The translations under genes and the position numbers were made by a program. DNA of 62,370 nucleotides from a virus (taxonomy: Duplodnaviria; Caudoviricetes). This document shows, piece by piece, positions 1 to 62,370 of the stretch (within the stretch, counting starts at the first letter, position 1; every line of letters starts with the position of its first letter). The notes under the pieces are model-generated. The model made no database searches and was not told the DNA's origin. It saw nothing but the letters and a program-made list of their open reading frames with translations. The stretch covers positions 1 to 62,370 of the IMG/VR virus record IMGVR_UViG_3300023184_000125, one strand, 5' to 3'.

Positions 1-1318
1 CCTTTTCTTTCAAAATATTTTTAAGATGTGGATTTTTTTGTGTGAATTTACCTTTAGCAAGGTCTTTTACATAATAATTACTATTCAATGGTTCTATGCT
101 AGGAGATACTTGTCCAAGAATGAAGCTGGATGAAGTTGTAGGAGCAACAGCAAGGGTTGTTGTATTTCTCCTAGCGTATTCGGTTCCTTCGTAAATTGGA
201 GCCTTTCCAAGAGTTTGTGCTAAAAACCATGTTGCATTATCTGATTTTTCTCTAATTGATTTCCAAATTTGGTTGTTAAGAATCTTTGCTTCCATGGATT
301 CAAACGCAATCATTTTTGATTGTAATAGAGAATGCCATCCAAGAACTCCAACACCCAATGCTCTCTGGTTCATGGCAAATTTTCTAGGTGCTTCCATGAA
401 CTTCATTCCTTCGGTTTTTTCAATGAATTCAGACATTACTGCATCCAAAAAGTAAACTAATGTTTCTACCGCATCAGTGTCCTTCCATTCTTCCCAAGTT
501 TCCAAATTTAAAGATGAAAGATCACAAACGAACGATTCATCTTCCGAATTGGAAAGCATAATTTCACTGCAAAGATTGCTATTATTAATTTTCAATCCTT
601 TATCTTTATAAATTTGAGGAGCTTGATTGTTAACATTATCGCTAAAAAAGATATAAGGATAACCAGACTCGAAACGTTTTTTAATGACAAGACCCCAAAT
701 TTTACGAGCTTCTTTATCACCATCTTTCATTTTATTCATCCATTCGTCTGAGACACAAACGCCGATGGATAAATCTTGAATATCACATCCATCAGATTTA
801 ATCTTTAAAAATTCTTCAATGTCTGGATGATCAATCGGAAGGTATGCGGCAAATGAACCTCTACGAACATTTCCTTGGGAAACTACGTTCATGAGTTTAT
901 CAAACAATTCCATAAAATGTACAGAACCTGTAGATTCACCACCAGAAGAGATGGGTGTTCCTCTACCTCTAAGTTTACCGAAATATGCAGATGTGCCGCC
1001 ACCATGTTTTGTCATTACAGCGGTTTCTGAAACCTTCTCCATGATTCCTTCCATAGTGTCGGGAATGTAAGAACCAAAACAGGAGATCGGAAGACCTCTT
1101 TTTCTTCCAAAATTTGACCAGATTGGGCTTGATAAGGAAAAAAATCCTTTTGACATGTAATCCTCAAATTTATCAGCAAATCCAGTTATGTTTAAATATT
1201 TTTCTGATGCATCTGCGATATCTCTAATTCTTTGTTCTGCCGTTTCTCCCTCTAACAGGTACCCTCGTTCGAGAAATTTTCGTGAGTCTTTGTTTAGCCA
1301 TTCGTATTTGTTTGTCAT
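1..1318 (-). CDS. nrdA: Ribonucleotide reductase class I large subunit (3' end truncated by window edge)
   Basis: Not in the ORF track, read manually. It begins ATG ACA AAC AAA TAC (MTNKYEWLNKDSRKFLERGYL) and contains LPISCFG, SQGNVRRG, SNLCSEI, FVCDLSS and LAVAPTTSSS. No obvious N-terminal ATP cone. Confidence 0.95.
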   Translation of the reverse strand, partial: MTNKYEWLNKDSRKFLERGYLLEGETAEQRIRDIADASEKYLNITGFADKFEDYMSKGFFSLSSPIWSNFGRKRGLPISCFGSYIPDTMEGIMEKVSETAVMTKHGGGTSAYFGKLRGRGTPISSGGESTGSVHFMELFDKLMNVVSQGNVRRGSFAAYLPIDHPDIEEFLKIKSDGCDIQDLSIGVCVSDEWMNKMKDGDKEARKIWGLVIKKRFESGYPYIFFSDNVNNQAPQIYKDKGLKINNSNLCSEIMLSNSEDESFVCDLSSLNLETWEEWKDTDAVETLVYFLDAVMSEFIEKTEGMKFMEAPRKFAMNQRALGVGVLGWHSLLQSKMIAFESMEAKILNNQIWKSIREKSDNATWFLAQTLGKAPIYEGTEYARRNTTTLAVAPTTSSSFILGQVSPSIEPLNSNYYVKDLAKGKFTQKNPHLKNILKEK

Positions 1319-1482
1319 ATAATATTTTTTAATTTTAATTCTTTAATAACTTCGTCTCTGATATCAAGCTGTTCTTCAAGATATTTTATTTTTTTTAAAC
1401 ATTCTTCGATTGTTTCATGCATTGCACTTCTATAAGATGATGCTAATTCATCCGTAGTTTTATCCGATTTAAAATGATCCAT
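1315..1482 (-). CDS. Small 55-aa hypothetical protein between nrdB and nrdA
   Basis: Manual translation gives MDHFKSDKTTDELASSYRSAMHETIEECLKKIKYLEEQLDIRDEVIKELKLKNII*. It fills the gap exactly and has an ATGA overlap with the nrdA start. Confidence 0.7.
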   Translation of the reverse strand: MDHFKSDKTTDELASSYRSAMHETIEECLKKIKYLEEQLDIRDEVIKELKLKNII

Positions 1483-1484
1483 AA

Positions 1485-2456
1485 TTAAAATAATTCAGAT
1501 TCATCGAAACATTGTGATTTTTTAGAGTAACCCGTGTCTTTGCTATGAAAAAAGTCGGTCATATTATTTCCTAATAATTCTTCTTGAAACCACATTGTGG
1601 AGGAAATAAGATCTTTGTCAATCTCAAATGCATCTGGAAATCCAATCATTTTAAGGGATTCGTTGATTCTATTCTTAACAAATTCTTTAAGGATAACCGC
1701 ACTAAGACCTTCTTCTTTGATTCCATTTATCATCCAATCAATAATTTTTGATTCTGCTTCATATGCTTCTTTTGCTTCACTGATTATTCTGTTTGTAAAT
1801 TCATCGTCGAACAAGTCTGGATATTCTTCTCTAATGGTGTTAATAATTTGAGCACCAACCATACCATGAATATTTTCTTCATTACGAGTGTATTTTACTT
1901 GTTGATCGGTATCTTTAAGAACATTTTTAAAACGAGCAAACCAGTTGATTACATAGAACTGAGAGAATAACGAGACGTTTTCAACGAATAAAGTAAACAG
2001 TGTTAGTGCGTAAACATACTGCTTCTTTGAATCCTTATAATACCTATGCGTATATTTTTTAAGATATTTCACCCTACCTTCGATCCAATCAAGTTTTAGA
2101 TTTTCTTCAAAAACATCCTCCAATCCTAAAATAGAAATTAATCTTTCATATGCATTATTATGAATAACCTCGGTGTTAGCCATAACATATCCAAGATCTT
2201 GTAATGATGGGTGTGGAAGATTCTCCCCAAGCTTCGACCAAAACGTTTTTACTGCGATTTCTATTTGTCCAATAGCAGACAAGGTTCTAATAACAATCTC
2301 TCTTTCTTGTTCAGTTAAAGATACTTTAAATTGTTGTACATCAGACTTAAATGAGAATTCCTTATCTGTCCAAAATCCATTATGCATGCTTTCAATGAAT
2401 TTTTCTGTCCATGGATATTTGTTTGGTTTGCGTGATACTTGTTCTTCGAAAATCAT
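1485..2456 (-). CDS. nrdB: Ribonucleotide reductase small subunit (class Id/NrdBi-like)
   Basis: Ferritin-like metal ligands QIEIAVK, EVIH..AY, VENVSLFSQF, EENIH; C-terminal DFF..K..Y tail. Confidence 0.95.
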   Translation of the reverse strand: MIFEEQVSRKPNKYPWTEKFIESMHNGFWTDKEFSFKSDVQQFKVSLTEQEREIVIRTLSAIGQIEIAVKTFWSKLGENLPHPSLQDLGYVMANTEVIHNNAYERLISILGLEDVFEENLKLDWIEGRVKYLKKYTHRYYKDSKKQYVYALTLFTLFVENVSLFSQFYVINWFARFKNVLKDTDQQVKYTRNEENIHGMVGAQIINTIREEYPDLFDDEFTNRIISEAKEAYEAESKIIDWMINGIKEEGLSAVILKEFVKNRINESLKMIGFPDAFEIDKDLISSTMWFQEELLGNNMTDFFHSKDTGYSKKSQCFDESELF

Positions 2457-2491
2457 AGTGTTATATTTAATATAAGATCCCTAATTGTCTT

Positions 2492-2860
2492 CTATTTTTT
2501 GCGAGAAGTCAAAACTTTTTTATTGGAAAATGAATGCTTTTCTAATTCTGATTTATATAATTTATTAGCTAATATTTTTAGGAAATATGCTAAATCTAAT
2601 GATTCACAAACATTTACAATTCTACTTTCTATATATTTTACCATAGTTTCTGAATATTCCGGAAATAAATAATGTACACATTCATGATAAGCTGTTGATA
2701 ATAATTCTCTTCTGTAATCTATTTCCAAATCAGTCCAATTACAGGACCCTTCATATTTGTACATTTTTTTAAGTTGAAAAAATTCTGCGGGTTTTCTTTT
2801 AACCAATCTGACACATTTTTCATGGATTTCCACTATTTCTTTTTTGGTTAAAGTTTTCAT
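2492..2860 (-). CDS. Small HExxH-motif protein (metallopeptidase-like)
   Basis: TAYHECVH motif; TAAGTA 6 nt upstream of the start. Confidence 0.5.
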   Translation of the reverse strand: MKTLTKKEIVEIHEKCVRLVKRKPAEFFQLKKMYKYEGSCNWTDLEIDYRRELLSTAYHECVHYLFPEYSETMVKYIESRIVNVCESLDLAYFLKILANKLYKSELEKHSFSNKKVLTSRKK

Positions 2861-2881
2861 GTATCATACTTATTTTTTTAA

Positions 2882-2910
2882 TTGCATATTTTAACGCGAA
2901 TGATTAGTAT
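2882..2910 (+). promoter_or_regulatory. Sigma70-like promoter of the AAA ATPase gene
   Basis: TTGCAT-17 nt-TAGTAT, 6 nt before the ATG at 2917. Confidence 0.5.
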
Positions 2911-2916
2911 AGTCGT

Positions 2917-4116
2917 ATGTTTACTGTAAAAAACACATTTAAAACTGATATATCAAAATTTTATGAAATTCATGATAATGGAAATGAATTTCCAGTTGCG
3001 AGGTATATTAGTACATATTCTAAATATGCTCCATGTTTTCTTTATGTAAACGAAACATTTAAATCTTCGATTTTAAATTTTCTTTTAGAGAAAAGTAATT
3101 TGATATACAATTCATATTCTGGTAAATTGAAATCTTTAATTAAAGATCCAGAAGCATTTAAGGGGGGTACGTTTTTATTTGAATATAAAGATATTTTTGT
3201 AAAATTAATAGTTAAAAATTCAGAAGATACCAATATAACATTTACCGATTTAAACGGAGAAGTTCATAGTCTAGATGAAACCTCTATAGACGATAGACTT
3301 AAAGATAATCCCCATAAAACTTATGAGATGATGATCATATACCCATCTAATGTTAATGATTTACATCTAAAAGATTTCGAACCTTTTGTAGACATTTCAA
3401 GTTCTTCTAAAATTCATCTGTTTGTTAAAAATAGATATGATGAATATGTTTTTGAGCCGATCAATATGAATATTCCTGATAATATAGATATTGAATTAAA
3501 TTATGGTAAAAAGTTTTTAAAGATTGAATCTGAAATTATAGAAAGACTTAATAAAAATGATAAAGGATTATATATGTTTCATGGTATTCCGGGGACTGGT
3601 AAAAGTACTTTTCTTAAATATCTTACTACTAAAGTAACCAAAGATTTTATTTATATTCCAGCCACCATGATAGAATCCTTTGTTAATAATCCAAGCACTC
3701 TTTCTACTTTGTTACAGAAGAAAAATTCTGTTCTTATCTTAGAGGATGCGGAAAAAGCAATCGTAAAGAGAATGGGTGATAGCTACGACTCATCAGCGGT
3801 AACATCTCTTTTAAATTTATCTGATGGTATTTTGGGTGATATTTTAAAATGTCCAATAATTCTAACTTATAATTGTCCTAAACAAGACATTGATGATGCT
3901 TTAAGGAGAAAAGGTAGATTACAGATTGATTATGAATTTGGATCTCTCACTTTGGATGAATCTAAAAGACTTGCTAAACAATTAGGATTCTCTAAAAAAG
4001 AAATAGAAGAAAATATAACTAAAGAAATGGTAATCGCTGAAATATATAATTTAACAAAACAAACGGAAATGAATGAAACTAAAAAAGAAGATAAAGTAAT
4101 TGGATTTGGATTTTAA
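2917..4116 (+). CDS. AAA+ ATPase
   Basis: Walker A GIPGTGKS, Walker B ILEDAE, LLNLSDG, arginine finger ALRRKGR, C-terminal IGF. Confidence 0.9.
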   Translation: MFTVKNTFKTDISKFYEIHDNGNEFPVARYISTYSKYAPCFLYVNETFKSSILNFLLEKSNLIYNSYSGKLKSLIKDPEAFKGGTFLFEYKDIFVKLIVKNSEDTNITFTDLNGEVHSLDETSIDDRLKDNPHKTYEMMIIYPSNVNDLHLKDFEPFVDISSSSKIHLFVKNRYDEYVFEPINMNIPDNIDIELNYGKKFLKIESEIIERLNKNDKGLYMFHGIPGTGKSTFLKYLTTKVTKDFIYIPATMIESFVNNPSTLSTLLQKKNSVLILEDAEKAIVKRMGDSYDSSAVTSLLNLSDGILGDILKCPIILTYNCPKQDIDDALRRKGRLQIDYEFGSLTLDESKRLAKQLGFSKKEIEENITKEMVIAEIYNLTKQTEMNETKKEDKVIGFGF

Positions 4117-4117
4117 T

Positions 4118-4927
4118 ATGAATTTTGAATCTTTTTTAAGTTTAGAACATAGTTTTTCTGATATTCTTTTTTTAGAAAAGAATCACAAATATACAATCGC
4201 CGGAGAACCAGCAAAAATGTCAGTTTCTCAGGTGATTAAGAATTATGAAAAACCATTCAATTCACAAAAAGCCGCATCTTTTGTTGCTCAACGAGATGGA
4301 TTTTCAGTCGAGGATGTATTATCCCAATGGGAGTTTTTAAAGGATTATTCCTGTCATAAGGGTTCTGAATTTCATAAATATGTTGAAAATTATTTCAATA
4401 GAAAACAAACAAGTTTAGATAGAGATTCTATAAATTTGTTTTTTAATAAGAGAAAAGAATTTAAATCTGATAATTCTGTAGAATTATATTATCGAGAAGT
4501 TGCCGTCCTAATTAGAAATTTTATAAACTTTTATAATTGGTGGAAACAAGAACATATTTTAATAAAATCTGAATTTGTTATTGGTGATAAGGAATCTGGT
4601 ATATGCGGCAGTGTTGATAATCTGTCTTATAATTTTAAAACTAATGAATTGGTTATGTTTGATTATAAAACAAACAAGGAAATTAAAAGAAGTAATCCAC
4701 GAAAAGAAACATTATTGAGAGAATTAAAACATTTACCTCAATGCGAATTCGCAAAATATAGTTTACAGCTATCTCTTTATTCAACTATTATAGAAAAAAT
4801 AACTAATTTTAAGGTTCCAAAATCATATATCGTTTGGGTTAATGGGGAAGCCGATTACGAACTAATAGAATGTTTGGATCTGAAAAAAGAATCTAAACTA
4901 ATACTTGATAGTTACGTAAAAAAATAA
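4118..4927 (+). CDS. PD-(D/E)xK exonuclease (Cas4/RecB-like family)
   Basis: G.EFH, SEF, GSVD, DYKT and Y.LQLSLY motifs. Confidence 0.85.
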   Translation: MNFESFLSLEHSFSDILFLEKNHKYTIAGEPAKMSVSQVIKNYEKPFNSQKAASFVAQRDGFSVEDVLSQWEFLKDYSCHKGSEFHKYVENYFNRKQTSLDRDSINLFFNKRKEFKSDNSVELYYREVAVLIRNFINFYNWWKQEHILIKSEFVIGDKESGICGSVDNLSYNFKTNELVMFDYKTNKEIKRSNPRKETLLRELKHLPQCEFAKYSLQLSLYSTIIEKITNFKVPKSYIVWVNGEADYELIECLDLKKESKLILDSYVKK

Positions 4928-4991
4928 AAAAAAATAAAAAAAATATAGAAATGTAATAAAACTAGTGTAAATATTCATACAAACAAATATT

Positions 4992-5846
4992 ATGGACCCA
5001 ATAACACAAGCATATATGTCAATCCTCAATGAGAGCGTACCAAGTTCAGAAGTTAAAACCGACTTAAAGGTTGGTGCTGCATTTGGTGATAAAGAAAATG
5101 AAAAAAACGTGACATCGTTTATTAAAGGTTCAGGACCATGTGAAGTTGATGGTGTTGAAGACCCAGAAGAGGCTCCAGATGAATTAACATCTGATGTAGA
5201 TTCTTCTTTGAAAAAGCTCAAAGGCGTTAAAGAAGCTAAAAATCCATTTGACGTTTTATTCAATAAAATTGTTTCTGAAGAAACTTTTAATTTTTCAACC
5301 GGAAAAGAAAATAGCTTTGAACCTGAAAATGCTTTCGACGATTCTTCTTTAGATGAAACCGATGAAACCGAAGAAGATGATAGTGATGTTGATGAATTCG
5401 CAGATTCCGAAGATGAAGAATCTGAAGAAGTAACTATTACTCTCGATAAAGATATGGCAGAGAAATTGATTGAAATTCTCCAAACTGCTATTGGTGGTGA
5501 AGAAGAAGATGAAGAGGAGGGTGAAGAAGAAGGTGAAGAAGAGGAAGCATATGAAGAGGGTGAAGAGGGTGAAGAGGGTGAAGAGGAGCAAACATTCCCA
5601 GAATCTTTTGCTTTGGATGATGCCGAAGATGTAAATGTTGATAAAGCCGTAAAGGGGTTAACAGATCCTAAAAGTCATAAAGTAACGGGAACTCTATCAA
5701 GCCCTTCTAAGAAGTCCGCAAATGTTCCTAAAAGTGGAAAAACAAATCCACTAAAACCGCATAATACTAAACCAGCAGTAAAAAATCTACAAAAAAAGAA
5801 TCAAAAGGTTAAAAGCACAGTAGATAAAGGTGAATATTTTAAATAA
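4992..5846 (+). CDS. Highly acidic protein with a basic C-terminus (possible scaffold or internal head protein)
   Basis: Glu/Asp tracts with GAAGAGGGT repeats; TAAATA upstream and a strong terminator downstream. Confidence 0.6.
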   Translation: MDPITQAYMSILNESVPSSEVKTDLKVGAAFGDKENEKNVTSFIKGSGPCEVDGVEDPEEAPDELTSDVDSSLKKLKGVKEAKNPFDVLFNKIVSEETFNFSTGKENSFEPENAFDDSSLDETDETEEDDSDVDEFADSEDEESEEVTITLDKDMAEKLIEILQTAIGGEEEDEEEGEEEGEEEEAYEEGEEGEEGEEEQTFPESFALDDAEDVNVDKAVKGLTDPKSHKVTGTLSSPSKKSANVPKSGKTNPLKPHNTKPAVKNLQKKNQKVKSTVDKGEYFK

Positions 5847-5868
5847 TAAAATTTTAAAATAAAAAAAG

Positions 5869-5896
5869 AAAACCCCGCTACAAGCGGGGTTTTTTA
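5869..5896 (+). terminator. Rho-independent terminator
   Basis: AAAACCCCGCT-ACA-AGCGGGGTTTT hairpin followed by a T tract. Confidence 0.9.
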
Positions 5897-5911
5897 TTGT
5901 AAATATATAAA

Positions 5912-6337
5912 ATGACATTTTTAGAATTCTTCTTATTAAAAGAACAATATCCATTTGCTTTAAAATTAAGTAAAAGCGAAAAAGCATCGATTTCTACTAA
6001 TACTAGTTCTATTGGTGGTGTTAACCATAGACATCAAAAAACACTACCAGGTGAAAATCAAGTGAATGGTAAAACTAAAAATGTTAATATGGTTGCTAGG
6101 TATCTAACCAAACAACCAAGTATAGTGTCAACATGCATACAAACTAAGAGGGATCAGCCTTTGAGTTTTGAAGCCGCTCTAGGAGTGTGTAAGGATATAT
6201 TTAATGATACTCGCGCAATGCCAACTCCAAACTCACGAGAAAAGGGTTTACGCGAAACTGGCGTTTATTTAGTATTAAATCCTGATAATAAAACTTATCG
6301 ATTAACATTTAGGGGAGTTCAAAATGGAAAATCTTAG
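5912..6337 (+). CDS. Hypothetical protein
   Basis: 141-aa ORF, TAAATA 6 nt upstream, overlaps the neck gene. Confidence 0.65.
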   Translation: MTFLEFFLLKEQYPFALKLSKSEKASISTNTSSIGGVNHRHQKTLPGENQVNGKTKNVNMVARYLTKQPSIVSTCIQTKRDQPLSFEAALGVCKDIFNDTRAMPTPNSREKGLRETGVYLVLNPDNKTYRLTFRGVQNGKS

Positions 6338-6953
6338 ATTCTTAGATAAATCCAGAAACGGTCAAGAAAGAAAAAATATTTCCAATTGGTGGAAAGAACA
6401 AATTAATATATATGGACAAGAAATTATGTATTATACTAATAATGCACAATTAAGTACGATGAATTCTTTATATGGAGAAGATGTTATTTCTGGATACTCC
6501 GAAGGTCAAAAACTAATCATTCAAATAAATTTAAATAATGATGCATATCTTCTATCTAAATTTGGCATTTTAGCGGATAGTGATATGAGTGGAGTTATAC
6601 ATCCAGAACTTTTCACGAGTATTTTTGGTATTTTATCAGAACCTAAAATGGGTGATTTGATTGAATTATCTGAATTTGGTTCGGATAGACTTAACTATCC
6701 AAAAAGAGGACCCACTATTTATGAATTAACAGAAGTAATTGATGAGTTTCAATTAAATGCCATAGCGGGTCATTATGTTTGGTTCTTCAAAGCTAAAAGA
6801 TACGACTTCTCCCACGAAACAAATTCTCCTGGACCTGGAGTTGGTAACACTCCAAATGATGATAATGATATCATAGAAGAAATTTCAAAACAAAATTTTG
6901 ATTACGAAGAAGATAATCCATGTAGTGATACATCTGTTTATGGTGATTATTGA
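6324..6953 (+). CDS. Neck protein, T4 gp14-like
   Basis: EQINIYGQEIMY, LYGED, LLSKFGI, EPKMGDLI, RYDFSHE and a C-terminal YGDY resemble gp14. Confidence 0.75.
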   Translation: MENLRFLDKSRNGQERKNISNWWKEQINIYGQEIMYYTNNAQLSTMNSLYGEDVISGYSEGQKLIIQINLNNDAYLLSKFGILADSDMSGVIHPELFTSIFGILSEPKMGDLIELSEFGSDRLNYPKRGPTIYELTEVIDEFQLNAIAGHYVWFFKAKRYDFSHETNSPGPGVGNTPNDDNDIIEEISKQNFDYEEDNPCSDTSVYGDY

Positions 6954-7216
6954 TGCTTTACTTTTTCAATAGAATCATCAAAATAAAAATTGATATTATA
7001 TTCTTGTTCTAAGAGTTTTCTCAAATACATATCTTGAGTTGTTTCGATATATTTGCTTATAGCTATCGGTTTCAACTTAGATTTAAATGATAATCCTCTC
7101 TGTTCTGCTTTATCTGCTATAAGATTAACAGCTTCATATAAAGCAATCCATCTCGCCCATGTAGATGATTCTTCATGTATTTCAGACCATGCTTTTTTAT
7201 CTTTTTTATATTTCAT
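6947..7216 (-). CDS. Hypothetical protein
   Basis: 89-aa ORF in a tightly packed minus-strand operon. Confidence 0.6.
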   Translation of the reverse strand: MKYKKDKKAWSEIHEESSTWARWIALYEAVNLIADKAEQRGLSFKSKLKPIAISKYIETTQDMYLRKLLEQEYNINFYFDDSIEKVKHQ

Positions 7217-7656
7217 ATTAAATTATTATCTAGATCTTCTTTGTCTTGTAGTGATACCCCTTTTGAAGAAACGGGTAATGACATAATTTCAGTTTGTCTT
7301 GCTACTACAAATTGTATTTTTACTGAATTTTTCTTTTGACATTTAACACATAAAAATTCAGAAGTGTCTATTTCATCTGGTAAAAATGTCATAATATTTC
7401 TATGATTACAATATGCACAATCTAATATAGTTGATAGAGGTTCCAATACATCCAATTCTTTTTGTAGTGTTTGATGCGCTAGATATGAATTTATTGCATT
7501 ACCTATAAATGAAAATAGAATATATTGACATGAAAATGATAATAAGAATATAGTAATAAAATTACCTCCTATATTCATACCACACCATCCTATTACTGTG
7601 GATAAGGTTAATACTATCGATGTAGATTTTAAAATTCTTTTCGTATTTTCTTTCAT
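7213..7656 (-). CDS. Membrane protein with a zinc ribbon
   Basis: Two hydrophobic helices followed by CAYC...CVKC; start chosen just after TTGACA-17-TATCAT. Confidence 0.6.
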   Translation of the reverse strand: MKENTKRILKSTSIVLTLSTVIGWCGMNIGGNFITIFLLSFSCQYILFSFIGNAINSYLAHQTLQKELDVLEPLSTILDCAYCNHRNIMTFLPDEIDTSEFLCVKCQKKNSVKIQFVVARQTEIMSLPVSSKGVSLQDKEDLDNNLI

Positions 7657-7663
7657 ATAATAT

Positions 7664-7692
7664 ATGATATGAAAGTTTTTAAAAAATGTCAA
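7664..7692 (-). promoter_or_regulatory. Sigma70-like promoter
   Basis: TTGACA-17 nt-TATCAT, 7 nt before the ATG at 7656. Confidence 0.65.
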
Positions 7693-7695
7693 TGA

Positions 7696-8190
7696 TTATT
7701 TCGGTAATCTAATTTTTACCTGAGTTCTTTTAAATAAATCGGGGTTATTATCTTCTGAAGCATTCATTTTAATTTCTGGTGTTTTTTCTACCCCTAATTC
7801 AGAAATTTCATCTATTCGGAATGCTACTTTTTTGATTGCGTTTAAAATTTTTCTAGAAAAATTAGATATTTTTTTAAACTCATTTTTCTGGTTTATATTT
7901 AAAGCTTTATTATTTTTATATGAATCTTGTAATTTCTGAATAGCAGAAACTATAGAAACAAACCCATTTGATAACTCATCATTTATAGTTTGGAGTTCCC
8001 AAGGTACGGATGGTGGATTACTGGGTTGCGGTGACTCTAATTCAGATGCTCCTAAATTTTGGTATGAATAATTATACCCATCCTTAGTTGATGCGGGTGC
8101 AAAATCTTTTCTAGGCGCAGAGCTTGTAGCACCATATTGTTTATTAATATTAGTATCGTATATTTCGCTTACTAATTTTTCAAAATTCAT
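7696..8190 (-). CDS. Hypothetical protein
   Basis: 164-aa ORF overlapping the upstream gene. Confidence 0.6.
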   Translation of the reverse strand: MNFEKLVSEIYDTNINKQYGATSSAPRKDFAPASTKDGYNYSYQNLGASELESPQPSNPPSVPWELQTINDELSNGFVSIVSAIQKLQDSYKNNKALNINQKNEFKKISNFSRKILNAIKKVAFRIDEISELGVEKTPEIKMNASEDNNPDLFKRTQVKIRLPK

Positions 8191-8369
8191 TTTACAATGC
8201 CTACTTTAGATAAGTTTCCACATCTCGCGCAAATCCATCTACATTCATTTACAACTTCTTTCGTTTTTGGATTTTTGATTTGACTGACTTTACCTTGTAC
8301 ATGTGCTCCACAAAATGTGCATCCGATTGGTTTATTTTCCAAAACCTGATATTGATAATTATTATTCAT
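8187..8369 (-). CDS. Small zinc-finger protein
   Basis: CTFC...CARC; TAAGTA 5 nt upstream. Confidence 0.6.
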   Translation of the reverse strand: MNNNYQYQVLENKPIGCTFCGAHVQGKVSQIKNPKTKEVVNECRWICARCGNLSKVGIVK

Positions 8370-8381
8370 CTTAATACTTAC

Positions 8382-9218
8382 TTATTTAATTCCCGGTTTC
8401 CATACTTCTTTGGTTGTTTCTTCAGTTTTATTAGCATATGGCGTTAATTCTTTAAACTTATGTGTGATAAATCTACATAGTTCGGATCTAACGATATCAG
8501 CTTCAGTTAACTCCATACAGAATATACCATTTTCTTTAGATTCATCATTATTAAACAAATCATATACTTTAGAAAATCCAGATTTTCCAGCAGGAAGATC
8601 ACTTTGTTCCGGATCTCCGCATAAAAATACTTTTGAAAATTCACCAATTCTACTCATGATAGTATGAATCTCTCTAGTTGAGAAGTTTTGAATTTCATCT
8701 GCACATATAAATTTAGCAGAAAAATGTAACCCTCTCGCAAAATTTATAGGACAAATAGTTATTCTATTATCTTTTTGTAGTCTATCCACCTGAGCTTTAT
8801 TTAAAAGTTCTGAGAATTTATCATGGAATGGTGTTAGATAAACATTAAATTTTTCCATAATATCTCCAGGGAGAAATCCTAATTTAGAATCTGAAGATTC
8901 AACTGCGGATCTAACCAATACTAAATCGGAAATTCTTTTTTTATTCAGAAGAGTTAATCCACAATACATCGATAAAATTGTTTTGCTGGTCCCCGCAGGG
9001 CCTTTTAATAAAAGAACTTTTGTTTTCTTATCTAAAAACGTAGAAATAATTTCTTTTTGTTTATCAGTCCAAGGTAGTTCTTTAATTGATAATTCATAAT
9101 TTATTTTTTCCTTTTGAAAAACATATGGAGAATTATCTTCCGTTGGTTTGGTTGCGTTTTCGTTCTTTAGTTCTTGCGAACTAACTGACTTTTGAAGACG
9201 GACTTTTTTTTGTTTCAT
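8382..9218 (-). CDS. phoH: PhoH-family ATPase
   Basis: GPAGTSKT, RSAVE, LGFLPGD, RGLHF, DEIQN, RIGE, GDPEQSD and DIVRS motifs. Confidence 0.95.
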   Translation of the reverse strand: MKQKKVRLQKSVSSQELKNENATKPTEDNSPYVFQKEKINYELSIKELPWTDKQKEIISTFLDKKTKVLLLKGPAGTSKTILSMYCGLTLLNKKRISDLVLVRSAVESSDSKLGFLPGDIMEKFNVYLTPFHDKFSELLNKAQVDRLQKDNRITICPINFARGLHFSAKFICADEIQNFSTREIHTIMSRIGEFSKVFLCGDPEQSDLPAGKSGFSKVYDLFNNDESKENGIFCMELTEADIVRSELCRFITHKFKELTPYANKTEETTKEVWKPGIK

Positions 9219-9228
9219 TAAGAAATTT

Positions 9229-9627
9229 TTATGCTTTAGGCATTGAAGAGTATGCAGACTGTGATGCTTTTGGAGTGGATTGTTGCTGTGGTGTTGCTTG
9301 TTGATTAGGATTTTGTGTTGTTGTTTGGGTTTGTTGGGTTTGAGGATCTAAAGCTTTGAGAGACAATCCATTTTCTTTTAATTTAGCTTCTAATTTAATT
9401 TTATTTTCAGGGGTTAGCGTAGTAATAGTAGAAATTATATCTTCGATATTTGAATTCGGGTCTATATTATTTTCTAGTGTGTTGAGAATTTCAGCAATTT
9501 TTAAAAGTTCTGGATTATTCTTAGGAAGGGGTGTTTTACTTAAAACTTGTGGATTTATAGTGATGGGTGAAGTTTCTATGCCCTGCTCAGTTATATATTT
9601 TCTGATAGCTTCATTGAATTTACTCAT
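9229..9627 (-). CDS. Hypothetical protein with a Gln/Thr-rich tail
   Basis: 132-aa ORF with TAAATA upstream. Confidence 0.6.
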   Translation of the reverse strand: MSKFNEAIRKYITEQGIETSPITINPQVLSKTPLPKNNPELLKIAEILNTLENNIDPNSNIEDIISTITTLTPENKIKLEAKLKENGLSLKALDPQTQQTQTTTQNPNQQATPQQQSTPKASQSAYSSMPKA

Positions 9628-9738
9628 AGTATTATTTTATTATATTTATCTCGGTTTACAAGAAATATCTATTTTTTTTTATTAGAACGATTTTAAAAAT
9701 AAATTGTATATGATATTGAAAATTGTTGTTTATGTCAT

Positions 9739-10428
9739 TTAATTTATTTTTGATACTTTATAACCTTTGGATGTTTTTATTAAATTATTGGAACATCTGT
9801 TTAAATTTGAAGATTCTAATCCATTTTCTTTGGCATATTTTGTTAAATTTTGAACTACAATTTGTTCTTCGTTTGGTTTTGTAATTAAATATCTACCATT
9901 ATAAGTAGTTTTCTTATTCTTTATTAACAAATTATATTTTTCTTTAACTAATTTATATTTATGTGGTTTATTTATTATACAACTAACATTATTAGGTTTA
10001 CAATTTAAAATTTCTGAAATTTTTTTAATTTTAATTCCTCTATTGTACATGTCAAACATTGATATGACTTCTTTATCAGTATATACTCTTTGAGCTTGAA
10101 ATTGATTTTCTATCGATTTTTTAGTTCTAATACGACCCAACGAACTTCCAGCAACTTTACATAGATTATAATTCGGTTTCAATATATTAATATAATATTG
10201 TTCTCTTTTTATACAATCTTCTTTTGAACAAACTTCTAATATTTCAAAAATCAAATCAACATCTGGATTTTTATTGTAAACTCTTTGAATAAATTTGCAT
10301 GGATTTTTATTTAAATGTAATAAACTTTTATGATTTGAAAATCTTTTTCTGAAACTTATTGACGCGCTTCCTATATAAAATTTATTATTAATAGGGTTTA
10401 TTATTTTATAAATTCCAGTTTTTTCCAT
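9739..10428 (-). mobile_element. Free-standing GIY-YIG homing endonuclease gene
   Basis: TGIYKI..NKFYIGSA..RKRF..H, REQYYI..YN; C-terminal HTH/NUMOD-like segments. The start could be 10455. Confidence 0.9.
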
Positions 10429-10471
10429 GTTAAATTGATTTAAACATATTAACATTTTAATTTATAATAAT

Positions 10472-10750
10472 TTAAGCCCAATCACGACAAGCCATTGCTT
10501 TAGGAGTTCCTGCTTTTGCTGAAGAGCACCCATGTCTTTTTTTAAATGATTTAGCACGTTTAGATTTTCCACTACCTACTCTAACGCCAGCTTGACCCCA
10601 ATGAATTCTTTTATATGATCCGTCTGATTGTCTGGCACATTTAGTCCACTTTTTACCTTTACGATTTGATGATGCTTTTTTAGTTGGTCCAGTACATTTA
10701 GATTCTTCTAAAATAGAAGAAACTAGTAGATCAAATTTATGGGTCTTCAT
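10472..10750 (-). CDS. Small basic virion-type protein
   Basis: KRIHWGQAG...RAKSFKKRHGC...ACRDW, a pattern typical of small basic proteins of T4-like phages; TAAGTA upstream. Confidence 0.65.
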   Translation of the reverse strand: MKTHKFDLLVSSILEESKCTGPTKKASSNRKGKKWTKCARQSDGSYKRIHWGQAGVRVGSGKSKRAKSFKKRHGCSSAKAGTPKAMACRDWA

Positions 10751-10829
10751 AATTATAATTATACTTAAATTGTAATTTTTAAACAAAATATAAAAATGAT
10801 ACTCTTTAATTGTAAATATTATATAACAT

Positions 10830-13313
10830 ATGTCAACAAGAACTATATCATCGCCCGGCGTTCAAATAACAGAACAAGATCTTACTATCACAACAAGACC
10901 ACTTGGAGCAACTGACGTTTTAATAACTGGATTTGCCCCTCAAGGTCCATCGGAAGATTTAGTATCTATTTCTGATATTACTGAATTTGAAGACATTTAT
11001 GGGGTACCAACTAATGCAGCTGAAAGATATTTATATCATTCCGCAAAACAAATTTTAAATACATCTCCCGCTAATCTTCAGGTATGTAAGTTACCATACG
11101 GTCCCGATGCGGGAACTGGATATTCAAATCAATATAGTGCTTTATTATATCCCGTTACTAGTTATAATGAAACAATTCAAACCTTAACATCATATAAGCC
11201 AGTAAACACAAAAACAATAGTTGGATTTAGTCTTGATGAATTATTAGCAAGCTTTCAGGGTTTAGGATATACCGATATAACTACAACAAGTCAACTTCTA
11301 CTTACATCAGGTCAAACGCTTACTTCTTCATTAGTCAAAACTGCGTCTGCATATTCAGTTTCAAACACTAATGGCACTACCACATTTTATTTACCATATT
11401 CTACGCTCGCTTTTGATACTAGTACTATTACGTCTTATCCAAGTGCATTGTCAGATTGTAATAGATATGAATTACAAGAACCAATTTCAATATTAATTGA
11501 TGATGTTTTACATTCAAAAATTTTAGCTAATGATATACCTTGGAAAGATTTGACATCAACATCTTTATCGTCAATAAAGTCAATAACTGATTTTTATAAA
11601 ATCGGTATGATTGTTATAAATGAATCGAAAAGATCGCTTAATGACAGCTATGAAGGTTATTATTTGGGTCTTTGCGATAATATTAATGTTAATCCATCAA
11701 CTAATTTTGACAGTGTAACTGCAATATATACTGCATCTTCACAAGTTTCATCAAGTGATTCGTTTTTTGCCACTCAAAAATATTTAAAAATACCAGAATC
11801 TCGTTTTAATTTTAAATTAACTCAAGACTATGATAAATTTGGTAGTAATAGTATTTCTGAAAAATTAGAATCGATTCCAACTGGTTTTGATTTTAAATCT
11901 GATAGTTATGACGATAGTTTGGTTGTTGCTCTTTTCAGATTAAAAACTTCAATATACAATCAAGATACGGTAACTTTAGATTATAGTATAGTTGAGGGGT
12001 ATACTGGTTCCATATGTTCCAATAGAACACAAAATAATCCAGCTTTCGGATTACCAAAAACATCATTTATAGATACTTTAGTTTATAATAAATCATCTAA
12101 TATTAAAATTGTAACCAATCCATATATATCTAATGCTCCCAATTGGTCAACCTCCGACGGCAAACCAGCCAAGAAAATTAGACTCAATGGTAAAATGAAA
12201 TCATTATATCCATGTTCTGTTTTTATACCAGCCAACGATAAAAAAAGTAAAGATTTAGGAAACATTCCCCTTAAATTACAAAACGTATTGAATCAAATTC
12301 AAAATCATGACACTATAACATTAGATGTAGTTGCTGAATGTGGATTGGGAACTATTTGGGCTGGCGCTAAGGCGAGAAGAGAAAAAGAATCAAATGAAAA
12401 ACAATATATATACGATGACACATACTTTATTGATATTAAAGATTTAAAATCAACAACTGGTGAAATTGTTACCGGTGTAAATTCTGATTATGCATCCATT
12501 TGTAATAAATTTAATACGTTTGCGAGTGAAAGAAAAGATCATTTATTTTTAGCAGATCCTTTGCGTTATATTTTCGTTCAAGGTAATAATTATAAAACAG
12601 TAGATAATAAAAACGGATTTATATTTTCTACTGATATATATTGGGCTATTAGAAATCTATATGCTTCTTATCAATCCAGTTATATGGCAACATATGGTAA
12701 TTGGTTGAAAGTATCCGATGATTTTTCAAATCAAGATGTATGGGTTCCTCCGTCTGGATATATATCTGCTATTATGGCTTCAACGTCACAGATTAATTTC
12801 CCATGGACGGCTCCTGCTGGGTTGAATAATGGAACATTGACAAATGTTTTAGATGTAGGCGTCGATGCTACACAAAAACAATCGGACATTCTATATAAGA
12901 TAAATGTTAACCCAATATCATTCTTCGGAACTGATGGATTCGCAGTATTCGGACAAAAAACATTATTCCGTAAACCATCTGCATTTGATAGAATTAATGT
13001 AAGAAGATTATTCTTAACATTAGAAAAACAAACTAAAGCATTATTGAAATATTATGTTTTTGAGCCTAATACATTCTCAACCAGACAACGATTGATTGGT
13101 TCATTGATACCTATATTCGATAAAGCCAAAATGAATGATGGTTTATATGAATACCAGATAGTTTGTGATGAAAGAAATAATACGCCAGAAGTTATTGATA
13201 ATAATGAACTTGCTATTTCTATCTATATTAAACCAGTTAGAACTGCTGAATTTATATTAGCAGACTTTATTGGTACGAGAACTGGTGTTGTATTTTCTGA
13301 ATTAATCGGATAA
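10830..13313 (+). CDS. Tail sheath protein, gp18-like
   Basis: SPGV..EQD, WVPPSG, PW.APAG, GQKTL, DRINVRRLF, FEPN, CDERNNT and IKPVRTAEFI motifs. Confidence 0.97.
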   Translation: MSTRTISSPGVQITEQDLTITTRPLGATDVLITGFAPQGPSEDLVSISDITEFEDIYGVPTNAAERYLYHSAKQILNTSPANLQVCKLPYGPDAGTGYSNQYSALLYPVTSYNETIQTLTSYKPVNTKTIVGFSLDELLASFQGLGYTDITTTSQLLLTSGQTLTSSLVKTASAYSVSNTNGTTTFYLPYSTLAFDTSTITSYPSALSDCNRYELQEPISILIDDVLHSKILANDIPWKDLTSTSLSSIKSITDFYKIGMIVINESKRSLNDSYEGYYLGLCDNINVNPSTNFDSVTAIYTASSQVSSSDSFFATQKYLKIPESRFNFKLTQDYDKFGSNSISEKLESIPTGFDFKSDSYDDSLVVALFRLKTSIYNQDTVTLDYSIVEGYTGSICSNRTQNNPAFGLPKTSFIDTLVYNKSSNIKIVTNPYISNAPNWSTSDGKPAKKIRLNGKMKSLYPCSVFIPANDKKSKDLGNIPLKLQNVLNQIQNHDTITLDVVAECGLGTIWAGAKARREKESNEKQYIYDDTYFIDIKDLKSTTGEIVTGVNSDYASICNKFNTFASERKDHLFLADPLRYIFVQGNNYKTVDNKNGFIFSTDIYWAIRNLYASYQSSYMATYGNWLKVSDDFSNQDVWVPPSGYISAIMASTSQINFPWTAPAGLNNGTLTNVLDVGVDATQKQSDILYKINVNPISFFGTDGFAVFGQKTLFRKPSAFDRINVRRLFLTLEKQTKALLKYYVFEPNTFSTRQRLIGSLIPIFDKAKMNDGLYEYQIVCDERNNTPEVIDNNELAISIYIKPVRTAEFILADFIGTRTGVVFSELIG

Positions 13314-13333
13314 AAACAATATAACAAATAATA

Positions 13334-13375
13334 ACAACAAAAAATAAAAACTTCACGGTTTTTATTTTTTGTTGT
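13334..13375 (+). terminator. Perfect 18-bp inverted repeat after the sheath gene (terminator or stabilising hairpin)
   Basis: ACAACAAAAAATAAAAAC-TTCACG-GTTTTTATTTTTTGTTGT. Confidence 0.7.
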
Positions 13376-13573
13376 ATAGTGTAGTCGTGTTTATGTTGTA
13401 TGTTTTTATCATAAAATACAACTTCTATTTTTAAATATAAAATATTAATGAAAAATATCATAAATTAAATTTCATCAACGACGAATATAAAACATATAAC
13501 CACTATCAAAAGATAATATTTTTAACTGAAAAATCACATAAAATGTATGCAAAATAGATAAGTATTTTTACAT

Positions 13574-14113
13574 ATGGCTGGATTATTAAATACAACAGGA
13601 ATTGAGAATTTTTACAATACAGCGGCGTCAAATGATTTCGCAAGACAAAATTTATTTAGAGTTATTTCACTAGGTGGAAATCGCTTTAATATGAACGAAT
13701 TATTGTATGTAACTGCAACAACATTACCAGGTAGAGCTATAAACAATATACAGGTTCCTTTTATGGGGTTACAGTTCAATGTCCCAGGAACCGCTCAATA
13801 TCCAAATTCAAATGGTTGGAATATTACGTTTAGAATACCCCAAAATTTATCAATAAGAAGAAAGTTTGAAGATTGGACTAAATCAGTATTCGATGATGCG
13901 ACCAGTACTGGAGCTTATAATATACCAAGTAAAGATGCTGATAATCAAGTTATTTTAACTCTTATAGATAAAAAAGGAAATGCATTAAGAACATACACTC
14001 TTTTTGGTGCATATTGTATAAATACCGGTGATATGACATTGGACGTAACTACTGCTGGTGATATTATAACCCAACAAGCGACACTAGCATATCAATACTG
14101 GAGATTGACTTAA
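13574..14113 (+). CDS. Tail tube protein, gp19-like
   Basis: ARQNLFRV, TLPG, VPFMG, W.ITF, R.KFEDW, Y.L.GAY, TLAYQYW; follows the sheath gene. Confidence 0.9.
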   Translation: MAGLLNTTGIENFYNTAASNDFARQNLFRVISLGGNRFNMNELLYVTATTLPGRAINNIQVPFMGLQFNVPGTAQYPNSNGWNITFRIPQNLSIRRKFEDWTKSVFDDATSTGAYNIPSKDADNQVILTLIDKKGNALRTYTLFGAYCINTGDMTLDVTTAGDIITQQATLAYQYWRLT

Positions 14114-14145
14114 TATAATAGTAAAATTATATAATTAATAATAAT

Positions 14146-14859
14146 ATGTTAGAGCGATATAAAAGTCCATATTCATATTATTTGGAGATGTTGGGAAATT
14201 GGCCAACTGGACTTGCCTTAGCCAGTCAATGGTTTATATCTTTTAATTTGGATTCTTTAAAAAGAAATCAAATCTTTGGAGATTTTTCTCGTAAATTAAA
14301 ATCGTTTGAAAGAAAAAGCGATTGGAATTTAAGTCGAGATAGTGCATTATATTTAACTAATAATTCTTTACATCATTCTGAAACTAGTTTGATGGGATGT
14401 ATATTTGCCAAGCAAGTTACAATGCCAAAAGAAACTATAAATTTATCTAAGGGTGGATTATCATATGGTGGTTATCAGGGACCATCAATTAGTTCTAATA
14501 GAGACACACACGAATCTTTAAATATTACTTTACTCGAAACTAATGCTTCTTTTTTAGATTTAATAATAAGACCGTGGATTATTTCGGTTGGTTATTTTGG
14601 TTTAGTGGCTAGAGATGTAGATTCCCCCAAGCGAGTAAAAATAGATAATGTTGATGTTGTAATGTTAGCTAAAGCTGGACAATATAATAAAATGCAAATA
14701 AGAAAAGTATATAGATTTTATAACGTAGCACCTGTTTCGATTGAGGGTGAAACGTATTCATACTCAGAAGAAGGATTAAAGTTTAGTAATGTTTCTTTTT
14801 GTTATGATAATTATAGCATATCAGACGCTAGTACTAGATTTTTACTAGATCTTAAGTAA
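14146..14859 (+). CDS. Tail tube-fold protein (gp54/gp19-like)
   Basis: V.MP, ITLLET, PW, Y.FYNVAP.SI, V.F.YD pattern; position after the tube gene. Confidence 0.6.
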   Translation: MLERYKSPYSYYLEMLGNWPTGLALASQWFISFNLDSLKRNQIFGDFSRKLKSFERKSDWNLSRDSALYLTNNSLHHSETSLMGCIFAKQVTMPKETINLSKGGLSYGGYQGPSISSNRDTHESLNITLLETNASFLDLIIRPWIISVGYFGLVARDVDSPKRVKIDNVDVVMLAKAGQYNKMQIRKVYRFYNVAPVSIEGETYSYSEEGLKFSNVSFCYDNYSISDASTRFLLDLK

Positions 14860-14869
14860 TTTATTTTAA

Positions 14870-15844
14870 ATGATATATTTTGATCATATATTAGAATTAC
14901 CTTATTCAAAGGTGATTTTAAAATTTAAAGAATTAACTACATCGCAACAAATTTTTATATGTAAATTAAATCTTTCTCTGCAAAATTCACCATCAGAATT
15001 ATATGATTTTTATATTTCAACTCTAGATATTATATCCGATTGTGTCGATAACTATCAAGATTTTAAAAAAATAGATATACTTGAATATGTTTTATTCATG
15101 ACAAAATTAAGATGTATCAGTAATGGTAACATTATAGAATTTGTAGTGTCTAATGAAAATGATGAATTTGCAAAAAAGAAAATAATTTTAAATTTAAATC
15201 ATTTTATTAAAAAAATATTAGACTTTAATGAAAATATACTAAATGGTGAAAATAATTTAATACAAGAAAAAGATATAAATGTTTTATTAAAATGGCCCTC
15301 TATTAATTGTATTGAACCGTTTTTAAAAATATTGAAAACTGAAAACGTAAATTATGATTTTTTAGATGATATAATGTATGAGTTTATTTCACATTTAGAA
15401 ATAAACAATACAACAATATATTTTAATAATTTTGATTCAATACAAAAAAGAGAAATAATTAATAAGTTTACCGTTAATTTTAAAAATAAAATACAAAATA
15501 AAATTTTAGAAATTTGTAATTTATTAATAGATGAGGAATTATTAGATATAGATTTTTTAAAGAATTATAAATTTAATTTTTTTAATTTGAATTTTATAAT
15601 GTTTGTAAAGTTATTTTTTTCATTTGATATGAGATCAATATATAAAGAAATATTTTTATTATCGTCAAATGGATTAGATTCTAAATATATTTTAGATATG
15701 TCACCCAACGAAAGAAAAATATATTTTTCAATTATAAATGAAAATAATAAATCATCATCAGATTCACCTGAAGATTCTGGAGTTGGTAATAATAAAACAT
15801 TAGAAGATTTAGCATTTGAGTTTAATGAGTTTACTGATAAATAA
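14870..15844 (+). CDS. Baseplate hub assembly protein (gp26-like, with a gp51-like C-terminus)
   Basis: LPYS...FKELT, YVLFMTKLRCISNG, LKWPS, MSPNERKIY. Confidence 0.6.
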   Translation: MIYFDHILELPYSKVILKFKELTTSQQIFICKLNLSLQNSPSELYDFYISTLDIISDCVDNYQDFKKIDILEYVLFMTKLRCISNGNIIEFVVSNENDEFAKKKIILNLNHFIKKILDFNENILNGENNLIQEKDINVLLKWPSINCIEPFLKILKTENVNYDFLDDIMYEFISHLEINNTTIYFNNFDSIQKREIINKFTVNFKNKIQNKILEICNLLIDEELLDIDFLKNYKFNFFNLNFIMFVKLFFSFDMRSIYKEIFLLSSNGLDSKYILDMSPNERKIYFSIINENNKSSSDSPEDSGVGNNKTLEDLAFEFNEFTDK

Positions 15845-15852
15845 TATAAATT

Positions 15853-16668
15853 ATGAATACTGATATAATCGATTTTAATGAGGCATTAAATTTAATAAAT
15901 TCTGTGGCTAAAGAATTCACAGTTGATATTTGGATTCCATCCATTAAAAAAACAATTAAATTTAGAGAAATGGATGCCAAACAACAAAAAATATTATTAG
16001 GCGTTGCGATTGATAATTCAATTTATAATAATGGGTTTACAAACTCATTCAATGAAATATTAAAAGATAATGTTGTAGAAGCTGATATAACATCAGATTT
16101 TTTAGAATCACTATCTTTAATCGATAAGGCATGTATCGCTATTTCATTACGAAAGCAAATATCAGACAATATTACTGTCGTATTTGATTCAAAAAATAAA
16201 ATATCCAGTAATTTTAAATTAAATGATATTATTGAAAAATTTAAAAGGTGTGAAACTCCCGAAAACTATACCGTGGAAGTTAATAATGAAAAAAATAGTT
16301 TGAAAATTTTATTAAAATATCCAACTATTAAAACTGAATTGGAATTTGATAAAGAGTTTTCTAAAAGTAATAAAAAAGCGGATCAGGTTAAAACACAAAC
16401 TGATGTTCAAGATATTATTACAGAAGCGTTTATATCGGAAACTACAAAATATATAAATAAATTATGGGTTTCTGAACAAGAAATATTATTTGATAATTTA
16501 TCCGCTAAACAAAAAATTCAAATAGTGGAAAGATTTCCAAGTAATATAATGCAAAAAATTCTAGAAACAATATCAAAGTGGAAAAACATTTCTGATGATA
16601 TTTTAAAAGTTGATTTTGAAGAACATTCAAAGGTGATTGCGATTGATAGTTTATTATTTTTGAATTAA
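15853..16668 (+). CDS. Baseplate hub assembly protein (gp26-like)
   Basis: IPSIKK.IKFR....QQK.LL, D...I.I.LR, LKYPT. Confidence 0.6.
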   Translation: MNTDIIDFNEALNLINSVAKEFTVDIWIPSIKKTIKFREMDAKQQKILLGVAIDNSIYNNGFTNSFNEILKDNVVEADITSDFLESLSLIDKACIAISLRKQISDNITVVFDSKNKISSNFKLNDIIEKFKRCETPENYTVEVNNEKNSLKILLKYPTIKTELEFDKEFSKSNKKADQVKTQTDVQDIITEAFISETTKYINKLWVSEQEILFDNLSAKQKIQIVERFPSNIMQKILETISKWKNISDDILKVDFEEHSKVIAIDSLLFLN

Positions 16669-16705
16669 CAGTCAAAAAAGAACAGCATATATAAGTATAT
16701 AATAT

Positions 16706-19120
16706 ATGTCTGATATTTTAGAGGTTTTATCAAAATTAGAATTTAATGGTACGGTAGATGCTAAAACATTTATCAACCAAATATTTTTTGAAAATGATCA
16801 AACACATCTTAATGATTTACGTAAATCTTTTAAAACTAAATTTTTAGATAAATTTGAAAAACAATTAAGTTCTATAACGACAAAAGATATAGATAATATA
16901 TTTGATCCTCTGGGGCTTTCGAAATCGGTTAGAAATATAGATGAAATAAAAAAAGATTTACAAGAATATAAATCTAAACTTAAAAAAACTTTAAAAAAGG
17001 CAAATAAAGATTTAGATGATTTAGAATCAAGTAAAACAGATAATCCTAATGATAAACCCACAACACCACAAGCACGTTCGCCGCAAGTAGAACCACCAGC
17101 ACCAACTGATAATAGTATTGGTGAACAACGTACTTTAGGTGAAGATATAACTACCGTTGAATTCTCTCCAAAAACTTCTGCTTATATAGATGATCTATTT
17201 GATACTTATGTAAATAAAGTGATAGACAAATCAGATAAAACTAATGAATTATTAGAAAATTATAATAATAATAATAATGTTTTAATTGACAGAAGAAAGG
17301 GTGAAGATGGTAGTTTTATAATGAATTTATTGGGTGTTGCTGGTGCGTTGCTTGCGACTGGAATTGGAATTTCTTTACTTGCTGCGAATTGGGAAGATCA
17401 TGTTAAACCTTGGTTAGAAGATTTTTTTGAAAAAAAAGGAGCTTTTGATTTCTTGGATAAATATAAAGGTATAGGAGAATCAGTTGGTAAGTTTTTTACT
17501 ATGGGTGGTTTAAATGTTGGCGGAGTATTATTTAAAAGTCTTGGTAATTTATTAGAATTTACATTAAATATATTCACTAAATCGGGACCGGGGTTGGCTT
17601 CTTCGGTGGCTTCGGATATGACATTATTAGTACCTAAAATTGTTCGAGCCACGAGTGGAATGATAGGTAGTGTTTTAAAATACACTTTGGGGTCTTTTTT
17701 TGAAGGTGGGTTGGGTGCTAAGGCCGCTGTTTCGGGTGCAGAAGGTGGATTTAAATCACTTTTACCTAAAATCGCGGGTGGTTTATTTCGAGGAATGGGA
17801 TCTGTAGCCCTTAGAGGAGTACCAATAGTTGGTACCTTACTTAGTTTTTATTTTGCTTTGGATCGATATGAAAAAGGTGATTATATTGGTGCTTTAATTG
17901 ATGTTGTGAGTGGCTTGGGGGACTTGTTATATTTTACTCCATTAGCGCCTCTTGCTCTACCCATATCATTAGGTGCTGCTGTATTGAATAGCATTTTAGA
18001 TTATAATGCTACGGGTAAAACACCAGAGGAAAAACAACAGAGTAAAATAGATTTCTTGGGTGGTATTGCTACCGGAACTTACAATCTAATTAAAAGAATA
18101 CCTTTTATTGGTGCTTTAATTCGCGGTTCGGAGGGTTATATGAAATTTGGTATGGCGATGGCTTCTGATGGCAATGCGGGTGATGTTATCTCTGGATTAA
18201 AAATGATGGAAGATAGTCCTTTTTCTATATTTCCCGCTATATTTTTACCATTTTATGAGGCGGCAGTATCTACTGATGCGTTAGGAAATAAAAAAATAAA
18301 ATTTGGTAATTTATATGTAGCATTAGGAAAGAAAATTTTGTCGGGTATGCCCGATTGGTTAAAATCTATTGTTGCTCCTTTTTTTGGAATAGATTCTCCA
18401 TTAGATGAACTTACAGCAATAGAATCTCCAGAAGATTTAGAATCTAAAATATATGAAACGGAACGTTTAGCAAAAAAGAAACAAAAAGAAATAGATACTG
18501 GGGGCGTAATTGATTCTGATAGAGAACAGGCCCAAGCAGAAGTCGATGCATTAGTCGAACGACTAATCGATCTTAAAGAGTATAGTCGATTAGAAAAAGA
18601 AAAACAACTCGAAAGAAACACCAAACGTCAAAATGATGAATTGGAAAAATATAAACGTATGGGTGAGGAAATGGATAAAAAAACATATGAACCAACACCA
18701 AGCATTATACCTAAATATGATAAAGATGGTAAACTAAATCCAAGAGGAGGTCAATTACAATGGGAAGAAGAAGATGTTGATGATAATGAAGAGAGAGGAA
18801 AGGTTAAAATCATTAATGGTAATCGAATAAAAACAACCCATAAAGATGATGTAACAGTAAGTGCCAAGCCAAATGGATTTATAGATAAAGGATTAAAAGA
18901 TCTTTCCAATATAATGAAAAGTGTTGATAGTAAATTATCAGACTTAATTAAAGTTCAAAAAACATCTTCCGCATCTACATCTCCAGTAGTCATTAATAAT
19001 TCAACAACTTCTAATAACTCTAATAATAATAAAGAATATCTCATGTCAGCCGTTCGAGATAGTAATTGGTTGCATAGAATGAATTATTATAGCGCATCAT
19101 TAAATTTAAAATCTGTATAA
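16706..19120 (+). CDS. Tape-measure-like protein
   Basis: 804 aa with Gly/Ala-rich hydrophobic helices (RGVPIVG, KRIPFIG), coiled coil and a C-terminal PVVINNS; lies in the tail module. Confidence 0.7.
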   Translation: MSDILEVLSKLEFNGTVDAKTFINQIFFENDQTHLNDLRKSFKTKFLDKFEKQLSSITTKDIDNIFDPLGLSKSVRNIDEIKKDLQEYKSKLKKTLKKANKDLDDLESSKTDNPNDKPTTPQARSPQVEPPAPTDNSIGEQRTLGEDITTVEFSPKTSAYIDDLFDTYVNKVIDKSDKTNELLENYNNNNNVLIDRRKGEDGSFIMNLLGVAGALLATGIGISLLAANWEDHVKPWLEDFFEKKGAFDFLDKYKGIGESVGKFFTMGGLNVGGVLFKSLGNLLEFTLNIFTKSGPGLASSVASDMTLLVPKIVRATSGMIGSVLKYTLGSFFEGGLGAKAAVSGAEGGFKSLLPKIAGGLFRGMGSVALRGVPIVGTLLSFYFALDRYEKGDYIGALIDVVSGLGDLLYFTPLAPLALPISLGAAVLNSILDYNATGKTPEEKQQSKIDFLGGIATGTYNLIKRIPFIGALIRGSEGYMKFGMAMASDGNAGDVISGLKMMEDSPFSIFPAIFLPFYEAAVSTDALGNKKIKFGNLYVALGKKILSGMPDWLKSIVAPFFGIDSPLDELTAIESPEDLESKIYETERLAKKKQKEIDTGGVIDSDREQAQAEVDALVERLIDLKEYSRLEKEKQLERNTKRQNDELEKYKRMGEEMDKKTYEPTPSIIPKYDKDGKLNPRGGQLQWEEEDVDDNEERGKVKIINGNRIKTTHKDDVTVSAKPNGFIDKGLKDLSNIMKSVDSKLSDLIKVQKTSSASTSPVVINNSTTSNNSNNNKEYLMSAVRDSNWLHRMNYYSASLNLKSV

Positions 19121-19121
19121 T

Positions 19122-20255
19122 ATGGCATTCTCATCTAATAAATTTGCTAAAGCTTCATCTAAATCTACTAAATTTGGTAAAATTAACATATCAAATTCTT
19201 ATTCTATATTAGAACCAGGTGGGGGTTCCGGTATAATTGACATATTAAATAAATTTAAATGGAAGAATTGGGGTTCGGCTGGTGAAGTTCCGGCTATATA
19301 TGCTGAAGAAAGATCATTATCATATGGAGTTTTTACAAATTCAATATTGAGTTTAATTGAACAAGGTAAAAACGTTTTAACCAATGAGGGTCTGGATATA
19401 TATTCTAAATTATATCAATCAGAACCTACAGGATTTAATTATGTTTTCCCATATTTATTGGGTGATGGTAGCAATATAAAAACTATAAGTAATCAATGGA
19501 GTCAAGTTGGCTCTGGTATTACGGAAATGGTTAATGGTATGTCAGGAACTAGTAAACCCGATGAAAAAAACCCATTTGCTGCCCAATTTGTTGCAAATTT
19601 AGTCGGCGCTGGTATTAATTTTGCGGCGGGATCTTTTTCTCCAGGTTGGGGTATGGAAGAATTATTCAAATTCAATAATACGGCAAGACAATCTTTACCT
19701 ATATCTTTTCCTCTTTATAATACTGGTGATATTGAAGATATATATTCAAATTTAAGTTTTATAAATTTATTTTCATATCAGAATTTAAAAAATAGAACGT
19801 CAATGATGACATATTTACCACCTAAAATATATGCAGTAGATGCAAAAGCATTGGGTGGTATTTACATGCCCGTCTCATATGTTTCCGATTTTAAAGTGGA
19901 TAGTATCGGAACCACAAGAAGAATGAGTGAATTAAAAAAATATGGTATATCAACCGCATTAATACCAGAAGCATATCGGATATCAATTACGTTTACTGAG
20001 TTGTTACCTCAAAGTGCTAATATATTTTTAGGTGCCTTGGGTGGTAAAAAAGTTAACGTTGTTTCTACTTCGGATTATGATAATTCAAATAATAGTAATA
20101 ATAATTCATCTAACCAATCAAATACTACTCCATCGCGCGCTATTATCATCACTAACCCATCAACTCCTAATGATACATTTTCAGAAATACCACAAAAATC
20201 TCAATCGATTCAAGGTCCGGCACCTGGAGGTATAATGCCTGCTATCACGATATGA
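19122..20255 (+). CDS. Baseplate/tail-tube initiator protein (gp48-like)
   Basis: R.....FPL.N, PP.IY, P.AYRISITFTEL; follows the tape measure gene. Confidence 0.55.
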   Translation: MAFSSNKFAKASSKSTKFGKINISNSYSILEPGGGSGIIDILNKFKWKNWGSAGEVPAIYAEERSLSYGVFTNSILSLIEQGKNVLTNEGLDIYSKLYQSEPTGFNYVFPYLLGDGSNIKTISNQWSQVGSGITEMVNGMSGTSKPDEKNPFAAQFVANLVGAGINFAAGSFSPGWGMEELFKFNNTARQSLPISFPLYNTGDIEDIYSNLSFINLFSYQNLKNRTSMMTYLPPKIYAVDAKALGGIYMPVSYVSDFKVDSIGTTRRMSELKKYGISTALIPEAYRISITFTELLPQSANIFLGALGGKKVNVVSTSDYDNSNNSNNNSSNQSNTTPSRAIIITNPSTPNDTFSEIPQKSQSIQGPAPGGIMPAITI

Positions 20256-20611
20256 ATACTCAAGTAGAAAATCCAAATTCAAAGAATATGTCTATATATA
20301 GATATGAAAGATTTTTCACTTTATATGAAGATGAAGATAAATTTAAATTTTATAATTTATTACGGAATATAAATATAATTCCAGCTGATGATACTTCAGT
20401 AGAAGAAGAATATATAGTAAAACCGAAAGATACTTGGCTTTATATATCTTACAAATATTATAATACTATGGATTTGTGGTGGATGGTTTGTGAATATAAT
20501 AATATTGAAGATGCAACAAAATCACCACAAGTGGGAAGTAAGTTAAAATTATTAAAACCGGATTATATTTGGTATATAATTCAAGAATTGAATAGTCAAC
20601 TTAAAAAATAA
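20252..20611 (+). CDS. Baseplate wedge protein, gp53/LysM-like
   Basis: YIVKPKDTW..ISYKYY....LWW.VCEYNNI.D. Confidence 0.8.
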   Translation: MNTQVENPNSKNMSIYRYERFFTLYEDEDKFKFYNLLRNINIIPADDTSVEEEYIVKPKDTWLYISYKYYNTMDLWWMVCEYNNIEDATKSPQVGSKLKLLKPDYIWYIIQELNSQLKK

Positions 20612-20612
20612 T

Positions 20613-20999
20613 TTACAGTTCAGAAAATAATTTATTATAATCAAAATAAAATCTTACAAATATTTTTCTACCATTTTTTCGTTTAATTTCACCAAACGTA
20701 TAACAATATATTTTATTTTTATATTTAAAAACAAAACATTTATCCATTGTATTTAAAAAAAAATTTATTTCAAAATCTATTTCCGGTCTTTTAAAAAAGA
20801 ATTTTTCTATTTGATGTTCTGTTAACATATCAAATTTATCATCATTTTTTATACTTTCACAAATTGTTTGTAAAGTATTCCATAATCCTTTTTTATTTAA
20901 AATATCCAATTTATAAATGGGCCATTTAGTTATATAATTATATTGCAAATCTCCATTACCCATTTTTGTAAATTCTTGATATTTATTTGTTTTTTTCAT
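20613..20999 (-). CDS. Hypothetical protein
   Basis: 128-aa ORF (non-ATG first codon; start may be the internal ATG), inserted in opposite orientation within the late module. Confidence 0.5.
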   Translation of the reverse strand: MKKTNKYQEFTKMGNGDLQYNYITKWPIYKLDILNKKGLWNTLQTICESIKNDDKFDMLTEHQIEKFFFKRPEIDFEINFFLNTMDKCFVFKYKNKIYCYTFGEIKRKNGRKIFVRFYFDYNKLFSEL

Positions 21000-21006
21000 T
21001 AGGTAT

Positions 21007-21014
21007 TATAAATA
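21007..21014 (+). promoter_or_regulatory. T4-type late promoter TATAAATA
   Basis: Exact T4 late consensus 8 nt before the ATG at 21023. Confidence 0.65.
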
Positions 21015-21022
21015 TTTATAAC

Positions 21023-21442
21023 ATGGGACGTAAGAAAAAAGAGGAAATTGAAAAAATTGATTTATCACATCTCGATACTAAAGATGTCGTAGTTGATGCT
21101 TCATTTTATAAAGGAAATGAAAATTTATTAAAGGGTAATACTCAAATTAAGTGGACCCCCGAAATGATTGATGAATTTGAAAAATGTGCAAAAAATATTT
21201 TACAATTTTCTGAAAATTATTTTTTTATTAATACTATAGATGATGGAAAAAAGAAAATAGAATTATATAAATATCAAAAAAAATTATTAAGAGCGTTTAG
21301 AGATAACCGTTTTAATATTATTTTGAGTTCTCGCCAATCGGGTAAGTGCCTTACATTTAACACTTTAATAAAAATAAAAAACAAAATAACAGGTGAAATA
21401 GAAGAAATTACAATAGGAGAGTTTTATAATAAATTTAATTAA
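21023..21442 (+). CDS. Terminase large subunit N-terminal part fused to a 31-aa split intein N fragment
   Basis: gp17-like YKGNENL..WTPEMI.EF.KC, LYKYQ, SRQSGK, then CLTFNTLI...TIGEFYNKFN stop. Confidence 0.92.
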   Translation: MGRKKKEEIEKIDLSHLDTKDVVVDASFYKGNENLLKGNTQIKWTPEMIDEFEKCAKNILQFSENYFFINTIDDGKKKIELYKYQKKLLRAFRDNRFNIILSSRQSGKCLTFNTLIKIKNKITGEIEEITIGEFYNKFN

Positions 21443-21832
21443 AAACAATTCAAACGTGTTTGGATTTCTTAAAAAATGAATAAAAAAGAAAAAATAATAA
21501 AGTCTTATGATATTTCTGATTATGAGATAATGACAGATGATGGTTGGAAGGATATAACTCATGTACATAAAACGATTCCATTTGATATATGGCATTTAGA
21601 AACCGAAAGTGGATTATTTATTGATTGTGCGGACGAACATATCGTTATAGATGAATTTGGAAAGTCTGTATATGTTCAAGATTTAACAATTGGCGATAAG
21701 ATAAAAACAATTAATGGTATAGAAAAAGTAAAACATGTATTCAAAACAGATTCTTTACCAGTAAATATGTATGATGTAACAGTAGATAGTAGTAATCATA
21801 CTTTTTATAGTAATGGTATTCTATCACATAAC
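21347..21832 (+). mobile_element. Atypically split intein (IntN 21347-21439, IntC 21476-21832)
   Basis: Block A Cys1 follows Walker A GK. Block B (CADEH), block F (MYDVTV..HTFYSNG) and block G (SHN/T) are all in the second gene. Confidence 0.92.
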
Positions 21833-23374
21833 ACTACAACGATAACTATTTATGCGTTATGGATTGTTTGTTTTCAGGCGGATAAGAGAATTACTATTGT
21901 TGCTAATAAAGAATCGACAGCAAAAGAAATCTTTTCTAGAATAAGAATGTCGTTTGAAGAACTTCCCGTTTGGATGAAGCCAAGTGTAAAGTCTTGGAGA
22001 AAGGATGGATTTCAATTAGGAAACGATTCTGAAATAAAGGTTAGTACATCTTCTTCATCCGGTCCGAGAGGTAGCACATCAAATCTTTTGATCATTGATG
22101 AAATGGCCCACTGTCCAAATGAGGTTATGCAAGAACTTTGGAAGAGTGCTATTCCGATTATTTCGTCTTCTAAGAAATCTCAAATTGTTGTTATATCTAC
22201 TCCTAACGGAACTGATAATAAATTTTACGAATTATATAAAGAATCACAAAAAGAAAAAAGTTCTTGGCATTTAGAAACTGTTAACTGGGATGATGTTCCA
22301 GGTAGAGATGAAGAATGGAAAAGAGAAACTTTAAGTCTTCTTAATAATAATATAGATGATTTCGAGCAAGAATATTGTAATAGATTCCATGCGCCGGGCA
22401 AAACTGCGATTGATGCTGATCTTTTAAAATCTTTACAAGCCCAATGCAAGGAACCCATATATGTTATGGAAGATGGGGCGTATAAAATATATAATACACC
22501 GTCTCCTGATGGAGTATATGTAGTTGGTGTTGATGTTGGCGAGGGTATAGGTAGAAGTAATACGGTAGCACAAATATTAAATATAGCAGATTTAACTAAA
22601 ATAGAACAAGTGGCTGTATTTGCATCTAATACGATAAGCCCATATCATTTCGGGACTCGTCTAATGGGTATTTTAGAAGACTGGGGTAGACCTCCAGTAT
22701 TAGTTGAAAACAATAACAATGGTCAACAGGTACTCGATGTATTACATCACACTCATAACTATGAAACTATAGTTTCTTATGATATTCAAGGAAGTAAATT
22801 TTATAATAAAGAAAATAGATTAGGTATATATAATCATACAAATACAAAATATAAAGGAGTCGTTAACTTTAGATATTGGTCTAACAGTTTAAATGCCGTA
22901 AAATATAATGATTTAGATACTTTATTAGAATTAGAAACTTTTGTTAAACTTCCTAATTTTACATTTAGTAAAAGAAAAGATACCGATAAAGATGATAGAG
23001 TTATGTCTATGATATGGGCATTATTCATATTAGATCCATCTGTAGCTGAAAAATATTATGCTATCGGTGATATTGATGATCAGGGTCGCCCATTAAAAAT
23101 TACACCATTAAATAATAATTCAGAGTTAATTAAAAAGAGTCCATTATTTGAAGGTAAAACTTCTCAATTTAAAAGAACTACAGCAACCCATAGACCTACA
23201 TATTCTCATGTTGGAAAATTCGATGCGGAAACAGTAAATACAAATACGGAAGATCAAGAAGATTTGATGGTATGGCTTTCTGGGTGGGGTCAAAAACAAA
23301 CACCAAAAAAAGAAGAACGGAAAGATGAAGAAACGGTAAATATAAATGAAACATTTTTTCCAATTGTATTCTAA
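21476..23374 (+). CDS. 119-aa split intein C fragment fused to the terminase large subunit C-terminal part
   Basis: SHN|TTT, VANK, Walker B IIDEMAH, ISTPNG, FEQEY, nuclease GVDVGEG, VENN, DDRVMS. Confidence 0.95.
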   Translation: MNKKEKIIKSYDISDYEIMTDDGWKDITHVHKTIPFDIWHLETESGLFIDCADEHIVIDEFGKSVYVQDLTIGDKIKTINGIEKVKHVFKTDSLPVNMYDVTVDSSNHTFYSNGILSHNTTTITIYALWIVCFQADKRITIVANKESTAKEIFSRIRMSFEELPVWMKPSVKSWRKDGFQLGNDSEIKVSTSSSSGPRGSTSNLLIIDEMAHCPNEVMQELWKSAIPIISSSKKSQIVVISTPNGTDNKFYELYKESQKEKSSWHLETVNWDDVPGRDEEWKRETLSLLNNNIDDFEQEYCNRFHAPGKTAIDADLLKSLQAQCKEPIYVMEDGAYKIYNTPSPDGVYVVGVDVGEGIGRSNTVAQILNIADLTKIEQVAVFASNTISPYHFGTRLMGILEDWGRPPVLVENNNNGQQVLDVLHHTHNYETIVSYDIQGSKFYNKENRLGIYNHTNTKYKGVVNFRYWSNSLNAVKYNDLDTLLELETFVKLPNFTFSKRKDTDKDDRVMSMIWALFILDPSVAEKYYAIGDIDDQGRPLKITPLNNNSELIKKSPLFEGKTSQFKRTTATHRPTYSHVGKFDAETVNTNTEDQEDLMVWLSGWGQKQTPKKEERKDEETVNINETFFPIVF

Positions 23375-23379
23375 TATAT

Positions 23380-23991
23380 ATGTATCAATCATCACTTAAT
23401 AGATCTAGAAATGACAAATATCTTTTAATAATAGATATACCAAAAGCTTTGAAGGATAAAGAGGATTGTGATAATCATAAAAAAATAACAGCAGATCCAT
23501 TGCAAGTTACGATTTTTGGATCTCCGGTTCCTGATATAAAAGTACCGGATATTGAAATTCCATATTCTGGACAAGTATATAGAACATCATCTTTTCATAG
23601 ACCCGCATATACACCACTTAATGTAAAATTTTTAGTCGATAATTCTTATTATAATTATTGGTTAATTTGGAATTGGATAAATTTATTTAATGATTATAAG
23701 ATGGGGGGTAGTGATATTAATCAAGCTATTAATATACCAGTTTTAAAGAATCAAACTCCGGAGTTGGGTTCGCCGATGACGGATTTTACGTCGAGGTTTT
23801 CTATATTCGCTATGGACGAGTATAATAATAAAATAATATCATTTGATTATACTAATGTATTCCCCACTTCTTTAGGCGAATTGAATTTTTCAAATAGAGA
23901 AGGTAATGAAATAGTATGTAATGCTACATTTTCATTTAATCAATTACATGTTAATAGGTTAATGGATCCTAATACCGAAAATTGTTCTTAA
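23380..23991 (+). CDS. Tail completion/terminator protein (gp3-like tube fold)
   Basis: VP.I, YTPL.VKFLVD, NY..IWNWI, FPTSLGELNFS, ATFSF. Confidence 0.7.
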   Translation: MYQSSLNRSRNDKYLLIIDIPKALKDKEDCDNHKKITADPLQVTIFGSPVPDIKVPDIEIPYSGQVYRTSSFHRPAYTPLNVKFLVDNSYYNYWLIWNWINLFNDYKMGGSDINQAINIPVLKNQTPELGSPMTDFTSRFSIFAMDEYNNKIISFDYTNVFPTSLGELNFSNREGNEIVCNATFSFNQLHVNRLMDPNTENCS

Positions 23992-23992
23992 T

Positions 23993-25582
23993 ATGGCTTT
24001 AAAACAAATAAATAAAGGGTTCGTTCATCAAATAAAAACCGAACAATATGTAATAGAAATATATTTTTATAATTCAATAGATGAACCAAAAGCGATACCA
24101 TTTTTTATGGTTGATTCATTAACCATAAACGAAAGTTTAATAAATTGGTGGGTTACTGGAAATATAGTATTAAATAATAATTTCGAAATAACACAGAGAG
24201 ACTTTAAACCAAAAAATTCCTTTTTTCAAAATAACAAAGAACAAAAACATATTTTTATTGATAGAACCGATGGTAGAAATAAAATAAGCATACGAATAAT
24301 TCCATTGGATGTAGATGGAAATGAATATGAAGATAAACAAAAATGGGAAATGTCTTATGATTTAATTGTATATGATATTGAAGATCTGCCATCCGAAAAT
24401 ATTCAAAATAAATTAAAACGGTATTATTTTATAGATGAAAGATATCAATTATTTTTAGAGAAACATATAGAATGGTCAACTGCTACCGCAGTTTTAAATA
24501 TGGATGGTTCTGAAGTTACGAGAGAAATGTTTCAAAAAGATGACACTTTACGCAATTTAAACCCAAATATAGCATTAGCCGAATTAATCAGATATGCATC
24601 AAAAAATATTGATGGGTCAAATATAAAAGTTGGTTTTGATGAAAATTCTTCTATTGATAAACCAAATATTGATATGGGTCTGATTGGTGGATGGAATACT
24701 GGATCTGAAAATGCAACTGATATATTTTTCACGTCTCCCGCTTTTCATAATGTTATAGATAGTATGAATTTTTTATTATCTAGATGTGTGGGTGATAATG
24801 ATGATCCTGTATTTTTAGAATTTGGAAGAAATACTTTAGATAAAAGATTTGAATTATTATCATTAGCTGATATTTTTAAAAATTCAAAAAATCAAATTGA
24901 AAGATTGATATTAGATGATAATACAGTACATGAACCACCCCCACACATACCTCATGCATTTTTAGATGATCAAAAAGACGAACGAACTGGTAATAATTAT
25001 AATTCCGCATATTCAAGAATAACAAAATATAAATTTTCACCAATGGCTCCTATTGATGATATGAAAATAGTAAATTCACCATTACATTATTTTGATGCTG
25101 CTAATGGACAATTTAATATAATATATGAAAAAAATTCGGTTAAAGATGTTATGAAAAAAATAAAAGATATATCGGAAACTCGTTTATTTACATTTTCAAA
25201 ATCAAAAGATTATGAACCCCATCTATTAACAAATTTAAATCAGACAAAACTAAAAGGATTGATGATAGATAATAAATTTTTAGCGGATCCATATGTAAAT
25301 GAAATATTACCATCGGTACAAATGATGAGAGATTTTTTATTTTTAAATCAAACTTTATCTTTTCAACAAAAAGGTCTTACTTTAAGAACTCCTGGGAAAT
25401 TTATATTCGTTGATAGTATTATATCCGGAGATATGAATCCGTTTAATAATAGATTTTTAGGTCAGTGGTTGATTAGTTCAGTAACTCATCTTTTTACTAA
25501 CAATGATTATGTAACTGAAGTAGTAGCAAATAAAATTGATACTTTTTCTAAGATTTGGGACGTTGAAGATAAAAAGATGTAA
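23993..25582 (+). CDS. Baseplate hub protein (gp27-like)
   Basis: L.I.ESL..WW.TG at the N-terminus; G...R.PGKFI and GQWLISSVTHLF at the C-terminus. Confidence 0.6.
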   Translation: MALKQINKGFVHQIKTEQYVIEIYFYNSIDEPKAIPFFMVDSLTINESLINWWVTGNIVLNNNFEITQRDFKPKNSFFQNNKEQKHIFIDRTDGRNKISIRIIPLDVDGNEYEDKQKWEMSYDLIVYDIEDLPSENIQNKLKRYYFIDERYQLFLEKHIEWSTATAVLNMDGSEVTREMFQKDDTLRNLNPNIALAELIRYASKNIDGSNIKVGFDENSSIDKPNIDMGLIGGWNTGSENATDIFFTSPAFHNVIDSMNFLLSRCVGDNDDPVFLEFGRNTLDKRFELLSLADIFKNSKNQIERLILDDNTVHEPPPHIPHAFLDDQKDERTGNNYNSAYSRITKYKFSPMAPIDDMKIVNSPLHYFDAANGQFNIIYEKNSVKDVMKKIKDISETRLFTFSKSKDYEPHLLTNLNQTKLKGLMIDNKFLADPYVNEILPSVQMMRDFLFLNQTLSFQQKGLTLRTPGKFIFVDSIISGDMNPFNNRFLGQWLISSVTHLFTNNDYVTEVVANKIDTFSKIWDVEDKKM

Positions 25583-25594
25583 ATAAATATTATT

Positions 25595-25903
25595 ATGAAT
25601 AGTAACCATCTTAAGAAAATGATACAGGAAAATAAAATTAGAAATTTAGAATCTTCTAATAAGAGATTACCATCCGCATTTCAAATGTCTAAAAATTTAG
25701 GTTCTGATATTATAAAAAATATAACCAGTGTTGCTCGCGGAAATCCAATAAATGCCGAAAATTCTGAAATAGATAAAAGAAAATCTATTTGTAATTCGTG
25801 TGATTTTTTTATAAAAGATTCTCAAAAATGTTCAAGGTGTGGTTGTAATATGGCGGTAAAAACATATCTTAAAGCATCAAGCTGTCCGGTTGGTAAATGG
25901 TAA
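25595..25903 (+). CDS. Small Cys-rich metal-binding protein
   Basis: R..ICNSC...CSRCGC...K......CPVGKW. Confidence 0.7.
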   Translation: MNSNHLKKMIQENKIRNLESSNKRLPSAFQMSKNLGSDIIKNITSVARGNPINAENSEIDKRKSICNSCDFFIKDSQKCSRCGCNMAVKTYLKASSCPVGKW

Positions 25904-26470
25904 ATTATTCAAATACATATTTCCTATTTGTTTCGCTGTTTTATTTATTTCTTGTAAATCTATTGGATTTTTTTCATTTAAAGTTGACCATTTTAGGTTA
26001 AAATCTGATTGTTTTTTTATAACTTTATTGTTAACTTTTTCAGTTTCGTTTGCATCCGGAACGTATTTATGTGTTATGAAAATTAAAAACCCATTTTCTT
26101 CATTTTTAATCCAATGTAATTCATCTTCATCATATTCCGCATATCTTACATCTGGAATTATTAAAATTTTATTATGATCATTTTTAAATTTTTCTATAAA
26201 ATATCTACCTTTAGATTGATTTCTCATCAATTTACCATATTCAACTAATAGTGGTCGTATGATATTTTTTTTATATGAATCATCAGTAAACGTATCTATA
26301 TTAACTTTTGTTTTAATTAGTTTTTTTAAATCTTTTTTTATAGTATCTCCCGCTAATGATCTTCTTTCTGCTATAATATTTTTGGTTTTAAAAAATCTAA
26401 TTAATGCTTGGCATAGAGTATCTTTTCCTGATCTGGCGGCTCCAGAAATTCCTATTATTGGATAATTCAT
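25877..26470 (-). CDS. Deoxynucleoside monophosphate kinase (T4 gp1-like)
   Basis: IIGISGAARSGKDT, RPLLVEYG..MR, IPDVRY..E; start reassigned to MNYPIIG. Confidence 0.8.
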   Translation of the reverse strand: MNYPIIGISGAARSGKDTLCQALIRFFKTKNIIAERRSLAGDTIKKDLKKLIKTKVNIDTFTDDSYKKNIIRPLLVEYGKLMRNQSKGRYFIEKFKNDHNKILIIPDVRYAEYDEDELHWIKNEENGFLIFITHKYVPDANETEKVNNKVIKKQSDFNLKWSTLNEKNPIDLQEINKTAKQIGNMYLNNLPFTNRTA

Positions 26471-26555
26471 CTGAAGAACTATTTTACTATATAATATGAT
26501 TATTTCAATATGATAATGAAAATTCGTGATATTTTGATAAGTTTTTATATAACCT

Positions 26556-28271
26556 ATGGCAACAGATTTCACATTAAATAGAATTGCTGACGATTTAGCT
26601 GGAGAATTGCCAACAGGAATGCCCCCGATCGCTGATAACAACGTATTGTTCGCTCCTGTTACTATTCCACCACCTCCATCAATATCAAATCCATCTATTC
26701 AGTCTCAGATAAACTCTAGCGCAAAGATTATTAATATACCCGATGTTAATCGGCCATTAGATGATACACCATCAACAGTACCTCAAGACGCAACTAAACC
26801 TACAAAATTACCTGGAGTTCCGTCAAATAGAGTATTACCACCAACATCAAAAACACCACAAACTATAAAAGATCTAGAAGAACTTAAAACTATCATACAG
26901 GAATTAGAAATACAAACAAATTTAAATCTTTTACCTTATTTTTTATTTGGTGGTGAATTAGCTCGAATAAAACATCAGTTTTCGGATTTAAATATAAATA
27001 AATATTTTTTATTACTTAAATTATTAGTTGAGGGGTTTGATAATACTGAAATGTCAGCACAAATAGGTAAAGATCATGCGAAGTATGTAATTGATGATAA
27101 CTTTATAAAAGATTTTCAGCGGATGATAAAAATACCACAACTTTCTGAAATTTTAAAGAAAACACCCGCATATGCGAAAGGATGTTTTGATGGTATTGGA
27201 CAATTGGGAAATATAGAAGCTAATGGCGATAGAAGAGAAAATAATGCAATGTCAGGACCCAATAGATTTACACCTAGCTTGGTTACTAACGCTATGGAAA
27301 AAATATTGCCGGGTTCAGTGAATAACATTGAAAGTCTTTGTAATAAAATAAGAACGCGCGCTTATTTATCTATGCCTTCTGGTGCTTTTGGTTCCATACG
27401 AAGAGTTATAAATATAATAAATGGTGTAACTGTAATGATTAATACAATGCTTAATGATTTCTATAAAAAGATGAACGAATATATACGAAAAGCTTATGCT
27501 ATTATAAATAATGAAATCGAAAAAATTAAACGATTTCTTTTTAATCAAATTAATAAAATAATTCCATTAGATTTTGTATGTTTAATATTAGATACTATTC
27601 AAGTTATGTTAGACGATATAAATTTCTTTTGTTCGTTATTTAATGCATCCGGTACATGGCTGAATTATCTAAATACAATACAGACATATGTTAATACTAT
27701 ATCTGATTTTGTACAAGATCCTTTTGATGCCGCATTTGATTATCTACCACCAGAAGTTTCTACATATTACAAATCGTTTAAAGCTATAGGTAAAAATCCC
27801 GAAGAATTTATATCAGATCAATTAACAAATCACGGACTTTCATATATAAACACCGCACTACAGGGAGATATCGTCGGGGCTATGATGGAAAAATATGGTA
27901 ATAGATATTCAGCAAACGGAACATCATTATCTATTGTTATGAGTAAGGCAAAAGCTATATGGGAAAGATATAGTGCTGATGGTTCTACATTACCGGATAT
28001 TGAAGACGTGGGCGATTTAATGGATTCCAATTACTATAATGGTGGTACAGTAGATGCATTGGGAAATCCAAAAGATCCATATGATATCGTTGCTAATCTT
28101 AAACAAAACTTTAAAACTATATCAATGGAAGTAAGTGGTCTTAAAACTGATCTACCAAAAGACTTAGGTAAAGTTGGTGATTTTTTCAATTCACTAAATC
28201 CTTTCAAAGATAAAGATGACGGATTAACTGATACCCCAAATCCAAATCAACAAAAATTACCAGCCACATAA
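26556..28271 (+). CDS. Hypothetical protein, probably virion/baseplate-associated
   Basis: 571-aa ORF with a Pro-rich N-terminus and helical body, directly upstream of the gp5-like genes. Confidence 0.6.
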   Translation: MATDFTLNRIADDLAGELPTGMPPIADNNVLFAPVTIPPPPSISNPSIQSQINSSAKIINIPDVNRPLDDTPSTVPQDATKPTKLPGVPSNRVLPPTSKTPQTIKDLEELKTIIQELEIQTNLNLLPYFLFGGELARIKHQFSDLNINKYFLLLKLLVEGFDNTEMSAQIGKDHAKYVIDDNFIKDFQRMIKIPQLSEILKKTPAYAKGCFDGIGQLGNIEANGDRRENNAMSGPNRFTPSLVTNAMEKILPGSVNNIESLCNKIRTRAYLSMPSGAFGSIRRVINIINGVTVMINTMLNDFYKKMNEYIRKAYAIINNEIEKIKRFLFNQINKIIPLDFVCLILDTIQVMLDDINFFCSLFNASGTWLNYLNTIQTYVNTISDFVQDPFDAAFDYLPPEVSTYYKSFKAIGKNPEEFISDQLTNHGLSYINTALQGDIVGAMMEKYGNRYSANGTSLSIVMSKAKAIWERYSADGSTLPDIEDVGDLMDSNYYNGGTVDALGNPKDPYDIVANLKQNFKTISMEVSGLKTDLPKDLGKVGDFFNSLNPFKDKDDGLTDTPNPNQQKLPAT

Positions 28272-28274
28272 TAT

Positions 28275-29474
28275 ATGCTAAGTAATATTTATATAGGGCT
28301 AGTGGTAAACAATAAAGACCCAAGAAAAAAAGGTAGAGTACAAGTTTTCATACCTCATATAACAAATAATTTATATACGGGATGGAATGATAATAATGAA
28401 AATATAAAATTTAGAACATTAGATTCGTCAGTTTTTACGCCAGAAATAACTCAAAGATTGATTGATGTTTTACCTTGGGCTGAAGTATCAATGCCATTTT
28501 TTGGTGGTGGTACGGGAGCGCCTGTAAATGCAGGAACTGGTGAGGCAACTCCAACTCCTACTTATATGACAACAGCTGGTACTAGTAGTGGTGATAATGT
28601 TTTACCGACAGTAGTTACATTTGTTGAAGGAAATGGATTAAATAATAAAGATGCGGAGGTAACTACCGTAAAAATAAATAACCAAAAAGTAGATATTAAT
28701 AATCCAAATCCATATGGATTGAGTGATGAAGAAATATTGTATATGATGAGAATTGCGGCTAATGAAACTGGAGCGGGAACGGCATCGGCAAACTATGTTT
28801 ATAACGAAATATCAAATTATGATAAAGCAGTTAAATATTCGGGTAAAAATGCGAAAAATGTAGACGGAAGTGTTAACCTTCAGGGAGTCGATATTGGATT
28901 CGCTCAAAATAATGGTGAAAACGTGAAAGACTTTGGTTTTGTTAATTCTGGTAGTTATTATGATCAAATCACGGGTAGTGCTTTAGCATTAAGATCTTAT
29001 TTAAAAGCTAGACCAAAAGATGGTAATCGGATATCGGCTGCTATTAAATCTAAAGACTTTGCAACCGCAGATCAATTGTTAAGTAATTTTTATAAGGCTT
29101 TAAATAAAGAAAAAGAAAATTACAAAAATGCTGCGATGTTAGAAGAAAAAATTAAAACAAAATATAATGGAAGTGTTATCGCTGCTTTAAAGGGTATTGA
29201 TGGCGAATTAAAACCTACGGGTGATATAAATCAAATAGCATCAACGGCCGGAGTATCGGATAATATAGTATCATCTGGCATTAAAGTTTTAAAACCATGT
29301 TCGGATTTAAATGGTAATATGATGGATGGAGTAGTTGAGGTTTCAAATAGAGGAACATCTATGGGTATATCCAGTGTGCCACATATCGGATCTAAAGCTT
29401 ATGTTATGTTTTTAGATGGAAATCATTTACAACCAATAGTAATAGGTTGTTTTAGAGAACCATCAAATGGATAA
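28275..29474 (+). CDS. gp5/VgrG-like OB-fold baseplate protein with an inserted lysozyme-like domain
   Basis: YIGLVVNNKDP..KGRVQV and LPWA...P at the N-terminus; P.IGS..YVMFLDGN..QP.VIG at the C-terminus; the middle contains IAANETG and IGFAQ. Confidence 0.75.
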   Translation: MLSNIYIGLVVNNKDPRKKGRVQVFIPHITNNLYTGWNDNNENIKFRTLDSSVFTPEITQRLIDVLPWAEVSMPFFGGGTGAPVNAGTGEATPTPTYMTTAGTSSGDNVLPTVVTFVEGNGLNNKDAEVTTVKINNQKVDINNPNPYGLSDEEILYMMRIAANETGAGTASANYVYNEISNYDKAVKYSGKNAKNVDGSVNLQGVDIGFAQNNGENVKDFGFVNSGSYYDQITGSALALRSYLKARPKDGNRISAAIKSKDFATADQLLSNFYKALNKEKENYKNAAMLEEKIKTKYNGSVIAALKGIDGELKPTGDINQIASTAGVSDNIVSSGIKVLKPCSDLNGNMMDGVVEVSNRGTSMGISSVPHIGSKAYVMFLDGNHLQPIVIGCFREPSNG

Positions 29475-29508
29475 TTTGTATTATACTATATATTAAATAA
29501 ATAATAAT

Positions 29509-31587
29509 ATGGCAACTAAAAATGTAGTAATGGGTAATATACGAGAACCCGTATGTGATAATTTAAAATCATATGAAGACAGCAAACTAGGTAATGAGGC
29601 GGGTAAACTTATTTTTAAAACCGACATGCGAAAAGATGAATATGGATCCGCTATTGCAAACGATTTGTCATTTGTTCATTTACAGGATAAACATAGTTCT
29701 TTTTTAAGTTTACGTGGTGGTAAAGTTATAAGAAAATCTAGCTCAAATATGGTTGATTATTCTGTTAGAGATTATCATCAATTTGTAGGTAATGATGCGC
29801 AATATGTTTATAAGGGAGATTTAAATGTATATGTAGAGGGTAGTTATAATATACAAAGAGGAACTCATACCGCACAGGCTATTAAAGATAGCCAAGATCT
29901 ACAAAATATTACAACTGAAATAGATAATAAATGTATTGAGGCTATTGAAAAAAATTCTAAAAATTCAGAAAAACAAAGATGTCCAATATGTGCTAATAAA
30001 GTTGACGTTGATAGAGCAAGTTTCATGGTTGATACTTTTTTTAAGTATGCTGCAAAATTTTTTAATATTCTACCCAACATGCCATTTGGAAATCTGATGG
30101 GTAAGATACAAGCAGTTTTAAGAACGGTTTTAGCATTTTTTTTAGATAGTATTTTTATTGGCGCATTAACATCAGATGGTTCTTGTGGTAGTAGTGGATG
30201 TGAAAAGGGTATGATTTCTTCTCCTTTAAAAGCCATCCAAGAAGGTAATAAGGTTGCTGCTGAAGAATACCAAAAAAATAAGAAACAAATTGCTGAACTC
30301 CAGAAAAAAATACCAAATGAAAGTGGTGTGGATGTCATATCATCTGATGTTAAACTTAAAGTTGGTTTAGTGACAAATACATCTAAGGTTATATCATATC
30401 TCCAACCGGAGCCTGTTATAACCGAGTTAGTGAAGGCCACTCCGGATTATTGTTTGATACCATCATCAAGAGGTTCTTGTAAAAGAACATCATATCAAGA
30501 TCCAACATTATTAGCCGGATCTTATGATCTAGAAGTTGGTCAAAAATATAGCTTAACGGTTGGTTCTGGTGGTATTAGTTCGAAAACAACAGGTAAAATA
30601 GAAGCTATGGGGGCAACTGTAGTTGTTAACGCATCAGAAGGAGAATTGCTTTTAACATCTAAAAATAAAACAATTGTTAGTGGATCCAATGTTGTATTAA
30701 CGGCAAGGCAATCCGATGGTGATGCTATTATTCTAGATTCGGATCGAGTTTTTGTTGGCGGTAAATTAAGTGTAAAAGCTGATTTAGCTGTAAAGGGATC
30801 AATAGTTATGGATGGTGGTATACAATGCAATCATATAATAACACCGATAGAAAATATACAAACAACAGTGTCTAGTACTGCTCATAATGTTCATTCTAGT
30901 GCTAATTGGAATAACCCAGTTAAACCTGATGCTACTACATCTGATTTATTCGATAAAGCATGGAAAGTTTTGCGTGATGCTATATTAGCTATAACCGAAT
31001 ATATAGCAACACCAGACGCGATAAAAGTTTTCTTTGAAGAGATATATTCTACAGCTAGAATTAGCACTGTTATAGATAATACGGGGCTGCCAAGTGGATT
31101 TGCAATGATATATGATTATACTATATTTGCGCCTATTACCGTATATGGCAAATGTAGTTTAGGTGGTGAAATAAAAGGTTTTGTAACACCAACAATGATA
31201 CCCGTGTATAACTATACCCATAACCACGGATCGCCAGGTGATCCTCATGCTCATTCATACATTGTACCGAGAATGTTGGGTTATGATACTTCTAGGGCGG
31301 CAACAGCATCCAGAGATGAGCCTTCTGTAATTCCTACTCCTGCTAAAGCAACCGGTATGGGAAATACATATGGAAATTATCCATCATTTGGTGACTTGGG
31401 TCCGTGTGGTGGTGGTGGATCTCCATTTGGAAATTTAGCTAGAATCAATTCAGCAAAAATAAGAAGAAATGAGGCTTATGGTATACGGGGTGATGCATTC
31501 ACCGGTGATTTTGTTAACGCAAATATTCAATATACTAAAGATGGAGGTATTATACCAACACCAGATCTAAATATTTTAGATTGTTAA
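29509..31587 (+). CDS. gp5 C-terminal-like spike protein (beta-helix)
   Basis: V.G-type repeats (VGND..YVYKGDLNVYVEGSY, VGGKLSVKADLAVKGS) and an HNH...HAH motif. Confidence 0.6.
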   Translation: MATKNVVMGNIREPVCDNLKSYEDSKLGNEAGKLIFKTDMRKDEYGSAIANDLSFVHLQDKHSSFLSLRGGKVIRKSSSNMVDYSVRDYHQFVGNDAQYVYKGDLNVYVEGSYNIQRGTHTAQAIKDSQDLQNITTEIDNKCIEAIEKNSKNSEKQRCPICANKVDVDRASFMVDTFFKYAAKFFNILPNMPFGNLMGKIQAVLRTVLAFFLDSIFIGALTSDGSCGSSGCEKGMISSPLKAIQEGNKVAAEEYQKNKKQIAELQKKIPNESGVDVISSDVKLKVGLVTNTSKVISYLQPEPVITELVKATPDYCLIPSSRGSCKRTSYQDPTLLAGSYDLEVGQKYSLTVGSGGISSKTTGKIEAMGATVVVNASEGELLLTSKNKTIVSGSNVVLTARQSDGDAIILDSDRVFVGGKLSVKADLAVKGSIVMDGGIQCNHIITPIENIQTTVSSTAHNVHSSANWNNPVKPDATTSDLFDKAWKVLRDAILAITEYIATPDAIKVFFEEIYSTARISTVIDNTGLPSGFAMIYDYTIFAPITVYGKCSLGGEIKGFVTPTMIPVYNYTHNHGSPGDPHAHSYIVPRMLGYDTSRAATASRDEPSVIPTPAKATGMGNTYGNYPSFGDLGPCGGGGSPFGNLARINSAKIRRNEAYGIRGDAFTGDFVNANIQYTKDGGIIPTPDLNILDC

Positions 31588-31589
31588 CT

Positions 31590-32771
31590 TTATTTTTTAA
31601 TAATTTTTGATTCTAATGAATTAATTCTTTTTAATAAATCTTCTAAATTAAGAATTGTTTCTCCACCTTGAGATGAAGCATTAACAATAACGGTTGGTGT
31701 ATTATATCTATAATATCTCAATACATATCTATAGAATAAAGATTGATATTTAGCACTTTTCATTATTTTTCGATAATCGGCAATAGGATCAACGATAGCT
31801 CTTGCTAATTCTGATGTAAAAACTGATTTTGATATATCGGAATCTATATCTTTGGTTATCTTTTGTATGTCGAGAATTTTTGAAACTCTTAATATATCAT
31901 CATTCCAATATTTCAAATAAATAGTTTTTCTTCTATCTTCCGATAGAAGTTCTATATGAAACATAGGAGGCATTATTTTTTCATGTAATGTAATAGTCCA
32001 AGTACTAAAAAATTTTTTAATAAACGCAACAAAATAATTAGCTTGCTGCGTCTTACCAAATTCCATTAATTTTTTTCCATATATTCTATAATCTTCAGCA
32101 ACTATTTTTGTATCTACCATATTATCGAAATTTAATGGACATGTTGGTAAATCTATTGCATAAGAATATGAAAATAAGTCATTATAATCTTTACTATGTG
32201 CTCGTAATTCGGCAATTGCGGTTAACTCATGTATTGGTTGCTCTAATTGTGCTATCGTCAATGGTTCGGGATTATCTAAACATATTGAATTGTAAAAATC
32301 ATATTGTGGATATACCGCTTTAAAATCAGGATCATCTAATAATCCTCTAACAAATGTCTCCTTTTCCGTTGACGATTTTTTAGCATATGAATTAGATATT
32401 TGTGCTTTTACTGGTTTACCATCTTTATCGCAAATAACTCCATCTATAATTTGAGTTGATATAAAAGATTGTGATTCAATTCGAACAAGATTGATAGGAA
32501 TGAAATTTACGTATGCAGCTGATAAAAAAAGACCCATAGGCATTCTCGGATCTCCAACATTTGATAATAAAGAAAAATCTTGTGATTGAGTATAAAACGG
32601 TTCTCGATCATCTTTATTCAATACAGGATCTAATCCTGGTATATTAATAAGTTTAACTACGTCGCATAAAAATCCATTATAATCAAAATTTGGATCATAA
32701 AGACTTGCACTATTACTTTTAAATAAAGATGAGTTTATAATTTTTTGTTTACATATTTCTTCAAAATTCAT
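31590..32771 (-). CDS. Hypothetical protein
   Basis: 393-aa ORF, last gene of the minus-strand replication block. Confidence 0.6.
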   Translation of the reverse strand: MNFEEICKQKIINSSLFKSNSASLYDPNFDYNGFLCDVVKLINIPGLDPVLNKDDREPFYTQSQDFSLLSNVGDPRMPMGLFLSAAYVNFIPINLVRIESQSFISTQIIDGVICDKDGKPVKAQISNSYAKKSSTEKETFVRGLLDDPDFKAVYPQYDFYNSICLDNPEPLTIAQLEQPIHELTAIAELRAHSKDYNDLFSYSYAIDLPTCPLNFDNMVDTKIVAEDYRIYGKKLMEFGKTQQANYFVAFIKKFFSTWTITLHEKIMPPMFHIELLSEDRRKTIYLKYWNDDILRVSKILDIQKITKDIDSDISKSVFTSELARAIVDPIADYRKIMKSAKYQSLFYRYVLRYYRYNTPTVIVNASSQGGETILNLEDLLKRINSLESKIIKK

Positions 32772-32772
32772 A

Positions 32773-33162
32773 TTAGTCTAAAAAATTCTCCGTTTGTTGT
32801 CTTATAAAAATGGTTTTTAAAAATTCCATTATAGCATCTCTATCTCGTGGATTTTCAAATTGTTGAAGTATAACTCTATCATCATCTATATTATAACCAA
32901 ATAATAAAAAAGTATTCATATATTCTCCAATATGTTCCTTTAATATCGAAAGATCCCTTCTTCCTATTTTCTGTTTTTGTTTAAATTTTTTATCCCATTC
33001 TGTTAAACTTTTTTGTAGTTCTTGATTATTAATTTCGTTAAAAATTTTTTCTTGGGTTTCTTCAAAAGAAAATGAAAATGTATCAGTTTTTTCCATATCA
33101 GATGATAAAGAAGTAACGTTCGTTTTATTTTTAGTTTTTGATTTTCTTTTTTTTGGTTCCAT
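32773..33162 (-). CDS. Hypothetical protein
   Basis: 129-aa ORF with 1-nt coupling to its neighbours. Confidence 0.65.
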   Translation of the reverse strand: MEPKKRKSKTKNKTNVTSLSSDMEKTDTFSFSFEETQEKIFNEINNQELQKSLTEWDKKFKQKQKIGRRDLSILKEHIGEYMNTFLLFGYNIDDDRVILQQFENPRDRDAIMEFLKTIFIRQQTENFLD

Positions 33163-33488
33163 TATTTTTTAGAGTTATATGTACATGATTTATTATTAAT
33201 GTTAAATTTCACTAAATATTCAACTATAACTTCAATAGAACTTGTTTTTAATTTAAAGTTTTCTGGTATATATTGAGCACCATCATATAACACAAAATAC
33301 TCCTCACCAAAAAAATTATGATTATTAAAACATGTTATGAAAATAGAAGATCCTCTTGGGTCTACTACAATCGTCCATGATCTTGCATCAGATTTAGAAT
33401 AATCTGAATATACTTTATCGGTTACATATCCACAATCTCTTAATCTTTTAATGAAATAACTAGAAGTTGTAATTTTATTGATCGCCAT
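33162..33488 (-). CDS. Hypothetical protein
   Basis: MAINKITT.SYFIKRLRDCGY; packed in the operon. Confidence 0.65.
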   Translation of the reverse strand: MAINKITTSSYFIKRLRDCGYVTDKVYSDYSKSDARSWTIVVDPRGSSIFITCFNNHNFFGEEYFVLYDGAQYIPENFKLKTSSIEVIVEYLVKFNINNKSCTYNSKK

Positions 33489-33510
33489 ATAATAATTTAT
33501 ATTTTTAATA

Positions 33511-34266
33511 CTATTTAACAAGTGCTGAAACTATATATTTTATTTCAATGTCTTGATGTTCCTTCGTCTGAAATACGAAGACTTTATGACTATTATTTAT
33601 CTTAACTCTGACTGGTAATTTACTTGATATTAAATTTTTAAACACTTCTATTTTTATGGCTATCGGATCTTCCAAAACCATACCAAATACTGTATCCGTA
33701 ACTAAAAATGTCATATTATCAACATTTGTCATAGTTTTATCATCAACATCAGCGTAAATCATGTTATTCTTACTATAAAAATATATCTTAGAAACTTCGG
33801 TTGAGAATGAATATGCGGACATTATCTGTTTCAATTTTTGAACTGATATTTCAAATTCTGTATCAAATGTTAATTTTTTTATAATATCTATATTAACACT
33901 AGATTCTGTTATAATACCATCATCCACTAAATGATATTTAAAAAACGTATTTTCATGTTCCGAATCGCTTTTATTTTGACATCTTAAATGATTGGTATTT
34001 AAAGTTATTGAAAATTCTCCATTATCACCTAAACACTCTAGACCAGTTAGCATTTTTTTAATGCTAATTAAATTAAGTCTTATGTTAGATATCTCTATTG
34101 GTAATTCACATGTGGCATATAATATGACTGACTTATCATCTGATGTGCATACTGTATATAATAGATTCTTGTGCGACTTCAACACACAAGAATCTGTAGC
34201 TCTATTTATTGGTTTTAGAAACTTTTCCAAAGCAGTTTTTGGAATAGGTATATTAATTTCATCCAT
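33511..34266 (-). CDS. Sliding clamp (gp45/PCNA-like), divergent
   Basis: 251 aa, alternating alpha/beta two-domain pattern, C-terminal YIVSAL, located in the replication module. Confidence 0.6.
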   Translation of the reverse strand: MDEINIPIPKTALEKFLKPINRATDSCVLKSHKNLLYTVCTSDDKSVILYATCELPIEISNIRLNLISIKKMLTGLECLGDNGEFSITLNTNHLRCQNKSDSEHENTFFKYHLVDDGIITESSVNIDIIKKLTFDTEFEISVQKLKQIMSAYSFSTEVSKIYFYSKNNMIYADVDDKTMTNVDNMTFLVTDTVFGMVLEDPIAIKIEVFKNLISSKLPVRVKINNSHKVFVFQTKEHQDIEIKYIVSALVK

Positions 34267-34633
34267 TTTTTATAAAAGATACTAATAGTTCTAAATTTTT
34301 ATCAATACTCTCTAAAAGCTTCTCTGTTTTTTCCGAAACAATATTTTTTGAAATCGATGCTTCCGAATCATTAAAAACCCTTGGAGTTGGATCCGGCACC
34401 ATCTGTCTAATTAAATCCTCTGGTGGCGGTTTCGCGTAACCAAATGGTGTTTCTGGTGTATTATTAGATGGTGCTTGATTATTATTAACTACCTTAGAAA
34501 TAAACTGATTAATATCCAATCGATTCGCTCTGATATTTCTATCGTATGACATCGAATCAATTTGACCTAGTTGACCTCCCACGAACTTTGCAAGCATCGC
34601 TGCTTGCAAAGCGTCTTCTTTAGAGTCACTCAT
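34259..34633 (-). CDS. Hypothetical protein
   Basis: 124-aa ORF between the SSB and clamp genes. Confidence 0.6.
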   Translation of the reverse strand: MSDSKEDALQAAMLAKFVGGQLGQIDSMSYDRNIRANRLDINQFISKVVNNNQAPSNNTPETPFGYAKPPPEDLIRQMVPDPTPRVFNDSEASISKNIVSEKTEKLLESIDKNLELLVSFIKNG

Positions 34634-34636
34634 GGG

Positions 34637-35470
34637 TTATAGATCTTTCAAGATATCTTGCATTTTTTTATCTTCATCACTTGAGCTTTCTGATGTTGGG
34701 AACGGTACGTCGGTTTCATCTTCATCATCTTCCTCTATGGCATTTGTTTTAACCTCTTGAACTTCATCTTTACCGAAGAAGTGGACATCAAGGATATTCT
34801 TAAGCTCGTCGTATGTTTTTCTCTGGAAAAACGAATCCAATGACTTAACAGATTCGTAAACGGAATCCATATCATCCAATCCTTCAATTTTAGAAGGAGA
34901 CATAAACCGAGAACTTACATAAGTTGGATATCCGCCTTCATTCTTTTCAACCTTGATTCTGAGATTGCATCCATTTTCTGAAAGATCAAAAATACGGAAA
35001 CCGAATTCTTGAGAATCATCACCATCAATCGCACTCTGAATAATTTTTTGCAACTGAGTACCAGAATTCAGGATTTTAACTTTACCGTTATTTTCTGGAT
35101 TAGTTGGGTCGCTAATAACATACGCGTTATATAGCCATTTTTCAGTTTTACGTAATGGTTTAGATTGTTCAATCAACTTTTCATTTTTAGAAGCCCATAC
35201 TTTGGAACGATACTCATCGATTGGGCATTTTTCGCCATATGTGTTAGGACAAAGAACCGAAATCTTCTTACCGGTAGAACAACTATCAAAGATATGTTGC
35301 CAGTAGTGGAATCGTGTCTTTGAGTTATCTTCAAGGTTTGGAAGAAGTCTAACGATGTATGTTTTATCAGGTTCACATTTCAAGAAATCCTTGAAAGAAG
35401 ACTCTGTGTTTGTTTTTACGCTTAGTGATTCCTTTAAGGAATCGAATAGGTTTGAAGTATATTTACTCAT
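34637..35470 (-). CDS. Single-stranded DNA-binding protein, gp32-like
   Basis: VRLLP, H..., CP.TYGEKCPI, N.YVISDP.NPENNGKVKI, FDL..GCN, Y..S.F and an acidic tail. Confidence 0.92.
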   Translation of the reverse strand: MSKYTSNLFDSLKESLSVKTNTESSFKDFLKCEPDKTYIVRLLPNLEDNSKTRFHYWQHIFDSCSTGKKISVLCPNTYGEKCPIDEYRSKVWASKNEKLIEQSKPLRKTEKWLYNAYVISDPTNPENNGKVKILNSGTQLQKIIQSAIDGDDSQEFGFRIFDLSENGCNLRIKVEKNEGGYPTYVSSRFMSPSKIEGLDDMDSVYESVKSLDSFFQRKTYDELKNILDVHFFGKDEVQEVKTNAIEEDDEDETDVPFPTSESSSDEDKKMQDILKDL

Positions 35471-35491
35471 ATCAGACTTTAATATTACCAA

Positions 35492-36148
35492 TTATTTTAC
35501 GGATTGCAACTCTTTTTTTATAAAATATTTTATTTTATCGGTTCCTCTTTTTACATAGTCTATCGCTTTAATTGAATTATTATATCTAATTTTAATCTTT
35601 ACAATTCTATTTGATAAATCTTCAGAAAAAATATCAACTACATCTTTTGGAGTCTCATCTATAGTCCTTAATAAATCACCAAGCTCCATTAAGCTATATG
35701 GATTTATATTTCTTTCTCTATAATGATTCATCCATGTAAAGATGACTCCCGATTTATGATTTAAATAATTTTCTACTAGTATTTTATTATCAAAACAAAA
35801 CTTCATGATAAAAAATAAACTTTCTTTGATAGAATCAAATTGTTTTTCTGGATTCTCTTCTTCTTTTTGTTTATTGTATATTGAATATGCTCTTATAGCG
35901 GGTCTGGAATTAAAATATTCCAATTTTGGATATGGTTGATTGTGATATATAGCATTTGGAGCGAAGAAAAAATCTTCTATTTTTATATTTTTAAACTTTG
36001 AAAAAAATATATCTAATTTTTTAAGATTAAAATATATATGTTCTGATATATCATCAAAGTTTTTTCTATATTGATACGGTTTTCCATATCTAGAATTTTT
36101 TATGTATATATTATATATCTTTTTTTGATTCTCTGTTAATTCTTGCAT
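35492..36148 (-). CDS. Hypothetical protein, possible gp59-like helicase loader
   Basis: 218 aa, basic and aromatic, immediately upstream of gp32 as gene 59 is in T4. Supported by synteny and size only. Confidence 0.4.
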   Translation of the reverse strand: MQELTENQKKIYNIYIKNSRYGKPYQYRKNFDDISEHIYFNLKKLDIFFSKFKNIKIEDFFFAPNAIYHNQPYPKLEYFNSRPAIRAYSIYNKQKEEENPEKQFDSIKESLFFIMKFCFDNKILVENYLNHKSGVIFTWMNHYRERNINPYSLMELGDLLRTIDETPKDVVDIFSEDLSNRIVKIKIRYNNSIKAIDYVKRGTDKIKYFIKKELQSVK

Positions 36149-36437
36149 TTTTATTCATTTTTGATCTGAATATTTTCTTATAACAATTTGGTGTTGAACT
36201 TAAATACGCTTTTATTATTAAGTGTAAATTATTTTCACCTAAAATAGAAAAATAAATTTTTTGTGTTTTTTTATCGTCTATTATTAATTTTAATAAGTTT
36301 AAAAAATTTATTTTTTTCTTTTTAGAAATGCAAATAAATGATCCTACTTTAAGTGTTAGTTCTTCAAATTCTTCTAAATTTAAGGCTTCAGATGGGTTGT
36401 AAAGTTCATCTAGTTGTTGTGATGATGTTATTATCAT
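36111..36437 (-). CDS. Hypothetical protein
   Basis: 108-aa ORF overlapping both neighbours. Confidence 0.55.
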   Translation of the reverse strand: MIITSSQQLDELYNPSEALNLEEFEELTLKVGSFICISKKKKINFLNLLKLIIDDKKTQKIYFSILGENNLHLIIKAYLSSTPNCYKKIFRSKMNKNARINRESKKDI

Positions 36438-37324
36438 AATGGAATAAAATTTTTAGTCAATTCTAAAAATAAAGGATTCAGTTTACCGACACCTGAAAAT
36501 TTATTTGATGTACCCTCGCAATATTTCTCGCAAAAATATTTTAAATCGAGAGGGTCGTTCGATTTTTTTTGTCTAATTGACAATTTTTCAGTTTTTGTAT
36601 TGATGCAAATAAACAAATCAGATTTAAATTTATCCATTAAATAATCGATTATTAATACGTCTGCTTTTTCAACTGATATAGCAATAGCGGTTTTATACTC
36701 TGAATTTATTTTTACCTTACCCGTAAAGCATTTTATTGATTCTGCATCATTTTTTACTTTTTGTTTTACATTAAAAATAATATTTTTTTGATTTTCCGTA
36801 AATTTAAAAAAACCATTCATGTATGTTTTTATAAATTCTGGAAATTTATTTTTAAATTGATTCCAAAACAAAATATTTAAGTCATATGATTCTGGATGTT
36901 TTAGGTTTGAACAATCATAGTCATCAGCAAATAATATTAATTTTTTTTGGCTTTCCGATAAATTGGGGGATTTATCTTGAAGTAATTTTCTTACTAGTAA
37001 AGAATTTGATGTAAAGTCTTTATGTAATATTTTTGCATTTTTAAATTTATTAACTAATGGTAATGATCTTTCATGATGATCTATTATAGTTATAAATTTT
37101 TTATCTAAATCTGGTATAAATTCATCTCTAATAGATAGATCCATTATAACTATATTGGGTGGATTTATCGTTTTGTTAATAAACTCTTTAATTTTAAAAA
37201 TTTCAAAATTTGTTATTTCTTCATATGAAATAACAGCATCGGGCATGGCCCAAATAAAAGTTAATAAACTAACCGCTCCATCTAAATCTTTATGTGTAAA
37301 AATATGATACGCTTTATTATGCAC
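36434..37324 (-). CDS. DHH-family phosphoesterase
   Basis: THKDLDG, MDLS, IIDHH and DDYD motifs; DHHA1-like C-terminus. Confidence 0.85.
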   Translation of the reverse strand: MHNKAYHIFTHKDLDGAVSLLTFIWAMPDAVISYEEITNFEIFKIKEFINKTINPPNIVIMDLSIRDEFIPDLDKKFITIIDHHERSLPLVNKFKNAKILHKDFTSNSLLVRKLLQDKSPNLSESQKKLILFADDYDCSNLKHPESYDLNILFWNQFKNKFPEFIKTYMNGFFKFTENQKNIIFNVKQKVKNDAESIKCFTGKVKINSEYKTAIAISVEKADVLIIDYLMDKFKSDLFICINTKTEKLSIRQKKSNDPLDLKYFCEKYCEGTSNKFSGVGKLNPLFLELTKNFIPL

Positions 37325-37356
37325 ATACCTATTTACAATAAGTATTTAAAAAATCA

Positions 37357-38784
37357 TTATGAGTCTGTCAAAAAATTTAATCTATTTAATGTTTGATTTA
37401 TATCGTTTCCACCAGAATCTTCATTCATAGATAGTAATGAAGATTCTATATCATCAGTCAAATCTGGTAATTTACCTCTTACGTTATCTACTGGTATTTG
37501 TGAATTTTCATCATCTATTTCCTTAAGAGTTAAAGTTGGATAATCAATACCTAGAATTGTTGTATGTTTTCTAGGACCGAATCTATTCTTAACAATACCC
37601 ATATGGATAATACCGAGATCATTATCCCCCTCCTCCGTCCAAATTGAAAACTGAGCATCAACGGTGTGTGATAACCCCATCGATTCACTAGTTTTATCTA
37701 AGTCTAATTCTCCGGAATTGACCGCACTTCTTGTTGCTTGTGTTGCTGATATTACGGGACATGAAAAAGTATATGATAACGCTCTAAGACTTTCGGTTAT
37801 ATGTTTAATTGATTCGTATGAGTTTAAACCATTAGTTGGTGGTGCGATTAAGTTGATATAATCAACCACTATAGCATCTGGTTTGATACCCTTTTTGACT
37901 AACTTATTTATATAAGTTTTGAGATTTAGAACAGTAACTCCCTTGGGTGGAAATTCTTTAATAATAAGTTTTGATTTTCTGTTTTTTATCTTATATTCGT
38001 TAATAGAATTTTTTAATTTAACTAGATTATTACCAAGTCCGTCGAATGGTATTTGTGTTAATTGAGCAGAAACTCTTTTTGCATATACCTGTTCTGGCAT
38101 TTCTAAAGTTATTAATAATACTGTTTTGTTTTGATTTAAAATATTAGTTGCAATATTACCCAAGAAAATAGATTTTCCTACGTTTGTAACGCCAAAGAAT
38201 ACATACAATGCTCTACCATCAGCCATGAATCCACCACCAATTTTATTATCTAACCATTTCCATCCGGTTGATACTACACTGAAAACTTTCTGAAGATCTT
38301 CACAATGTTCATCAGCAGATTCTAGATAGTCGAATCCAATATTATCAATTAAAGATATACTACACGCCTTTTCGAAATTATCTAAAATTTTAGTACTATC
38401 AATATCTCCAGATTGTACGTCCAGTGATGTTTTTTGCACTGTATCTATAACAGTTTTTTCTTTTAGAAAACGTTCTGTATTTTTAATTAAAACTTCTTTA
38501 TTGTATTTTTTATCTATAGATTGGAATGACAATACAGTTTCTTTAAACGCTTGTTTATCTTCTTCAGATATTAGGTGAGCTTTTAATTCTGTTAAATTTG
38601 GTGCTGCATCATTCTCCAAATAAAACTTTTTTAATATATCGAAAAGTCTTCGTAACTTTTGATCTTTAAAAAAGGAAGGTTTTACATATTCTAAAACAGT
38701 TTCTAAGTAATCATGATCCATGATACAATTGTAAAATATTATTTTTTCAAAAGTATCGAAATCTAGAGGTAGATCTTTAGTCAT
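37357..38784 (-). CDS. Replicative helicase, gp41/DnaB-like
   Basis: GVTNVGKS, TLEM, IKEFP, VDYINL, SATQ..R, SESMGL, KNRFG. Confidence 0.95.
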   Translation of the reverse strand: MTKDLPLDFDTFEKIIFYNCIMDHDYLETVLEYVKPSFFKDQKLRRLFDILKKFYLENDAAPNLTELKAHLISEEDKQAFKETVLSFQSIDKKYNKEVLIKNTERFLKEKTVIDTVQKTSLDVQSGDIDSTKILDNFEKACSISLIDNIGFDYLESADEHCEDLQKVFSVVSTGWKWLDNKIGGGFMADGRALYVFFGVTNVGKSIFLGNIATNILNQNKTVLLITLEMPEQVYAKRVSAQLTQIPFDGLGNNLVKLKNSINEYKIKNRKSKLIIKEFPPKGVTVLNLKTYINKLVKKGIKPDAIVVDYINLIAPPTNGLNSYESIKHITESLRALSYTFSCPVISATQATRSAVNSGELDLDKTSESMGLSHTVDAQFSIWTEEGDNDLGIIHMGIVKNRFGPRKHTTILGIDYPTLTLKEIDDENSQIPVDNVRGKLPDLTDDIESSLLSMNEDSGGNDINQTLNRLNFLTDS

Positions 38785-38789
38785 CTATA

Positions 38790-39917
38790 TTATTTCTCAA
38801 CCGTTTTCTCAACCTTTTTCTCAACGGTTTCGTTATTAAATTTTAATTCTGTTTTTAATTTATGCTCTAATTTTGGTAAAATTTTATCCCACACCTTTTC
38901 ATCATCTTTGAAATCTTTATAAAAACCAATAACTTCTTCTCCGAGAACATAACGATGACCTTGTTTAGTTAGAACTCCATATCCTTCTGCCATCTCTAAT
39001 AAACCAGAATACTTGGAAAGACCATTTCTAAAATTAAGATACATTTCACACTCTAGAAATGGAGGAACAAATCTATTTTTCGTCGTAAGTGCTCTCATGG
39101 TTAGTCCATTCACATCTTTTGATAATGGGGTAACTGTATCTGAAGCATTTTTATTATCAGATTTACCGACACGTTCTTGTTTCGTTGACATCTGGACTAA
39201 TACGGATGACATATATAGCGGTCCCGACCCACCGGATTGACTCTTAATTAAAGTTGGATACATAGCGCCTGGATTGTCATATATATGATTAGTAAATACA
39301 ATCGGACAATTCGCTTTTGCCGCAACGTGTGTTATAGCTCTCAACATACTCTTTAATGATACTGCTCTAGCACCCATATCTGCTGAATCTTTTCCATCAT
39401 CAATAATTTTAGATTCTCTAGCTGAGATTAGATTACCCAATGAATCAATAGCAAGTAATACCTTTCCCTGTAATCCCTTTTCAATAATTGATTTTAAAAA
39501 CTTTACAATTTGATTTCTACACTCTTCTATAATTTCAGTTGGACAATGTTTTATTTTAGATGGATCGCATCCTAAATTTTTTGCAGTATCTCTATCTAAA
39601 GCATTTTCAGTATCAAAATATACAACATGCATACCTTTTTTTTGTGCATGCGCCATGATTTTATTAACCATTAATGTCTTACCGCATGCTTGTGGTCCCG
39701 CGAAGCCTGTTATTCGACCCATTGGGATTCCACCATATAATGAACCTGAAATGATTGCATTGAGAGCCATGCACCCAGTATCAATCCATTCCTCCACTGA
39801 GGAAAGAGTATTTTCATCTAGGAATGCGGCATCAGGATTTAAATCATCTAAAATCTTAAATGCGTCTTCAATTGTTCCGTTTTGCGTGTCATCGTTTTCT
39901 TTTTTAGTCTTAGCCAT
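38790..39917 (-). CDS. uvsX: RecA/UvsX recombinase
   Basis: IDTG..ALN, GPQACGKT, FDTE, IDSLGNL, DMG.RA, TNH.Y, SGG.G, KNRF.PPF. Confidence 0.95.
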   Translation of the reverse strand: MAKTKKENDDTQNGTIEDAFKILDDLNPDAAFLDENTLSSVEEWIDTGCMALNAIISGSLYGGIPMGRITGFAGPQACGKTLMVNKIMAHAQKKGMHVVYFDTENALDRDTAKNLGCDPSKIKHCPTEIIEECRNQIVKFLKSIIEKGLQGKVLLAIDSLGNLISARESKIIDDGKDSADMGARAVSLKSMLRAITHVAAKANCPIVFTNHIYDNPGAMYPTLIKSQSGGSGPLYMSSVLVQMSTKQERVGKSDNKNASDTVTPLSKDVNGLTMRALTTKNRFVPPFLECEMYLNFRNGLSKYSGLLEMAEGYGVLTKQGHRYVLGEEVIGFYKDFKDDEKVWDKILPKLEHKLKTELKFNNETVEKKVEKTVEK

Positions 39918-39923
39918 ATACTG

Positions 39924-39951
39924 ATCATAACAAAAAAGCCTCGAAAGTCAA
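39924..39951 (-). promoter_or_regulatory. Sigma70-like promoter of uvsX
   Basis: TTGACT-16 nt-TATGAT with a TG extension, 6 nt before the ATG. Confidence 0.6.
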
Positions 39952-39967
39952 AAACTTTCGAGGCTTT
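39931..39967 (-). terminator. Rho-independent terminator overlapping the uvsX promoter
   Basis: 14-bp stem AAAGCCTCGAAAGT/ACTTTCGAGGCTTT with a 5-nt loop, ending in a T tract on the minus strand. Confidence 0.75.
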
Positions 39968-39988
39968 GGTTGCATTTTTTATTTTATT

Positions 39989-40372
39989 CTACTCGTCAAA
40001 CAATTTAATTACACTATCTGATGATTGTGGCAATCCTTGTTGTTCACCGGTTACAATTGAATTATTTTTATTAAACAACTGACCATATTGAGCCAATAGT
40101 CTAAAATCAATAGATTCGATATTTGACATAATAATCTTATCTTTCTGATATGAGAAGACAACATCATCGGATTTATCTGCTAAGAATTCCCTGAAAAATA
40201 AAGGGAATAATTGTACGGCCATTCTACCCGATGCGTCGGATGGTGGTACATGCAAAATGACTGGGTTTTTAATTTTTAATACGTTTACATCCTCAGAATC
40301 TAGGGTTTCGCCGAAAACGGTTCTACCAACATAGTCCAAGAATACTGTTATTTTTTGATTAGTGTTACTCAT
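39989..40372 (-). CDS. Hypothetical protein
   Basis: LKIKNPVILH beta-rich pattern (possibly Sm-like); has its own TTGATT..TAATAT promoter-like signal. Confidence 0.65.
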   Translation of the reverse strand: MSNTNQKITVFLDYVGRTVFGETLDSEDVNVLKIKNPVILHVPPSDASGRMAVQLFPLFFREFLADKSDDVVFSYQKDKIIMSNIESIDFRLLAQYGQLFNKNNSIVTGEQQGLPQSSDSVIKLFDE

Positions 40373-40423
40373 CACTAATATATTAATATATATTCACAAT
40401 AAATCAACATACAAAATATATTT

Positions 40424-43003
40424 TTATGAAAATAATTCCATTAAATCCGTTACTTGTTCGCATCCTATACTCGGAAGAGGCCAACCAATAATATAATATA
40501 TTCGACTAACGACAGGAACTACGTTTTTTTCAAACATCATCTTATAATCAAGTTTTAAATACTTTTCAAATTCTTTTGGATATTGATCAATAAATGCCAT
40601 AGTTTTTATATTAAATCTATTTCTATTACAATAAAAATATTTTATTTTTGTTCCGTTTCCTATTTCTGGATATAGGTGTTTGAGGTTTTCTTCTGTTAAT
40701 AATTTATTGTAATATAATGCTCCCTGATAATGATTCGGTGTTCCCTTACCGAACTTCTCACCATCAAATAAAGAAACCCATTTACTGTAGCTTTTTGCAT
40801 TTTTTCTAACCGATATAGATTCTATTGGTAAATTACAATATTCATCATAACCTTTATGAAAGAGTTCTGTAGCCTTCTTTCTATCCTTAGATAGAATAGC
40901 GGATTCTATAACGGTTTTAACTAAAGTTTTAACTTCTTTCGACATGGCGGCTTTAACGATTTCAATTCCTTTATATAGAAATTCATTTTTCTTTATACCT
41001 TCATTGTCCAGTACATGTAAAACATAAAATTTCTTCGCCTGTAAGAGAGCTACATCACATATCTTTTCTCTTTTAAAATGATATCTTGGATCGATAGAAT
41101 TTAAATCTTTTTTAGCCCATGTGTTTATTTCCGAATTCACATATTGCCCCAAATCATCGATAAATGAACTTGCTTCTTTTGTAATATTACCATTATTATC
41201 TTTAAGCGTTATATTATTCTCCAAAAAGAAATCTTTAAATGATAGGAATGCACTATCAGTATCGATATATTTTACTACATCTTCATATTTTCCAACGAAA
41301 CCTTTATTTTTGGTGAGATAATCAAAAAATAATTGAGATCCTTTTTTAACAACCGCCTGTCCTGTTAGCGTTACGCTTTTAGCATGGTCAATATCAAAGA
41401 ATGGTGAGTATTGTTGAGAAAAAATGCCATAAATTGAGTTAATTAATGTTTTATATACATTAGAAAGAGAATCGTTATCATTAGCTATTGTTATAAGTCT
41501 TTCCTTTTCATTTTTATCAACGCATTTTTCTATCTTTTTCCTAGCATCTAATGTTTTGTTTTTAGCTTCTACGCGTTGAGCGTAAATTTTATCAATTAAA
41601 GTTGGAACTACTCCTTTAAATTTTTGTGTATATAATACATTTGCTTTCGTTATTGATATTTTTTCATCTCTAATAAAATTTAGAAATTGTTCTCTTGTTA
41701 AAGATATAGTATTACCATTAACTAAACTTAATGTGAATTTATCCTCTTTCATTTCTATAACTTTACCTATTTTTGTTTCTGGAGAAATATTTAACGTAAT
41801 AATAGTATTGGGGTAGAGACTGTTTGCATCATACGTAACTACATCCTCATATAAATTAGGTTTTGGTTGCAATACATATCCACCCTCAAATTGTTGTTTA
41901 ATGTTTTCATATGTAAATGTTGGAATTATTAAATTCTGTAATAGTGCTTGATGTGCAACCGCACCAGTAATCATAGAAACCTTACCCATTGATTTTTCAA
42001 ATGGAATAAATCCTTTATATGATAAATTTCTTATCAAATCCATGAATTTTAACTTATCATCCAACTTAACCAATAGTCTTACGTCTTGAATATTATAATC
42101 TACGAATGTAGTCCAATCCTGATCCGCTAATTTAGATAGTGATGTTGTGTTATATGCTAATTTAGATTCTCCCAATTCATATTCACCGATAAATCCTAAA
42201 CTATAAGATTCTCTTTCACCTAATGAAAATGTTTTATATACATCCATATAATCTAAACAACTAACACCATGAAGAATCCATTGATTTTTTTTCTGACCTA
42301 ATTTATTTACTGATACGTTTTCTCTATATTCAACTCGATCTATGGGAGACATTTTATAATTTTTCTCCTCATCGAATAAAATAGTGAGTCGATTCATTAT
42401 GTATGGGAGATCATAACCATGAAAATTCCAACCAGATACTATGTCTGGTGTGTTTTTTCTCCAGAATTTGAGAAACGTAGAAAGTAAATCTTTCTCATTA
42501 GAACATTTAACATATGTTACATCTTCATCTAATGTTGAATATGGTTTTAACCCCCAAGTGTAATATTTCTGTAATAACGAATCATATATCGTTATTACAT
42601 TTATCATATCTTTCGCTTCTTCAGCGGTACTAAACGCATCCAACTCATTGGATTTATATGTTTCTATATCCAAAAAATAAACACGCAATGGGTTTGCTGT
42701 AAATTCATCTTTTGTAGCTAGATCTTTAAAAGTTGTAATTAAATACTGCTGTTCAGTATTTAAATTGAAAAATATTCTTTTATTCGGCGAATCCTTTACA
42801 AAAGATCTTCTCCTAAAATTGTTAGGAAAAGACATCTTTTTAAGTTTTGTATTAAAAATTGAAGTAGCATCATGCTTCTTTTTATCCTCAAGATAAATAA
42901 ATGGCTCGAAACTATTTTCAACTTTAACTCTTTCACCATATTCATTCCAAGTCCAGAGATGAATTACGCTTTTCTTATAATCATAATATATATTTCGGTA
43001 CAT
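40424..43003 (-). CDS. Family B DNA polymerase, gp43-like
   Basis: Exonuclease motifs FLDIET, GWNFHGYDLPY, YNIQDV; polymerase motifs DANSLYP, KTLINSIYG, YIDTDS, KKFY. Confidence 0.97.
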   Translation of the reverse strand: MYRNIYYDYKKSVIHLWTWNEYGERVKVENSFEPFIYLEDKKKHDATSIFNTKLKKMSFPNNFRRRSFVKDSPNKRIFFNLNTEQQYLITTFKDLATKDEFTANPLRVYFLDIETYKSNELDAFSTAEEAKDMINVITIYDSLLQKYYTWGLKPYSTLDEDVTYVKCSNEKDLLSTFLKFWRKNTPDIVSGWNFHGYDLPYIMNRLTILFDEEKNYKMSPIDRVEYRENVSVNKLGQKKNQWILHGVSCLDYMDVYKTFSLGERESYSLGFIGEYELGESKLAYNTTSLSKLADQDWTTFVDYNIQDVRLLVKLDDKLKFMDLIRNLSYKGFIPFEKSMGKVSMITGAVAHQALLQNLIIPTFTYENIKQQFEGGYVLQPKPNLYEDVVTYDANSLYPNTIITLNISPETKIGKVIEMKEDKFTLSLVNGNTISLTREQFLNFIRDEKISITKANVLYTQKFKGVVPTLIDKIYAQRVEAKNKTLDARKKIEKCVDKNEKERLITIANDNDSLSNVYKTLINSIYGIFSQQYSPFFDIDHAKSVTLTGQAVVKKGSQLFFDYLTKNKGFVGKYEDVVKYIDTDSAFLSFKDFFLENNITLKDNNGNITKEASSFIDDLGQYVNSEINTWAKKDLNSIDPRYHFKREKICDVALLQAKKFYVLHVLDNEGIKKNEFLYKGIEIVKAAMSKEVKTLVKTVIESAILSKDRKKATELFHKGYDEYCNLPIESISVRKNAKSYSKWVSLFDGEKFGKGTPNHYQGALYYNKLLTEENLKHLYPEIGNGTKIKYFYCNRNRFNIKTMAFIDQYPKEFEKYLKLDYKMMFEKNVVPVVSRIYYIIGWPLPSIGCEQVTDLMELFS

Positions 43004-43037
43004 TACCTATTATATATAACACGATTGACTTCCCAAA

Positions 43038-44333
43038 TCAAGGATTTTCTTGATCTGGGTTTAGTTTTATAAGATTTGGAGACATTTCTTTTCTTTGTTT
43101 GGAACCCCATTCTGAAAAATACACCGCTTGATATTCATCCATATGATCTTCAAGCCACATACCCTCAACATAATTTCTAGATTTATCTGAATGTTTCATA
43201 TATCTATCAAAATCAGATGTTAGATATTCTAATTGATTTATTAAATCGTCTCCAGATTTGAATTTTAAATCTGCTTGTTCGTATGTGCATAAATCCTGAA
43301 ATACTCCAGGAATACCTAGTGCGCCGGATTCTATCATTTTAATGTTACTTTTCGATTTATTAAAAACATTATCAACTAATGGTGCATACACAGCACTGCA
43401 ATTAGCATCTAACAGTCCTTTAGGTAGATCGAAAAGGGGCGACCATTCTAAATATTCCATTTCACCAGAATCGATGAATGGCTTTAATGCGATTGGATAG
43501 CATCCCTTAAATACGAATTTAAATTTCTTCCGTGCTTTTATAATCGATTCGAGAACATGACCAAAATCATCTTTGCCGTTTGTTTTGTTTAAAACGTCAA
43601 TATGAGTTCCAGAACCAGCATAAAGGATTCTTGGGCGTTTTCTATTTTTTTCAAAGTTATTTTTAATCCTTTCTCTATCATGGAATCTATCTAACCAAAA
43701 TTTTGGAGCATAATTTGGAATAACGGTTATTCTTTTATTTCCAATTTTTTCTTTATAGTATTCTTTCATATAGTTACATGTAACTGTAACCTCATCCATA
43801 GTCTGCATTATATCAACTATACTATCCGTGATAGCTTGGTCGCAGAATGGTCCCTTGCATCTATTATAGTCGGGAATATCATCTTTGAAAACTATATCAT
43901 CTACTTCATAAATCATTCTAAATCCAAAATTGGAACCTATTTTTTTTAGCTCTTTAATGAAATCTCTTTGAATTGGAGTAGCTTGTCTCTGCATTCTAAT
44001 AGCTTTAATATCTTTATAGAATCTAGGATCTAATACCATGCACGTTAATCCTGATACACATGCCTTTGAAAATCCATTCATTAGAAATTCGGGCCAAATC
44101 ATTCTCCAGAAACCACATCCACCATAATCCGCATAATAGTTTAATGCTCTTGGTAATGAAGTTTCTGGCATTTCAACGGGTGGAGCTTCTGGGATTCTAA
44201 CTGGATTTAGATTTACATAACTATATTGTGGAGCACCGATAGGAATTCCATTAGGTTGATGAGGCATTCCAGTGTTTATTGGTACTGTTTGATATACAAT
44301 ATTATTGTTATTTTCTTTGAGTTTTAAAGCCAT
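43038..44333 (-). CDS. GT-B fold glycosyltransferase (GT4-like)
   Basis: GCGFWRM.WP, QRQ, YEVDD, IPN, APL.DN.FN.SKSNIK.IE.GALG.P. Confidence 0.8.
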   Translation of the reverse strand: MALKLKENNNNIVYQTVPINTGMPHQPNGIPIGAPQYSYVNLNPVRIPEAPPVEMPETSLPRALNYYADYGGCGFWRMIWPEFLMNGFSKACVSGLTCMVLDPRFYKDIKAIRMQRQATPIQRDFIKELKKIGSNFGFRMIYEVDDIVFKDDIPDYNRCKGPFCDQAITDSIVDIMQTMDEVTVTCNYMKEYYKEKIGNKRITVIPNYAPKFWLDRFHDRERIKNNFEKNRKRPRILYAGSGTHIDVLNKTNGKDDFGHVLESIIKARKKFKFVFKGCYPIALKPFIDSGEMEYLEWSPLFDLPKGLLDANCSAVYAPLVDNVFNKSKSNIKMIESGALGIPGVFQDLCTYEQADLKFKSGDDLINQLEYLTSDFDRYMKHSDKSRNYVEGMWLEDHMDEYQAVYFSEWGSKQRKEMSPNLIKLNPDQENP

Positions 44334-44378
44334 ATTTTATAAATTTATTATTTTACTGTGAAAAATCAATTACATACA

Positions 44379-46175
44379 TCATACTAATAGCTTAGTTTCT
44401 CCATTTTCTTTCTCTAGAGTTATAATATTATCAATATTTGTTTTTGTAGATGTTTTATGAGATATAATATACACCGATTCTTGGTATTTTTCAACTTTTA
44501 ATCTTAAAATACTTAAAATTTTATCTATTCCATTATCATCTAATGCGGAATCGAATAATTCATCATATATATTAAGTGAATATGATATACCAGAATGTAA
44601 TCTTAATATATCTTGAAACATGAAAAGAATTGCAACATCAATTCGTTTACGTTCCCCACCACTAAAATTATGATATGAACATTCTTTTCCATGTTCATTA
44701 TAAATAGTCTCTTCAAAAAACTCATTAAATTCACATTTACATGGTGCATCAAAAGTTTTAAGGTAAAAATTTAATCTTTCATTTAAGATGTTCAGTATTT
44801 TCTTAATTATATAAGTTTTTACTCCATCTTCGGATACTATAAATTTACAAGAATCAAGGATTTGTAAATATTTTTTAATGTTTAAAAGTTTTTCGTTAAG
44901 AGTTTCAAGTTTTAAATTACATTCTATGATATTTTTATCATAATCATATTTTTCGTTTTCAATTTTAAAAATATCTTCCCCATACTCAATATTCTTTTCG
45001 TTTAAATTATCAATTTTTTGATTAGTTATTGTGATTTTAGTTGATTCTGATATTAATTCTTTATGTTTATTTTTTAATTTTAAAATACCATCATTAACTT
45101 CATTTATTTTTAAATCGTTTTTATCTTTTTTAATTAAAATATCTTTTAATTTATTTGATTCGATATCAATATCATTTTCTAACTCTTTTATTTTTTGGGT
45201 TACGGCTTCAATATCTTCTTTACAATAATCTCGATTACAAACTGGACATGTATTTCCCTTATCTATGATTTTTTGTTTTTCTTTTTTTAATTGCTGGATC
45301 TCTGCGTAAATTCCAGCTTTAGTGTTTACAATATTTGTGTTTTCTATTTGTAATTTTTTAAATCCCTTATCTAAAATTTTTAATTTATTTTCAATATTCG
45401 AAATATTTGTTTTTACATCATCTAAATTTGATAGATATTCTTTTTTTAACTCTAAAATTGTTTTTTTATTTATTTCTATCTTATCATTTATAGATTTAAT
45501 TTTTGTTTTTTTGATTTCTTCTCCGTTTTCTTTTTGCTTTTCAAAAATTTCAAGATTTTTTTGCTGATTTATAAAATCATTACTCAATAAATCGTTTTCT
45601 TTTTTATACTCATTATATTCTGATCTTACTTTAAGTAGCATTTCGCTGAAAATATTAATTTGTAATATACCTTCTACAAATTTCCTTTTATCGATCTTCT
45701 TTTGAGCCATAAAGGGAATCGTATTGTTTGATGACATTATTACGGAGTTCTGGAATACTTCTTCATTTCCCCCTATTAAATGCTTTATAAGCTCATCTGT
45801 AGCTGGAATTGTAGATGGAGTTATATCTTCGTCGTTACAAAACAAAGAAACTTTAGATGGCTCAATTGAACGAATTATTTTATATGTTTTAATCCCATCT
45901 TCGTTTTCAATTTTAAAATTTAAAATTACTTCACACTCTCCTTTGCTTTTAGTATGAATAATTTTATCTTTTTTAAGATCTCTTATGGTGTTTCCAAATA
46001 AACACCAATATATAGCATCAGAAATTGTACTTTTACCGATTCCGTTTTTACCTCCCGTATCTTTATTTTCACCAGTAATGAGTGTAATACCAGTTTCAAA
46101 AGAAATTTCAATTGGAGTTTTACCAATCGATAAAAAATTTTGAATTTTTACCGAATTAAAAATTACTTTTTTCAT
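44379..46175 (-). CDS. Recombination ATPase, gp46/SbcC/Rad50-like
   Basis: NFLSIG, NGIGKS, coiled coil with a CPVC hook, FSGGE, DELFD, ISH. Confidence 0.95.
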   Translation of the reverse strand: MKKVIFNSVKIQNFLSIGKTPIEISFETGITLITGENKDTGGKNGIGKSTISDAIYWCLFGNTIRDLKKDKIIHTKSKGECEVILNFKIENEDGIKTYKIIRSIEPSKVSLFCNDEDITPSTIPATDELIKHLIGGNEEVFQNSVIMSSNNTIPFMAQKKIDKRKFVEGILQINIFSEMLLKVRSEYNEYKKENDLLSNDFINQQKNLEIFEKQKENGEEIKKTKIKSINDKIEINKKTILELKKEYLSNLDDVKTNISNIENKLKILDKGFKKLQIENTNIVNTKAGIYAEIQQLKKEKQKIIDKGNTCPVCNRDYCKEDIEAVTQKIKELENDIDIESNKLKDILIKKDKNDLKINEVNDGILKLKNKHKELISESTKITITNQKIDNLNEKNIEYGEDIFKIENEKYDYDKNIIECNLKLETLNEKLLNIKKYLQILDSCKFIVSEDGVKTYIIKKILNILNERLNFYLKTFDAPCKCEFNEFFEETIYNEHGKECSYHNFSGGERKRIDVAILFMFQDILRLHSGISYSLNIYDELFDSALDDNGIDKILSILRLKVEKYQESVYIISHKTSTKTNIDNIITLEKENGETKLLV

Positions 46176-46226
46176 CGTACAAATGATATATTATTATTAC
46201 AATAAAACAAGTTAAATACTGCAAAA

Positions 46227-46976
46227 TTATTGAAAAATGTGTGGATAATGGCACATATTCGAGTTTCCTAAATTTCCATATAATACATTGTTGTCCCTTA
46301 ATATCCACCACACATTCGATACACCATTAAAAATCATATCAAAACTACAATTTAATTTTTTAAGATGATGCGCAAATACCTCATGATGACACAAAGGTAC
46401 TTCATTATTAATATTATATTCTTTTAAATTTTCATATAATTTAGTTAAAAATAATATATTTTTTGGATTCGAAAGCAACATTTTAACATCAATGATTCCA
46501 TCATTTAAACTCATATCCCACCTAGACCCTTCACAATAAGAAGAATATATACAGTTTAAATCATATATATTAAAAGTTTTTAATTTTTCATTACAAAAAA
46601 CATCAGTTCTTGTGACAATTACAACATCATATTCACATAAATATTCTTCGAGTAAATTTCCAACTTTATACATCGAGTATATTGGAGAAATATAACGTTG
46701 AATGGACTCTATATCTATGTTATTTTTTTTATTAAAATTTGAATCATTTTCAAAAAAATTTGAAAAATCTTCCTGTTTTTCTATTTTAAGTTTTTTGGGG
46801 TGATATAGTTCGTTTATATCATTGTACAATTTTTCAATATCATCCTGTGTTGAACTTTCTTCACACCACGAATGTATAAAAAAATCATAATCAACTGATT
46901 CTAAAAAATTTTTATGACATTTAAAACCCAATTCATAATGCCTTGGATAACCAAATAAACACACAGCTATTTTCAT
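46227..46976 (-). CDS. Putative glycosyltransferase
   Basis: MKIAVCLFGYPR, DFFIHSW, YSM, YD.VI.TRTD: a pattern common in polysaccharide loci. Confidence 0.6.
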   Translation of the reverse strand: MKIAVCLFGYPRHYELGFKCHKNFLESVDYDFFIHSWCEESSTQDDIEKLYNDINELYHPKKLKIEKQEDFSNFFENDSNFNKKNNIDIESIQRYISPIYSMYKVGNLLEEYLCEYDVVIVTRTDVFCNEKLKTFNIYDLNCIYSSYCEGSRWDMSLNDGIIDVKMLLSNPKNILFLTKLYENLKEYNINNEVPLCHHEVFAHHLKKLNCSFDMIFNGVSNVWWILRDNNVLYGNLGNSNMCHYPHIFQ

Positions 46977-48076
46977 ATTATGTCACAATTTGAATTCAAA
47001 TTTTTTAAACCTTTTATTATTTCATCATTATATTGTGAACATCTTACTATTATTATTGGATTTGTATCATTTTTTATAATAGATGAATTTTTAATTTTTA
47101 TATTTGTACCATATAAAAAATTATCTATTTTATTAATATCATTATCTAATATGCATATTATATTATCAAGATTTAACCCAAATGCAATTAGCATTTGAGT
47201 AAAAATGTGACCGCCAAAACAATATACTTTTTTGTTTTTTATTTTTTTATTAATATTATTAACATCCCATTTTACGCTTTCTATGTGTTTTTTATATATC
47301 ACACTAGTTTTAGTTTTATCTAAAATTTTATTAGATTCAACATTTTGTTTTTTCTGTAAAGTATAAAATGTATTATATTTAGAATATTCTGTAATATCTA
47401 TTAAATCAAAATTACAAACATTAGAAATATACTTTATATAATCATGATTTATATAAAACGTATGTTCAAAATTTATAGCATTCAAAAATCCATCTATTAT
47501 TTGATTTTCTATGTTTGGAACTGAAATAATAAATTTCCCATCATCTATTAATAAATTTCTTATCAAATTTAATGTCTTTATCGGATCATATAAATGTTCA
47601 AACGTATGACTCATAACTACACTGTCATATTTTTTATCATCTTTAATATCCTCTATGAATCCTCGCAAAAAAATTATTTTTGGATTTATATTGCACTCAT
47701 AACTATCCGCTATATCTAATATGGTATAAGATTTTATTTGAGTGTAATCTGTTATTAATTTTGCGATTTTTAAATTAGCCCCACCAACTTCCAATAAATT
47801 CTTACAATTATTATTTAATATATAATTTGAAAAATTTTTGTTATGTTCTTCCCAAGTTTTACCTATAGCTGGATTGTGTGGTGTTTTATATAATATATTT
47901 GGATCTAATAAATTTTTTAATTGTACAAACCCACACCCTTTACAAGACATGATAGCCATATCATTGTATTGTGGTTTTTCATTTTCTTTAATGATTCCCA
48001 TGTATATTGGGAAATTTGAATAATTATGCAATTCATTTAAATTTGAATTGCATAATATACAGGTATTTCTTATCAT
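46973..48076 (-). CDS. SAM-dependent methyltransferase, NDP-sugar C-methyltransferase-like
   Basis: Zinc-binding CILC..CKGC, LEVGG, SHTFEH, VPN, EH, C-terminal Rossmann-like domain (LDND..K). Confidence 0.75.
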   Translation of the reverse strand: MIRNTCILCNSNLNELHNYSNFPIYMGIIKENEKPQYNDMAIMSCKGCGFVQLKNLLDPNILYKTPHNPAIGKTWEEHNKNFSNYILNNNCKNLLEVGGANLKIAKLITDYTQIKSYTILDIADSYECNINPKIIFLRGFIEDIKDDKKYDSVVMSHTFEHLYDPIKTLNLIRNLLIDDGKFIISVPNIENQIIDGFLNAINFEHTFYINHDYIKYISNVCNFDLIDITEYSKYNTFYTLQKKQNVESNKILDKTKTSVIYKKHIESVKWDVNNINKKIKNKKVYCFGGHIFTQMLIAFGLNLDNIICILDNDINKIDNFLYGTNIKIKNSSIIKNDTNPIIIVRCSQYNDEIIKGLKNLNSNCDII

Positions 48077-48919
48077 TTATTTTTTTAAAAAATTGTTAAA
48101 TAAATTTTCACCCAACCCATCCATTTGTTCGAAAAAAGATTTACTGAGTTGTATATTTTTTTCAGTTATTTCTGGGCAAAAATCTTTAGTTTCTGTCGAA
48201 ATGCCACTATATTGTTCATTCCAATATGAATTAAAATCACTCCAAGATTTATTAGATTCAAATAAATCCCACACTCTCGTACCAATTGTTGGAACTGTTT
48301 TATAATATATAGCAGATTTTAATCCTTGTAAAGTTCTCATGCTACCAGTGATTATATTTTGATGTGGTTTAAATTTTGTATCGGCTAAATATTTTAAGTG
48401 TGAATCTGCATCGATCCCAATTTCCTCCATTCTACCCGGAATTATACTAGCGTAATGTACATTATTATAATTCATAACCCTACAAATTGTTCCAAAATCA
48501 GATATGCCAGTAATATTCACATAAATATTATTAAATATTTCATTATCCAGTAAATCTAAAATATAACTAAAATGTGGAAGTTTCAATGCTATTACACTAT
48601 TTCCAATTTTCAATTTAGAAATGTATTCAACCCATTTAATTATGTCATACTCATTCATTTTAGAATTAGGAACCTGTACATATACTAGTCCATTAGCTCC
48701 TCTAATTTCTTCTAAAGTTTCTGCCATTTCTTTTACCAAGTATTCAAATTCGCTAGTAGTGTGGCAATTAACTTTTGCTAGAGCATTTGGATTAGTAGTT
48801 ATACCAACACATGACTTTGGATCACAAGTATCTTTAAGTTTACTCCAAATGTTTTTAATTGCTTTGGTGTCGGCAGTATCAAAAAAGAACTGCGGTGTAT
48901 TTTTTGTTTTATTATTCAT
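48077..48919 (-). CDS. Transaldolase/fructose-6-phosphate aldolase family protein, divergent
   Basis: FFDTAD, GITTNP, Schiff-base LKLP, NIT, GRM, SMR. Confidence 0.85.
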   Translation of the reverse strand: MNNKTKNTPQFFFDTADTKAIKNIWSKLKDTCDPKSCVGITTNPNALAKVNCHTTSEFEYLVKEMAETLEEIRGANGLVYVQVPNSKMNEYDIIKWVEYISKLKIGNSVIALKLPHFSYILDLLDNEIFNNIYVNITGISDFGTICRVMNYNNVHYASIIPGRMEEIGIDADSHLKYLADTKFKPHQNIITGSMRTLQGLKSAIYYKTVPTIGTRVWDLFESNKSWSDFNSYWNEQYSGISTETKDFCPEITEKNIQLSKSFFEQMDGLGENLFNNFLKK

Positions 48920-48937
48920 AATTTTATTTTAAGATTT

Positions 48938-49318
48938 TTATGGATTTTCTGCGGTTCTTGGTCCTTTAATAATTCTATTTTTAATAGCTTTTTTTGTCGA
49001 TTCCCAATCTATGTGTTGATAAACTGCATCATCAATAAACAAATCGGCATGTGGTTTAGTCCACCATATTTCATCATATGGTATGTTATGTTTTTCAAGC
49101 CAATCAAAAAGTATTTTACCTTGTTTTCCTAAAATTTTTCCTTGATTTCCATCACATGTTTTCATATGTCTAGCTGTATGTAAAATAATCGTATGACCTT
49201 CTGATTTTAACCAATTTATAGTTTCTAATGCCTCTGGAAATGGGTTTACGTCTTTATACGTTTTTCCATCAATTTTTCTCTCACATATCGTATTGTCAAT
49301 ATCAAATGCAAAAATCAT
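48938..49318 (-). CDS. HAD phosphatase (capsule-biosynthesis BcbF/EcbF-like)
   Basis: FDIDNTI, HTARHM, WL.KH.IPYDE, KP..D.FIDD. Confidence 0.85.
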   Translation of the reverse strand: MIFAFDIDNTICERKIDGKTYKDVNPFPEALETINWLKSEGHTIILHTARHMKTCDGNQGKILGKQGKILFDWLEKHNIPYDEIWWTKPHADLFIDDAVYQHIDWESTKKAIKNRIIKGPRTAENP

Positions 49319-50088
49319 AATATGCTACTTTCAAATTTAATTACATCTTCTGGTGTTCCCAATGGGACTACATCTTTAACCGTGTGAACATATACTAATT
49401 GATTTATGCTTGCGTGATATCTTGGAATCATACTCATATAATATTCTTTTTTGTCAGAAAAACCAACAGGTTCTAAATTTTCGAAAATAAAATCTGCGTA
49501 ATTTTTGAATTGATCCATTTTAGGAAAATAAAAAACTCCAATTAAACATGGATAATTAACCCAAGAATCATCTTTTTCTATTATTTCTAATGCTATAGAA
49601 TTTCTAACTCTAGCATTTGCCCATTTATTTGGTATTTTTGAATCGATTGGATTAAAACAAACAATAGACATCGATGAAATATCATTTGGTGTGTTTTTTA
49701 TAAAATCATCAATTTTATTGTGATCATATTTATTATCTGCATCTAAAATTAAAAGTGGAGTTTTTGTATCATTCATGTAATCACATGAAATCCTAGCTGT
49801 GTCTAAATTTCCTCTTGTCGTTTTATCGAATGGAATAATTGTTATATTTTTTCCGTATATATTATGTAAAAAACTTTCTAGTCCATCTTCTAAATGTTCT
49901 TTTCTTACTGAAAAAAATAAATTAATATTTTCATCTTGCTGATCTGTATTATGTTTTATATATGGACATGATTCAGTTGTCCATTCTAAAATTGTTTTAC
50001 CTTTAACTTTAATTAGAGGTTTTGGTGTTTTATAACCAAAATCAGAAAACCTTTTTCCTTCTCCCGCCATTAATATTAATATATTCAT
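49315..50088 (-). CDS. Sugar-phosphate nucleotidyltransferase
   Basis: MAGEGKRF...GY..PKPLI, TRG..T, DAD, IEK, G.FYF, EYY, LGTPED. Confidence 0.85.
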   Translation of the reverse strand: MNILILMAGEGKRFSDFGYKTPKPLIKVKGKTILEWTTESCPYIKHNTDQQDENINLFFSVRKEHLEDGLESFLHNIYGKNITIIPFDKTTRGNLDTARISCDYMNDTKTPLLILDADNKYDHNKIDDFIKNTPNDISSMSIVCFNPIDSKIPNKWANARVRNSIALEIIEKDDSWVNYPCLIGVFYFPKMDQFKNYADFIFENLEPVGFSDKKEYYMSMIPRYHASINQLVYVHTVKDVVPLGTPEDVIKFESSIL

Positions 50089-51023
50089 ATTGTTTCGTTT
50101 AAAATTTTAATACCCGTTAAATACATCGCAAGTTGTCTTTCTTTACTGTCATAATGCCTAGCACACATTCCAATATATATCATACCTTGTATGAAATTTA
50201 TATTTTTTTTATTTTCATTTGAAAATTTCGACCAAAATGAATCGAATGCGTCTTTTTTATTTTGTGTATCGTTTAAAGTTAATTCATATTCGCTTTTAGA
50301 TGTTTTTTTAACATTAAATTTATCGTTTATAAAAAATTCATACCCACCATCAACGGAGTGTGCCAATTTAGATAAATCATATAAAGTATCGCCATATATC
50401 CCTCTTTTTCCAAAAGAACCCCTCATATCTATTAATTTAATACCTGCAATGTCATGATATAAAATGTTACTGAAACACATATCACCATGAATCATATTTG
50501 ATTTGTAATTTAATAAATCGTTTAAAATTTTATTAGTGTTTGATTCGTTCCAAATAATTTCAAAATTTTTATATTCCTTTCCATTTAATATTAAAATGTC
50601 ATTGTAAAACAAATCTGAATCTTCAAATGAATTTTTAAAATTAATATATTCATTTAATGTTTTATCAAAATACATTTGTTTTGCGTGAGAGGATGTATTA
50701 TCGTCTTTATCGTTTTGACTTCTGAATACTTCTATTATTGATTTAATATTATCAAAAACATCATTCCAATTTATCAATAAATTGGATATTATATATTCTC
50801 CTAAATTTTTATAAGGATAATATTCCAAGATCATGGAATATTCATCATTTATTCTTGATGAAGAAAATTTTCTGGGAAAAAGAAAAGAAACATTTTTCGG
50901 AATACTTTCATAATAATTTATTTCGTCGTTTAACCTTGAAGAAGTACTGGATTTTACTATTCTTCCGTTTGAAATTTTTTCAATTTTATTATATGCTCTA
51001 GTTAAAAAATTAGAGTTTTCCAT
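50085..51023 (-). CDS. APH/choline-kinase-fold sugar kinase
   Basis: VKS, E..YY, FP, LEYY, HGDMCFSNIL, LIDMRG, YDLSKL.HS. Confidence 0.8.
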   Translation of the reverse strand: MENSNFLTRAYNKIEKISNGRIVKSSTSSRLNDEINYYESIPKNVSFLFPRKFSSSRINDEYSMILEYYPYKNLGEYIISNLLINWNDVFDNIKSIIEVFRSQNDKDDNTSSHAKQMYFDKTLNEYINFKNSFEDSDLFYNDILILNGKEYKNFEIIWNESNTNKILNDLLNYKSNMIHGDMCFSNILYHDIAGIKLIDMRGSFGKRGIYGDTLYDLSKLAHSVDGGYEFFINDKFNVKKTSKSEYELTLNDTQNKKDAFDSFWSKFSNENKKNINFIQGMIYIGMCARHYDSKERQLAMYLTGIKILNETI

Positions 51024-51627
51024 ATTTCGATTCTATAATCTCATCAATAGAAATAATATTTAAATTAAATTTAACCGCTAACTCTTCGAGTTGTGGAAGT
51101 CTTGCCATAGACCCATCTTCATTCATAACTTCAATTATAACGGCAACTGGCGGCAGTTCGGCTGATAAACAAATTTCTATACTGGATTCCGTGTGTCCTT
51201 GTCGATCTTTCAAAAGTCCTTTTCTGGCTCTTAAAGGAAAAAGATGACCGGGTTGACAAAAATCAGTAGGTATACTAGTTTCACTTGTAAATTTGTTTAT
51301 TGTAACTAAACGATCTTTAACACTTACTCCTGTTGTAGAGTCTCCATTTGAATCTATACTATTCGCAAAGGGTGTTGAATATTTATCCAATTTATTGGTA
51401 TGCGTCATTGGTATATCTAAGCGTTCTAATCTGTCGCTTAGACATGGTAAACACATTATACCTCTTGCCCATCTAGCCATGAAAGCAAGATTTTCTACAT
51501 TAGCTTTCGATGCTGCTATCATTAAATCGCCTTCATTTTCTCTATCATAACTATCCACAATTATAACCGGTTTTCCTGCAATTACATCTTTTATGATGTT
51601 TTCATATGAGTTTGTATAATTTAACAT
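51010..51627 (-). CDS. ribB: 3,4-dihydroxy-2-butanone 4-phosphate synthase
   Basis: DRENEGD, ARGIMC, TTGVS..DR, PGHLFPL, RQGHTE, EVMNEDGSMAR. Confidence 0.95.
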   Translation of the reverse strand: MLNYTNSYENIIKDVIAGKPVIIVDSYDRENEGDLMIAASKANVENLAFMARWARGIMCLPCLSDRLERLDIPMTHTNKLDKYSTPFANSIDSNGDSTTGVSVKDRLVTINKFTSETSIPTDFCQPGHLFPLRARKGLLKDRQGHTESSIEICLSAELPPVAVIIEVMNEDGSMARLPQLEELAVKFNLNIISIDEIIESKYGKL

Positions 51628-51649
51628 ATTGTTTGTCTTTATTAAAATT

Positions 51650-51690
51650 AACACTATTTTTTAAAAAATCAACACTATTTTTTAAAAAAT
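51650..51690. repeat. Tandem direct repeat of 20 bp upstream of ribB
   Basis: AACACTATTTTTTAAAAAAT at 51650-51669 and 51671-51690. Confidence 0.85.
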
Positions 51691-51763
51691 AAATATTATT
51701 TTTTAATAATTTTTTCTGTTTATGTCATCATCTACCAACAATTAATAATGCTATTTTCATATT

Positions 51764-52726
51764 TTATAATTTATCTAAAAAAACAGTTTTAAATTTTTGC
51801 ATAACATTTTCTGGTGTAAAATTTTTATATGCATTCCAGTCTTTTTCTGGTTGTGGTATAAAATTTTTAAAAATGTTAAAAAGAGAATCGTAATTGTTAT
51901 AATATAAACCTTTTTCTTTTAAAGTAAATATATGATTTTTTTCTGATGAATCTGAATATGTTATTACTGGTTTATTACATGATGAAAATTCAGCAACAGC
52001 TGCTCCAAAGGATTCTCCCTCGAATCTTGAATGTATCATAGCATCACACGTATTGATAAATTTTCTTTTATAACTTAAATCCGCAAACGGTTCATGAAAA
52101 AGTATACGTTCATGTGTTGTAAATTTTGGCGTGTTTACTAAAATAAAATAAACATTTGGTATACTATTAACAAAATTTGTTATTGCATCATTTACAAACG
52201 ATATATTCCAAGAACCACTGTTACCAATTCTCCCAAAAACAATAGCATCGTCTGGTATATTAAATTTATGTCTTAAATTTTCATTACTTTCTGGTAAATT
52301 AACCATATATGGGACATATGGATTTTGTTTATTAGAATATGTTTCACTTAACCACTCGCTTACATATGCATAAACCAATCCATGTGGATCATTATGACAC
52401 CCAACAACATGAATAAACATTGGAACCGAATTTACATATCTACCATCATTTTTTAAACCACATTTTTGAATATACATTGCATCGAGATTTAAAGATTTGC
52501 AATAAATTTCAAGTTCATTCATATTATGTTCGCCATTTAATTCTATTACTTCTAAATTTTCTTTAAATTTTTTGGCAGCGTCTGGATGTGTTATATAATG
52601 GTTTTTATCGCAAAAGAAAAAGGATTTATTTCCTAATAATTTTTCATTATAGTATGCATAGTCAAAACAACTAACACCAGTACCTAAAATATCTAAATGT
52701 GGCTGATAAAAACCTATTCTTTTCAT
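51764..52726 (-). CDS. GT-B glycosyltransferase
   Basis: G...FDYA.YNE, HG.VYAYVSEWL, FGRIG, CDAMIH.R..GESFG.A.AEF...NKPV. Confidence 0.8.
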   Translation of the reverse strand: MKRIGFYQPHLDILGTGVSCFDYAYYNEKLLGNKSFFFCDKNHYITHPDAAKKFKENLEVIELNGEHNMNELEIYCKSLNLDAMYIQKCGLKNDGRYVNSVPMFIHVVGCHNDPHGLVYAYVSEWLSETYSNKQNPYVPYMVNLPESNENLRHKFNIPDDAIVFGRIGNSGSWNISFVNDAITNFVNSIPNVYFILVNTPKFTTHERILFHEPFADLSYKRKFINTCDAMIHSRFEGESFGAAVAEFSSCNKPVITYSDSSEKNHIFTLKEKGLYYNNYDSLFNIFKNFIPQPEKDWNAYKNFTPENVMQKFKTVFLDKL

Positions 52727-53427
52727 TTAAAAATTCTAATGTTTTGAGTTTCGACGCTCCAGTGTGGTTTAAAATCAAGCAATTCTCCACTATGTTCATG
52801 TTTAAAACTACAATAATCCCTATAATCAAATGAATAAACTTTAGTTTTAATGTTATTAAATTCAAAATTTTGCATTTTTTGATTAATTATGGTATCATCC
52901 GTATAATAAATGTTCAAATTTAATGGGGATAATACGTCTCTAACTGCATTTGAAAAAACATTCGGACCTGTCAATTCAAATATATCATGTGTAGTTTTAT
53001 TTAAAATGTTATAAACACATTTTTTTAATGTATTTTCTAATATTGGATGATTTTTATCAAACATCAAACACCATTGTACAAATTTATTTGGGTTATTTTC
53101 TCTTGATATTACTGCTTTGTCATTTTCACCAATTAAAGAATCTAAGTTTGAATGTATTCCCGAATCCAAATCTAAATATATTCCTCCATTTTTATATAAA
53201 ATGGCATATCTCCACAAATCAGCTTTAGCCGCACCGATGTTTAAACTTTCATATGCATCAACTACTTGTTTCCCAAAATTACTTTGCATAAAATAAAATG
53301 CATCCGCATCATCATATATTTCATATGAATAATTTGGATTTAACTCCATGGTTCTATCAATTATTTTTTTTGTTTTATCTGGTAATTTTTTAGTTATCCA
53401 CGTTTGATATATTTTTTTTGGAATCAT
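52723..53427 (-). CDS. GT32 (OCH1-like, DxD) glycosyltransferase
   Basis: IPKKIYQTW, ADLWRY..LY..GGIYLDLD, TGP. Confidence 0.9.
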   Translation of the reverse strand: MIPKKIYQTWITKKLPDKTKKIIDRTMELNPNYSYEIYDDADAFYFMQSNFGKQVVDAYESLNIGAAKADLWRYAILYKNGGIYLDLDSGIHSNLDSLIGENDKAVISRENNPNKFVQWCLMFDKNHPILENTLKKCVYNILNKTTHDIFELTGPNVFSNAVRDVLSPLNLNIYYTDDTIINQKMQNFEFNNIKTKVYSFDYRDYCSFKHEHSGELLDFKPHWSVETQNIRIFK

Positions 53428-53462
53428 TTTATATTAATAATATATACCATATAAAAACAACA

Positions 53463-53474
53463 TGTCAATTGACA
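53463..53474. promoter_or_regulatory. Back-to-back TTGACA hexamers (palindrome TGTCAATTGACA) between divergent genes
   Basis: Perfect 12-bp palindrome in a 74-bp divergent intergenic region. Confidence 0.6.
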
Positions 53475-53501
53475 TTTAAAAAAAAATATTAAATAAAGAA
53501 T

Positions 53502-54050
53502 ATGAGCGACATTCAATATTACAGAACAAGAAGCGAGTTATTAGATTTAATTCCAGAAAATTCAAATATATTAGAAATTGGAGTGTTTAAGGGTGATTTT
53601 TCAAAGGAAATTATTAAAAAAACAAAATTTAACAATTTGTTTTTTGTTGATATATGGCATGGTGAATATGGTTCCGGTGATAAAGATGGTAATAACCATT
53701 TAATAGTCGAAAGTATGGAATCCGTTTATATTTCTTTATATAAACAAGCAATGGATAAACCAAACATACACCTTATAAGAATGGATTCTGTTAATTTTTT
53801 AAAAAATTGGTATAATGATTACTTTGATGCTATATATATTGATGGAGATCACACCGAAGAAGTGGTCTATAATGATTTAATTCTATCATTAGACCGTATT
53901 AAAAGTGGTGGTTTATTAATGGGGCATGATTATGGCAGTTGTCATGGGGTTACTTCCGCAGTTAGCAGATTCTGTGAACAGTATAATCAAAAACTTATTG
54001 GGTTAGCTATGGATGGATGTCAATCTTTTGTAATAAAAATATCAAAATAG
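53502..54050 (+). CDS. Class I SAM-dependent methyltransferase
   Basis: LEIGVFKG, VDIW, IYIDGDH, GG...GHDY. Confidence 0.85.
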   Translation: MSDIQYYRTRSELLDLIPENSNILEIGVFKGDFSKEIIKKTKFNNLFFVDIWHGEYGSGDKDGNNHLIVESMESVYISLYKQAMDKPNIHLIRMDSVNFLKNWYNDYFDAIYIDGDHTEEVVYNDLILSLDRIKSGGLLMGHDYGSCHGVTSAVSRFCEQYNQKLIGLAMDGCQSFVIKISK

Positions 54051-54878
54051 TATATTTTGTATTTTGTCTTTTATATCATTTAAATTTATTTCATTTTTAA
54101 ACAATGGTTCGTTTAAAACGTTAAGATATTTTTGATCATCGTTATCAATTTGTTTAATATGATCTAAAAAATGATCTAAATTTTCATAATTTATTAAATT
54201 TAAACAACAATTCTCATTAAAATCTTGTGAAAAACTTTTATCCGAATAATATAATGGGATATTACCAGCTATTTTAGCGTGGAGTAATTTTTCGGTAAAA
54301 TATCCCGGATATACGCTATTCTCAAAACAAATACTAAATTTATAATTTGATAAAATATCAAGTTTTACATCTTCACCATCGGGTAGATGGTTTTGATGTA
54401 TTTTACCATAACAATCAACTGATTTGTAAGATTGTATTTTGTTTATTGTGTCAAATCTTAAACTTATAGGCTTACTGAAAACCGAAGCGCAGAATTTTGT
54501 TTTTTCTTTCTTTATGTATTTGTTTATAAAACTTAAGGGTATTAAAGTTTTTGGATCCCCATAACCTTTGACATTAAACCAGTCTATATATAACATCCAA
54601 AGGGGTAATCTTATATTTCTCCCACTATATTTGTCAAAATCAAAAGTTAAAGAATAATTGCAATGATTAAAATCGGGTCTTATATTTTCTCCAGTAAAAA
54701 AAACCTTTTTACAGTGATTGTATCTTTTATTTGAATCGCCAAAACATGAAAATATGATCACATCGGCATTAGAAGCATCCGTTATAATAACATTTTCTTT
54801 AATTTGTTTAAATAAATGAATAAAAAAGTTATTATTTGGATCAAAAGATCCCCAAAAATCTAAAAATGCAATATTCAT
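54042..54878 (-). CDS. GT10 alpha-1,3-fucosyltransferase-like protein
   Basis: FTGEN.RP, RLP.W, YKFSICFENS...GYFTEK. Confidence 0.9.
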   Translation of the reverse strand: MNIAFLDFWGSFDPNNNFFIHLFKQIKENVIITDASNADVIIFSCFGDSNKRYNHCKKVFFTGENIRPDFNHCNYSLTFDFDKYSGRNIRLPLWMLYIDWFNVKGYGDPKTLIPLSFINKYIKKEKTKFCASVFSKPISLRFDTINKIQSYKSVDCYGKIHQNHLPDGEDVKLDILSNYKFSICFENSVYPGYFTEKLLHAKIAGNIPLYYSDKSFSQDFNENCCLNLINYENLDHFLDHIKQIDNDDQKYLNVLNEPLFKNEINLNDIKDKIQNILF

Positions 54879-55600
54879 CGTAAATGTGATAAAAACTGTA
54901 TAACTTTAGAATTACCTCTATAATTATTTCCCCACTGTGTTGGGTCTGGATAAGGATATAAATTGTTTTTCTTTGAAAGTAATGATAATATAGATTGATC
55001 GTGTCGATTATCTTTAAATTCTAAATAATTTTTATCATTACTTGGTAAATCTGTTAACAGTTGTTCATCACACGAAAGTTCAAGCCATTCTTTAACAAAA
55101 TTTTTACTAAAATTATTGTTTTTTATTATTATGAATGCCCCATTAAATTGACAGTTATATTTTCCAGTATAATAATAATCATCTTCACAACCCATTTTTA
55201 CAAATATATCTCTTTTTGTATATGTTTTTTCGGGATTCAAATTTTCATTTCCCAAAGATGATATAAATGTTAATATACCTTGAGTTTCTTCCAGTATTTC
55301 AAATAATGGCGTTATATCTTTATCAATTCTAATGGAAGAATCCGCATAAATAATTATGTCATTTTCATTAGATTGATTTAAAAATTCATTAATAAAATAT
55401 GGTTTCCATAACCAAAATCCAGCTCCTCTGGGTTGGTTCAGTATATGTAAATATTGTTTATAAAAATTTATATATATATTATTTTTATTTAATTCATATA
55501 CCTCATCAAAAATATTGAATTGTCTTGCTATTTGTGCATTGCATTTTTGACTTTCTATGTGTTTAGGGTTTAAATCTGCATAATTAAAAAATATTTTCAT
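54875..55600 (-). CDS. Putative glycosyltransferase
   Basis: RGAGFWLWKP, YADS, RHDQSILS. Confidence 0.65.
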   Translation of the reverse strand: MKIFFNYADLNPKHIESQKCNAQIARQFNIFDEVYELNKNNIYINFYKQYLHILNQPRGAGFWLWKPYFINEFLNQSNENDIIIYADSSIRIDKDITPLFEILEETQGILTFISSLGNENLNPEKTYTKRDIFVKMGCEDDYYYTGKYNCQFNGAFIIIKNNNFSKNFVKEWLELSCDEQLLTDLPSNDKNYLEFKDNRHDQSILSLLSKKNNLYPYPDPTQWGNNYRGNSKVIQFLSHLR

Positions 55601-55605
55601 ATGTT

Positions 55606-56217
55606 TTAAATTAGTGAAATATAAAAAGCATCATTATAACTTAATCTTTCTAGAAATTTATAATTTTTATTAGATAAATAATTTTCAATTTCTTCTCTTT
55701 TATTTTCACATGTTGTGGTTTCTATTAAAATATATTTAGGTCTATATTTTTCAAAATCCAACCCATCTAAAACATTAATCTCATATCCTTCAACATCTAA
55801 GGAGAATAAATCAATTTTTTTAATATCATATTTATCTAATAGTTTCGTTAATGTTATTGCATTAACTTCAGTTATTTGTTCTGCGTTTAAAGTTTTATCA
55901 CTGTATTTATTTCCATCAATACATTGACCATTCAAAGAAATATTTTTAAAATATCCCTTTATAGTTTTATCTTTATAAGATGAAGAAACCAATGCAAAAT
56001 TTTCCACTATATCATTTGGTCTGTTTATCTTACACACATTATAAATATCAGGATTTGCTTCTACTAATAAGCCTTTCCAATTATATTTTTGATTATAATA
56101 AAGTGTATTGTTCTGTGAAACTCCATCATTTGCTCCACATTCTATATAAAAACCATTAAAAATATCTTTAAAATATTTTTCCATTTTTAAATCTAACTGA
56201 TCTAAAGAATAACTCAT
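55606..56217 (-). CDS. FkbM-family methyltransferase
   Basis: YIECGANDG..NT, W.GLLVE, IDLFSLDVEGYE; start reassigned to MSYSLDQ. Confidence 0.9.
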   Translation of the reverse strand: MSYSLDQLDLKMEKYFKDIFNGFYIECGANDGVSQNNTLYYNQKYNWKGLLVEANPDIYNVCKINRPNDIVENFALVSSSYKDKTIKGYFKNISLNGQCIDGNKYSDKTLNAEQITEVNAITLTKLLDKYDIKKIDLFSLDVEGYEINVLDGLDFEKYRPKYILIETTTCENKREEIENYLSNKNYKFLERLSYNDAFYISLI

Positions 56218-56269
56218 ATTAAAACCAGTATAGTTTATATTTTTAAAATTGCAAATATTTTCATATATT

Positions 56270-56926
56270 TTAAAACTTTTCGTTTTGTATAGCTGTTTCA
56301 AATAAACCATTTGGATATGCTAATGGCGGTTCCCACCAATAATTCTGTAAATTTAATTTTGTAATAATTCTATTATAGAACCAATCCGCAGCATCATTTA
56401 TATTTTTTAATTCTGATATCATTTTATATGCCCCTTGATTACTAATAGCATATGCATGAGTACATCTAGATCCGTCATGTTTATAAATATTATTAAATCC
56501 ATCATATGGGTGGTTTAATTGACAACATGATCCAACCCAAGCTAAATCCCAATTTTCTGGCATTTGTTTCATGTATGAATTAAACTTTTCAATAAAGTTT
56601 TCTACTAGTAAAAAATCGTCTTCGAATACTAAAACTTTATTATATTTTTTATCTATTATATCTTTTATAATATAAAAATGTTTTAATAATAGTGAAATTT
56701 CGCTTAATTTTAAAGGTATATTCTTAGGTCCATTTCCTAAACTGCTAAATATATTAGGAAATTCTTTTTTAATATCATCAACATCCCATGTATTTTTATC
56801 ATAACACTCTACCCATTCATAATCATAAATCTGATTATCCGTTAGGTGTTTTTTAATCCATTCTTTTCTATCTTTTAATTTATTCCAATGGCATATATAT
56901 ACTTTATCAATGTTTAAAAAATTCAT
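56270..56926 (-). CDS. GT25-like glycosyltransferase
   Basis: DKVYI, RK, SEIS..KH, LVFEDD, WD..W.G, THAY.IS, AD. Confidence 0.85.
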   Translation of the reverse strand: MNFLNIDKVYICHWNKLKDRKEWIKKHLTDNQIYDYEWVECYDKNTWDVDDIKKEFPNIFSSLGNGPKNIPLKLSEISLLLKHFYIIKDIIDKKYNKVLVFEDDFLLVENFIEKFNSYMKQMPENWDLAWVGSCCQLNHPYDGFNNIYKHDGSRCTHAYAISNQGAYKMISELKNINDAADWFYNRIITKLNLQNYWWEPPLAYPNGLFETAIQNEKF

Positions 56927-57803
56927 TTAATTGTTTAATAATATTAACACACATTCCATCTAAAGTAAAGTACTGTGGGTATATTTCTTGTATATAATCT
57001 AACATCTCTTGATATCTTTGATCATTTATCGATTTTAATATATTATCAATATTATTAATATCTTTATATTCTACTAAGACGGCTAATTTATTCCAGTCAA
57101 TTACATTTGAAAATGGTATATATGGTGTTCCATAATATACAAAAACTGGAACTGATCCTAATTGCATTGCTTCATACAATCTAAAACTTGTTGCGCCATA
57201 TCCTCTAGGGCATAATGTAAATTTACTTCTCGTTGTGATATCGAGAAACATATTTTTTCTATCTTCGTCAACTACACCCTGCCACACTCTAGGTTTTAAT
57301 ATATATTCCGGTTTATTATTAAGAGTATTTAACATATCCATTCTGGTTTTATGACCCATTTCTCCAAAAATGTTGACCGGAGCATTCACGCTTCCCACAA
57401 AACTACAAAATATATCTTTTTCTTTCTTTTCAATATTTTCAATCGGACTGCATATTAAAGGTATTGGTATACAATCTTTCATATTTCCTCCAGCTGAAAA
57501 TTTTAATGTTTTAGGTGGTAAATTCTCTAAAGGAGCATCATCATGTTGTGAAACTGTAAAATATTTTTTATCTCTATCTAAAGAATTTAATAACTCTTGT
57601 AATTTATTTTTTAAATGAGGTCTATGTAAGTAAATATCGGTCCATGATATAGGTAAAAATTGATATCCCGTATCATCTATAGATTTCCTATTTTTTATAT
57701 AAAAATCTATAAAATATCTCTCCATATAAAACCCTTTATGATATGGGGGATATGGAGATTGTTCAATTTCTAATATAAATTCATTAAATGGTGCTAGTTT
57801 CAT
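56907..57803 (-). CDS. Exostosin/GT47-like glycosyltransferase
   Basis: SFVGS, R, SKFTLCPRGYG.TSFRLYEA...GSVPV, PF...IDW. Confidence 0.85.
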   Translation of the reverse strand: MKLAPFNEFILEIEQSPYPPYHKGFYMERYFIDFYIKNRKSIDDTGYQFLPISWTDIYLHRPHLKNKLQELLNSLDRDKKYFTVSQHDDAPLENLPPKTLKFSAGGNMKDCIPIPLICSPIENIEKKEKDIFCSFVGSVNAPVNIFGEMGHKTRMDMLNTLNNKPEYILKPRVWQGVVDEDRKNMFLDITTRSKFTLCPRGYGATSFRLYEAMQLGSVPVFVYYGTPYIPFSNVIDWNKLAVLVEYKDINNIDNILKSINDQRYQEMLDYIQEIYPQYFTLDGMCVNIIKQLNEFFKH

Positions 57804-58515
57804 TATTTTTTAAAACTAAAATTGGTTGGGCGGGACAGTCATTCGTATATGGAGTATCCCAAATTTCTTTGGTTACTCCATATTTTCCAATCAAATCCCA
57901 AGAATTTATTAACATCGGTAATCTAATTTTACCATATACTCTATGAGCATTCCACACTATTTCATCTTGTCCGACTGGAACCGCTAAATATAAAACTCCA
58001 TCGGATTTTAAATGGTTTCTAATATTTTTCATTGCTTCCAAATCTGCATTTGGATTTATAGGATCTCCATATCTTCCTAATCCATCATGTTCATATGAAG
58101 ATATGGAAAAAATAACATCAAATTTTGAATTATTTAATTCGTGTGGTTGTATATAATTTACCTTTGGGACTACATTATCCTGTTTTCTATATTCTACTAC
58201 TGTGCATGTTTTACAACCAAATTCTAAAGCTATAGATTCATACCACGGCATTAAGGATCCTATTATTAGGACGTTTTTATTATGTATAGGAAAGTCTGTT
58301 AGTGCTTGATATAACCAATTGTCAGTTTGTCCATAATAATTAGTTTGTCTATATTTAGCCATTTCTTTCAAATGCATTATAACATTTTGTTCGTATAGAT
58401 GAGACACTTTAACATCTGATTCATTAAAGTACCATTCTCTTATTGGTATTTTTGAATCTAAGGTAAATTCTTTAATTTGTTTTTCTGATAAATCTTGTAA
58501 TCTAGGCGAATTCAT
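57784..58515 (-). CDS. DUF268-like methyltransferase-fold protein
   Basis: IGS..PWYE, VEY, FD...SISS.EHDGLGRYGDPI.P, VPVG.D...WNAHRVYG..RL. Confidence 0.8.
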   Translation of the reverse strand: MNSPRLQDLSEKQIKEFTLDSKIPIREWYFNESDVKVSHLYEQNVIMHLKEMAKYRQTNYYGQTDNWLYQALTDFPIHNKNVLIIGSLMPWYESIALEFGCKTCTVVEYRKQDNVVPKVNYIQPHELNNSKFDVIFSISSYEHDGLGRYGDPINPNADLEAMKNIRNHLKSDGVLYLAVPVGQDEIVWNAHRVYGKIRLPMLINSWDLIGKYGVTKEIWDTPYTNDCPAQPILVLKNNETSTI

Positions 58516-58517
58516 TT

Positions 58518-59210
58518 TTATTTTAAATATAATTGTGTTAATGTTTGAAATATATCATTAAAATTTTTATCATTTGAATATGAAAAACAATCATCTCTCA
58601 TGGTATGATCATATTCATACCCTTTAACGCATTTAATGAAATTTCCACTACTTAACCACAGGTAATTATAGTACAATACTTCCATTGTATATTCAACAAA
58701 TTTATAATCTATATTTTTAGCAACTTCTAAATATCTTTTTTTGGGGACTAGATAATTTCCGACATTTAAAAAACATAATAAAAACTGTAGATTATTTTTA
58801 ACTAAATTAAAATCTAAATTAAAGTCTGATATAGTTTTAAAATTAAATTTAGGTCTTGCGAAATCCGGCGCGTAAATAGTATTATCATTAAAATTTAAAT
58901 CAGAAAATAAAGAATTAAAAGAATTTACATCTAAAAAATTATCAGAATCCATTAATAATACCCAATTATTTTTACAATTATTAAGTAAATTAACTCTTCC
59001 TAATAGTGGTTTTATTCGTTTTTCATTTTGAAAAACTTTAATATTTTCTGTTTCGATAGATTTTAATTTTTCAAAATCGTTTTTGCTACAGTCATCTTGA
59101 ATTATAATTTCGTTTATTACTCCATTTGACAAATCGAAATAATTTTTTTCTAATTGTTTCTCTATATAAGAAAAACTATTGTAATTTAAAAAACCTAAAG
59201 TTACATTCAT
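58518..59210 (-). CDS. GT2-like glycosyltransferase
   Basis: EIII.DDCS, WV.LMDSDN, LN.GNY. Confidence 0.75.
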   Translation of the reverse strand: MNVTLGFLNYNSFSYIEKQLEKNYFDLSNGVINEIIIQDDCSKNDFEKLKSIETENIKVFQNEKRIKPLLGRVNLLNNCKNNWVLLMDSDNFLDVNSFNSLFSDLNFNDNTIYAPDFARPKFNFKTISDFNLDFNLVKNNLQFLLCFLNVGNYLVPKKRYLEVAKNIDYKFVEYTMEVLYYNYLWLSSGNFIKCVKGYEYDHTMRDDCFSYSNDKNFNDIFQTLTQLYLK

Positions 59211-59893
59211 AATGTTTTAACTTTTTGCTTAACAACATCCATTATTTTAATTTTATCTTTAAAACATTTAACCCAATTAGCATGATGTATTATTATGTTT
59301 TTAGGTATATTAAACTCTTCTACTCCATCCCAATGACTCATCGGTTGTCCGTTTCTAGGTCTTTGCATAGATATTTCACCATACGTCCAATATTCTTTAG
59401 TTAAAAATTTAGCATTAAAAGCTATTTTTGGATACTCTGCAAATCTACCAATTAAATGGTTAAAACAAACTTGTTCTTCTGGAAATAAATGAAGATTACC
59501 TTTAACTGTTTGTAAAAAAGCACGAGTATTTGGAGTAGATTTCATAATAAAAAATCCAGTATTAACCCCTCCTATATAATCATTTTGAAATGCAGCATCA
59601 AATCCTTGTACTTGTGATAGTAAATCATTATAAAATGGTTTAAAAAATTGAATGTCGGGGTCTGAAAAAATAAAATATTCACCATCCTTTGTCTCATATG
59701 CTGCATCGATAAAGCATTGTACTTTATACATCATCGTTTCCCTCCATCCGTCACTATGAAATTCAGATGTTTTGCATACTTGTGGTTTAAATTTTACAAT
59801 TAATTCTAAATTAGATTCAAATGGAAAACTTTTTATAAAGTAATCTTTAAACATCTGATGATGTGATTCTGTAAAAACTGTATATAATTTCAT
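59207..59893 (-). CDS. Nucleotide-diphospho-sugar transferase (GT77-like)
   Basis: FSDPDIQFF, NTGFF, EQ..FN, HHANW, K. Confidence 0.8.
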   Translation of the reverse strand: MKLYTVFTESHHQMFKDYFIKSFPFESNLELIVKFKPQVCKTSEFHSDGWRETMMYKVQCFIDAAYETKDGEYFIFSDPDIQFFKPFYNDLLSQVQGFDAAFQNDYIGGVNTGFFIMKSTPNTRAFLQTVKGNLHLFPEEQVCFNHLIGRFAEYPKIAFNAKFLTKEYWTYGEISMQRPRNGQPMSHWDGVEEFNIPKNIIIHHANWVKCFKDKIKIMDVVKQKVKTL

Positions 59894-60663
59894 ATTTTTA
59901 AAAATTTACTTTCAAGCTCTATTTCATTATATAATGGTTCAAGAAATTGTCCATAAGGTTTTCTCTTTATTAAATTTGAAAATATAAATTCATGCCAATT
60001 TTTATGATATGGTGTTTTTTCCCATAACGATGAATTATGTTTAGCTTCTACAGATGTTTCGTTCCAATTTAAGTCATGTTTTTCATGAGCTATAAAAAAA
60101 TCTTTGTTTTGTAATATACATTTACTAAAATTATACATTTTTAATGTAAAATCTACATCCCAAAGATGTTCTGCGTATACATAATCCTCAAATTTTTCAG
60201 AATTTTTAATCCACCAATCTTTTTTAACGCACCAACAATCAAATCCTGCTATTTCAATACGAAATGGTATTATTTTACTATTTAAATTATCTAAAGGATA
60301 TATATCATGTCTAGAGAATACCATAGTTTCAAAATCTGCATCTGATATTCGTTTAATTAACTTTTCGGATAATAATATGTCGCTGTTTAGGAATAAAAAA
60401 TAATCACAATTTTGGTTCGCTAACGTATTGAAAAAATCTTTAGCAATTGGTTTATTTGATATTGAATTTTTAATTACGTCCTTTGACTTTCGTATCAATA
60501 CTGGAAGATGTATAAAATTTTCATCTAAATTTTTTTCATCTTCAAACGTTATATTATATAAATCTATATATGAATATTTTGATTTTATTTTTTTTAAGAC
60601 TTCTATACATCTATTTTGTCTCGGATATGATTTAAATATATTAATTCCTAATGCTATTTTCAT
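59890..60663 (-). CDS. Putative GT-A glycosyltransferase
   Basis: FLNSDI, GFD, WD, H..H; located in the island. Confidence 0.6.
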   Translation of the reverse strand: MKIALGINIFKSYPRQNRCIEVLKKIKSKYSYIDLYNITFEDEKNLDENFIHLPVLIRKSKDVIKNSISNKPIAKDFFNTLANQNCDYFLFLNSDILLSEKLIKRISDADFETMVFSRHDIYPLDNLNSKIIPFRIEIAGFDCWCVKKDWWIKNSEKFEDYVYAEHLWDVDFTLKMYNFSKCILQNKDFFIAHEKHDLNWNETSVEAKHNSSLWEKTPYHKNWHEFIFSNLIKRKPYGQFLEPLYNEIELESKFLKI

Positions 60664-61450
60664 GTTTTAATCGTTTTAATGTATGCATAACCGTATCTCG
60701 GTCAACGTCTGGTATTTGGTTTATTGATGTATTATGTTTGTTTTTAAAAAAACTAAACGTTTGTGATACTAATTGTTGTCTGGATCCGTCTGGTCTTTCT
60801 GCTTGTAATCTACTTGTTGCGTTTGGGTTATTTTGAATGTAATCGTCTGAGTTATATATGTCAGCAAACCACCAAAAAGGAGTTGTCCATTTGTTTATTT
60901 TTGTTTCTCTATATGCCATATCAACGTCAAATGCGTTTCTCATCTCATCGACTGAATCATATAGTCCAACTTCTTTAAATGTATCATAATGATGATATGT
61001 AAATTCATTGCACATATTCATATATAAATTAACCTTTACGTTATTACCATAATCAACCATAGTTCTTGGTGTTCTTTCGTGTGGCGGTCCACACTCGCCG
61101 CCCATACTAACATATGAAAAATATTTAATACCCGATACTTTGGATGTTTTAACATATTCATTAAAAATGTTAGAATCTTTAATTATCATATCATCTTCTA
61201 TTAAGAAAATATGTTCACATTTTCTATTCATTAGATATGCGGCACAATCGTTTCTTGATTGCGCCGGATAGTGATTTTTTTTATGTTGAATCCAATCACA
61301 ATCATATTTTTCAGTATATTCATTTCCGCCATTAACAACTACTAGTTCATTAACAAATGATTTGTCTATGCTAGAATATAATGTTTTGAAATATTCTTCC
61401 GAATTATATGTTATAATCCCCACTCCTATTTTATCTTTAATGTATTCCAT
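60641..61450 (-). CDS. GT2-like glycosyltransferase (paralog 1)
   Basis: IGVGIITYN, VVVNG, FLIEDD, PFWWFAD. Confidence 0.8.
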   Translation of the reverse strand: MEYIKDKIGVGIITYNSEEYFKTLYSSIDKSFVNELVVVNGGNEYTEKYDCDWIQHKKNHYPAQSRNDCAAYLMNRKCEHIFLIEDDMIIKDSNIFNEYVKTSKVSGIKYFSYVSMGGECGPPHERTPRTMVDYGNNVKVNLYMNMCNEFTYHHYDTFKEVGLYDSVDEMRNAFDVDMAYRETKINKWTTPFWWFADIYNSDDYIQNNPNATSRLQAERPDGSRQQLVSQTFSFFKNKHNTSINQIPDVDRDTVMHTLKRLKHENSIRN

Positions 61451-62228
61451 TTTTTAATTTTTTTAAAATTTCTATTGTTTGTGTTTCATTTAGCCGTGGG
61501 ATCTCAAATATATCAATCCCATGTAATTTTTTAAAAATATCTCTCGCTTCATTAAAATATTTTTGAATAGTTTCTGGGTTTCTAACTTTAGAATCTGTAG
61601 TGAAATTACTTTGATTTTCAATCATATCCCAACTACCATATAGATCAGCAAACCACCAAAACGGAGTGGTTAATCCATGTTTATATGCTCTATATGTCAA
61701 TTCCAGATGATCGCCATGCCCCTTATTAAAATCTTTATGGTGTAATCCCACCGTTCGTAATGCTTTTTTAGTATAAAATGTAAACGCACCTAAAATATTT
61801 TCGGTTAGAACTAACTTAGCGTTTTTATATTCTACTGTTTTCTTCCAAATTGGTTTTAAATTTAAATCTAGATTCTCTCTTTGTGAGAATCCAAAATTAA
61901 AATGTTGAATTCCGCTTTCCTTTGACGCATTAATGTATTTTTCAAAAATTAATGGATCTTTTATGATTATATCATCTTCTAATGTGAATATATAATCACA
62001 ATTTAGATCTAAAAGATGAATCATAGCGTCATTTTTACTCTCACCTACGTTTTTATTGATATCGTGTTGTATCAAAGTACCAATTTTTATATCAAATGGT
62101 AATGGTTTACCATCATTAACAACAACTATATGATCTATTTTATCTAAAGGTAAAGAATCATAGCACTTTTTAAAAAAATCAGGTCTATTATACGTTATAA
62201 TACCGACTCCTATTTTACTTTTTTGCAT
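61437..62228 (-). CDS. GT2-like glycosyltransferase (paralog 2)
   Basis: IGVGIITYNR, VVVNDG, FTLEDD, PFWWFAD. Confidence 0.85.
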   Translation of the reverse strand: MQKSKIGVGIITYNRPDFFKKCYDSLPLDKIDHIVVVNDGKPLPFDIKIGTLIQHDINKNVGESKNDAMIHLLDLNCDYIFTLEDDIIIKDPLIFEKYINASKESGIQHFNFGFSQRENLDLNLKPIWKKTVEYKNAKLVLTENILGAFTFYTKKALRTVGLHHKDFNKGHGDHLELTYRAYKHGLTTPFWWFADLYGSWDMIENQSNFTTDSKVRNPETIQKYFNEARDIFKKLHGIDIFEIPRLNETQTIEILKKLKNGIH

Positions 62229-62370
62229 AATTTTTTTGTAATGTTTCTATATTTTTAAATAATTCATCAGAAGATACCGAAGCTGGATCATTTTGAGTTG
62301 GCACATACTTATGAGTATGCATAAAATATCCATATGATAGCTGTACTGATTTATCCGATTCAGGAAAATC
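62215..62370 (-). CDS. 3' end of a gene cut by the window edge, probably a third GT2-like paralog
   Basis: Open frame DFPESDKSVQLSYGYFMHTHKYVP...IETLQKNYAKK*; F..H..P spacing resembles the C-termini of the two paralogs. Confidence 0.5.
   Translation of the reverse strand, partial: DFPESDKSVQLSYGYFMHTHKYVPTQNDPASVSSDELFKNIETLQKNYAKK

Follow-up and report, generated by a model that had tools for sequence, protein, structure and literature searches.

Organization of the terminase locus

The window is the whole stretch of DNA that was analysed, 62,370 nt in length (IMG/VR record IMGVR_UViG_3300023184_000125). The source is an uncultured, T4-like freshwater phage. The large terminase (TerL) gene is present as two open reading frames. 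ORF1 ends in a short N-terminal part of an intein (IntN) and ORF2 begins with a long C-terminal part (IntC). The features are listed below with identities to the nearest relative, L003, and to L007, L008 and L009, relatives that carry the same intein.

21023–21442, + strand: ORF1, ATG at 21023 and TAA at 21440–21442; 139 aa, i.e., a 108-aa N-extein and a 31-aa IntN
21023–21346, + strand: TerL N-extein, 108 aa, ending in ...NIILSSRQSGK, the first half of Walker A (phrog_5989; 99% identity to L003)
21320–21346, + strand: last 27 nt of the N-extein, a putative donor-type co-conversion tract with synonymous changes only (identity to L003 and L008 compared)
21347–21439, + strand: IntN, 31 aa, Cys1 (CLTFNTLIKIKNKITGEIEEITIGEFYNKFN), CLTFN...FYNKFN, then TAA (84% identity to L008/L009 IntN)
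21443–21475, + strand: 33-nt spacer, a relic of the 3' end of a nuclease gene (DNA aligned to the end of this gene in L007 and in L008)
21476–23374, + strand: ORF2, ATG at 21476 and stop at 23372–23374; 632 aa, i.e., a 119-aa IntC and a 513-aa C-extein
21476–21832, + strand: IntC, 119 aa, MNKKEK...GILSHN, with block B (CADEH, His55), block F (Asp100) and block G (GILSHN) (87–91% identity to L007/L008)
21833–23374, + strand: TerL C-extein, 513 aa and stop, Thr+1, TTTITIYALW (Terminase_6N; 98% identity to L003)

Cys109 of ORF1 directly follows SGK and is the first intein residue. The C-extein begins with the second half of Walker A, followed by the ATPase and nuclease domains. The IntN is short (less than ~40 aa) and has its own ORF and stop, and the IntC with blocks B, F and G is on a second ORF, which is the arrangement of an atypically split intein. 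A sequence-only reading of this locus had described a terminase gene broken in two at Walker A GK|T, with SRQSGK|C and 31 intein residues on the first gene and a 119-aa part with blocks B, F and G ending in SHN|TTT on the second. The re-read layout agrees with this, as do the gp17 alignment and the comparison with L003 given below. The in-frame TAA codons of the 33-nt gap, at 21440 and 21470, were also found as described. ORF1 and ORF2 have a common reading frame. No terminator-like site was seen between them, a promoter scan did not rise above chance (22 sites, 21.5 expected), and inspection by eye showed no clear Shine-Dalgarno sequence upstream of ORF2.

Terminase identity and insertion site

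ORF1 matches PHROG terminase families (phrog_5989, 4.8e-22) and the C-extein matches Pfam Terminase_6N (1.8e-11). The exteins represent a T4 gp17-type TerL, with matches to PDB 3ezk (E 4.9e-38, single sequence), to gp17 structures by profile (5e-107) and also to 3cpe. The ATPase with Walker A and B motifs and the RNaseH-like nuclease of this type of large terminase are present, with Walker A whole only once the two halves are joined, as in L003. Alignment with gp17 places the terminal intein Asn on Lys166 and the TT on Thr167-Thr168; the break is therefore between the Walker A Lys and Thr. In L003, SGK runs straight into TTT without an insert, and the DNA of this type of empty site is …CTTTCAAGTAGACAAAGTGGAAAA|ACTACAACC…. 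The insertion is precise, since the L003 gene is uninterrupted at SGK|TTT and the exteins are 98–99% identical.

A survey of 80 related loci shows 70 that are uninterrupted, three with the split intein of the window and four that are truncated; the other three have a different in-frame intein of 349–350 aa at the same TerL site. Only one TerL is seen in this phage fragment. The record is ~29% complete, so a second, intact TerL may be present elsewhere in the genome.

Evidence that the split is real

A Logan unitig from run X1 (243 nt, depth 39.2) covers positions 21410–21652, including the spacer, with 0 differences. It displays the split and no continuous ORF. The split is not an assembly error, and the claim that the gap is more than a sequencing error is upheld both by this unitig and by recurrence of the break in independent contigs. 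An artefact, with a gene that is really continuous or really contains a nuclease gene, might be considered in that the window is a metagenome-assembled contig and related variants coexist in one sample. This is highly improbable: the junction is crossed without a mismatch by an independent k-mer unitig of depth 39, the A-rich microhomology at the ends of the deletion discussed below (~7–8 nt) is too short to collapse a 31-mer graph, and the IntN stop and IntC start are conserved in dozens of unrelated contigs.

The position of the break is conserved in independent relatives, which argues against a lesion. Of 26 independent N-pieces, 24 have GK-C and the motif NK.TG..E.TIGEF together with a stop 31–41 residues past the Cys. 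The IntC is N-terminal in 101 of 119 homologues, contiguous in 10 and unclear in 8. For the best 150 among 1012 representative clusters, the match is within the first 45 residues in 123, as counted by hand. Its presence in so many independent contigs shows that the break is not a product of chance.

A one-piece intein was also considered. If both TAA codons were read through, or if the genetic code were an altered one, the product would be a contiguous, cis-splicing intein with an 11-residue insert. The common frame of the two ORFs, only 33 nt apart, is in keeping with this, as are contiguous mini-inteins of the same family in Ackermannviridae. However, read-through would be needed at both in-frame stops, long ORFs are present along the whole window under table 11, and the two L008 halves, separated by 1.4 kb and an intervening gene, are not in the same frame. 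By chance alone, two ORFs would share a frame in one of three cases. Read-through or recoding was rejected on these grounds as the cause of the shared frame, and a one-piece intein is very unlikely.

Conserved residues, family and selection

The residues of a class 1 intein are present: Cys1, the block B His, the block F Asp, the block G His-Asn and Thr+1. Cys1 is invariant across 21 aligned N-pieces. H55, D100 and I115–N119 (which include H118 and N119) are invariant among 38 family members, and T120 is at least 90% conserved. The +1 residue is Thr in 98 of the 119 IntC homologues, Ser in 21 and Cys in none. One feature counts against splicing: the Thr of the block B TxxH motif is replaced by Ala (CADEH). 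In printed alignments, VidaL and the intein of Serratia phage Kevin also have Ala at this position. The dN/dS ratio of the IntC is 0.078–0.149 compared with 0.113 for the extein, and these values indicate purifying selection on the intein.

The intein family comprises 1012 clusters at 50% identity, with contiguous relatives in Ackermannviridae TerL and split relatives in Campylobacter phages. A family profile ranks VidaL as the closest solved intein (4.4e-13), then gp41-1 and then Cat, for which the match is weak; near identity to a known split intein was not found in this comparison. Searched against the PDB, the IntN end of ORF1 had a chance match only, and the block F/G end had weak matches of a generic kind to inteins. 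The sequence-only reading had proposed that this may be an independent and orthogonal split intein. It does represent a separate allele, nearer to VidaL than to CatC (6.8e-6), but with a family of this size it is no lone oddity; likewise, contiguous relatives are already annotated as inteins in cultured phages, and what is new is the uncharacterised allele itself. This is a genuine and probably active allele of a known kind of element.

A nuclease gene in relatives and its relic in the window

There is no endonuclease ORF between ORF1 and ORF2 in the window, as had been claimed, but this does not extend to the relatives. In L007, L008 and L009 a free-standing gene for a 454-aa nuclease is located between the halves of the same intein. 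The nuclease has a weak match to the MTES_1575 restriction-endonuclease family and a Vsr-like motif identified by eye. The loci L087–L094 have a T5orf172 nuclease between split halves of the same intein family, and a nuclease gene is similarly placed in Campylobacter phage F379.

At the DNA level the spacer of the window can be aligned to the end of the nuclease gene both in L007 and in L008. A contig from run X2 matches positions 21441–21660 with one difference, and its upstream continuation is the 3' end of the nuclease gene. The relic frame extends from ~21445 to 21483, with its stop overlapping the IntC start (ATGAATAA). The relic peptide, read by eye, is TIQTCLDFLKNE in the window and TIQICLDFLKNE in L007, each followed by a stop. 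On the basis of these alignments the spacer represents the last ~12 codons of a free-standing homing-nuclease gene, and the nuclease was thus deleted in the window.

The last 27 nt of the N-extein stand apart from the DNA that precedes them. Only 13 of these 27 nt are identical to L003, compared with 281 of the preceding 297, with the amino acids unchanged; identity to L008, which bears the intein and is otherwise divergent, is 24 of 27. The intein halves are 84–91% identical between the window and intein-bearing relatives, and the exteins 56–70%. In the comparison with L008, the intein dS (0.44–0.57) is far below that of the extein (1.3). Both differences point to horizontal transfer of the intein. 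The co-conversion tract, together with an intein dN/dS of 0.08–0.15, indicates that homing took place and was followed by purifying selection.

Run X1 also contains nuclease-bearing variants, at depths of 24.6 and 9.4, and the nuclease-less form could therefore be a minority or recent variant. Searches for the nuclease-less junction elsewhere, with an exact-junction pattern (metagenome_contigs) and with back-translated IntN-stop ... IntC-start patterns (viral_contigs and metagenome_contigs), gave 0 matches in either set, from both of which the window's own record may be absent. At the read level this junction is supported by run X1 only, possibly the sample from which the window itself came; the X6 and X7 contigs match just in short fragments near the junction and are neutral on this point. 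These observations are compatible with a dead allele, whose TerL pieces ceased to be joined after the nuclease deletion and which exists as a defective minority variant among nuclease-bearing or intein-less phages. This explanation is unlikely, although less so than an artefact or a one-piece intein. The nuclease-less unitig has the highest depth of the three junction forms in X1, both ORFs are intact with every catalytic residue kept, and the deletion took the nuclease gene only and spared the IntN stop and IntC start. The low IntC dN/dS also argues against a dead allele. In addition, nuclease-bearing relatives are split alike, so that the split state itself is the functional norm.

Proposed assembly and origin

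The reading best in agreement with the evidence, with a probability of about 85%, is that of a natural class 1 intein (Cys1 ... His-Asn|Thr+1) of the atypically split type, inserted in TerL precisely at the Lys-Thr boundary of Walker A and stranded after loss of its nuclease. ORF1 would produce the N-extein with the 31-aa IntN and ORF2 the 119-aa IntC with the C-extein, probably from one common transcript. The IntN would dock on the nearly complete IntC and finish the HINT fold. Through the usual steps of acyl shift, transesterification onto Thr+1 and Asn cyclisation, ...RQSGK would then be joined to TTT..., which would restore the P-loop and yield an active packaging ATPase.

Modeling of the IntN–IntC complex gives an ipSAE of 0.79, compared with 0.00 for the best control; the ipSAE mark is reached by 116 of 157 solved complexes and by 2 of 215 mismatched pairs. 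Model runs agree in at least 73% of contacts, with a partner pLDDT of at least 73. Cys1 and the N-extein tail touch block B (49–56), block F (96–101) and the SHN (117–119). The model supports IntN–IntC assembly as predicted, and its passing may reflect a likeness to solved split-intein complexes, e.g., Cat (6dsl). A probable dependence of DNA packaging on trans-splicing, which was part of the core of the sequence-only reading, is upheld.

As for its origin, the split intein and the free-standing nuclease gene would have come in together by homing, as one cassette. The cassette would have entered an intein-less gene similar to that of L003 and dragged in the ~27-nt synonymous tract. Later the nuclease gene would have been lost between the A-rich microhomologies, with its last ~12 codons left as the 33-nt spacer. 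The split intein would then be immobile yet maintained by selection, because the phage could not package DNA without it.

Possible significance

In the population around the window, the same codon boundary in an essential gene is found in four states: an empty site, a split intein with a nuclease, a split intein without one, and a different LAGLIDADG intein. Together with the visible co-conversion tract they form a concise record of how inteins and nucleases turn over in nature. A broader proposal, offered tentatively and considered less probable than not, is that this locus is the end state of a "fractured gene" homing cycle. The nuclease would once have split and mobilised a P-loop intein and is now lost, stranding an obligatory split intein. 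The lineage would be very large and essentially uncharacterised (~1000 clusters at 50% identity), roughly 80% split at the same point, all with Thr/Ser+1, in GK|T/S P-loops of TerL, DnaB-type helicases, Clp/AAA+ and SMC-like ATPases.

Split inteins with a short IntN are wanted for protein semisynthesis, since chemical synthesis of the short half is feasible. Passages of the reviews name few characterised natural examples, AceL-TerL, GOS-TerL, VidaL and PolB16, and all but PolB16 are there said to need Cys+1. The allele described here pairs Cys1 with Thr+1 and a 31-aa IntN, and hundreds of natural variants are available. Should this lineage prove active, and orthogonal to both Cat and VidaL, a ready library of split inteins with a short IntN and no more than a Thr/Ser scar would be available.

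Comparison with known systems

AceL-TerL, GOS-TerL and Cat were reportedly treated by Thiel in 2014, Bachmann & Mootz in 2015 and Stevens in 2018. These inteins are probably located at Walker B. Their insertion site must, by inference, differ from Walker A GK|T, because a Cys+1 cannot be the Walker A Thr. A full-text literature search on atypical split inteins together with terminase found no paper.

AceL-TerL, GOS-TerL and the consensus Cat (PDB 6dsl) are naturally atypically split TerL inteins according to parts of PMC11766414 and PMC13014065. As far as these sources give details, the likeness consists of a phage TerL host, a short IntN (31 aa here compared with 25, 37 and 30 aa), a long IntC with blocks B, F and G (119 aa compared with 104–115), and a break that, judged by length, is consistent with the S2 site behind helix alpha1. 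AceL, Cat and this intein all have Cys1. The +1 residue is Thr here and Cys in AceL, GOS and Cat in the table of PMC11766414, a difference that the sequence-only reading had also named. With Thr+1, none of the 119 homologues having Cys+1, and only a weak similarity to CatC (E 3.1e-3 for the single sequence and 6.8e-6 for the family profile), this intein is not an allele of the AceL/GOS/Cat type.

VidaL (T4Lh-1; PDB 6vgv/6vgw) is similar in its natural atypical split, its phage-like metagenomic origin and the Ala at the block B "Thr" position. It differs, as described in part of PMC13014065, in its 16-aa IntN, its split after beta2 (S1 site) and its dependence on cysteine, compared with a 31-aa IntN and Thr+1 here.

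Dassa et al. 2009 (PMC2677866) described "fractured genes", in which split intein halves flank a free-standing homing endonuclease, among them a gp17 terminase locus from Lake Gatun whose break is unusual and whose C part has 122 residues. Compared with the Lake Gatun locus by its description, L007–L009 and L087–L094 have exactly this arrangement, with the intein family described here; they are likewise from freshwater phages, with a gp17-type terminase and an unusual break. The window departs from it in that the endonuclease gene is gone and only the 33-nt, ~12-codon relic is present.

The "classic" P-loop Lys|Thr intein site is that of TerL1-a (Kelley et al. 2016, PMC5050341). Mycobacteriophage TerL1-a inteins are inserted at the same Lys|Thr point but in another terminase family (Terminase_1). 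The contiguous TerL mini-inteins of Ackermannviridae are of the same family (346 phage records) and at the same insertion point, e.g., RQSGK|C...SHN|TTV in Serratia phage Kevin (PP869623); that of Klebsiella phage Magnus is annotated "intein". Their IntC regions are 35–48% identical to the IntC described here, and Cys1 and Thr+1 are the same. They differ in being one piece of ~158 aa that splices in cis, whereas the intein of the window is in two pieces.

Split terminase gene

The terminase locus at 21023–23374 consists of two open reading frames on the same strand and in the same frame, with a gap of 33 nt between them:

21023–21442, ORF1, 139 aa: 108 residues of the TerL N-terminus ending SSRQSGK (N-extein), then 31 residues starting with Cys (IntN)
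21443–21475, spacer
21476–23374, ORF2, 632 aa: 119 residues to GILSHN (IntC), then 513 residues from TTTITIYALW (C-extein)

The exteins are those of a gp17-type terminase (Pfam Terminase_6N, 1.8e-11; PDB 3ezk, 4.9e-38). Aligned with gp17, the intein has its terminal Asn at Lys166, with the Walker A threonines next. The sequence-only reading described an atypically split terminase intein at Walker A; its coordinates, residue counts and two in-frame TAA codons (21440 and 21470) are all correct. The reading is essentially right. The intein is inserted precisely, and its split is genuine and shared with relatives. A scan of the window found no terminator-like site between ORF1 and ORF2.

Empty and occupied sites

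A scan of viral contigs gave 80 related loci, and the four parts were placed in each by tblastn. TerL is uninterrupted in 70 of the 80, with SGK followed directly by TTT. The window's intein is present in three (both halves in L008 and L009; L007 is cut upstream), a different in-frame insert of 349–350 aa lies at the same codon boundary in another three (L011, L040 and L069), and four loci end before the insertion site. Since locus L003 lacks an insert and its exteins match those of the window at 99% and 98% identity, the joined window exteins would be exactly the sequence encoded by a living relative.

The insert in L011 (1574–2620), L040 and L069 is a contiguous intein at GK/T, with a boundary matching 21346/21833 of the window; the L011 exteins are 84–88% identical to the window's. 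This intein has Ala first and a LAGLIDADG domain (6.1e-9). Trp stands two residues past the block B His, Cys takes the place of the block F Asp, and a Thr precedes His-Asn; judged by eye, this is the class 3 WCT signature.

Conservation of the break

Logan contigs from four sequencing runs were compared with positions 20800–22200. In run X1, a possible source sample of the window, a unitig of 243 nt (depth 39.2) matches 21410–21652 with 0 differences; it crosses the IntN stop and the spacer and reaches past the IntC start. The same break is found in independent related proteins. In 24 of 26 short IntN-region proteins, RQSGK-C and the motif NK.TG..E.TIGEF are present and a stop follows 31–41 residues past the Cys. 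Among 119 IntC-region homologues (proteins of 347–1106 aa, the window's own excluded), IntC is N-terminal in 101, part of a contiguous intein with an upstream Walker A in 10, and preceded by a long N-terminal region in 8; at +1, 98 have Thr, 21 have Ser and none has Cys. When all of 1.84 billion cluster representatives were searched, 1012 matched at E <= 1e-3; of these, 554 reach <= 1e-10 and 13 reach <= 1e-30. For the best 150 of the 1012, the match starts in the first 45 residues in 123 (counted from the table).

Seven homologues (P0015, P0025, P0032, P0039, P0050, P0081 and P0099) have 200–300 residues ahead of IntC and lack a Walker A in that part. P0015 begins with a Cys-rich, zinc-finger-like motif. 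The seven may be fusions of a nuclease to IntC, or gene calls that run on too far. In P0012, P0150, P0151, P0159, P0177 and others, the IntC query matches in 2–3 separate stretches, which suggests proteins with two or more inteins or pieces of inteins.

The IntC family is also found in other P-loop ATPases, at the head of C-pieces and always ending SHN/T:

DnaB_C: P0035, P0048, P0049, P0066
Clp/AAA: P0060, P0073, P0078, P0085, P0100
SMC_N/AAA_23: P0058, P0062, P0070

As IntC occurs in helicases, Clp-type AAA+ and SMC-like proteins, the lineage targets Walker A sites generally.

Loss of a nuclease gene

In L008 and L009, IntN and IntC of the window type (84% and 91% identical) are 1.4 kb apart, and a 454-aa ORF lies between them, its stop overlapping the IntC start. 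L007 has the same 3' half of this arrangement. The ORF encodes a C2H2 zinc finger, a weak match to the MTES_1575 restriction-endonuclease family (5e-5, below the Pfam cut-off) and, by eye, a Vsr-like EFQGTYWHS motif. The arrangement is the same as that of the fractured genes described in Dassa et al. 2009 (PMC2677866), a set in which one locus, a gp17 terminase, is broken at an unusual point.

The window spacer aligns to the end of this nuclease gene. A contig of 1095 nt from run X2 has one difference from the window between 21441 and 21660, and its upstream part is the nuclease 3' end. Read by eye, the nuclease frame in the window still gives TIQTCLDFLKNE-stop, where the L007 counterpart is TIQICLDFLKNE-stop. 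Just past the L008 IntN stop is TAAAAAACATAC, which is similar to the bases where the deletion ends downstream (in L007, AAAAAACGATTC). The likeness suggests that the nuclease gene was deleted between A-rich microhomologies. To judge from these alignments, the window locus is a fractured gene after nuclease loss.

Nuclease-bearing forms are present beside the deleted form in X1, with loose ends at 21439 (depth 24.6) and 21464 (depth 9.4). At least three junction forms of window positions 21410–21470 thus occur in one lake sample:

Depth 39.2: nuclease-less
Depth 24.6: FNIKTD-stop running into the nuclease gene
Depth 9.4: further nuclease 3' end variant

Traces of homing

Between the window and L008, IntN and IntC are 84–91% identical and the exteins 56–63%, with dS of 0.57 for the intein and 1.3 for the exteins. 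The intein parts are far more alike than the host genes, which is a sign of homing. The N-extein is identical to that of L003 at 281 of 297 nt until 27 nt before the intein. In these last 27 nt, 13 positions are identical to L003 and 24 to L008, with the amino acids unchanged. The 27-nt stretch is a classical co-conversion tract, and its recoding may shield the site from the nuclease. A nuclease of a different type, with a T5orf172 domain, fills the same gap in distant family members (L087–L094 and Campylobacter phage F379). Because different nucleases occupy this gap, the break point is a recurrent landing place.

Phage fragment

The record is linear and about 29% complete (IMG/VR). Its source is a T4-like myovirus, with genes for ribonucleotide reductase, PhoH, tail sheath and tube, baseplate, gp32, a DnaB-type helicase, a RecA/UvsX-like protein, family B DNA polymerase and an SMC-like ATPase. 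Other features are:

9742–10455 (-): free-standing GIY-YIG nuclease gene (1.4e-8) between the PhoH and tail sheath genes, probably another homing endonuclease
46230–62228 (-): glyco-/methyltransferase block on one strand, about 15 genes (GT10 fucosyltransferase, GT25, GT47, GT2, FkbM, DUF268, others)
51013–51654, within this block: DHBP synthase (ribB), 2.8e-65

The block is a sugar-modification island, unusually big for a phage fragment.

Predicted function

Across an alignment of 38 C-pieces there is no variation at His55 (block B), Asp100 (block F) or Ile115–Asn119 (block G), and Thr+1 has a conservation of 90% or more; Cys1 is invariant among 21 N-pieces. The dN/dS of IntC is 0.078 against L008 and 0.149 against L007. 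IntN, with few sites, has a value of 0.25, and the adjoining extein 0.113.

The complex of ORF1 residues 95–139 and ORF2 residues 1–135 was modelled with three controls. The ipSAE is 0.79, and 0.00 for the best control; among solved complexes 116 of 157 attain the ipSAE mark, and among mismatched pairs 2 of 215 do. Contact agreement between runs is at least 73% and partner pLDDT at least 73. Cys1 and the last N-extein residues contact block B (49–56), block F (96–101) and SHN (117–119) in the model. This supports IntN-IntC assembly, although the score may partly reflect memory of solved split-intein complexes. The split intein looks active, as predicted from the conserved residues, dN/dS, the complex model and the lack of a terminator.

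Comparison with known inteins

The window's intein would work like natural atypically split inteins, of which the following are described (PMC11766414, PMC13014065, PMC10189870):

AceL-TerL: 25/104 aa, Cys1/Cys+1
GOS-TerL: 37/115 aa, Ser1/Cys+1
Cat (AceL/GOS consensus): 30/104 aa
VidaL: 16-aa IntN
PolB16: 15-aa IntN, Ser1/Ser+1

The 31-aa IntN is in the same S2 (after alpha1) length class as AceL-TerL and GOS-TerL. As an allele it differs from AceL, GOS and Cat: it matches CatC weakly, at 3.1e-3 for the single sequence and 6.8e-6 for the family profile, and the +1 residue is Thr, unlike the Cys+1 described for AceL and GOS in these sources, a difference that the sequence-only reading had pointed out. 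Since a Cys+1 intein is incompatible with GK/T, AceL and GOS must lie at another site. The family profile is nearer to VidaL (4.4e-13) and gp41-1 (2e-9) than to CatC.

Kelley et al. 2016 (PMC5050341) describe the P-loop Lys/Thr as a 'classic' site for inteins. An IntC homologue with 35–48% identity is present in 346 phage records, and cultured Ackermannviridae commonly have contiguous relatives at the window's TerL site. Serratia phage Kevin has a contiguous intein at the window's site (RQSGK/C...SHN/TTV), and Klebsiella phage Magnus has a contiguous relative annotated 'intein'. Split relatives in cultured Campylobacter phages (PRQ/C...SHN/SSKST) sit three residues further upstream than the window's intein. 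In phage F379 (MT932329, Firehammervirus; 1379–4725), the TerL locus encodes an N-piece of 167 aa, then an 'intron-associated endonuclease' of 381 aa (T5orf172 at 0.0043, under the cut-off), then a C-piece of 573 aa whose first part is an IntC with 39% identity to that of the window. This arrangement was described in 2012, in a sister phage, as 'an intein and an intron' (PMC3322345). The intein of the window is a genuine uncharacterised allele, and the kind of element to which it belongs is known; the window adds a case of nuclease loss and a record of homing at the level of a population.

Follow-up and report, generated by a model that had tools for sequence, protein, structure and literature searches.

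A five-enzyme viral cassette that appears to redirect a riboflavin enzyme and an aldolase to an unusual activated sugar

Introduction

The ADP/GDP-heptose pathway, consisting of GmhA, HldE or HddA, GmhB and HddC, starts with a SIS isomerase that acts on sedoheptulose-7-phosphate, and then uses a kinase, a bisphosphate phosphatase and a nucleotidyltransferase in that order. RibB normally serves vitamin B2 synthesis. Some phages carry a sugar-activation module of their own. A UDP-arabinofuranose module is described for RB69, DLP3 and HY126, composed of the nucleotidyltransferase-kinase AfhE, the HAD phosphatase AfhF and a KdsD-like arabinose-5-phosphate isomerase, in which the HY126 counterparts of the RB69 enzymes follow a route via a sugar 1,5-bisphosphate (PMC13326640). 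For the capsule of Pasteurella multocida type B, an NDP-ketofuranose is proposed for the fructose side chain (PMC13552107).

Here we analysed a 62,370-nucleotide stretch of viral DNA (Caudoviricetes; IMG/VR record IMGVR_UViG_3300023184_000125), hereafter the window, a contig that corresponds to ~29% of a genome according to CheckV. It harbors a gene cassette that probably encodes a five-enzyme route from ribulose-5-phosphate (Ru5P) to an unusual nucleotide-activated sugar for the surrounding glycan island. No published description of such a pathway was found in the literature.

Results

Architecture of the cassette

The ORF list of the window places all seven cassette ORFs on the minus strand (Table 1). 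The core consists of five genes, encoding RibB, an APH-fold kinase, a nucleotidyltransferase (NT), a small HAD phosphatase and an aldolase resembling transaldolase (TAL) and fructose-6-phosphate aldolase (FSA). ribB overlaps the kinase gene by 14 nt, the kinase/NT and NT/HAD junctions overlap by 4 nt each, 18 nt separate the HAD and aldolase genes, the aldolase and methyltransferase genes abut directly, and the methyltransferase and DUF7796 genes overlap by 4 nt. These coordinates confirm the initial annotation of seven co-oriented genes that overlap or lie at most 18 nt apart. The ribB ORF could be extended to a GTG at 51654 (51010-51654); the ATG at 51627, which agrees with the end position given in the initial annotation, was judged likelier.

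Table 1 Features of the cassette and its surroundings
Feature	Coordinates	Strand	Basis or remark
gp43 polymerase gene	40424-43003		homology
Glycosyltransferase	43038..44333	-	phrog_7162, 2.5e-24
gp46-like gene	44379-46175		SMC_N/AAA_23
DUF7796-family protein, accessory	46227..46976	-	PF25072, below cut-off
C-methyltransferase-like protein, accessory	46973..48076	-	Methyltransf_23 and Methyltransf_14
Divergent class-I (Schiff-base) aldolase, TAL/FSA fold, remodelled active site	48077..48919	-	PF00923, below cut-off, and fold
Small capless HAD phosphatase, 1XPJ / EcbF-BcbF / AfhF type	48938..49318	-	TIGR01689, below cut-off, and profile matches
Sugar-phosphate NT (NDP-sugar pyrophosphorylase)	49315..50088	-	PF00483
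APH/protein-kinase-like small-molecule kinase	50085..51023	-	AF2 model and Foldseek
RibB (DHBP synthase)	51010..51627	-	ATG start at 51627 preferred
Tandem exact 19-nt motif	51650..51689	-	in 109-nt gap upstream of ribB
Rest of glycan island, upstream of cassette	51764..62228	-	Pfam and PHROGs
Methyltransf_24 gene	53502-54050	+	sole plus-strand gene listed in island

An orphan RibB

The window RibB matches PF00926 (2.8e-65) and exceeds the equivalog-domain cut-off of TIGR00506 (189.8 vs 177.45 bits). In the alignment with E. coli RibB (1G57, 8.4e-42) the DRENEGD, Cys, PGHxFPL, R..GHTE and E motifs are all kept, and the catalytic motif residues are invariant across 19 aligned unfused phage RibBs, in agreement with the earlier view that the motifs are intact. 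The reaction is presumably the same as that of RibB in the riboflavin pathway. Profiles for ribA (PF00925), ribH (PF00885), ribE (PF00677) and ribD-C (PF01872), each positive in 10 to 14 of 14 control genomes, gave no match in five records, namely the window, which as noted covers about 29% of its genome, the full 208-kb S-SKS1 genome, a 100%-complete 218-kb relative, and two relatives that are 90% and 67% complete. RibB here is thus an orphan in the five records, as had been noted for the window. Unlike RibB of the riboflavin pathway, the phage protein is invariably encoded beside enzymes of sugar activation and is often fused to one of them; together with the missing rib genes, this suggests that its product, 3,4-dihydroxy-2-butanone-4-phosphate (DHBP), is presumably not destined for lumazine.

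A discrete aldolase family

The window aldolase scores 22.4 bits against PF00923, below the cut-off of 27. Its AF2 model (pLDDT 88.9) has the TIM-barrel TAL/FSA fold, and the best Foldseek matches (~1e-10) are transaldolases, the engineered aldolase entries 9v4b and 9v4c, and sulfofructose transaldolase. The 11 residues at TalB/FsaA active-site positions (D14, N43, Q82, K113, N135, T137, S158, I160, R163, S193 and R195) are invariant in 36 phage sequences. In common with TalB, FSA and cyanophage talC, the protein keeps the fold, the Schiff-base Lys, the catalytic Asp, Asn and Thr, and the Arg/Ser/Arg phosphate site. However, Q82 stands at the TalB Glu96 position (FSA-like) and I160 at the Phe178/Tyr131 position; judged from this alignment, the aldolase bears neither the TalB Glu96 nor the FSA Tyr131 signature, and its chemistry may therefore differ from any nameable aldol reaction. 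It also has an extra C-terminal helical region of ~60-80 residues beyond FsaA, and the family-specific residues H116, Y80 and E165/E166 are invariant in a 22-sequence alignment. The family profile matched 169 of 1.84 billion representatives at E<=1e-3, which is too few for canonical transaldolases and indicates a discrete family; its members occur almost exclusively in viral records. Moreover, S-SKS1 encodes a separate canonical talC (171 bits vs 47 bits for the cassette aldolase), so the cassette aldolase is not the ordinary transaldolase of this phage.

Activation enzymes related to those of RB69

The kinase of the window has no Pfam match, and some of its relatives carry PF01636. Its AF2 model (pLDDT 91.6) retrieved APH(3') kinases as best Foldseek matches (~1e-6), and 27 sequences share H179-G-D181, N186 and D199 without exception. 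The HAD protein, in which D6 and D8 are invariant, matches TIGR01689 (EcbF-BcbF; 9.4e-18), and its family profile matches 1xpj (6.5e-32), 9iqw, a 'capsule biosynthesis protein' (8.8e-18), and, weakly, GmhB (4e-4). Profile matches of 63.9 bits to RB69p052 and 68.1 bits to RB69p051 make the kinase and the HAD protein, respectively, homologues of the arabinose-activation enzymes of RB69. The kinase is probably an anomeric kinase for a sugar phosphate. The NT matches PF00483 (1.7e-5; 25.0 bits vs a cut-off of 21.2) and has an invariant G-x-G-x-R...K signature. Its family profile matches PDB 4evw (1.4e-28), followed by mannose-1-phosphate guanylyltransferases and RmlA, and did not detect the RB69 NT.

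The initial annotation had likened the activation logic to that of ADP/GDP-heptose synthesis, with which the cassette shares the order of kinase, phosphatase and NT. Heptose synthesis differs in its kinase fold, its SIS isomerase front end and its sedoheptulose-7-phosphate substrate, and the arabinose module described for RB69 and HY126 is the closer precedent (PMC13326640). Both the module and the cassette are phage-borne and would begin at Ru5P; both combine the homologous APH-fold kinase and 1XPJ-like HAD protein with an NT of the PF00483 superfamily, consistent with a common logic from sugar-omega-phosphate via the 1,omega-bisphosphate and sugar-1-phosphate to the NDP-sugar. They differ at the front end, where the window has RibB and the TAL-like aldolase rather than a SIS isomerase, and in the NT, which in AfhE is joined to the kinase and in the window is a separate gene product of another subfamily. 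The setting differs as well, the window cassette lying in a glycan island with multiple glycosyltransferases (GTs), and the five records yielding no ThyA-like base hydroxylase. Nor did anything in these records reach the cut-off for an SIS isomerase, which leaves RibB and the aldolase in the front-end position.

The nearest named relative of the HAD protein belongs to BcbE/BcbF/BcbG of P. multocida, a system linked to the activation of a ketofuranose, the sugar class made by TAL/FSA enzymes (PMC13552107). This likeness is one of the HAD protein, which lies far below the TIGR01689 cut-off (64 vs 162 bits), and RibB and an aldolase are not named among the genes of bcb region 2 in the accessible text.

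Conservation and fusions

Among 49 aldolase-bearing loci, the kinase is present in 49, RibB in 48, the HAD protein in 48 and the NT in 44, and the sole locus lacking RibB is truncated by the contig end. The loci represent 29 non-redundant viral lineages, including the cultured cyanophage S-SKS1, and RibB, kinase and aldolase occur together in every one (29/29); such recurrence argues that the arrangement is not due to chance. Conversely, 48 of 50 RibB-seeded viral loci contain kinase and aldolase, in a search biased towards the cassette because its peptide patterns came from the same clade. The linkage of ribB and aldolase is therefore conserved in both directions.

Four types of fusion were found. 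NT-RibB is the commonest (8 non-redundant lineages, including SWZG_00042 of S-SKS1), NT-HAD occurs in L026/L049, and NT-aldolase (P0241 only, a one-member cluster) and HAD-aldolase (P0369) are each seen in a single protein record. The fusions and the linkage point to a shared pathway and say nothing about step order or about DHBP as the aldolase substrate. Several loci have a second NT of ~240 aa near the cassette.

Automatic pipelines had been expected to mislabel such genes. The public S-SKS1 annotation indeed reads 'DHBP synthase', 'transaldolase' and 'phosphoheptose isomerase', and Hurwitz 2013 gives an S-SKS1 tal, which may be either of the two TAL-family genes, as a pentose-phosphate auxiliary gene.

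Accessory genes and surroundings

Two roles in the initial annotation were not borne out. The C-methyltransferase-like protein has a class I SAM methyltransferase core (Methyltransf_23, 8.1e-10; Methyltransf_13, weak) and a C-terminal Methyltransf_14 match (3.3e-7; 30.7 bits vs a cut-off of 23.5). Its family occurs in only 9 of the 29 lineages, and the gene is accessory, outside the core, rather than a supported pathway member. The seventh gene, proposed as a glycosyltransferase, has a sub-threshold match to DUF7796 (PF25072, 18.4 bits vs 27) and belongs to phrog_13607 (unknown function); its family profile finds no relative in the PDB, and its atlas look-alikes are viral clusters without assigned function. 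This family is the commonest accessory neighbour (25/29 lineages, often with 2-3 copies).

The 19-nt motif upstream of ribB is present in two exact copies, with no others in the window at up to 2 mismatches, and 0 of 100 shuffles attained 2 matches; it is a possible regulatory site. The island further upstream encodes GT1-like, DXD, GT10 FucT-like, GT25, GT47/exostosin-like and GT2 enzymes, two phrog_2456 GTs, a Nucleotid_trans protein, and FkbM and DUF268 methyltransferases. Across loci, the cassette is always surrounded by genes for glycosyltransferases, sugar methyltransferases and NDP-sugar SDRs. On the other side of the window cassette, a further glycosyltransferase gene sits between the gp46-like and gp43 polymerase genes.

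Discussion

We propose a plausible route by which the cassette could make its sugar. First, RibB would convert Ru5P to DHBP and formate, as family membership and the intact aligned motifs suggest. The Schiff-base aldolase may then join a three-carbon dihydroxyacetone unit to DHBP, most likely with DHBP as aldol acceptor, since DHBP equals glyceraldehyde-3-phosphate with a methyl group replacing the aldehyde hydrogen, and since the aldolase retains the phosphate-binding Arg/Ser/Arg of transaldolase. Counting against this step, ketones are rare as aldol acceptors in TAL/FSA-type enzymes. The product would be a C-methyl-branched ketose phosphate, 4-C-methyl-ketohexose 6-phosphate, an analogue of fructose-6-phosphate (F6P). 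Subsequently, judging from the homologous RB69 enzymes and, by analogy, from the characterised AfhE/AfhF of HY126, the kinase would phosphorylate the anomeric hydroxyl, the HAD phosphatase would take off the terminal phosphate and the NT would form the NDP-sugar. Nearby glycosyltransferases, and perhaps the DUF7796 proteins, would finally use it for a glycan whose acceptor may be a virion protein, the host envelope or DNA.

DHBP might instead be the aldol donor, with the cassette and the activation steps unchanged, as the initial annotation also allowed. The lysine would form a Schiff base with the DHBP ketone and C3 would attack an aldehyde such as glycolaldehyde or glyceraldehyde-3-phosphate. 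The outcome would be a 1-deoxy ketose whose hydroxymethyl branch is phosphorylated or, if the phosphate is eliminated, a deoxy-diketo intermediate. 2-Ketones bearing a 3-hydroxyl are Schiff-base partners of TAL/FSA enzymes, DHBP is such a ketone, and the active site is remodelled (invariant Q82, I160, H116, Y80 and E165/E166). However, R163, S193 and R195 stand where TalB holds the phosphate of a six-carbon ketose; the DHBP phosphate is two carbons nearer the carbonyl, so that DHBP would be better accommodated as acceptor than in the donor subsite. A tertiary carbanion donor is, to our knowledge, without precedent in the TAL/FSA family, and we regard this version as unlikely.

Two branches are also conceivable, in which the aldolase supplies an ordinary or mildly unusual ketose phosphate that the kinase, HAD protein and NT turn into an NDP-ketofuranose, and the RibB-fused NT nucleotidylates DHBP directly for transfer as a phospho-linked C4 unit, in the manner of CDP-glycerol or CDP-ribitol. 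CDP-ribitol shows that a non-anomeric sugar phosphate can be nucleotidylated directly, and the prevalence of the NT-RibB fusion and the second NT would fit. So would the link of BcbF, the closest named HAD relative, to fructose addition (PMC13552107). Nonetheless, this reading is improbable: the window and many loci have only one NT matching the window NT, abundant host F6P would make the aldolase superfluous as its source, NT-aldolase and HAD-aldolase fusions occur too, and the co-occurrence of RibB, aldolase and kinase in all lineages favours one linear pathway.

A further alternative concerns the target alone: the sugar could be placed on phage DNA as a base hypermodification, like the arabinose of RB69/DLP3. 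The homology of the kinase and HAD protein to the RB69 DNA-arabinosylation enzymes, and the proximity of the genes to the gp43 polymerase gene in both phages, would agree with this. Against it, ThyA-family enzymes make the 5-hydroxy- or 5-hydroxymethyl-pyrimidines, and none was detected in the five records (controls positive 10/14); the islands hold many glycosyltransferases of families (GT2, GT10, GT11, GT25 and GT47) that typically build glycans on proteins, lipids or polysaccharides, and sulfotransferases and O-methyltransferases also occur there. DNA thus seems quite an improbable target. Finally, that ribB and the aldolase gene are ordinary auxiliary genes lying beside sugar-activation genes by chance, RibB raising host riboflavin/FMN supply and the aldolase serving as a pentose-phosphate transaldolase, accords with the S-SKS1 annotation, the Hurwitz 2013 entry and the fully canonical look of RibB, but is already disfavoured, and very improbable, given the two-way linkage, the four fusion types with NT or HAD, the missing rib genes, the separate talC of S-SKS1, and the aldolase's own small family with neither the transaldolase Glu nor the FSA Tyr.

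Overall, the absence of the riboflavin pathway from the five records and the conserved ribB-aldolase linkage support the interpretation first put forward, with the acceptor route as its most probable form. The phage cassette thus appears to redirect a vitamin B2 enzyme, together with an aldolase and three activating enzymes, to a novel activated sugar.

Conservation of a RibB–aldolase cassette

The nearest phage RibB in GenBank is that of Synechococcus phage S-SKS1, where the same genes are clustered and the nucleotidyltransferase (NT) and RibB form a single 475-aa protein. A scan of viral contigs with the single aldolase sequence gave no match. When the aldolase family was aligned (A1) and the alignment used as the query, viral contigs and genomes yielded 47 IMG/VR loci and one 7-kb MAG contig. 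Among 49 aldolase-bearing loci examined by tblastn, the kinase was present in all 49, RibB and the HAD phosphatase in 48 each and NT in 44; the sole locus without RibB (L038) lies on a contig that begins within the kinase gene. The same loci carried the methyltransferase in 14 cases, a window-type DUF7796 gene in 16 and a GT1-like gene in 18. Clustering at 90% aldolase identity gave 29 lineages, all with RibB, kinase and aldolase. Across these lineages, all-against-all clustering found the DUF7796 family in 25/29, NDP-sugar SDRs in 22/29 and the methyltransferase in 9/29; no SDR of this lineage-common family is encoded in the window.

Searching from RibB yielded 50 new loci with kinase and aldolase in 48, a proportion biased towards the cassette because the peptide patterns used in this reverse test derive from this clade. 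One of the two exceptions is ended by the contig edge, and the other has a divergent RibB (38% identity). The linkage of ribB to the aldolase gene, predicted in the initial annotation, is thus conserved when approached from the aldolase (48/49) and, with the clade bias, from RibB (48/50). Gene neighborhoods across these loci show that RibB, kinase, NT, HAD and aldolase constitute one functional unit, and that this unit is located in glycan-synthesis islands.

Genomic features of the cassette and its surroundings (L-numbers, viral loci)
Feature	Record	Position	Strand	Remarks
Core genes: RibB, APH-fold kinase, NT, small HAD, TAL/FSA-like aldolase	window	48077-51627	-	
C-methyltransferase-like gene	window	46973-48076	-	
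DUF7796 (seventh) gene	window	46227-46976	-	
Tandem 19-nt motif	window	51650-51689	-	gap upstream of ribB ATG
DXD glycosyltransferase	window	52723-53427	-	PF04488, 1.3e-16; weaker generic TcdA/TcdB glycosyltransferase-domain match, 2e-6
GT10 fucosyltransferase with FucT_N domain; GT47/exostosin with RXYLT1_C; DUF268 (Caenorhabditis family); GT25	window	54042-58515		
Sugar-activation genes near gp43	window	40424-51654		upstream of gp43
Sugar-activation genes near gp43	RB69 (L104)	1-4860		downstream of gp43
Small 1XPJ-type HAD	S-SKS1 (L001)	13597-13953		SWZG_00040
Small 1XPJ-type HAD	RB69 (L104)	4474-4860		RB69p051
Two TAL-family genes	S-SKS1 (NC_020851.1)	24598-25233; 36126-36755		
Split aldolase gene	MAG contig (L050 / G004:C73)	3222-4054		
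RuBisCO-like protein	L010	10861-12090		PF00016, 7.6e-33; ~400-410 aa; also L007, L011, L033, L034
Sulfotransferase and larger HAD_2 phosphatase	L022; L023	12065-12838; 5509-6150		one locus group

An intact RibB outside a riboflavin pathway

The window RibB scores above curated cut-offs (PF00926, 219.8 bits vs 26.4, 2.8e-65; TIGR00506, 189.8 vs 177.45) and matches E. coli RibB (1G57) at 8.4e-42. Residues R38, E39, E41, D43, C68, H137, R151, H154, T155, E156 and E175, which we take to be catalytic and metal/phosphate-binding, all align to 1G57 and are invariant in 19 unfused phage RibBs, confirming that the catalytic motifs are intact. Neofunctionalization of RibB for a longer ketose was also considered; this candidate was provisionally rejected on the canonical aligned catalytic and phosphate-site motifs and the passing of the equivalog cut-off.

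Profiles for GTP cyclohydrolase II, lumazine synthase, riboflavin synthase and RibD-C (PF00925, PF00885, PF00677 and PF01872) had no match in five phage records, comprising the window, the full 208-kb S-SKS1 genome, a 100%-complete 218-kb record with terminal repeats, and two records that are 90% and 67% complete, while the rib-gene searches were positive in 10 to 14 of 14 control genomes. The absence of riboflavin genes beside ribB, first remarked in the window, thus holds in all five records, whose gene content shows that RibB is not part of a phage riboflavin pathway.

A divergent aldolase of the transaldolase fold

Against PF00923, the window aldolase scored 22.4 bits (gathering cut-off, 27), and its relatives in S-SKS1, in G001 and in the fusion protein P0241 scored 46.7, 46.3 and 38.2 bits, respectively. 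Because profile searches of the PDB gave no significant sequence relative for either the aldolase or the kinase family, both proteins were assessed by structure prediction and Foldseek. The AF2 model of the aldolase (pLDDT 88.9) has the TIM-barrel TAL fold with K113 as the equivalent of the Schiff-base lysine, and Foldseek matched it at ~1e-10 to TalB-type transaldolases, engineered aldolase entries and sulfofructose transaldolase. While hhalign of the family aligned only the first half of FsaA (36% probability) and failed for TalB, MAFFT with E. coli TalB and FsaA from the K-12 record resolved all eleven active-site positions, which are invariant in 36 phage sequences.

Active-site positions of the phage aldolase aligned with E. 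coli TalB and FsaA
Phage	TalB	FsaA
D14	D17	D6
N43	N35	N28
Q82	E96	Q59
K113	K132	K85
N135	N154	L107
T137	T156	T109
S158	S176	A129
I160	F178	Y131
R163	R181	R134
S193	S226	S166
R195	R228	K168

We assume that these residues have the roles of their TalB and FsaA equivalents (Schiff-base Lys, acid/base and phosphate site). By this mapping, the Schiff-base Lys and the phosphate-binding Arg/Ser/Arg(Lys) set (R163, S193 and R195) are kept, while the transaldolase Glu and the FSA Tyr are both missing. Neither catalytic acid/base signature (Glu96, or Gln59 plus Tyr131) is found in the aldolase, in which Q82 and I160 are invariant in the 36 sequences. Titles of PDB mutants among the Foldseek matches show that these positions have already been studied. 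The family has 169 members at E≤1e-3 and 106 at E≤1e-30 among 1.84 billion representatives; it is small and sharply bounded, and therefore its profile does not retrieve canonical transaldolases. S-SKS1 carries both a canonical talC (171 bits) and the cassette gene (47 bits). Collectively, these comparisons show that the aldolase is not the ordinary transaldolase. Virome surveys counting ‘tal’ may merge canonical talC with its cassette paralog.

The sole cellular copy of the aldolase found is on the 7-kb MAG contig, which has the gene in two separate frames together with the rest of the cassette. No member of the family was found in 400 other genomes of that MAG’s phylum, and the contig is probably of viral origin, wrongly binned and affected by indel errors.

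Kinase, HAD and NT as a probable sugar-activation trio

The window kinase has no Pfam match. In Foldseek, its AF2 model (pLDDT 91.6) resembles aminoglycoside phosphotransferases, and 27 relatives all share the HGD...N...D catalytic motif. NT passes PF00483. The HAD scores 64.4 bits against TIGR01689 (EcbF-BcbF; cut-off, 162) and by this measure is a relative, not a member, of the EcbF-BcbF capsule phosphatase family; the best solved relative of its profile is 1XPJ (6.5e-32). The kinase and HAD family profiles match RB69p052 (63.9 bits) and RB69p051 (68.1 bits), respectively, and that of NT has no match to RB69p053. The same picture was obtained by tblastn across many RB69-like phages. Matches of the kinase to PHROG profiles of 507 and 559 positions fall in their C-terminal halves.

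As described in PMC13326640, which cites 1XPJ, RB69, DLP3 and HY126 make UDP-arabinofuranose from ribulose-5-phosphate (Ru5P) via an arabinose-5-phosphate isomerase: AfhE, a bifunctional protein, phosphorylates C1 of arabinose-5-phosphate through its kinase domain, the HAD AfhF then removes the C5 phosphate, and the NT domain of AfhE performs the final uridylylation. Since the cassette kinase and HAD are homologous to RB69p052 and RB69p051, the activation logic is of a known kind. The 1XPJ-like cassette HAD corresponds to RB69 gp51/AfhF, and the APH-fold kinase to the C-terminal domain of RB69 gp52:53/AfhE. However, AfhE unites NT and kinase in one protein, whereas the window and all 49 loci encode them separately, and the cassette NT is instead fused elsewhere to RibB, HAD or aldolase. 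Moreover, where the AfhE/AfhF module has a SIS isomerase front end, the cassette has RibB and the aldolase; the SIS profile PF01380 was above cut-off in 0/5 records, with one sub-threshold 13-bit match in record G002. PMC13552107 links BcbE, BcbF and BcbG with the fructofuranose side chain in the P. multocida type B capsule, which suggests, by analogy, that relatives of the cassette HAD also serve ketofuranose activation. TIGR01689, run on the 14 control genomes to find bacterial BcbE/F/G and Vibrio homologs, had no matches in them.

The NT–RibB fusion occurs in eight non-redundant lineages, with Pfam NTP_transferase and DHBP_synthase domains confirmed in L022, the one scanned; its recurrence in many lineages and its presence in a cultured phage show that it is not an artefact. 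NT is fused to HAD in L026/L049 and to the aldolase in P0241, a 533-aa protein among the longer homologs, whose two parts share 32% and 39% identity with the window NT and aldolase, respectively. An exhaustive profile search further revealed a HAD–aldolase fusion (P0369, 478 aa). P0241 and P0369 could each be an assembly or gene-calling artefact, since they are a one-member cluster and a single representative.

Accessory genes and the glycan island

The window is a fragment (~29% complete by CheckV) of a myovirus distantly related to T4. It encodes tail sheath, large terminase, gp41-like helicase, UvsX, a gp46-like SMC/AAA protein and a gp43 polymerase with only ~30% identity to cyanomyophage polymerases; its G+C content is ~28%, and it contains no tRNA genes. 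As initially described, the seven genes are co-oriented and closely joined, all being on the minus strand in the ORF listing. They are part of an almost wholly co-directional glycan island reaching from ~43 kb to the contig end, in which Pfam and PHROGs identify glycosyltransferases (GT1-like, DXD, GT10, GT25, GT47, GT2, Nucleotid_trans and two further) and methyltransferases (FkbM, DUF268 and Methyltransf_24).

The methyltransferase of the seven carries a C-terminal ‘C-methyltransferase’ domain (Methyltransf_14, 30.7 vs 23.5) and is above cut-off for Methyltransf_23; Methyltransf_13 scores 19 bits (cut-off, 31.3). Its layout may be that of the TylC3-like NDP-sugar C-methyltransferases, which have an N-terminal Zn-ribbon, a SAM core and a C-terminal Methyltransf_14 domain. 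The seventh gene matches only DUF7796, below threshold; the DUF7796 profile has no match in the PDB, and none of its atlas look-alikes has an assigned function.

Several further features were observed in and around the cassette. One segment of the island (54042-58515) holds gene families that are better known from eukaryotes or eukaryotic pathogens. The TcdA/TcdB-type match of the DXD glycosyltransferase is taken to reflect common GT-A/DXD ancestry and not to indicate a toxin. Upstream of ribB, two exact tandem copies of a 19-nt motif are spaced with a period of 21 nt; the window has no further copies at ≤2 mismatches, 0/100 shuffles reach two, and the motif may be a candidate regulatory site. 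A sigma-70 promoter scan found 83 sites vs 71.3 ± 7.3 expected, which is uninformative in AT-rich DNA, and the one terminator-like site is inside the gp46-like gene. RB69 and the window both have their sugar-activation genes no more than a few kb from gp43, on opposite sides of it, and this position may reflect a shared plastic region of T4-like genomes.

In other lineages, a gene for a RuBisCO-like protein is flanked by a ~110-aa gene with a weak cupin match and a CmcI/Methyltransf_24-like gene of ~220 aa. In three lineages this trio is directly downstream of both the cassette and a second NT, and in two it is upstream of the cassette; its substrate may be a ketose (bis)phosphate from the cassette pathway. 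A sulfotransferase and a larger HAD_2 phosphatase adjoin the cassette in one locus group, an arrangement suggesting sulfated glycans in some lineages.

Proposed pathway

Based on these findings, we infer that RibB makes 3,4-dihydroxy-2-butanone-4-phosphate (DHBP), that the aldolase uses DHBP, and that kinase, HAD and NT activate the product as an NDP-sugar. We consider this general pathway probable, and the initial interpretation of the cassette is supported as far as genomic evidence allows. First, RibB would convert Ru5P to formate and DHBP, which the aldolase would use, by the preferred chemistry, as the acceptor. DHBP is glyceraldehyde-3-phosphate (G3P) with CH3 replacing the aldehyde hydrogen; this G3P-like shape, together with the intact TalB-type triad holding the acceptor phosphate, favors the acceptor role over the rival chemistry in which DHBP is the aldol donor. 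The Ile in place of a bulky Phe/Tyr beside the reacting carbon could provide room for the methyl group. The aldolase would thus yield a 4-C-methyl-ketohexose 6-phosphate, an F6P analogue that would suit the furanose-type activation trio. Finally, the trio would activate the sugar as an NDP-ketofuranose to be built into a viral glycan. Ketone acceptors are rare among aldolases, with RhuA as a precedent, and because of this rarity we regard the ketone-acceptor chemistry as possible but rather unlikely, while the general pathway retains our support.

A second rival has two parallel branches, with DHBP nucleotidylated directly; in the preferred pathway, it is the aldolase product that would reach NT. 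Taken singly, as in public annotation, the genes could be unrelated auxiliary metabolic genes, a reading at odds with their behavior as one unit. Phage DNA as the target of the sugar is disfavored by the lack of any ThyA-family match in the five records.

Discussion

The expectation that automatic pipelines mislabel the cassette proved correct: public annotation offers DHBP synthase, transaldolase and ‘phosphoheptose isomerase’, and PHROGs list the kinase and the NT–RibB family as unknown function. The label ‘phosphoheptose isomerase’ is widely attached to the small 1XPJ-type HAD in phages, including S-SKS1, RB69 and many more, and looks like a propagated misannotation. No description of a RibB–aldolase sugar pathway was found in open-access papers and preprints, including those mentioning S-SKS1, and to our knowledge no RibB use outside flavin synthesis was known before. 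We rate the activation module as already known, and the front end and presumed sugar as new. In its most specific form, our proposal is that a DHBP synthase in many aquatic phages has a non-vitamin role, supplying a methyl-ketone acceptor to a dedicated class-I aldolase and leading through a C-methyl-branched ketohexose phosphate and an NDP-ketofuranose to a viral glycan; we advance it tentatively, with the odds somewhat against it. The full cassette is present in a cultured cyanophage, S-SKS1, and the five small soluble enzymes could be reconstituted, so that the pathway is open to direct test.

If the proposal is true, branched-chain sugars would be made by a new route that needs neither SAM nor a radical enzyme and includes a new natural aldolase reaction, that of a ketone acceptor; an aldolase accepting ketones would also be of interest for biocatalysis. 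DHBP synthase would gain a role outside riboflavin synthesis, nucleotide-sugar biosynthesis a new entry point, and the known repertoire of glycans a new sugar. A systematic misannotation would also be corrected, in which viral cassette genes labeled ‘ribB’, ‘transaldolase’ or ‘phosphoheptose isomerase’ are counted in viromes as vitamin or pentose-phosphate auxiliary genes. More broadly, large aquatic phages appear to have extensive uncharacterized glycan synthesis, with islands of at least 10 glycosyltransferases and methyltransferases.
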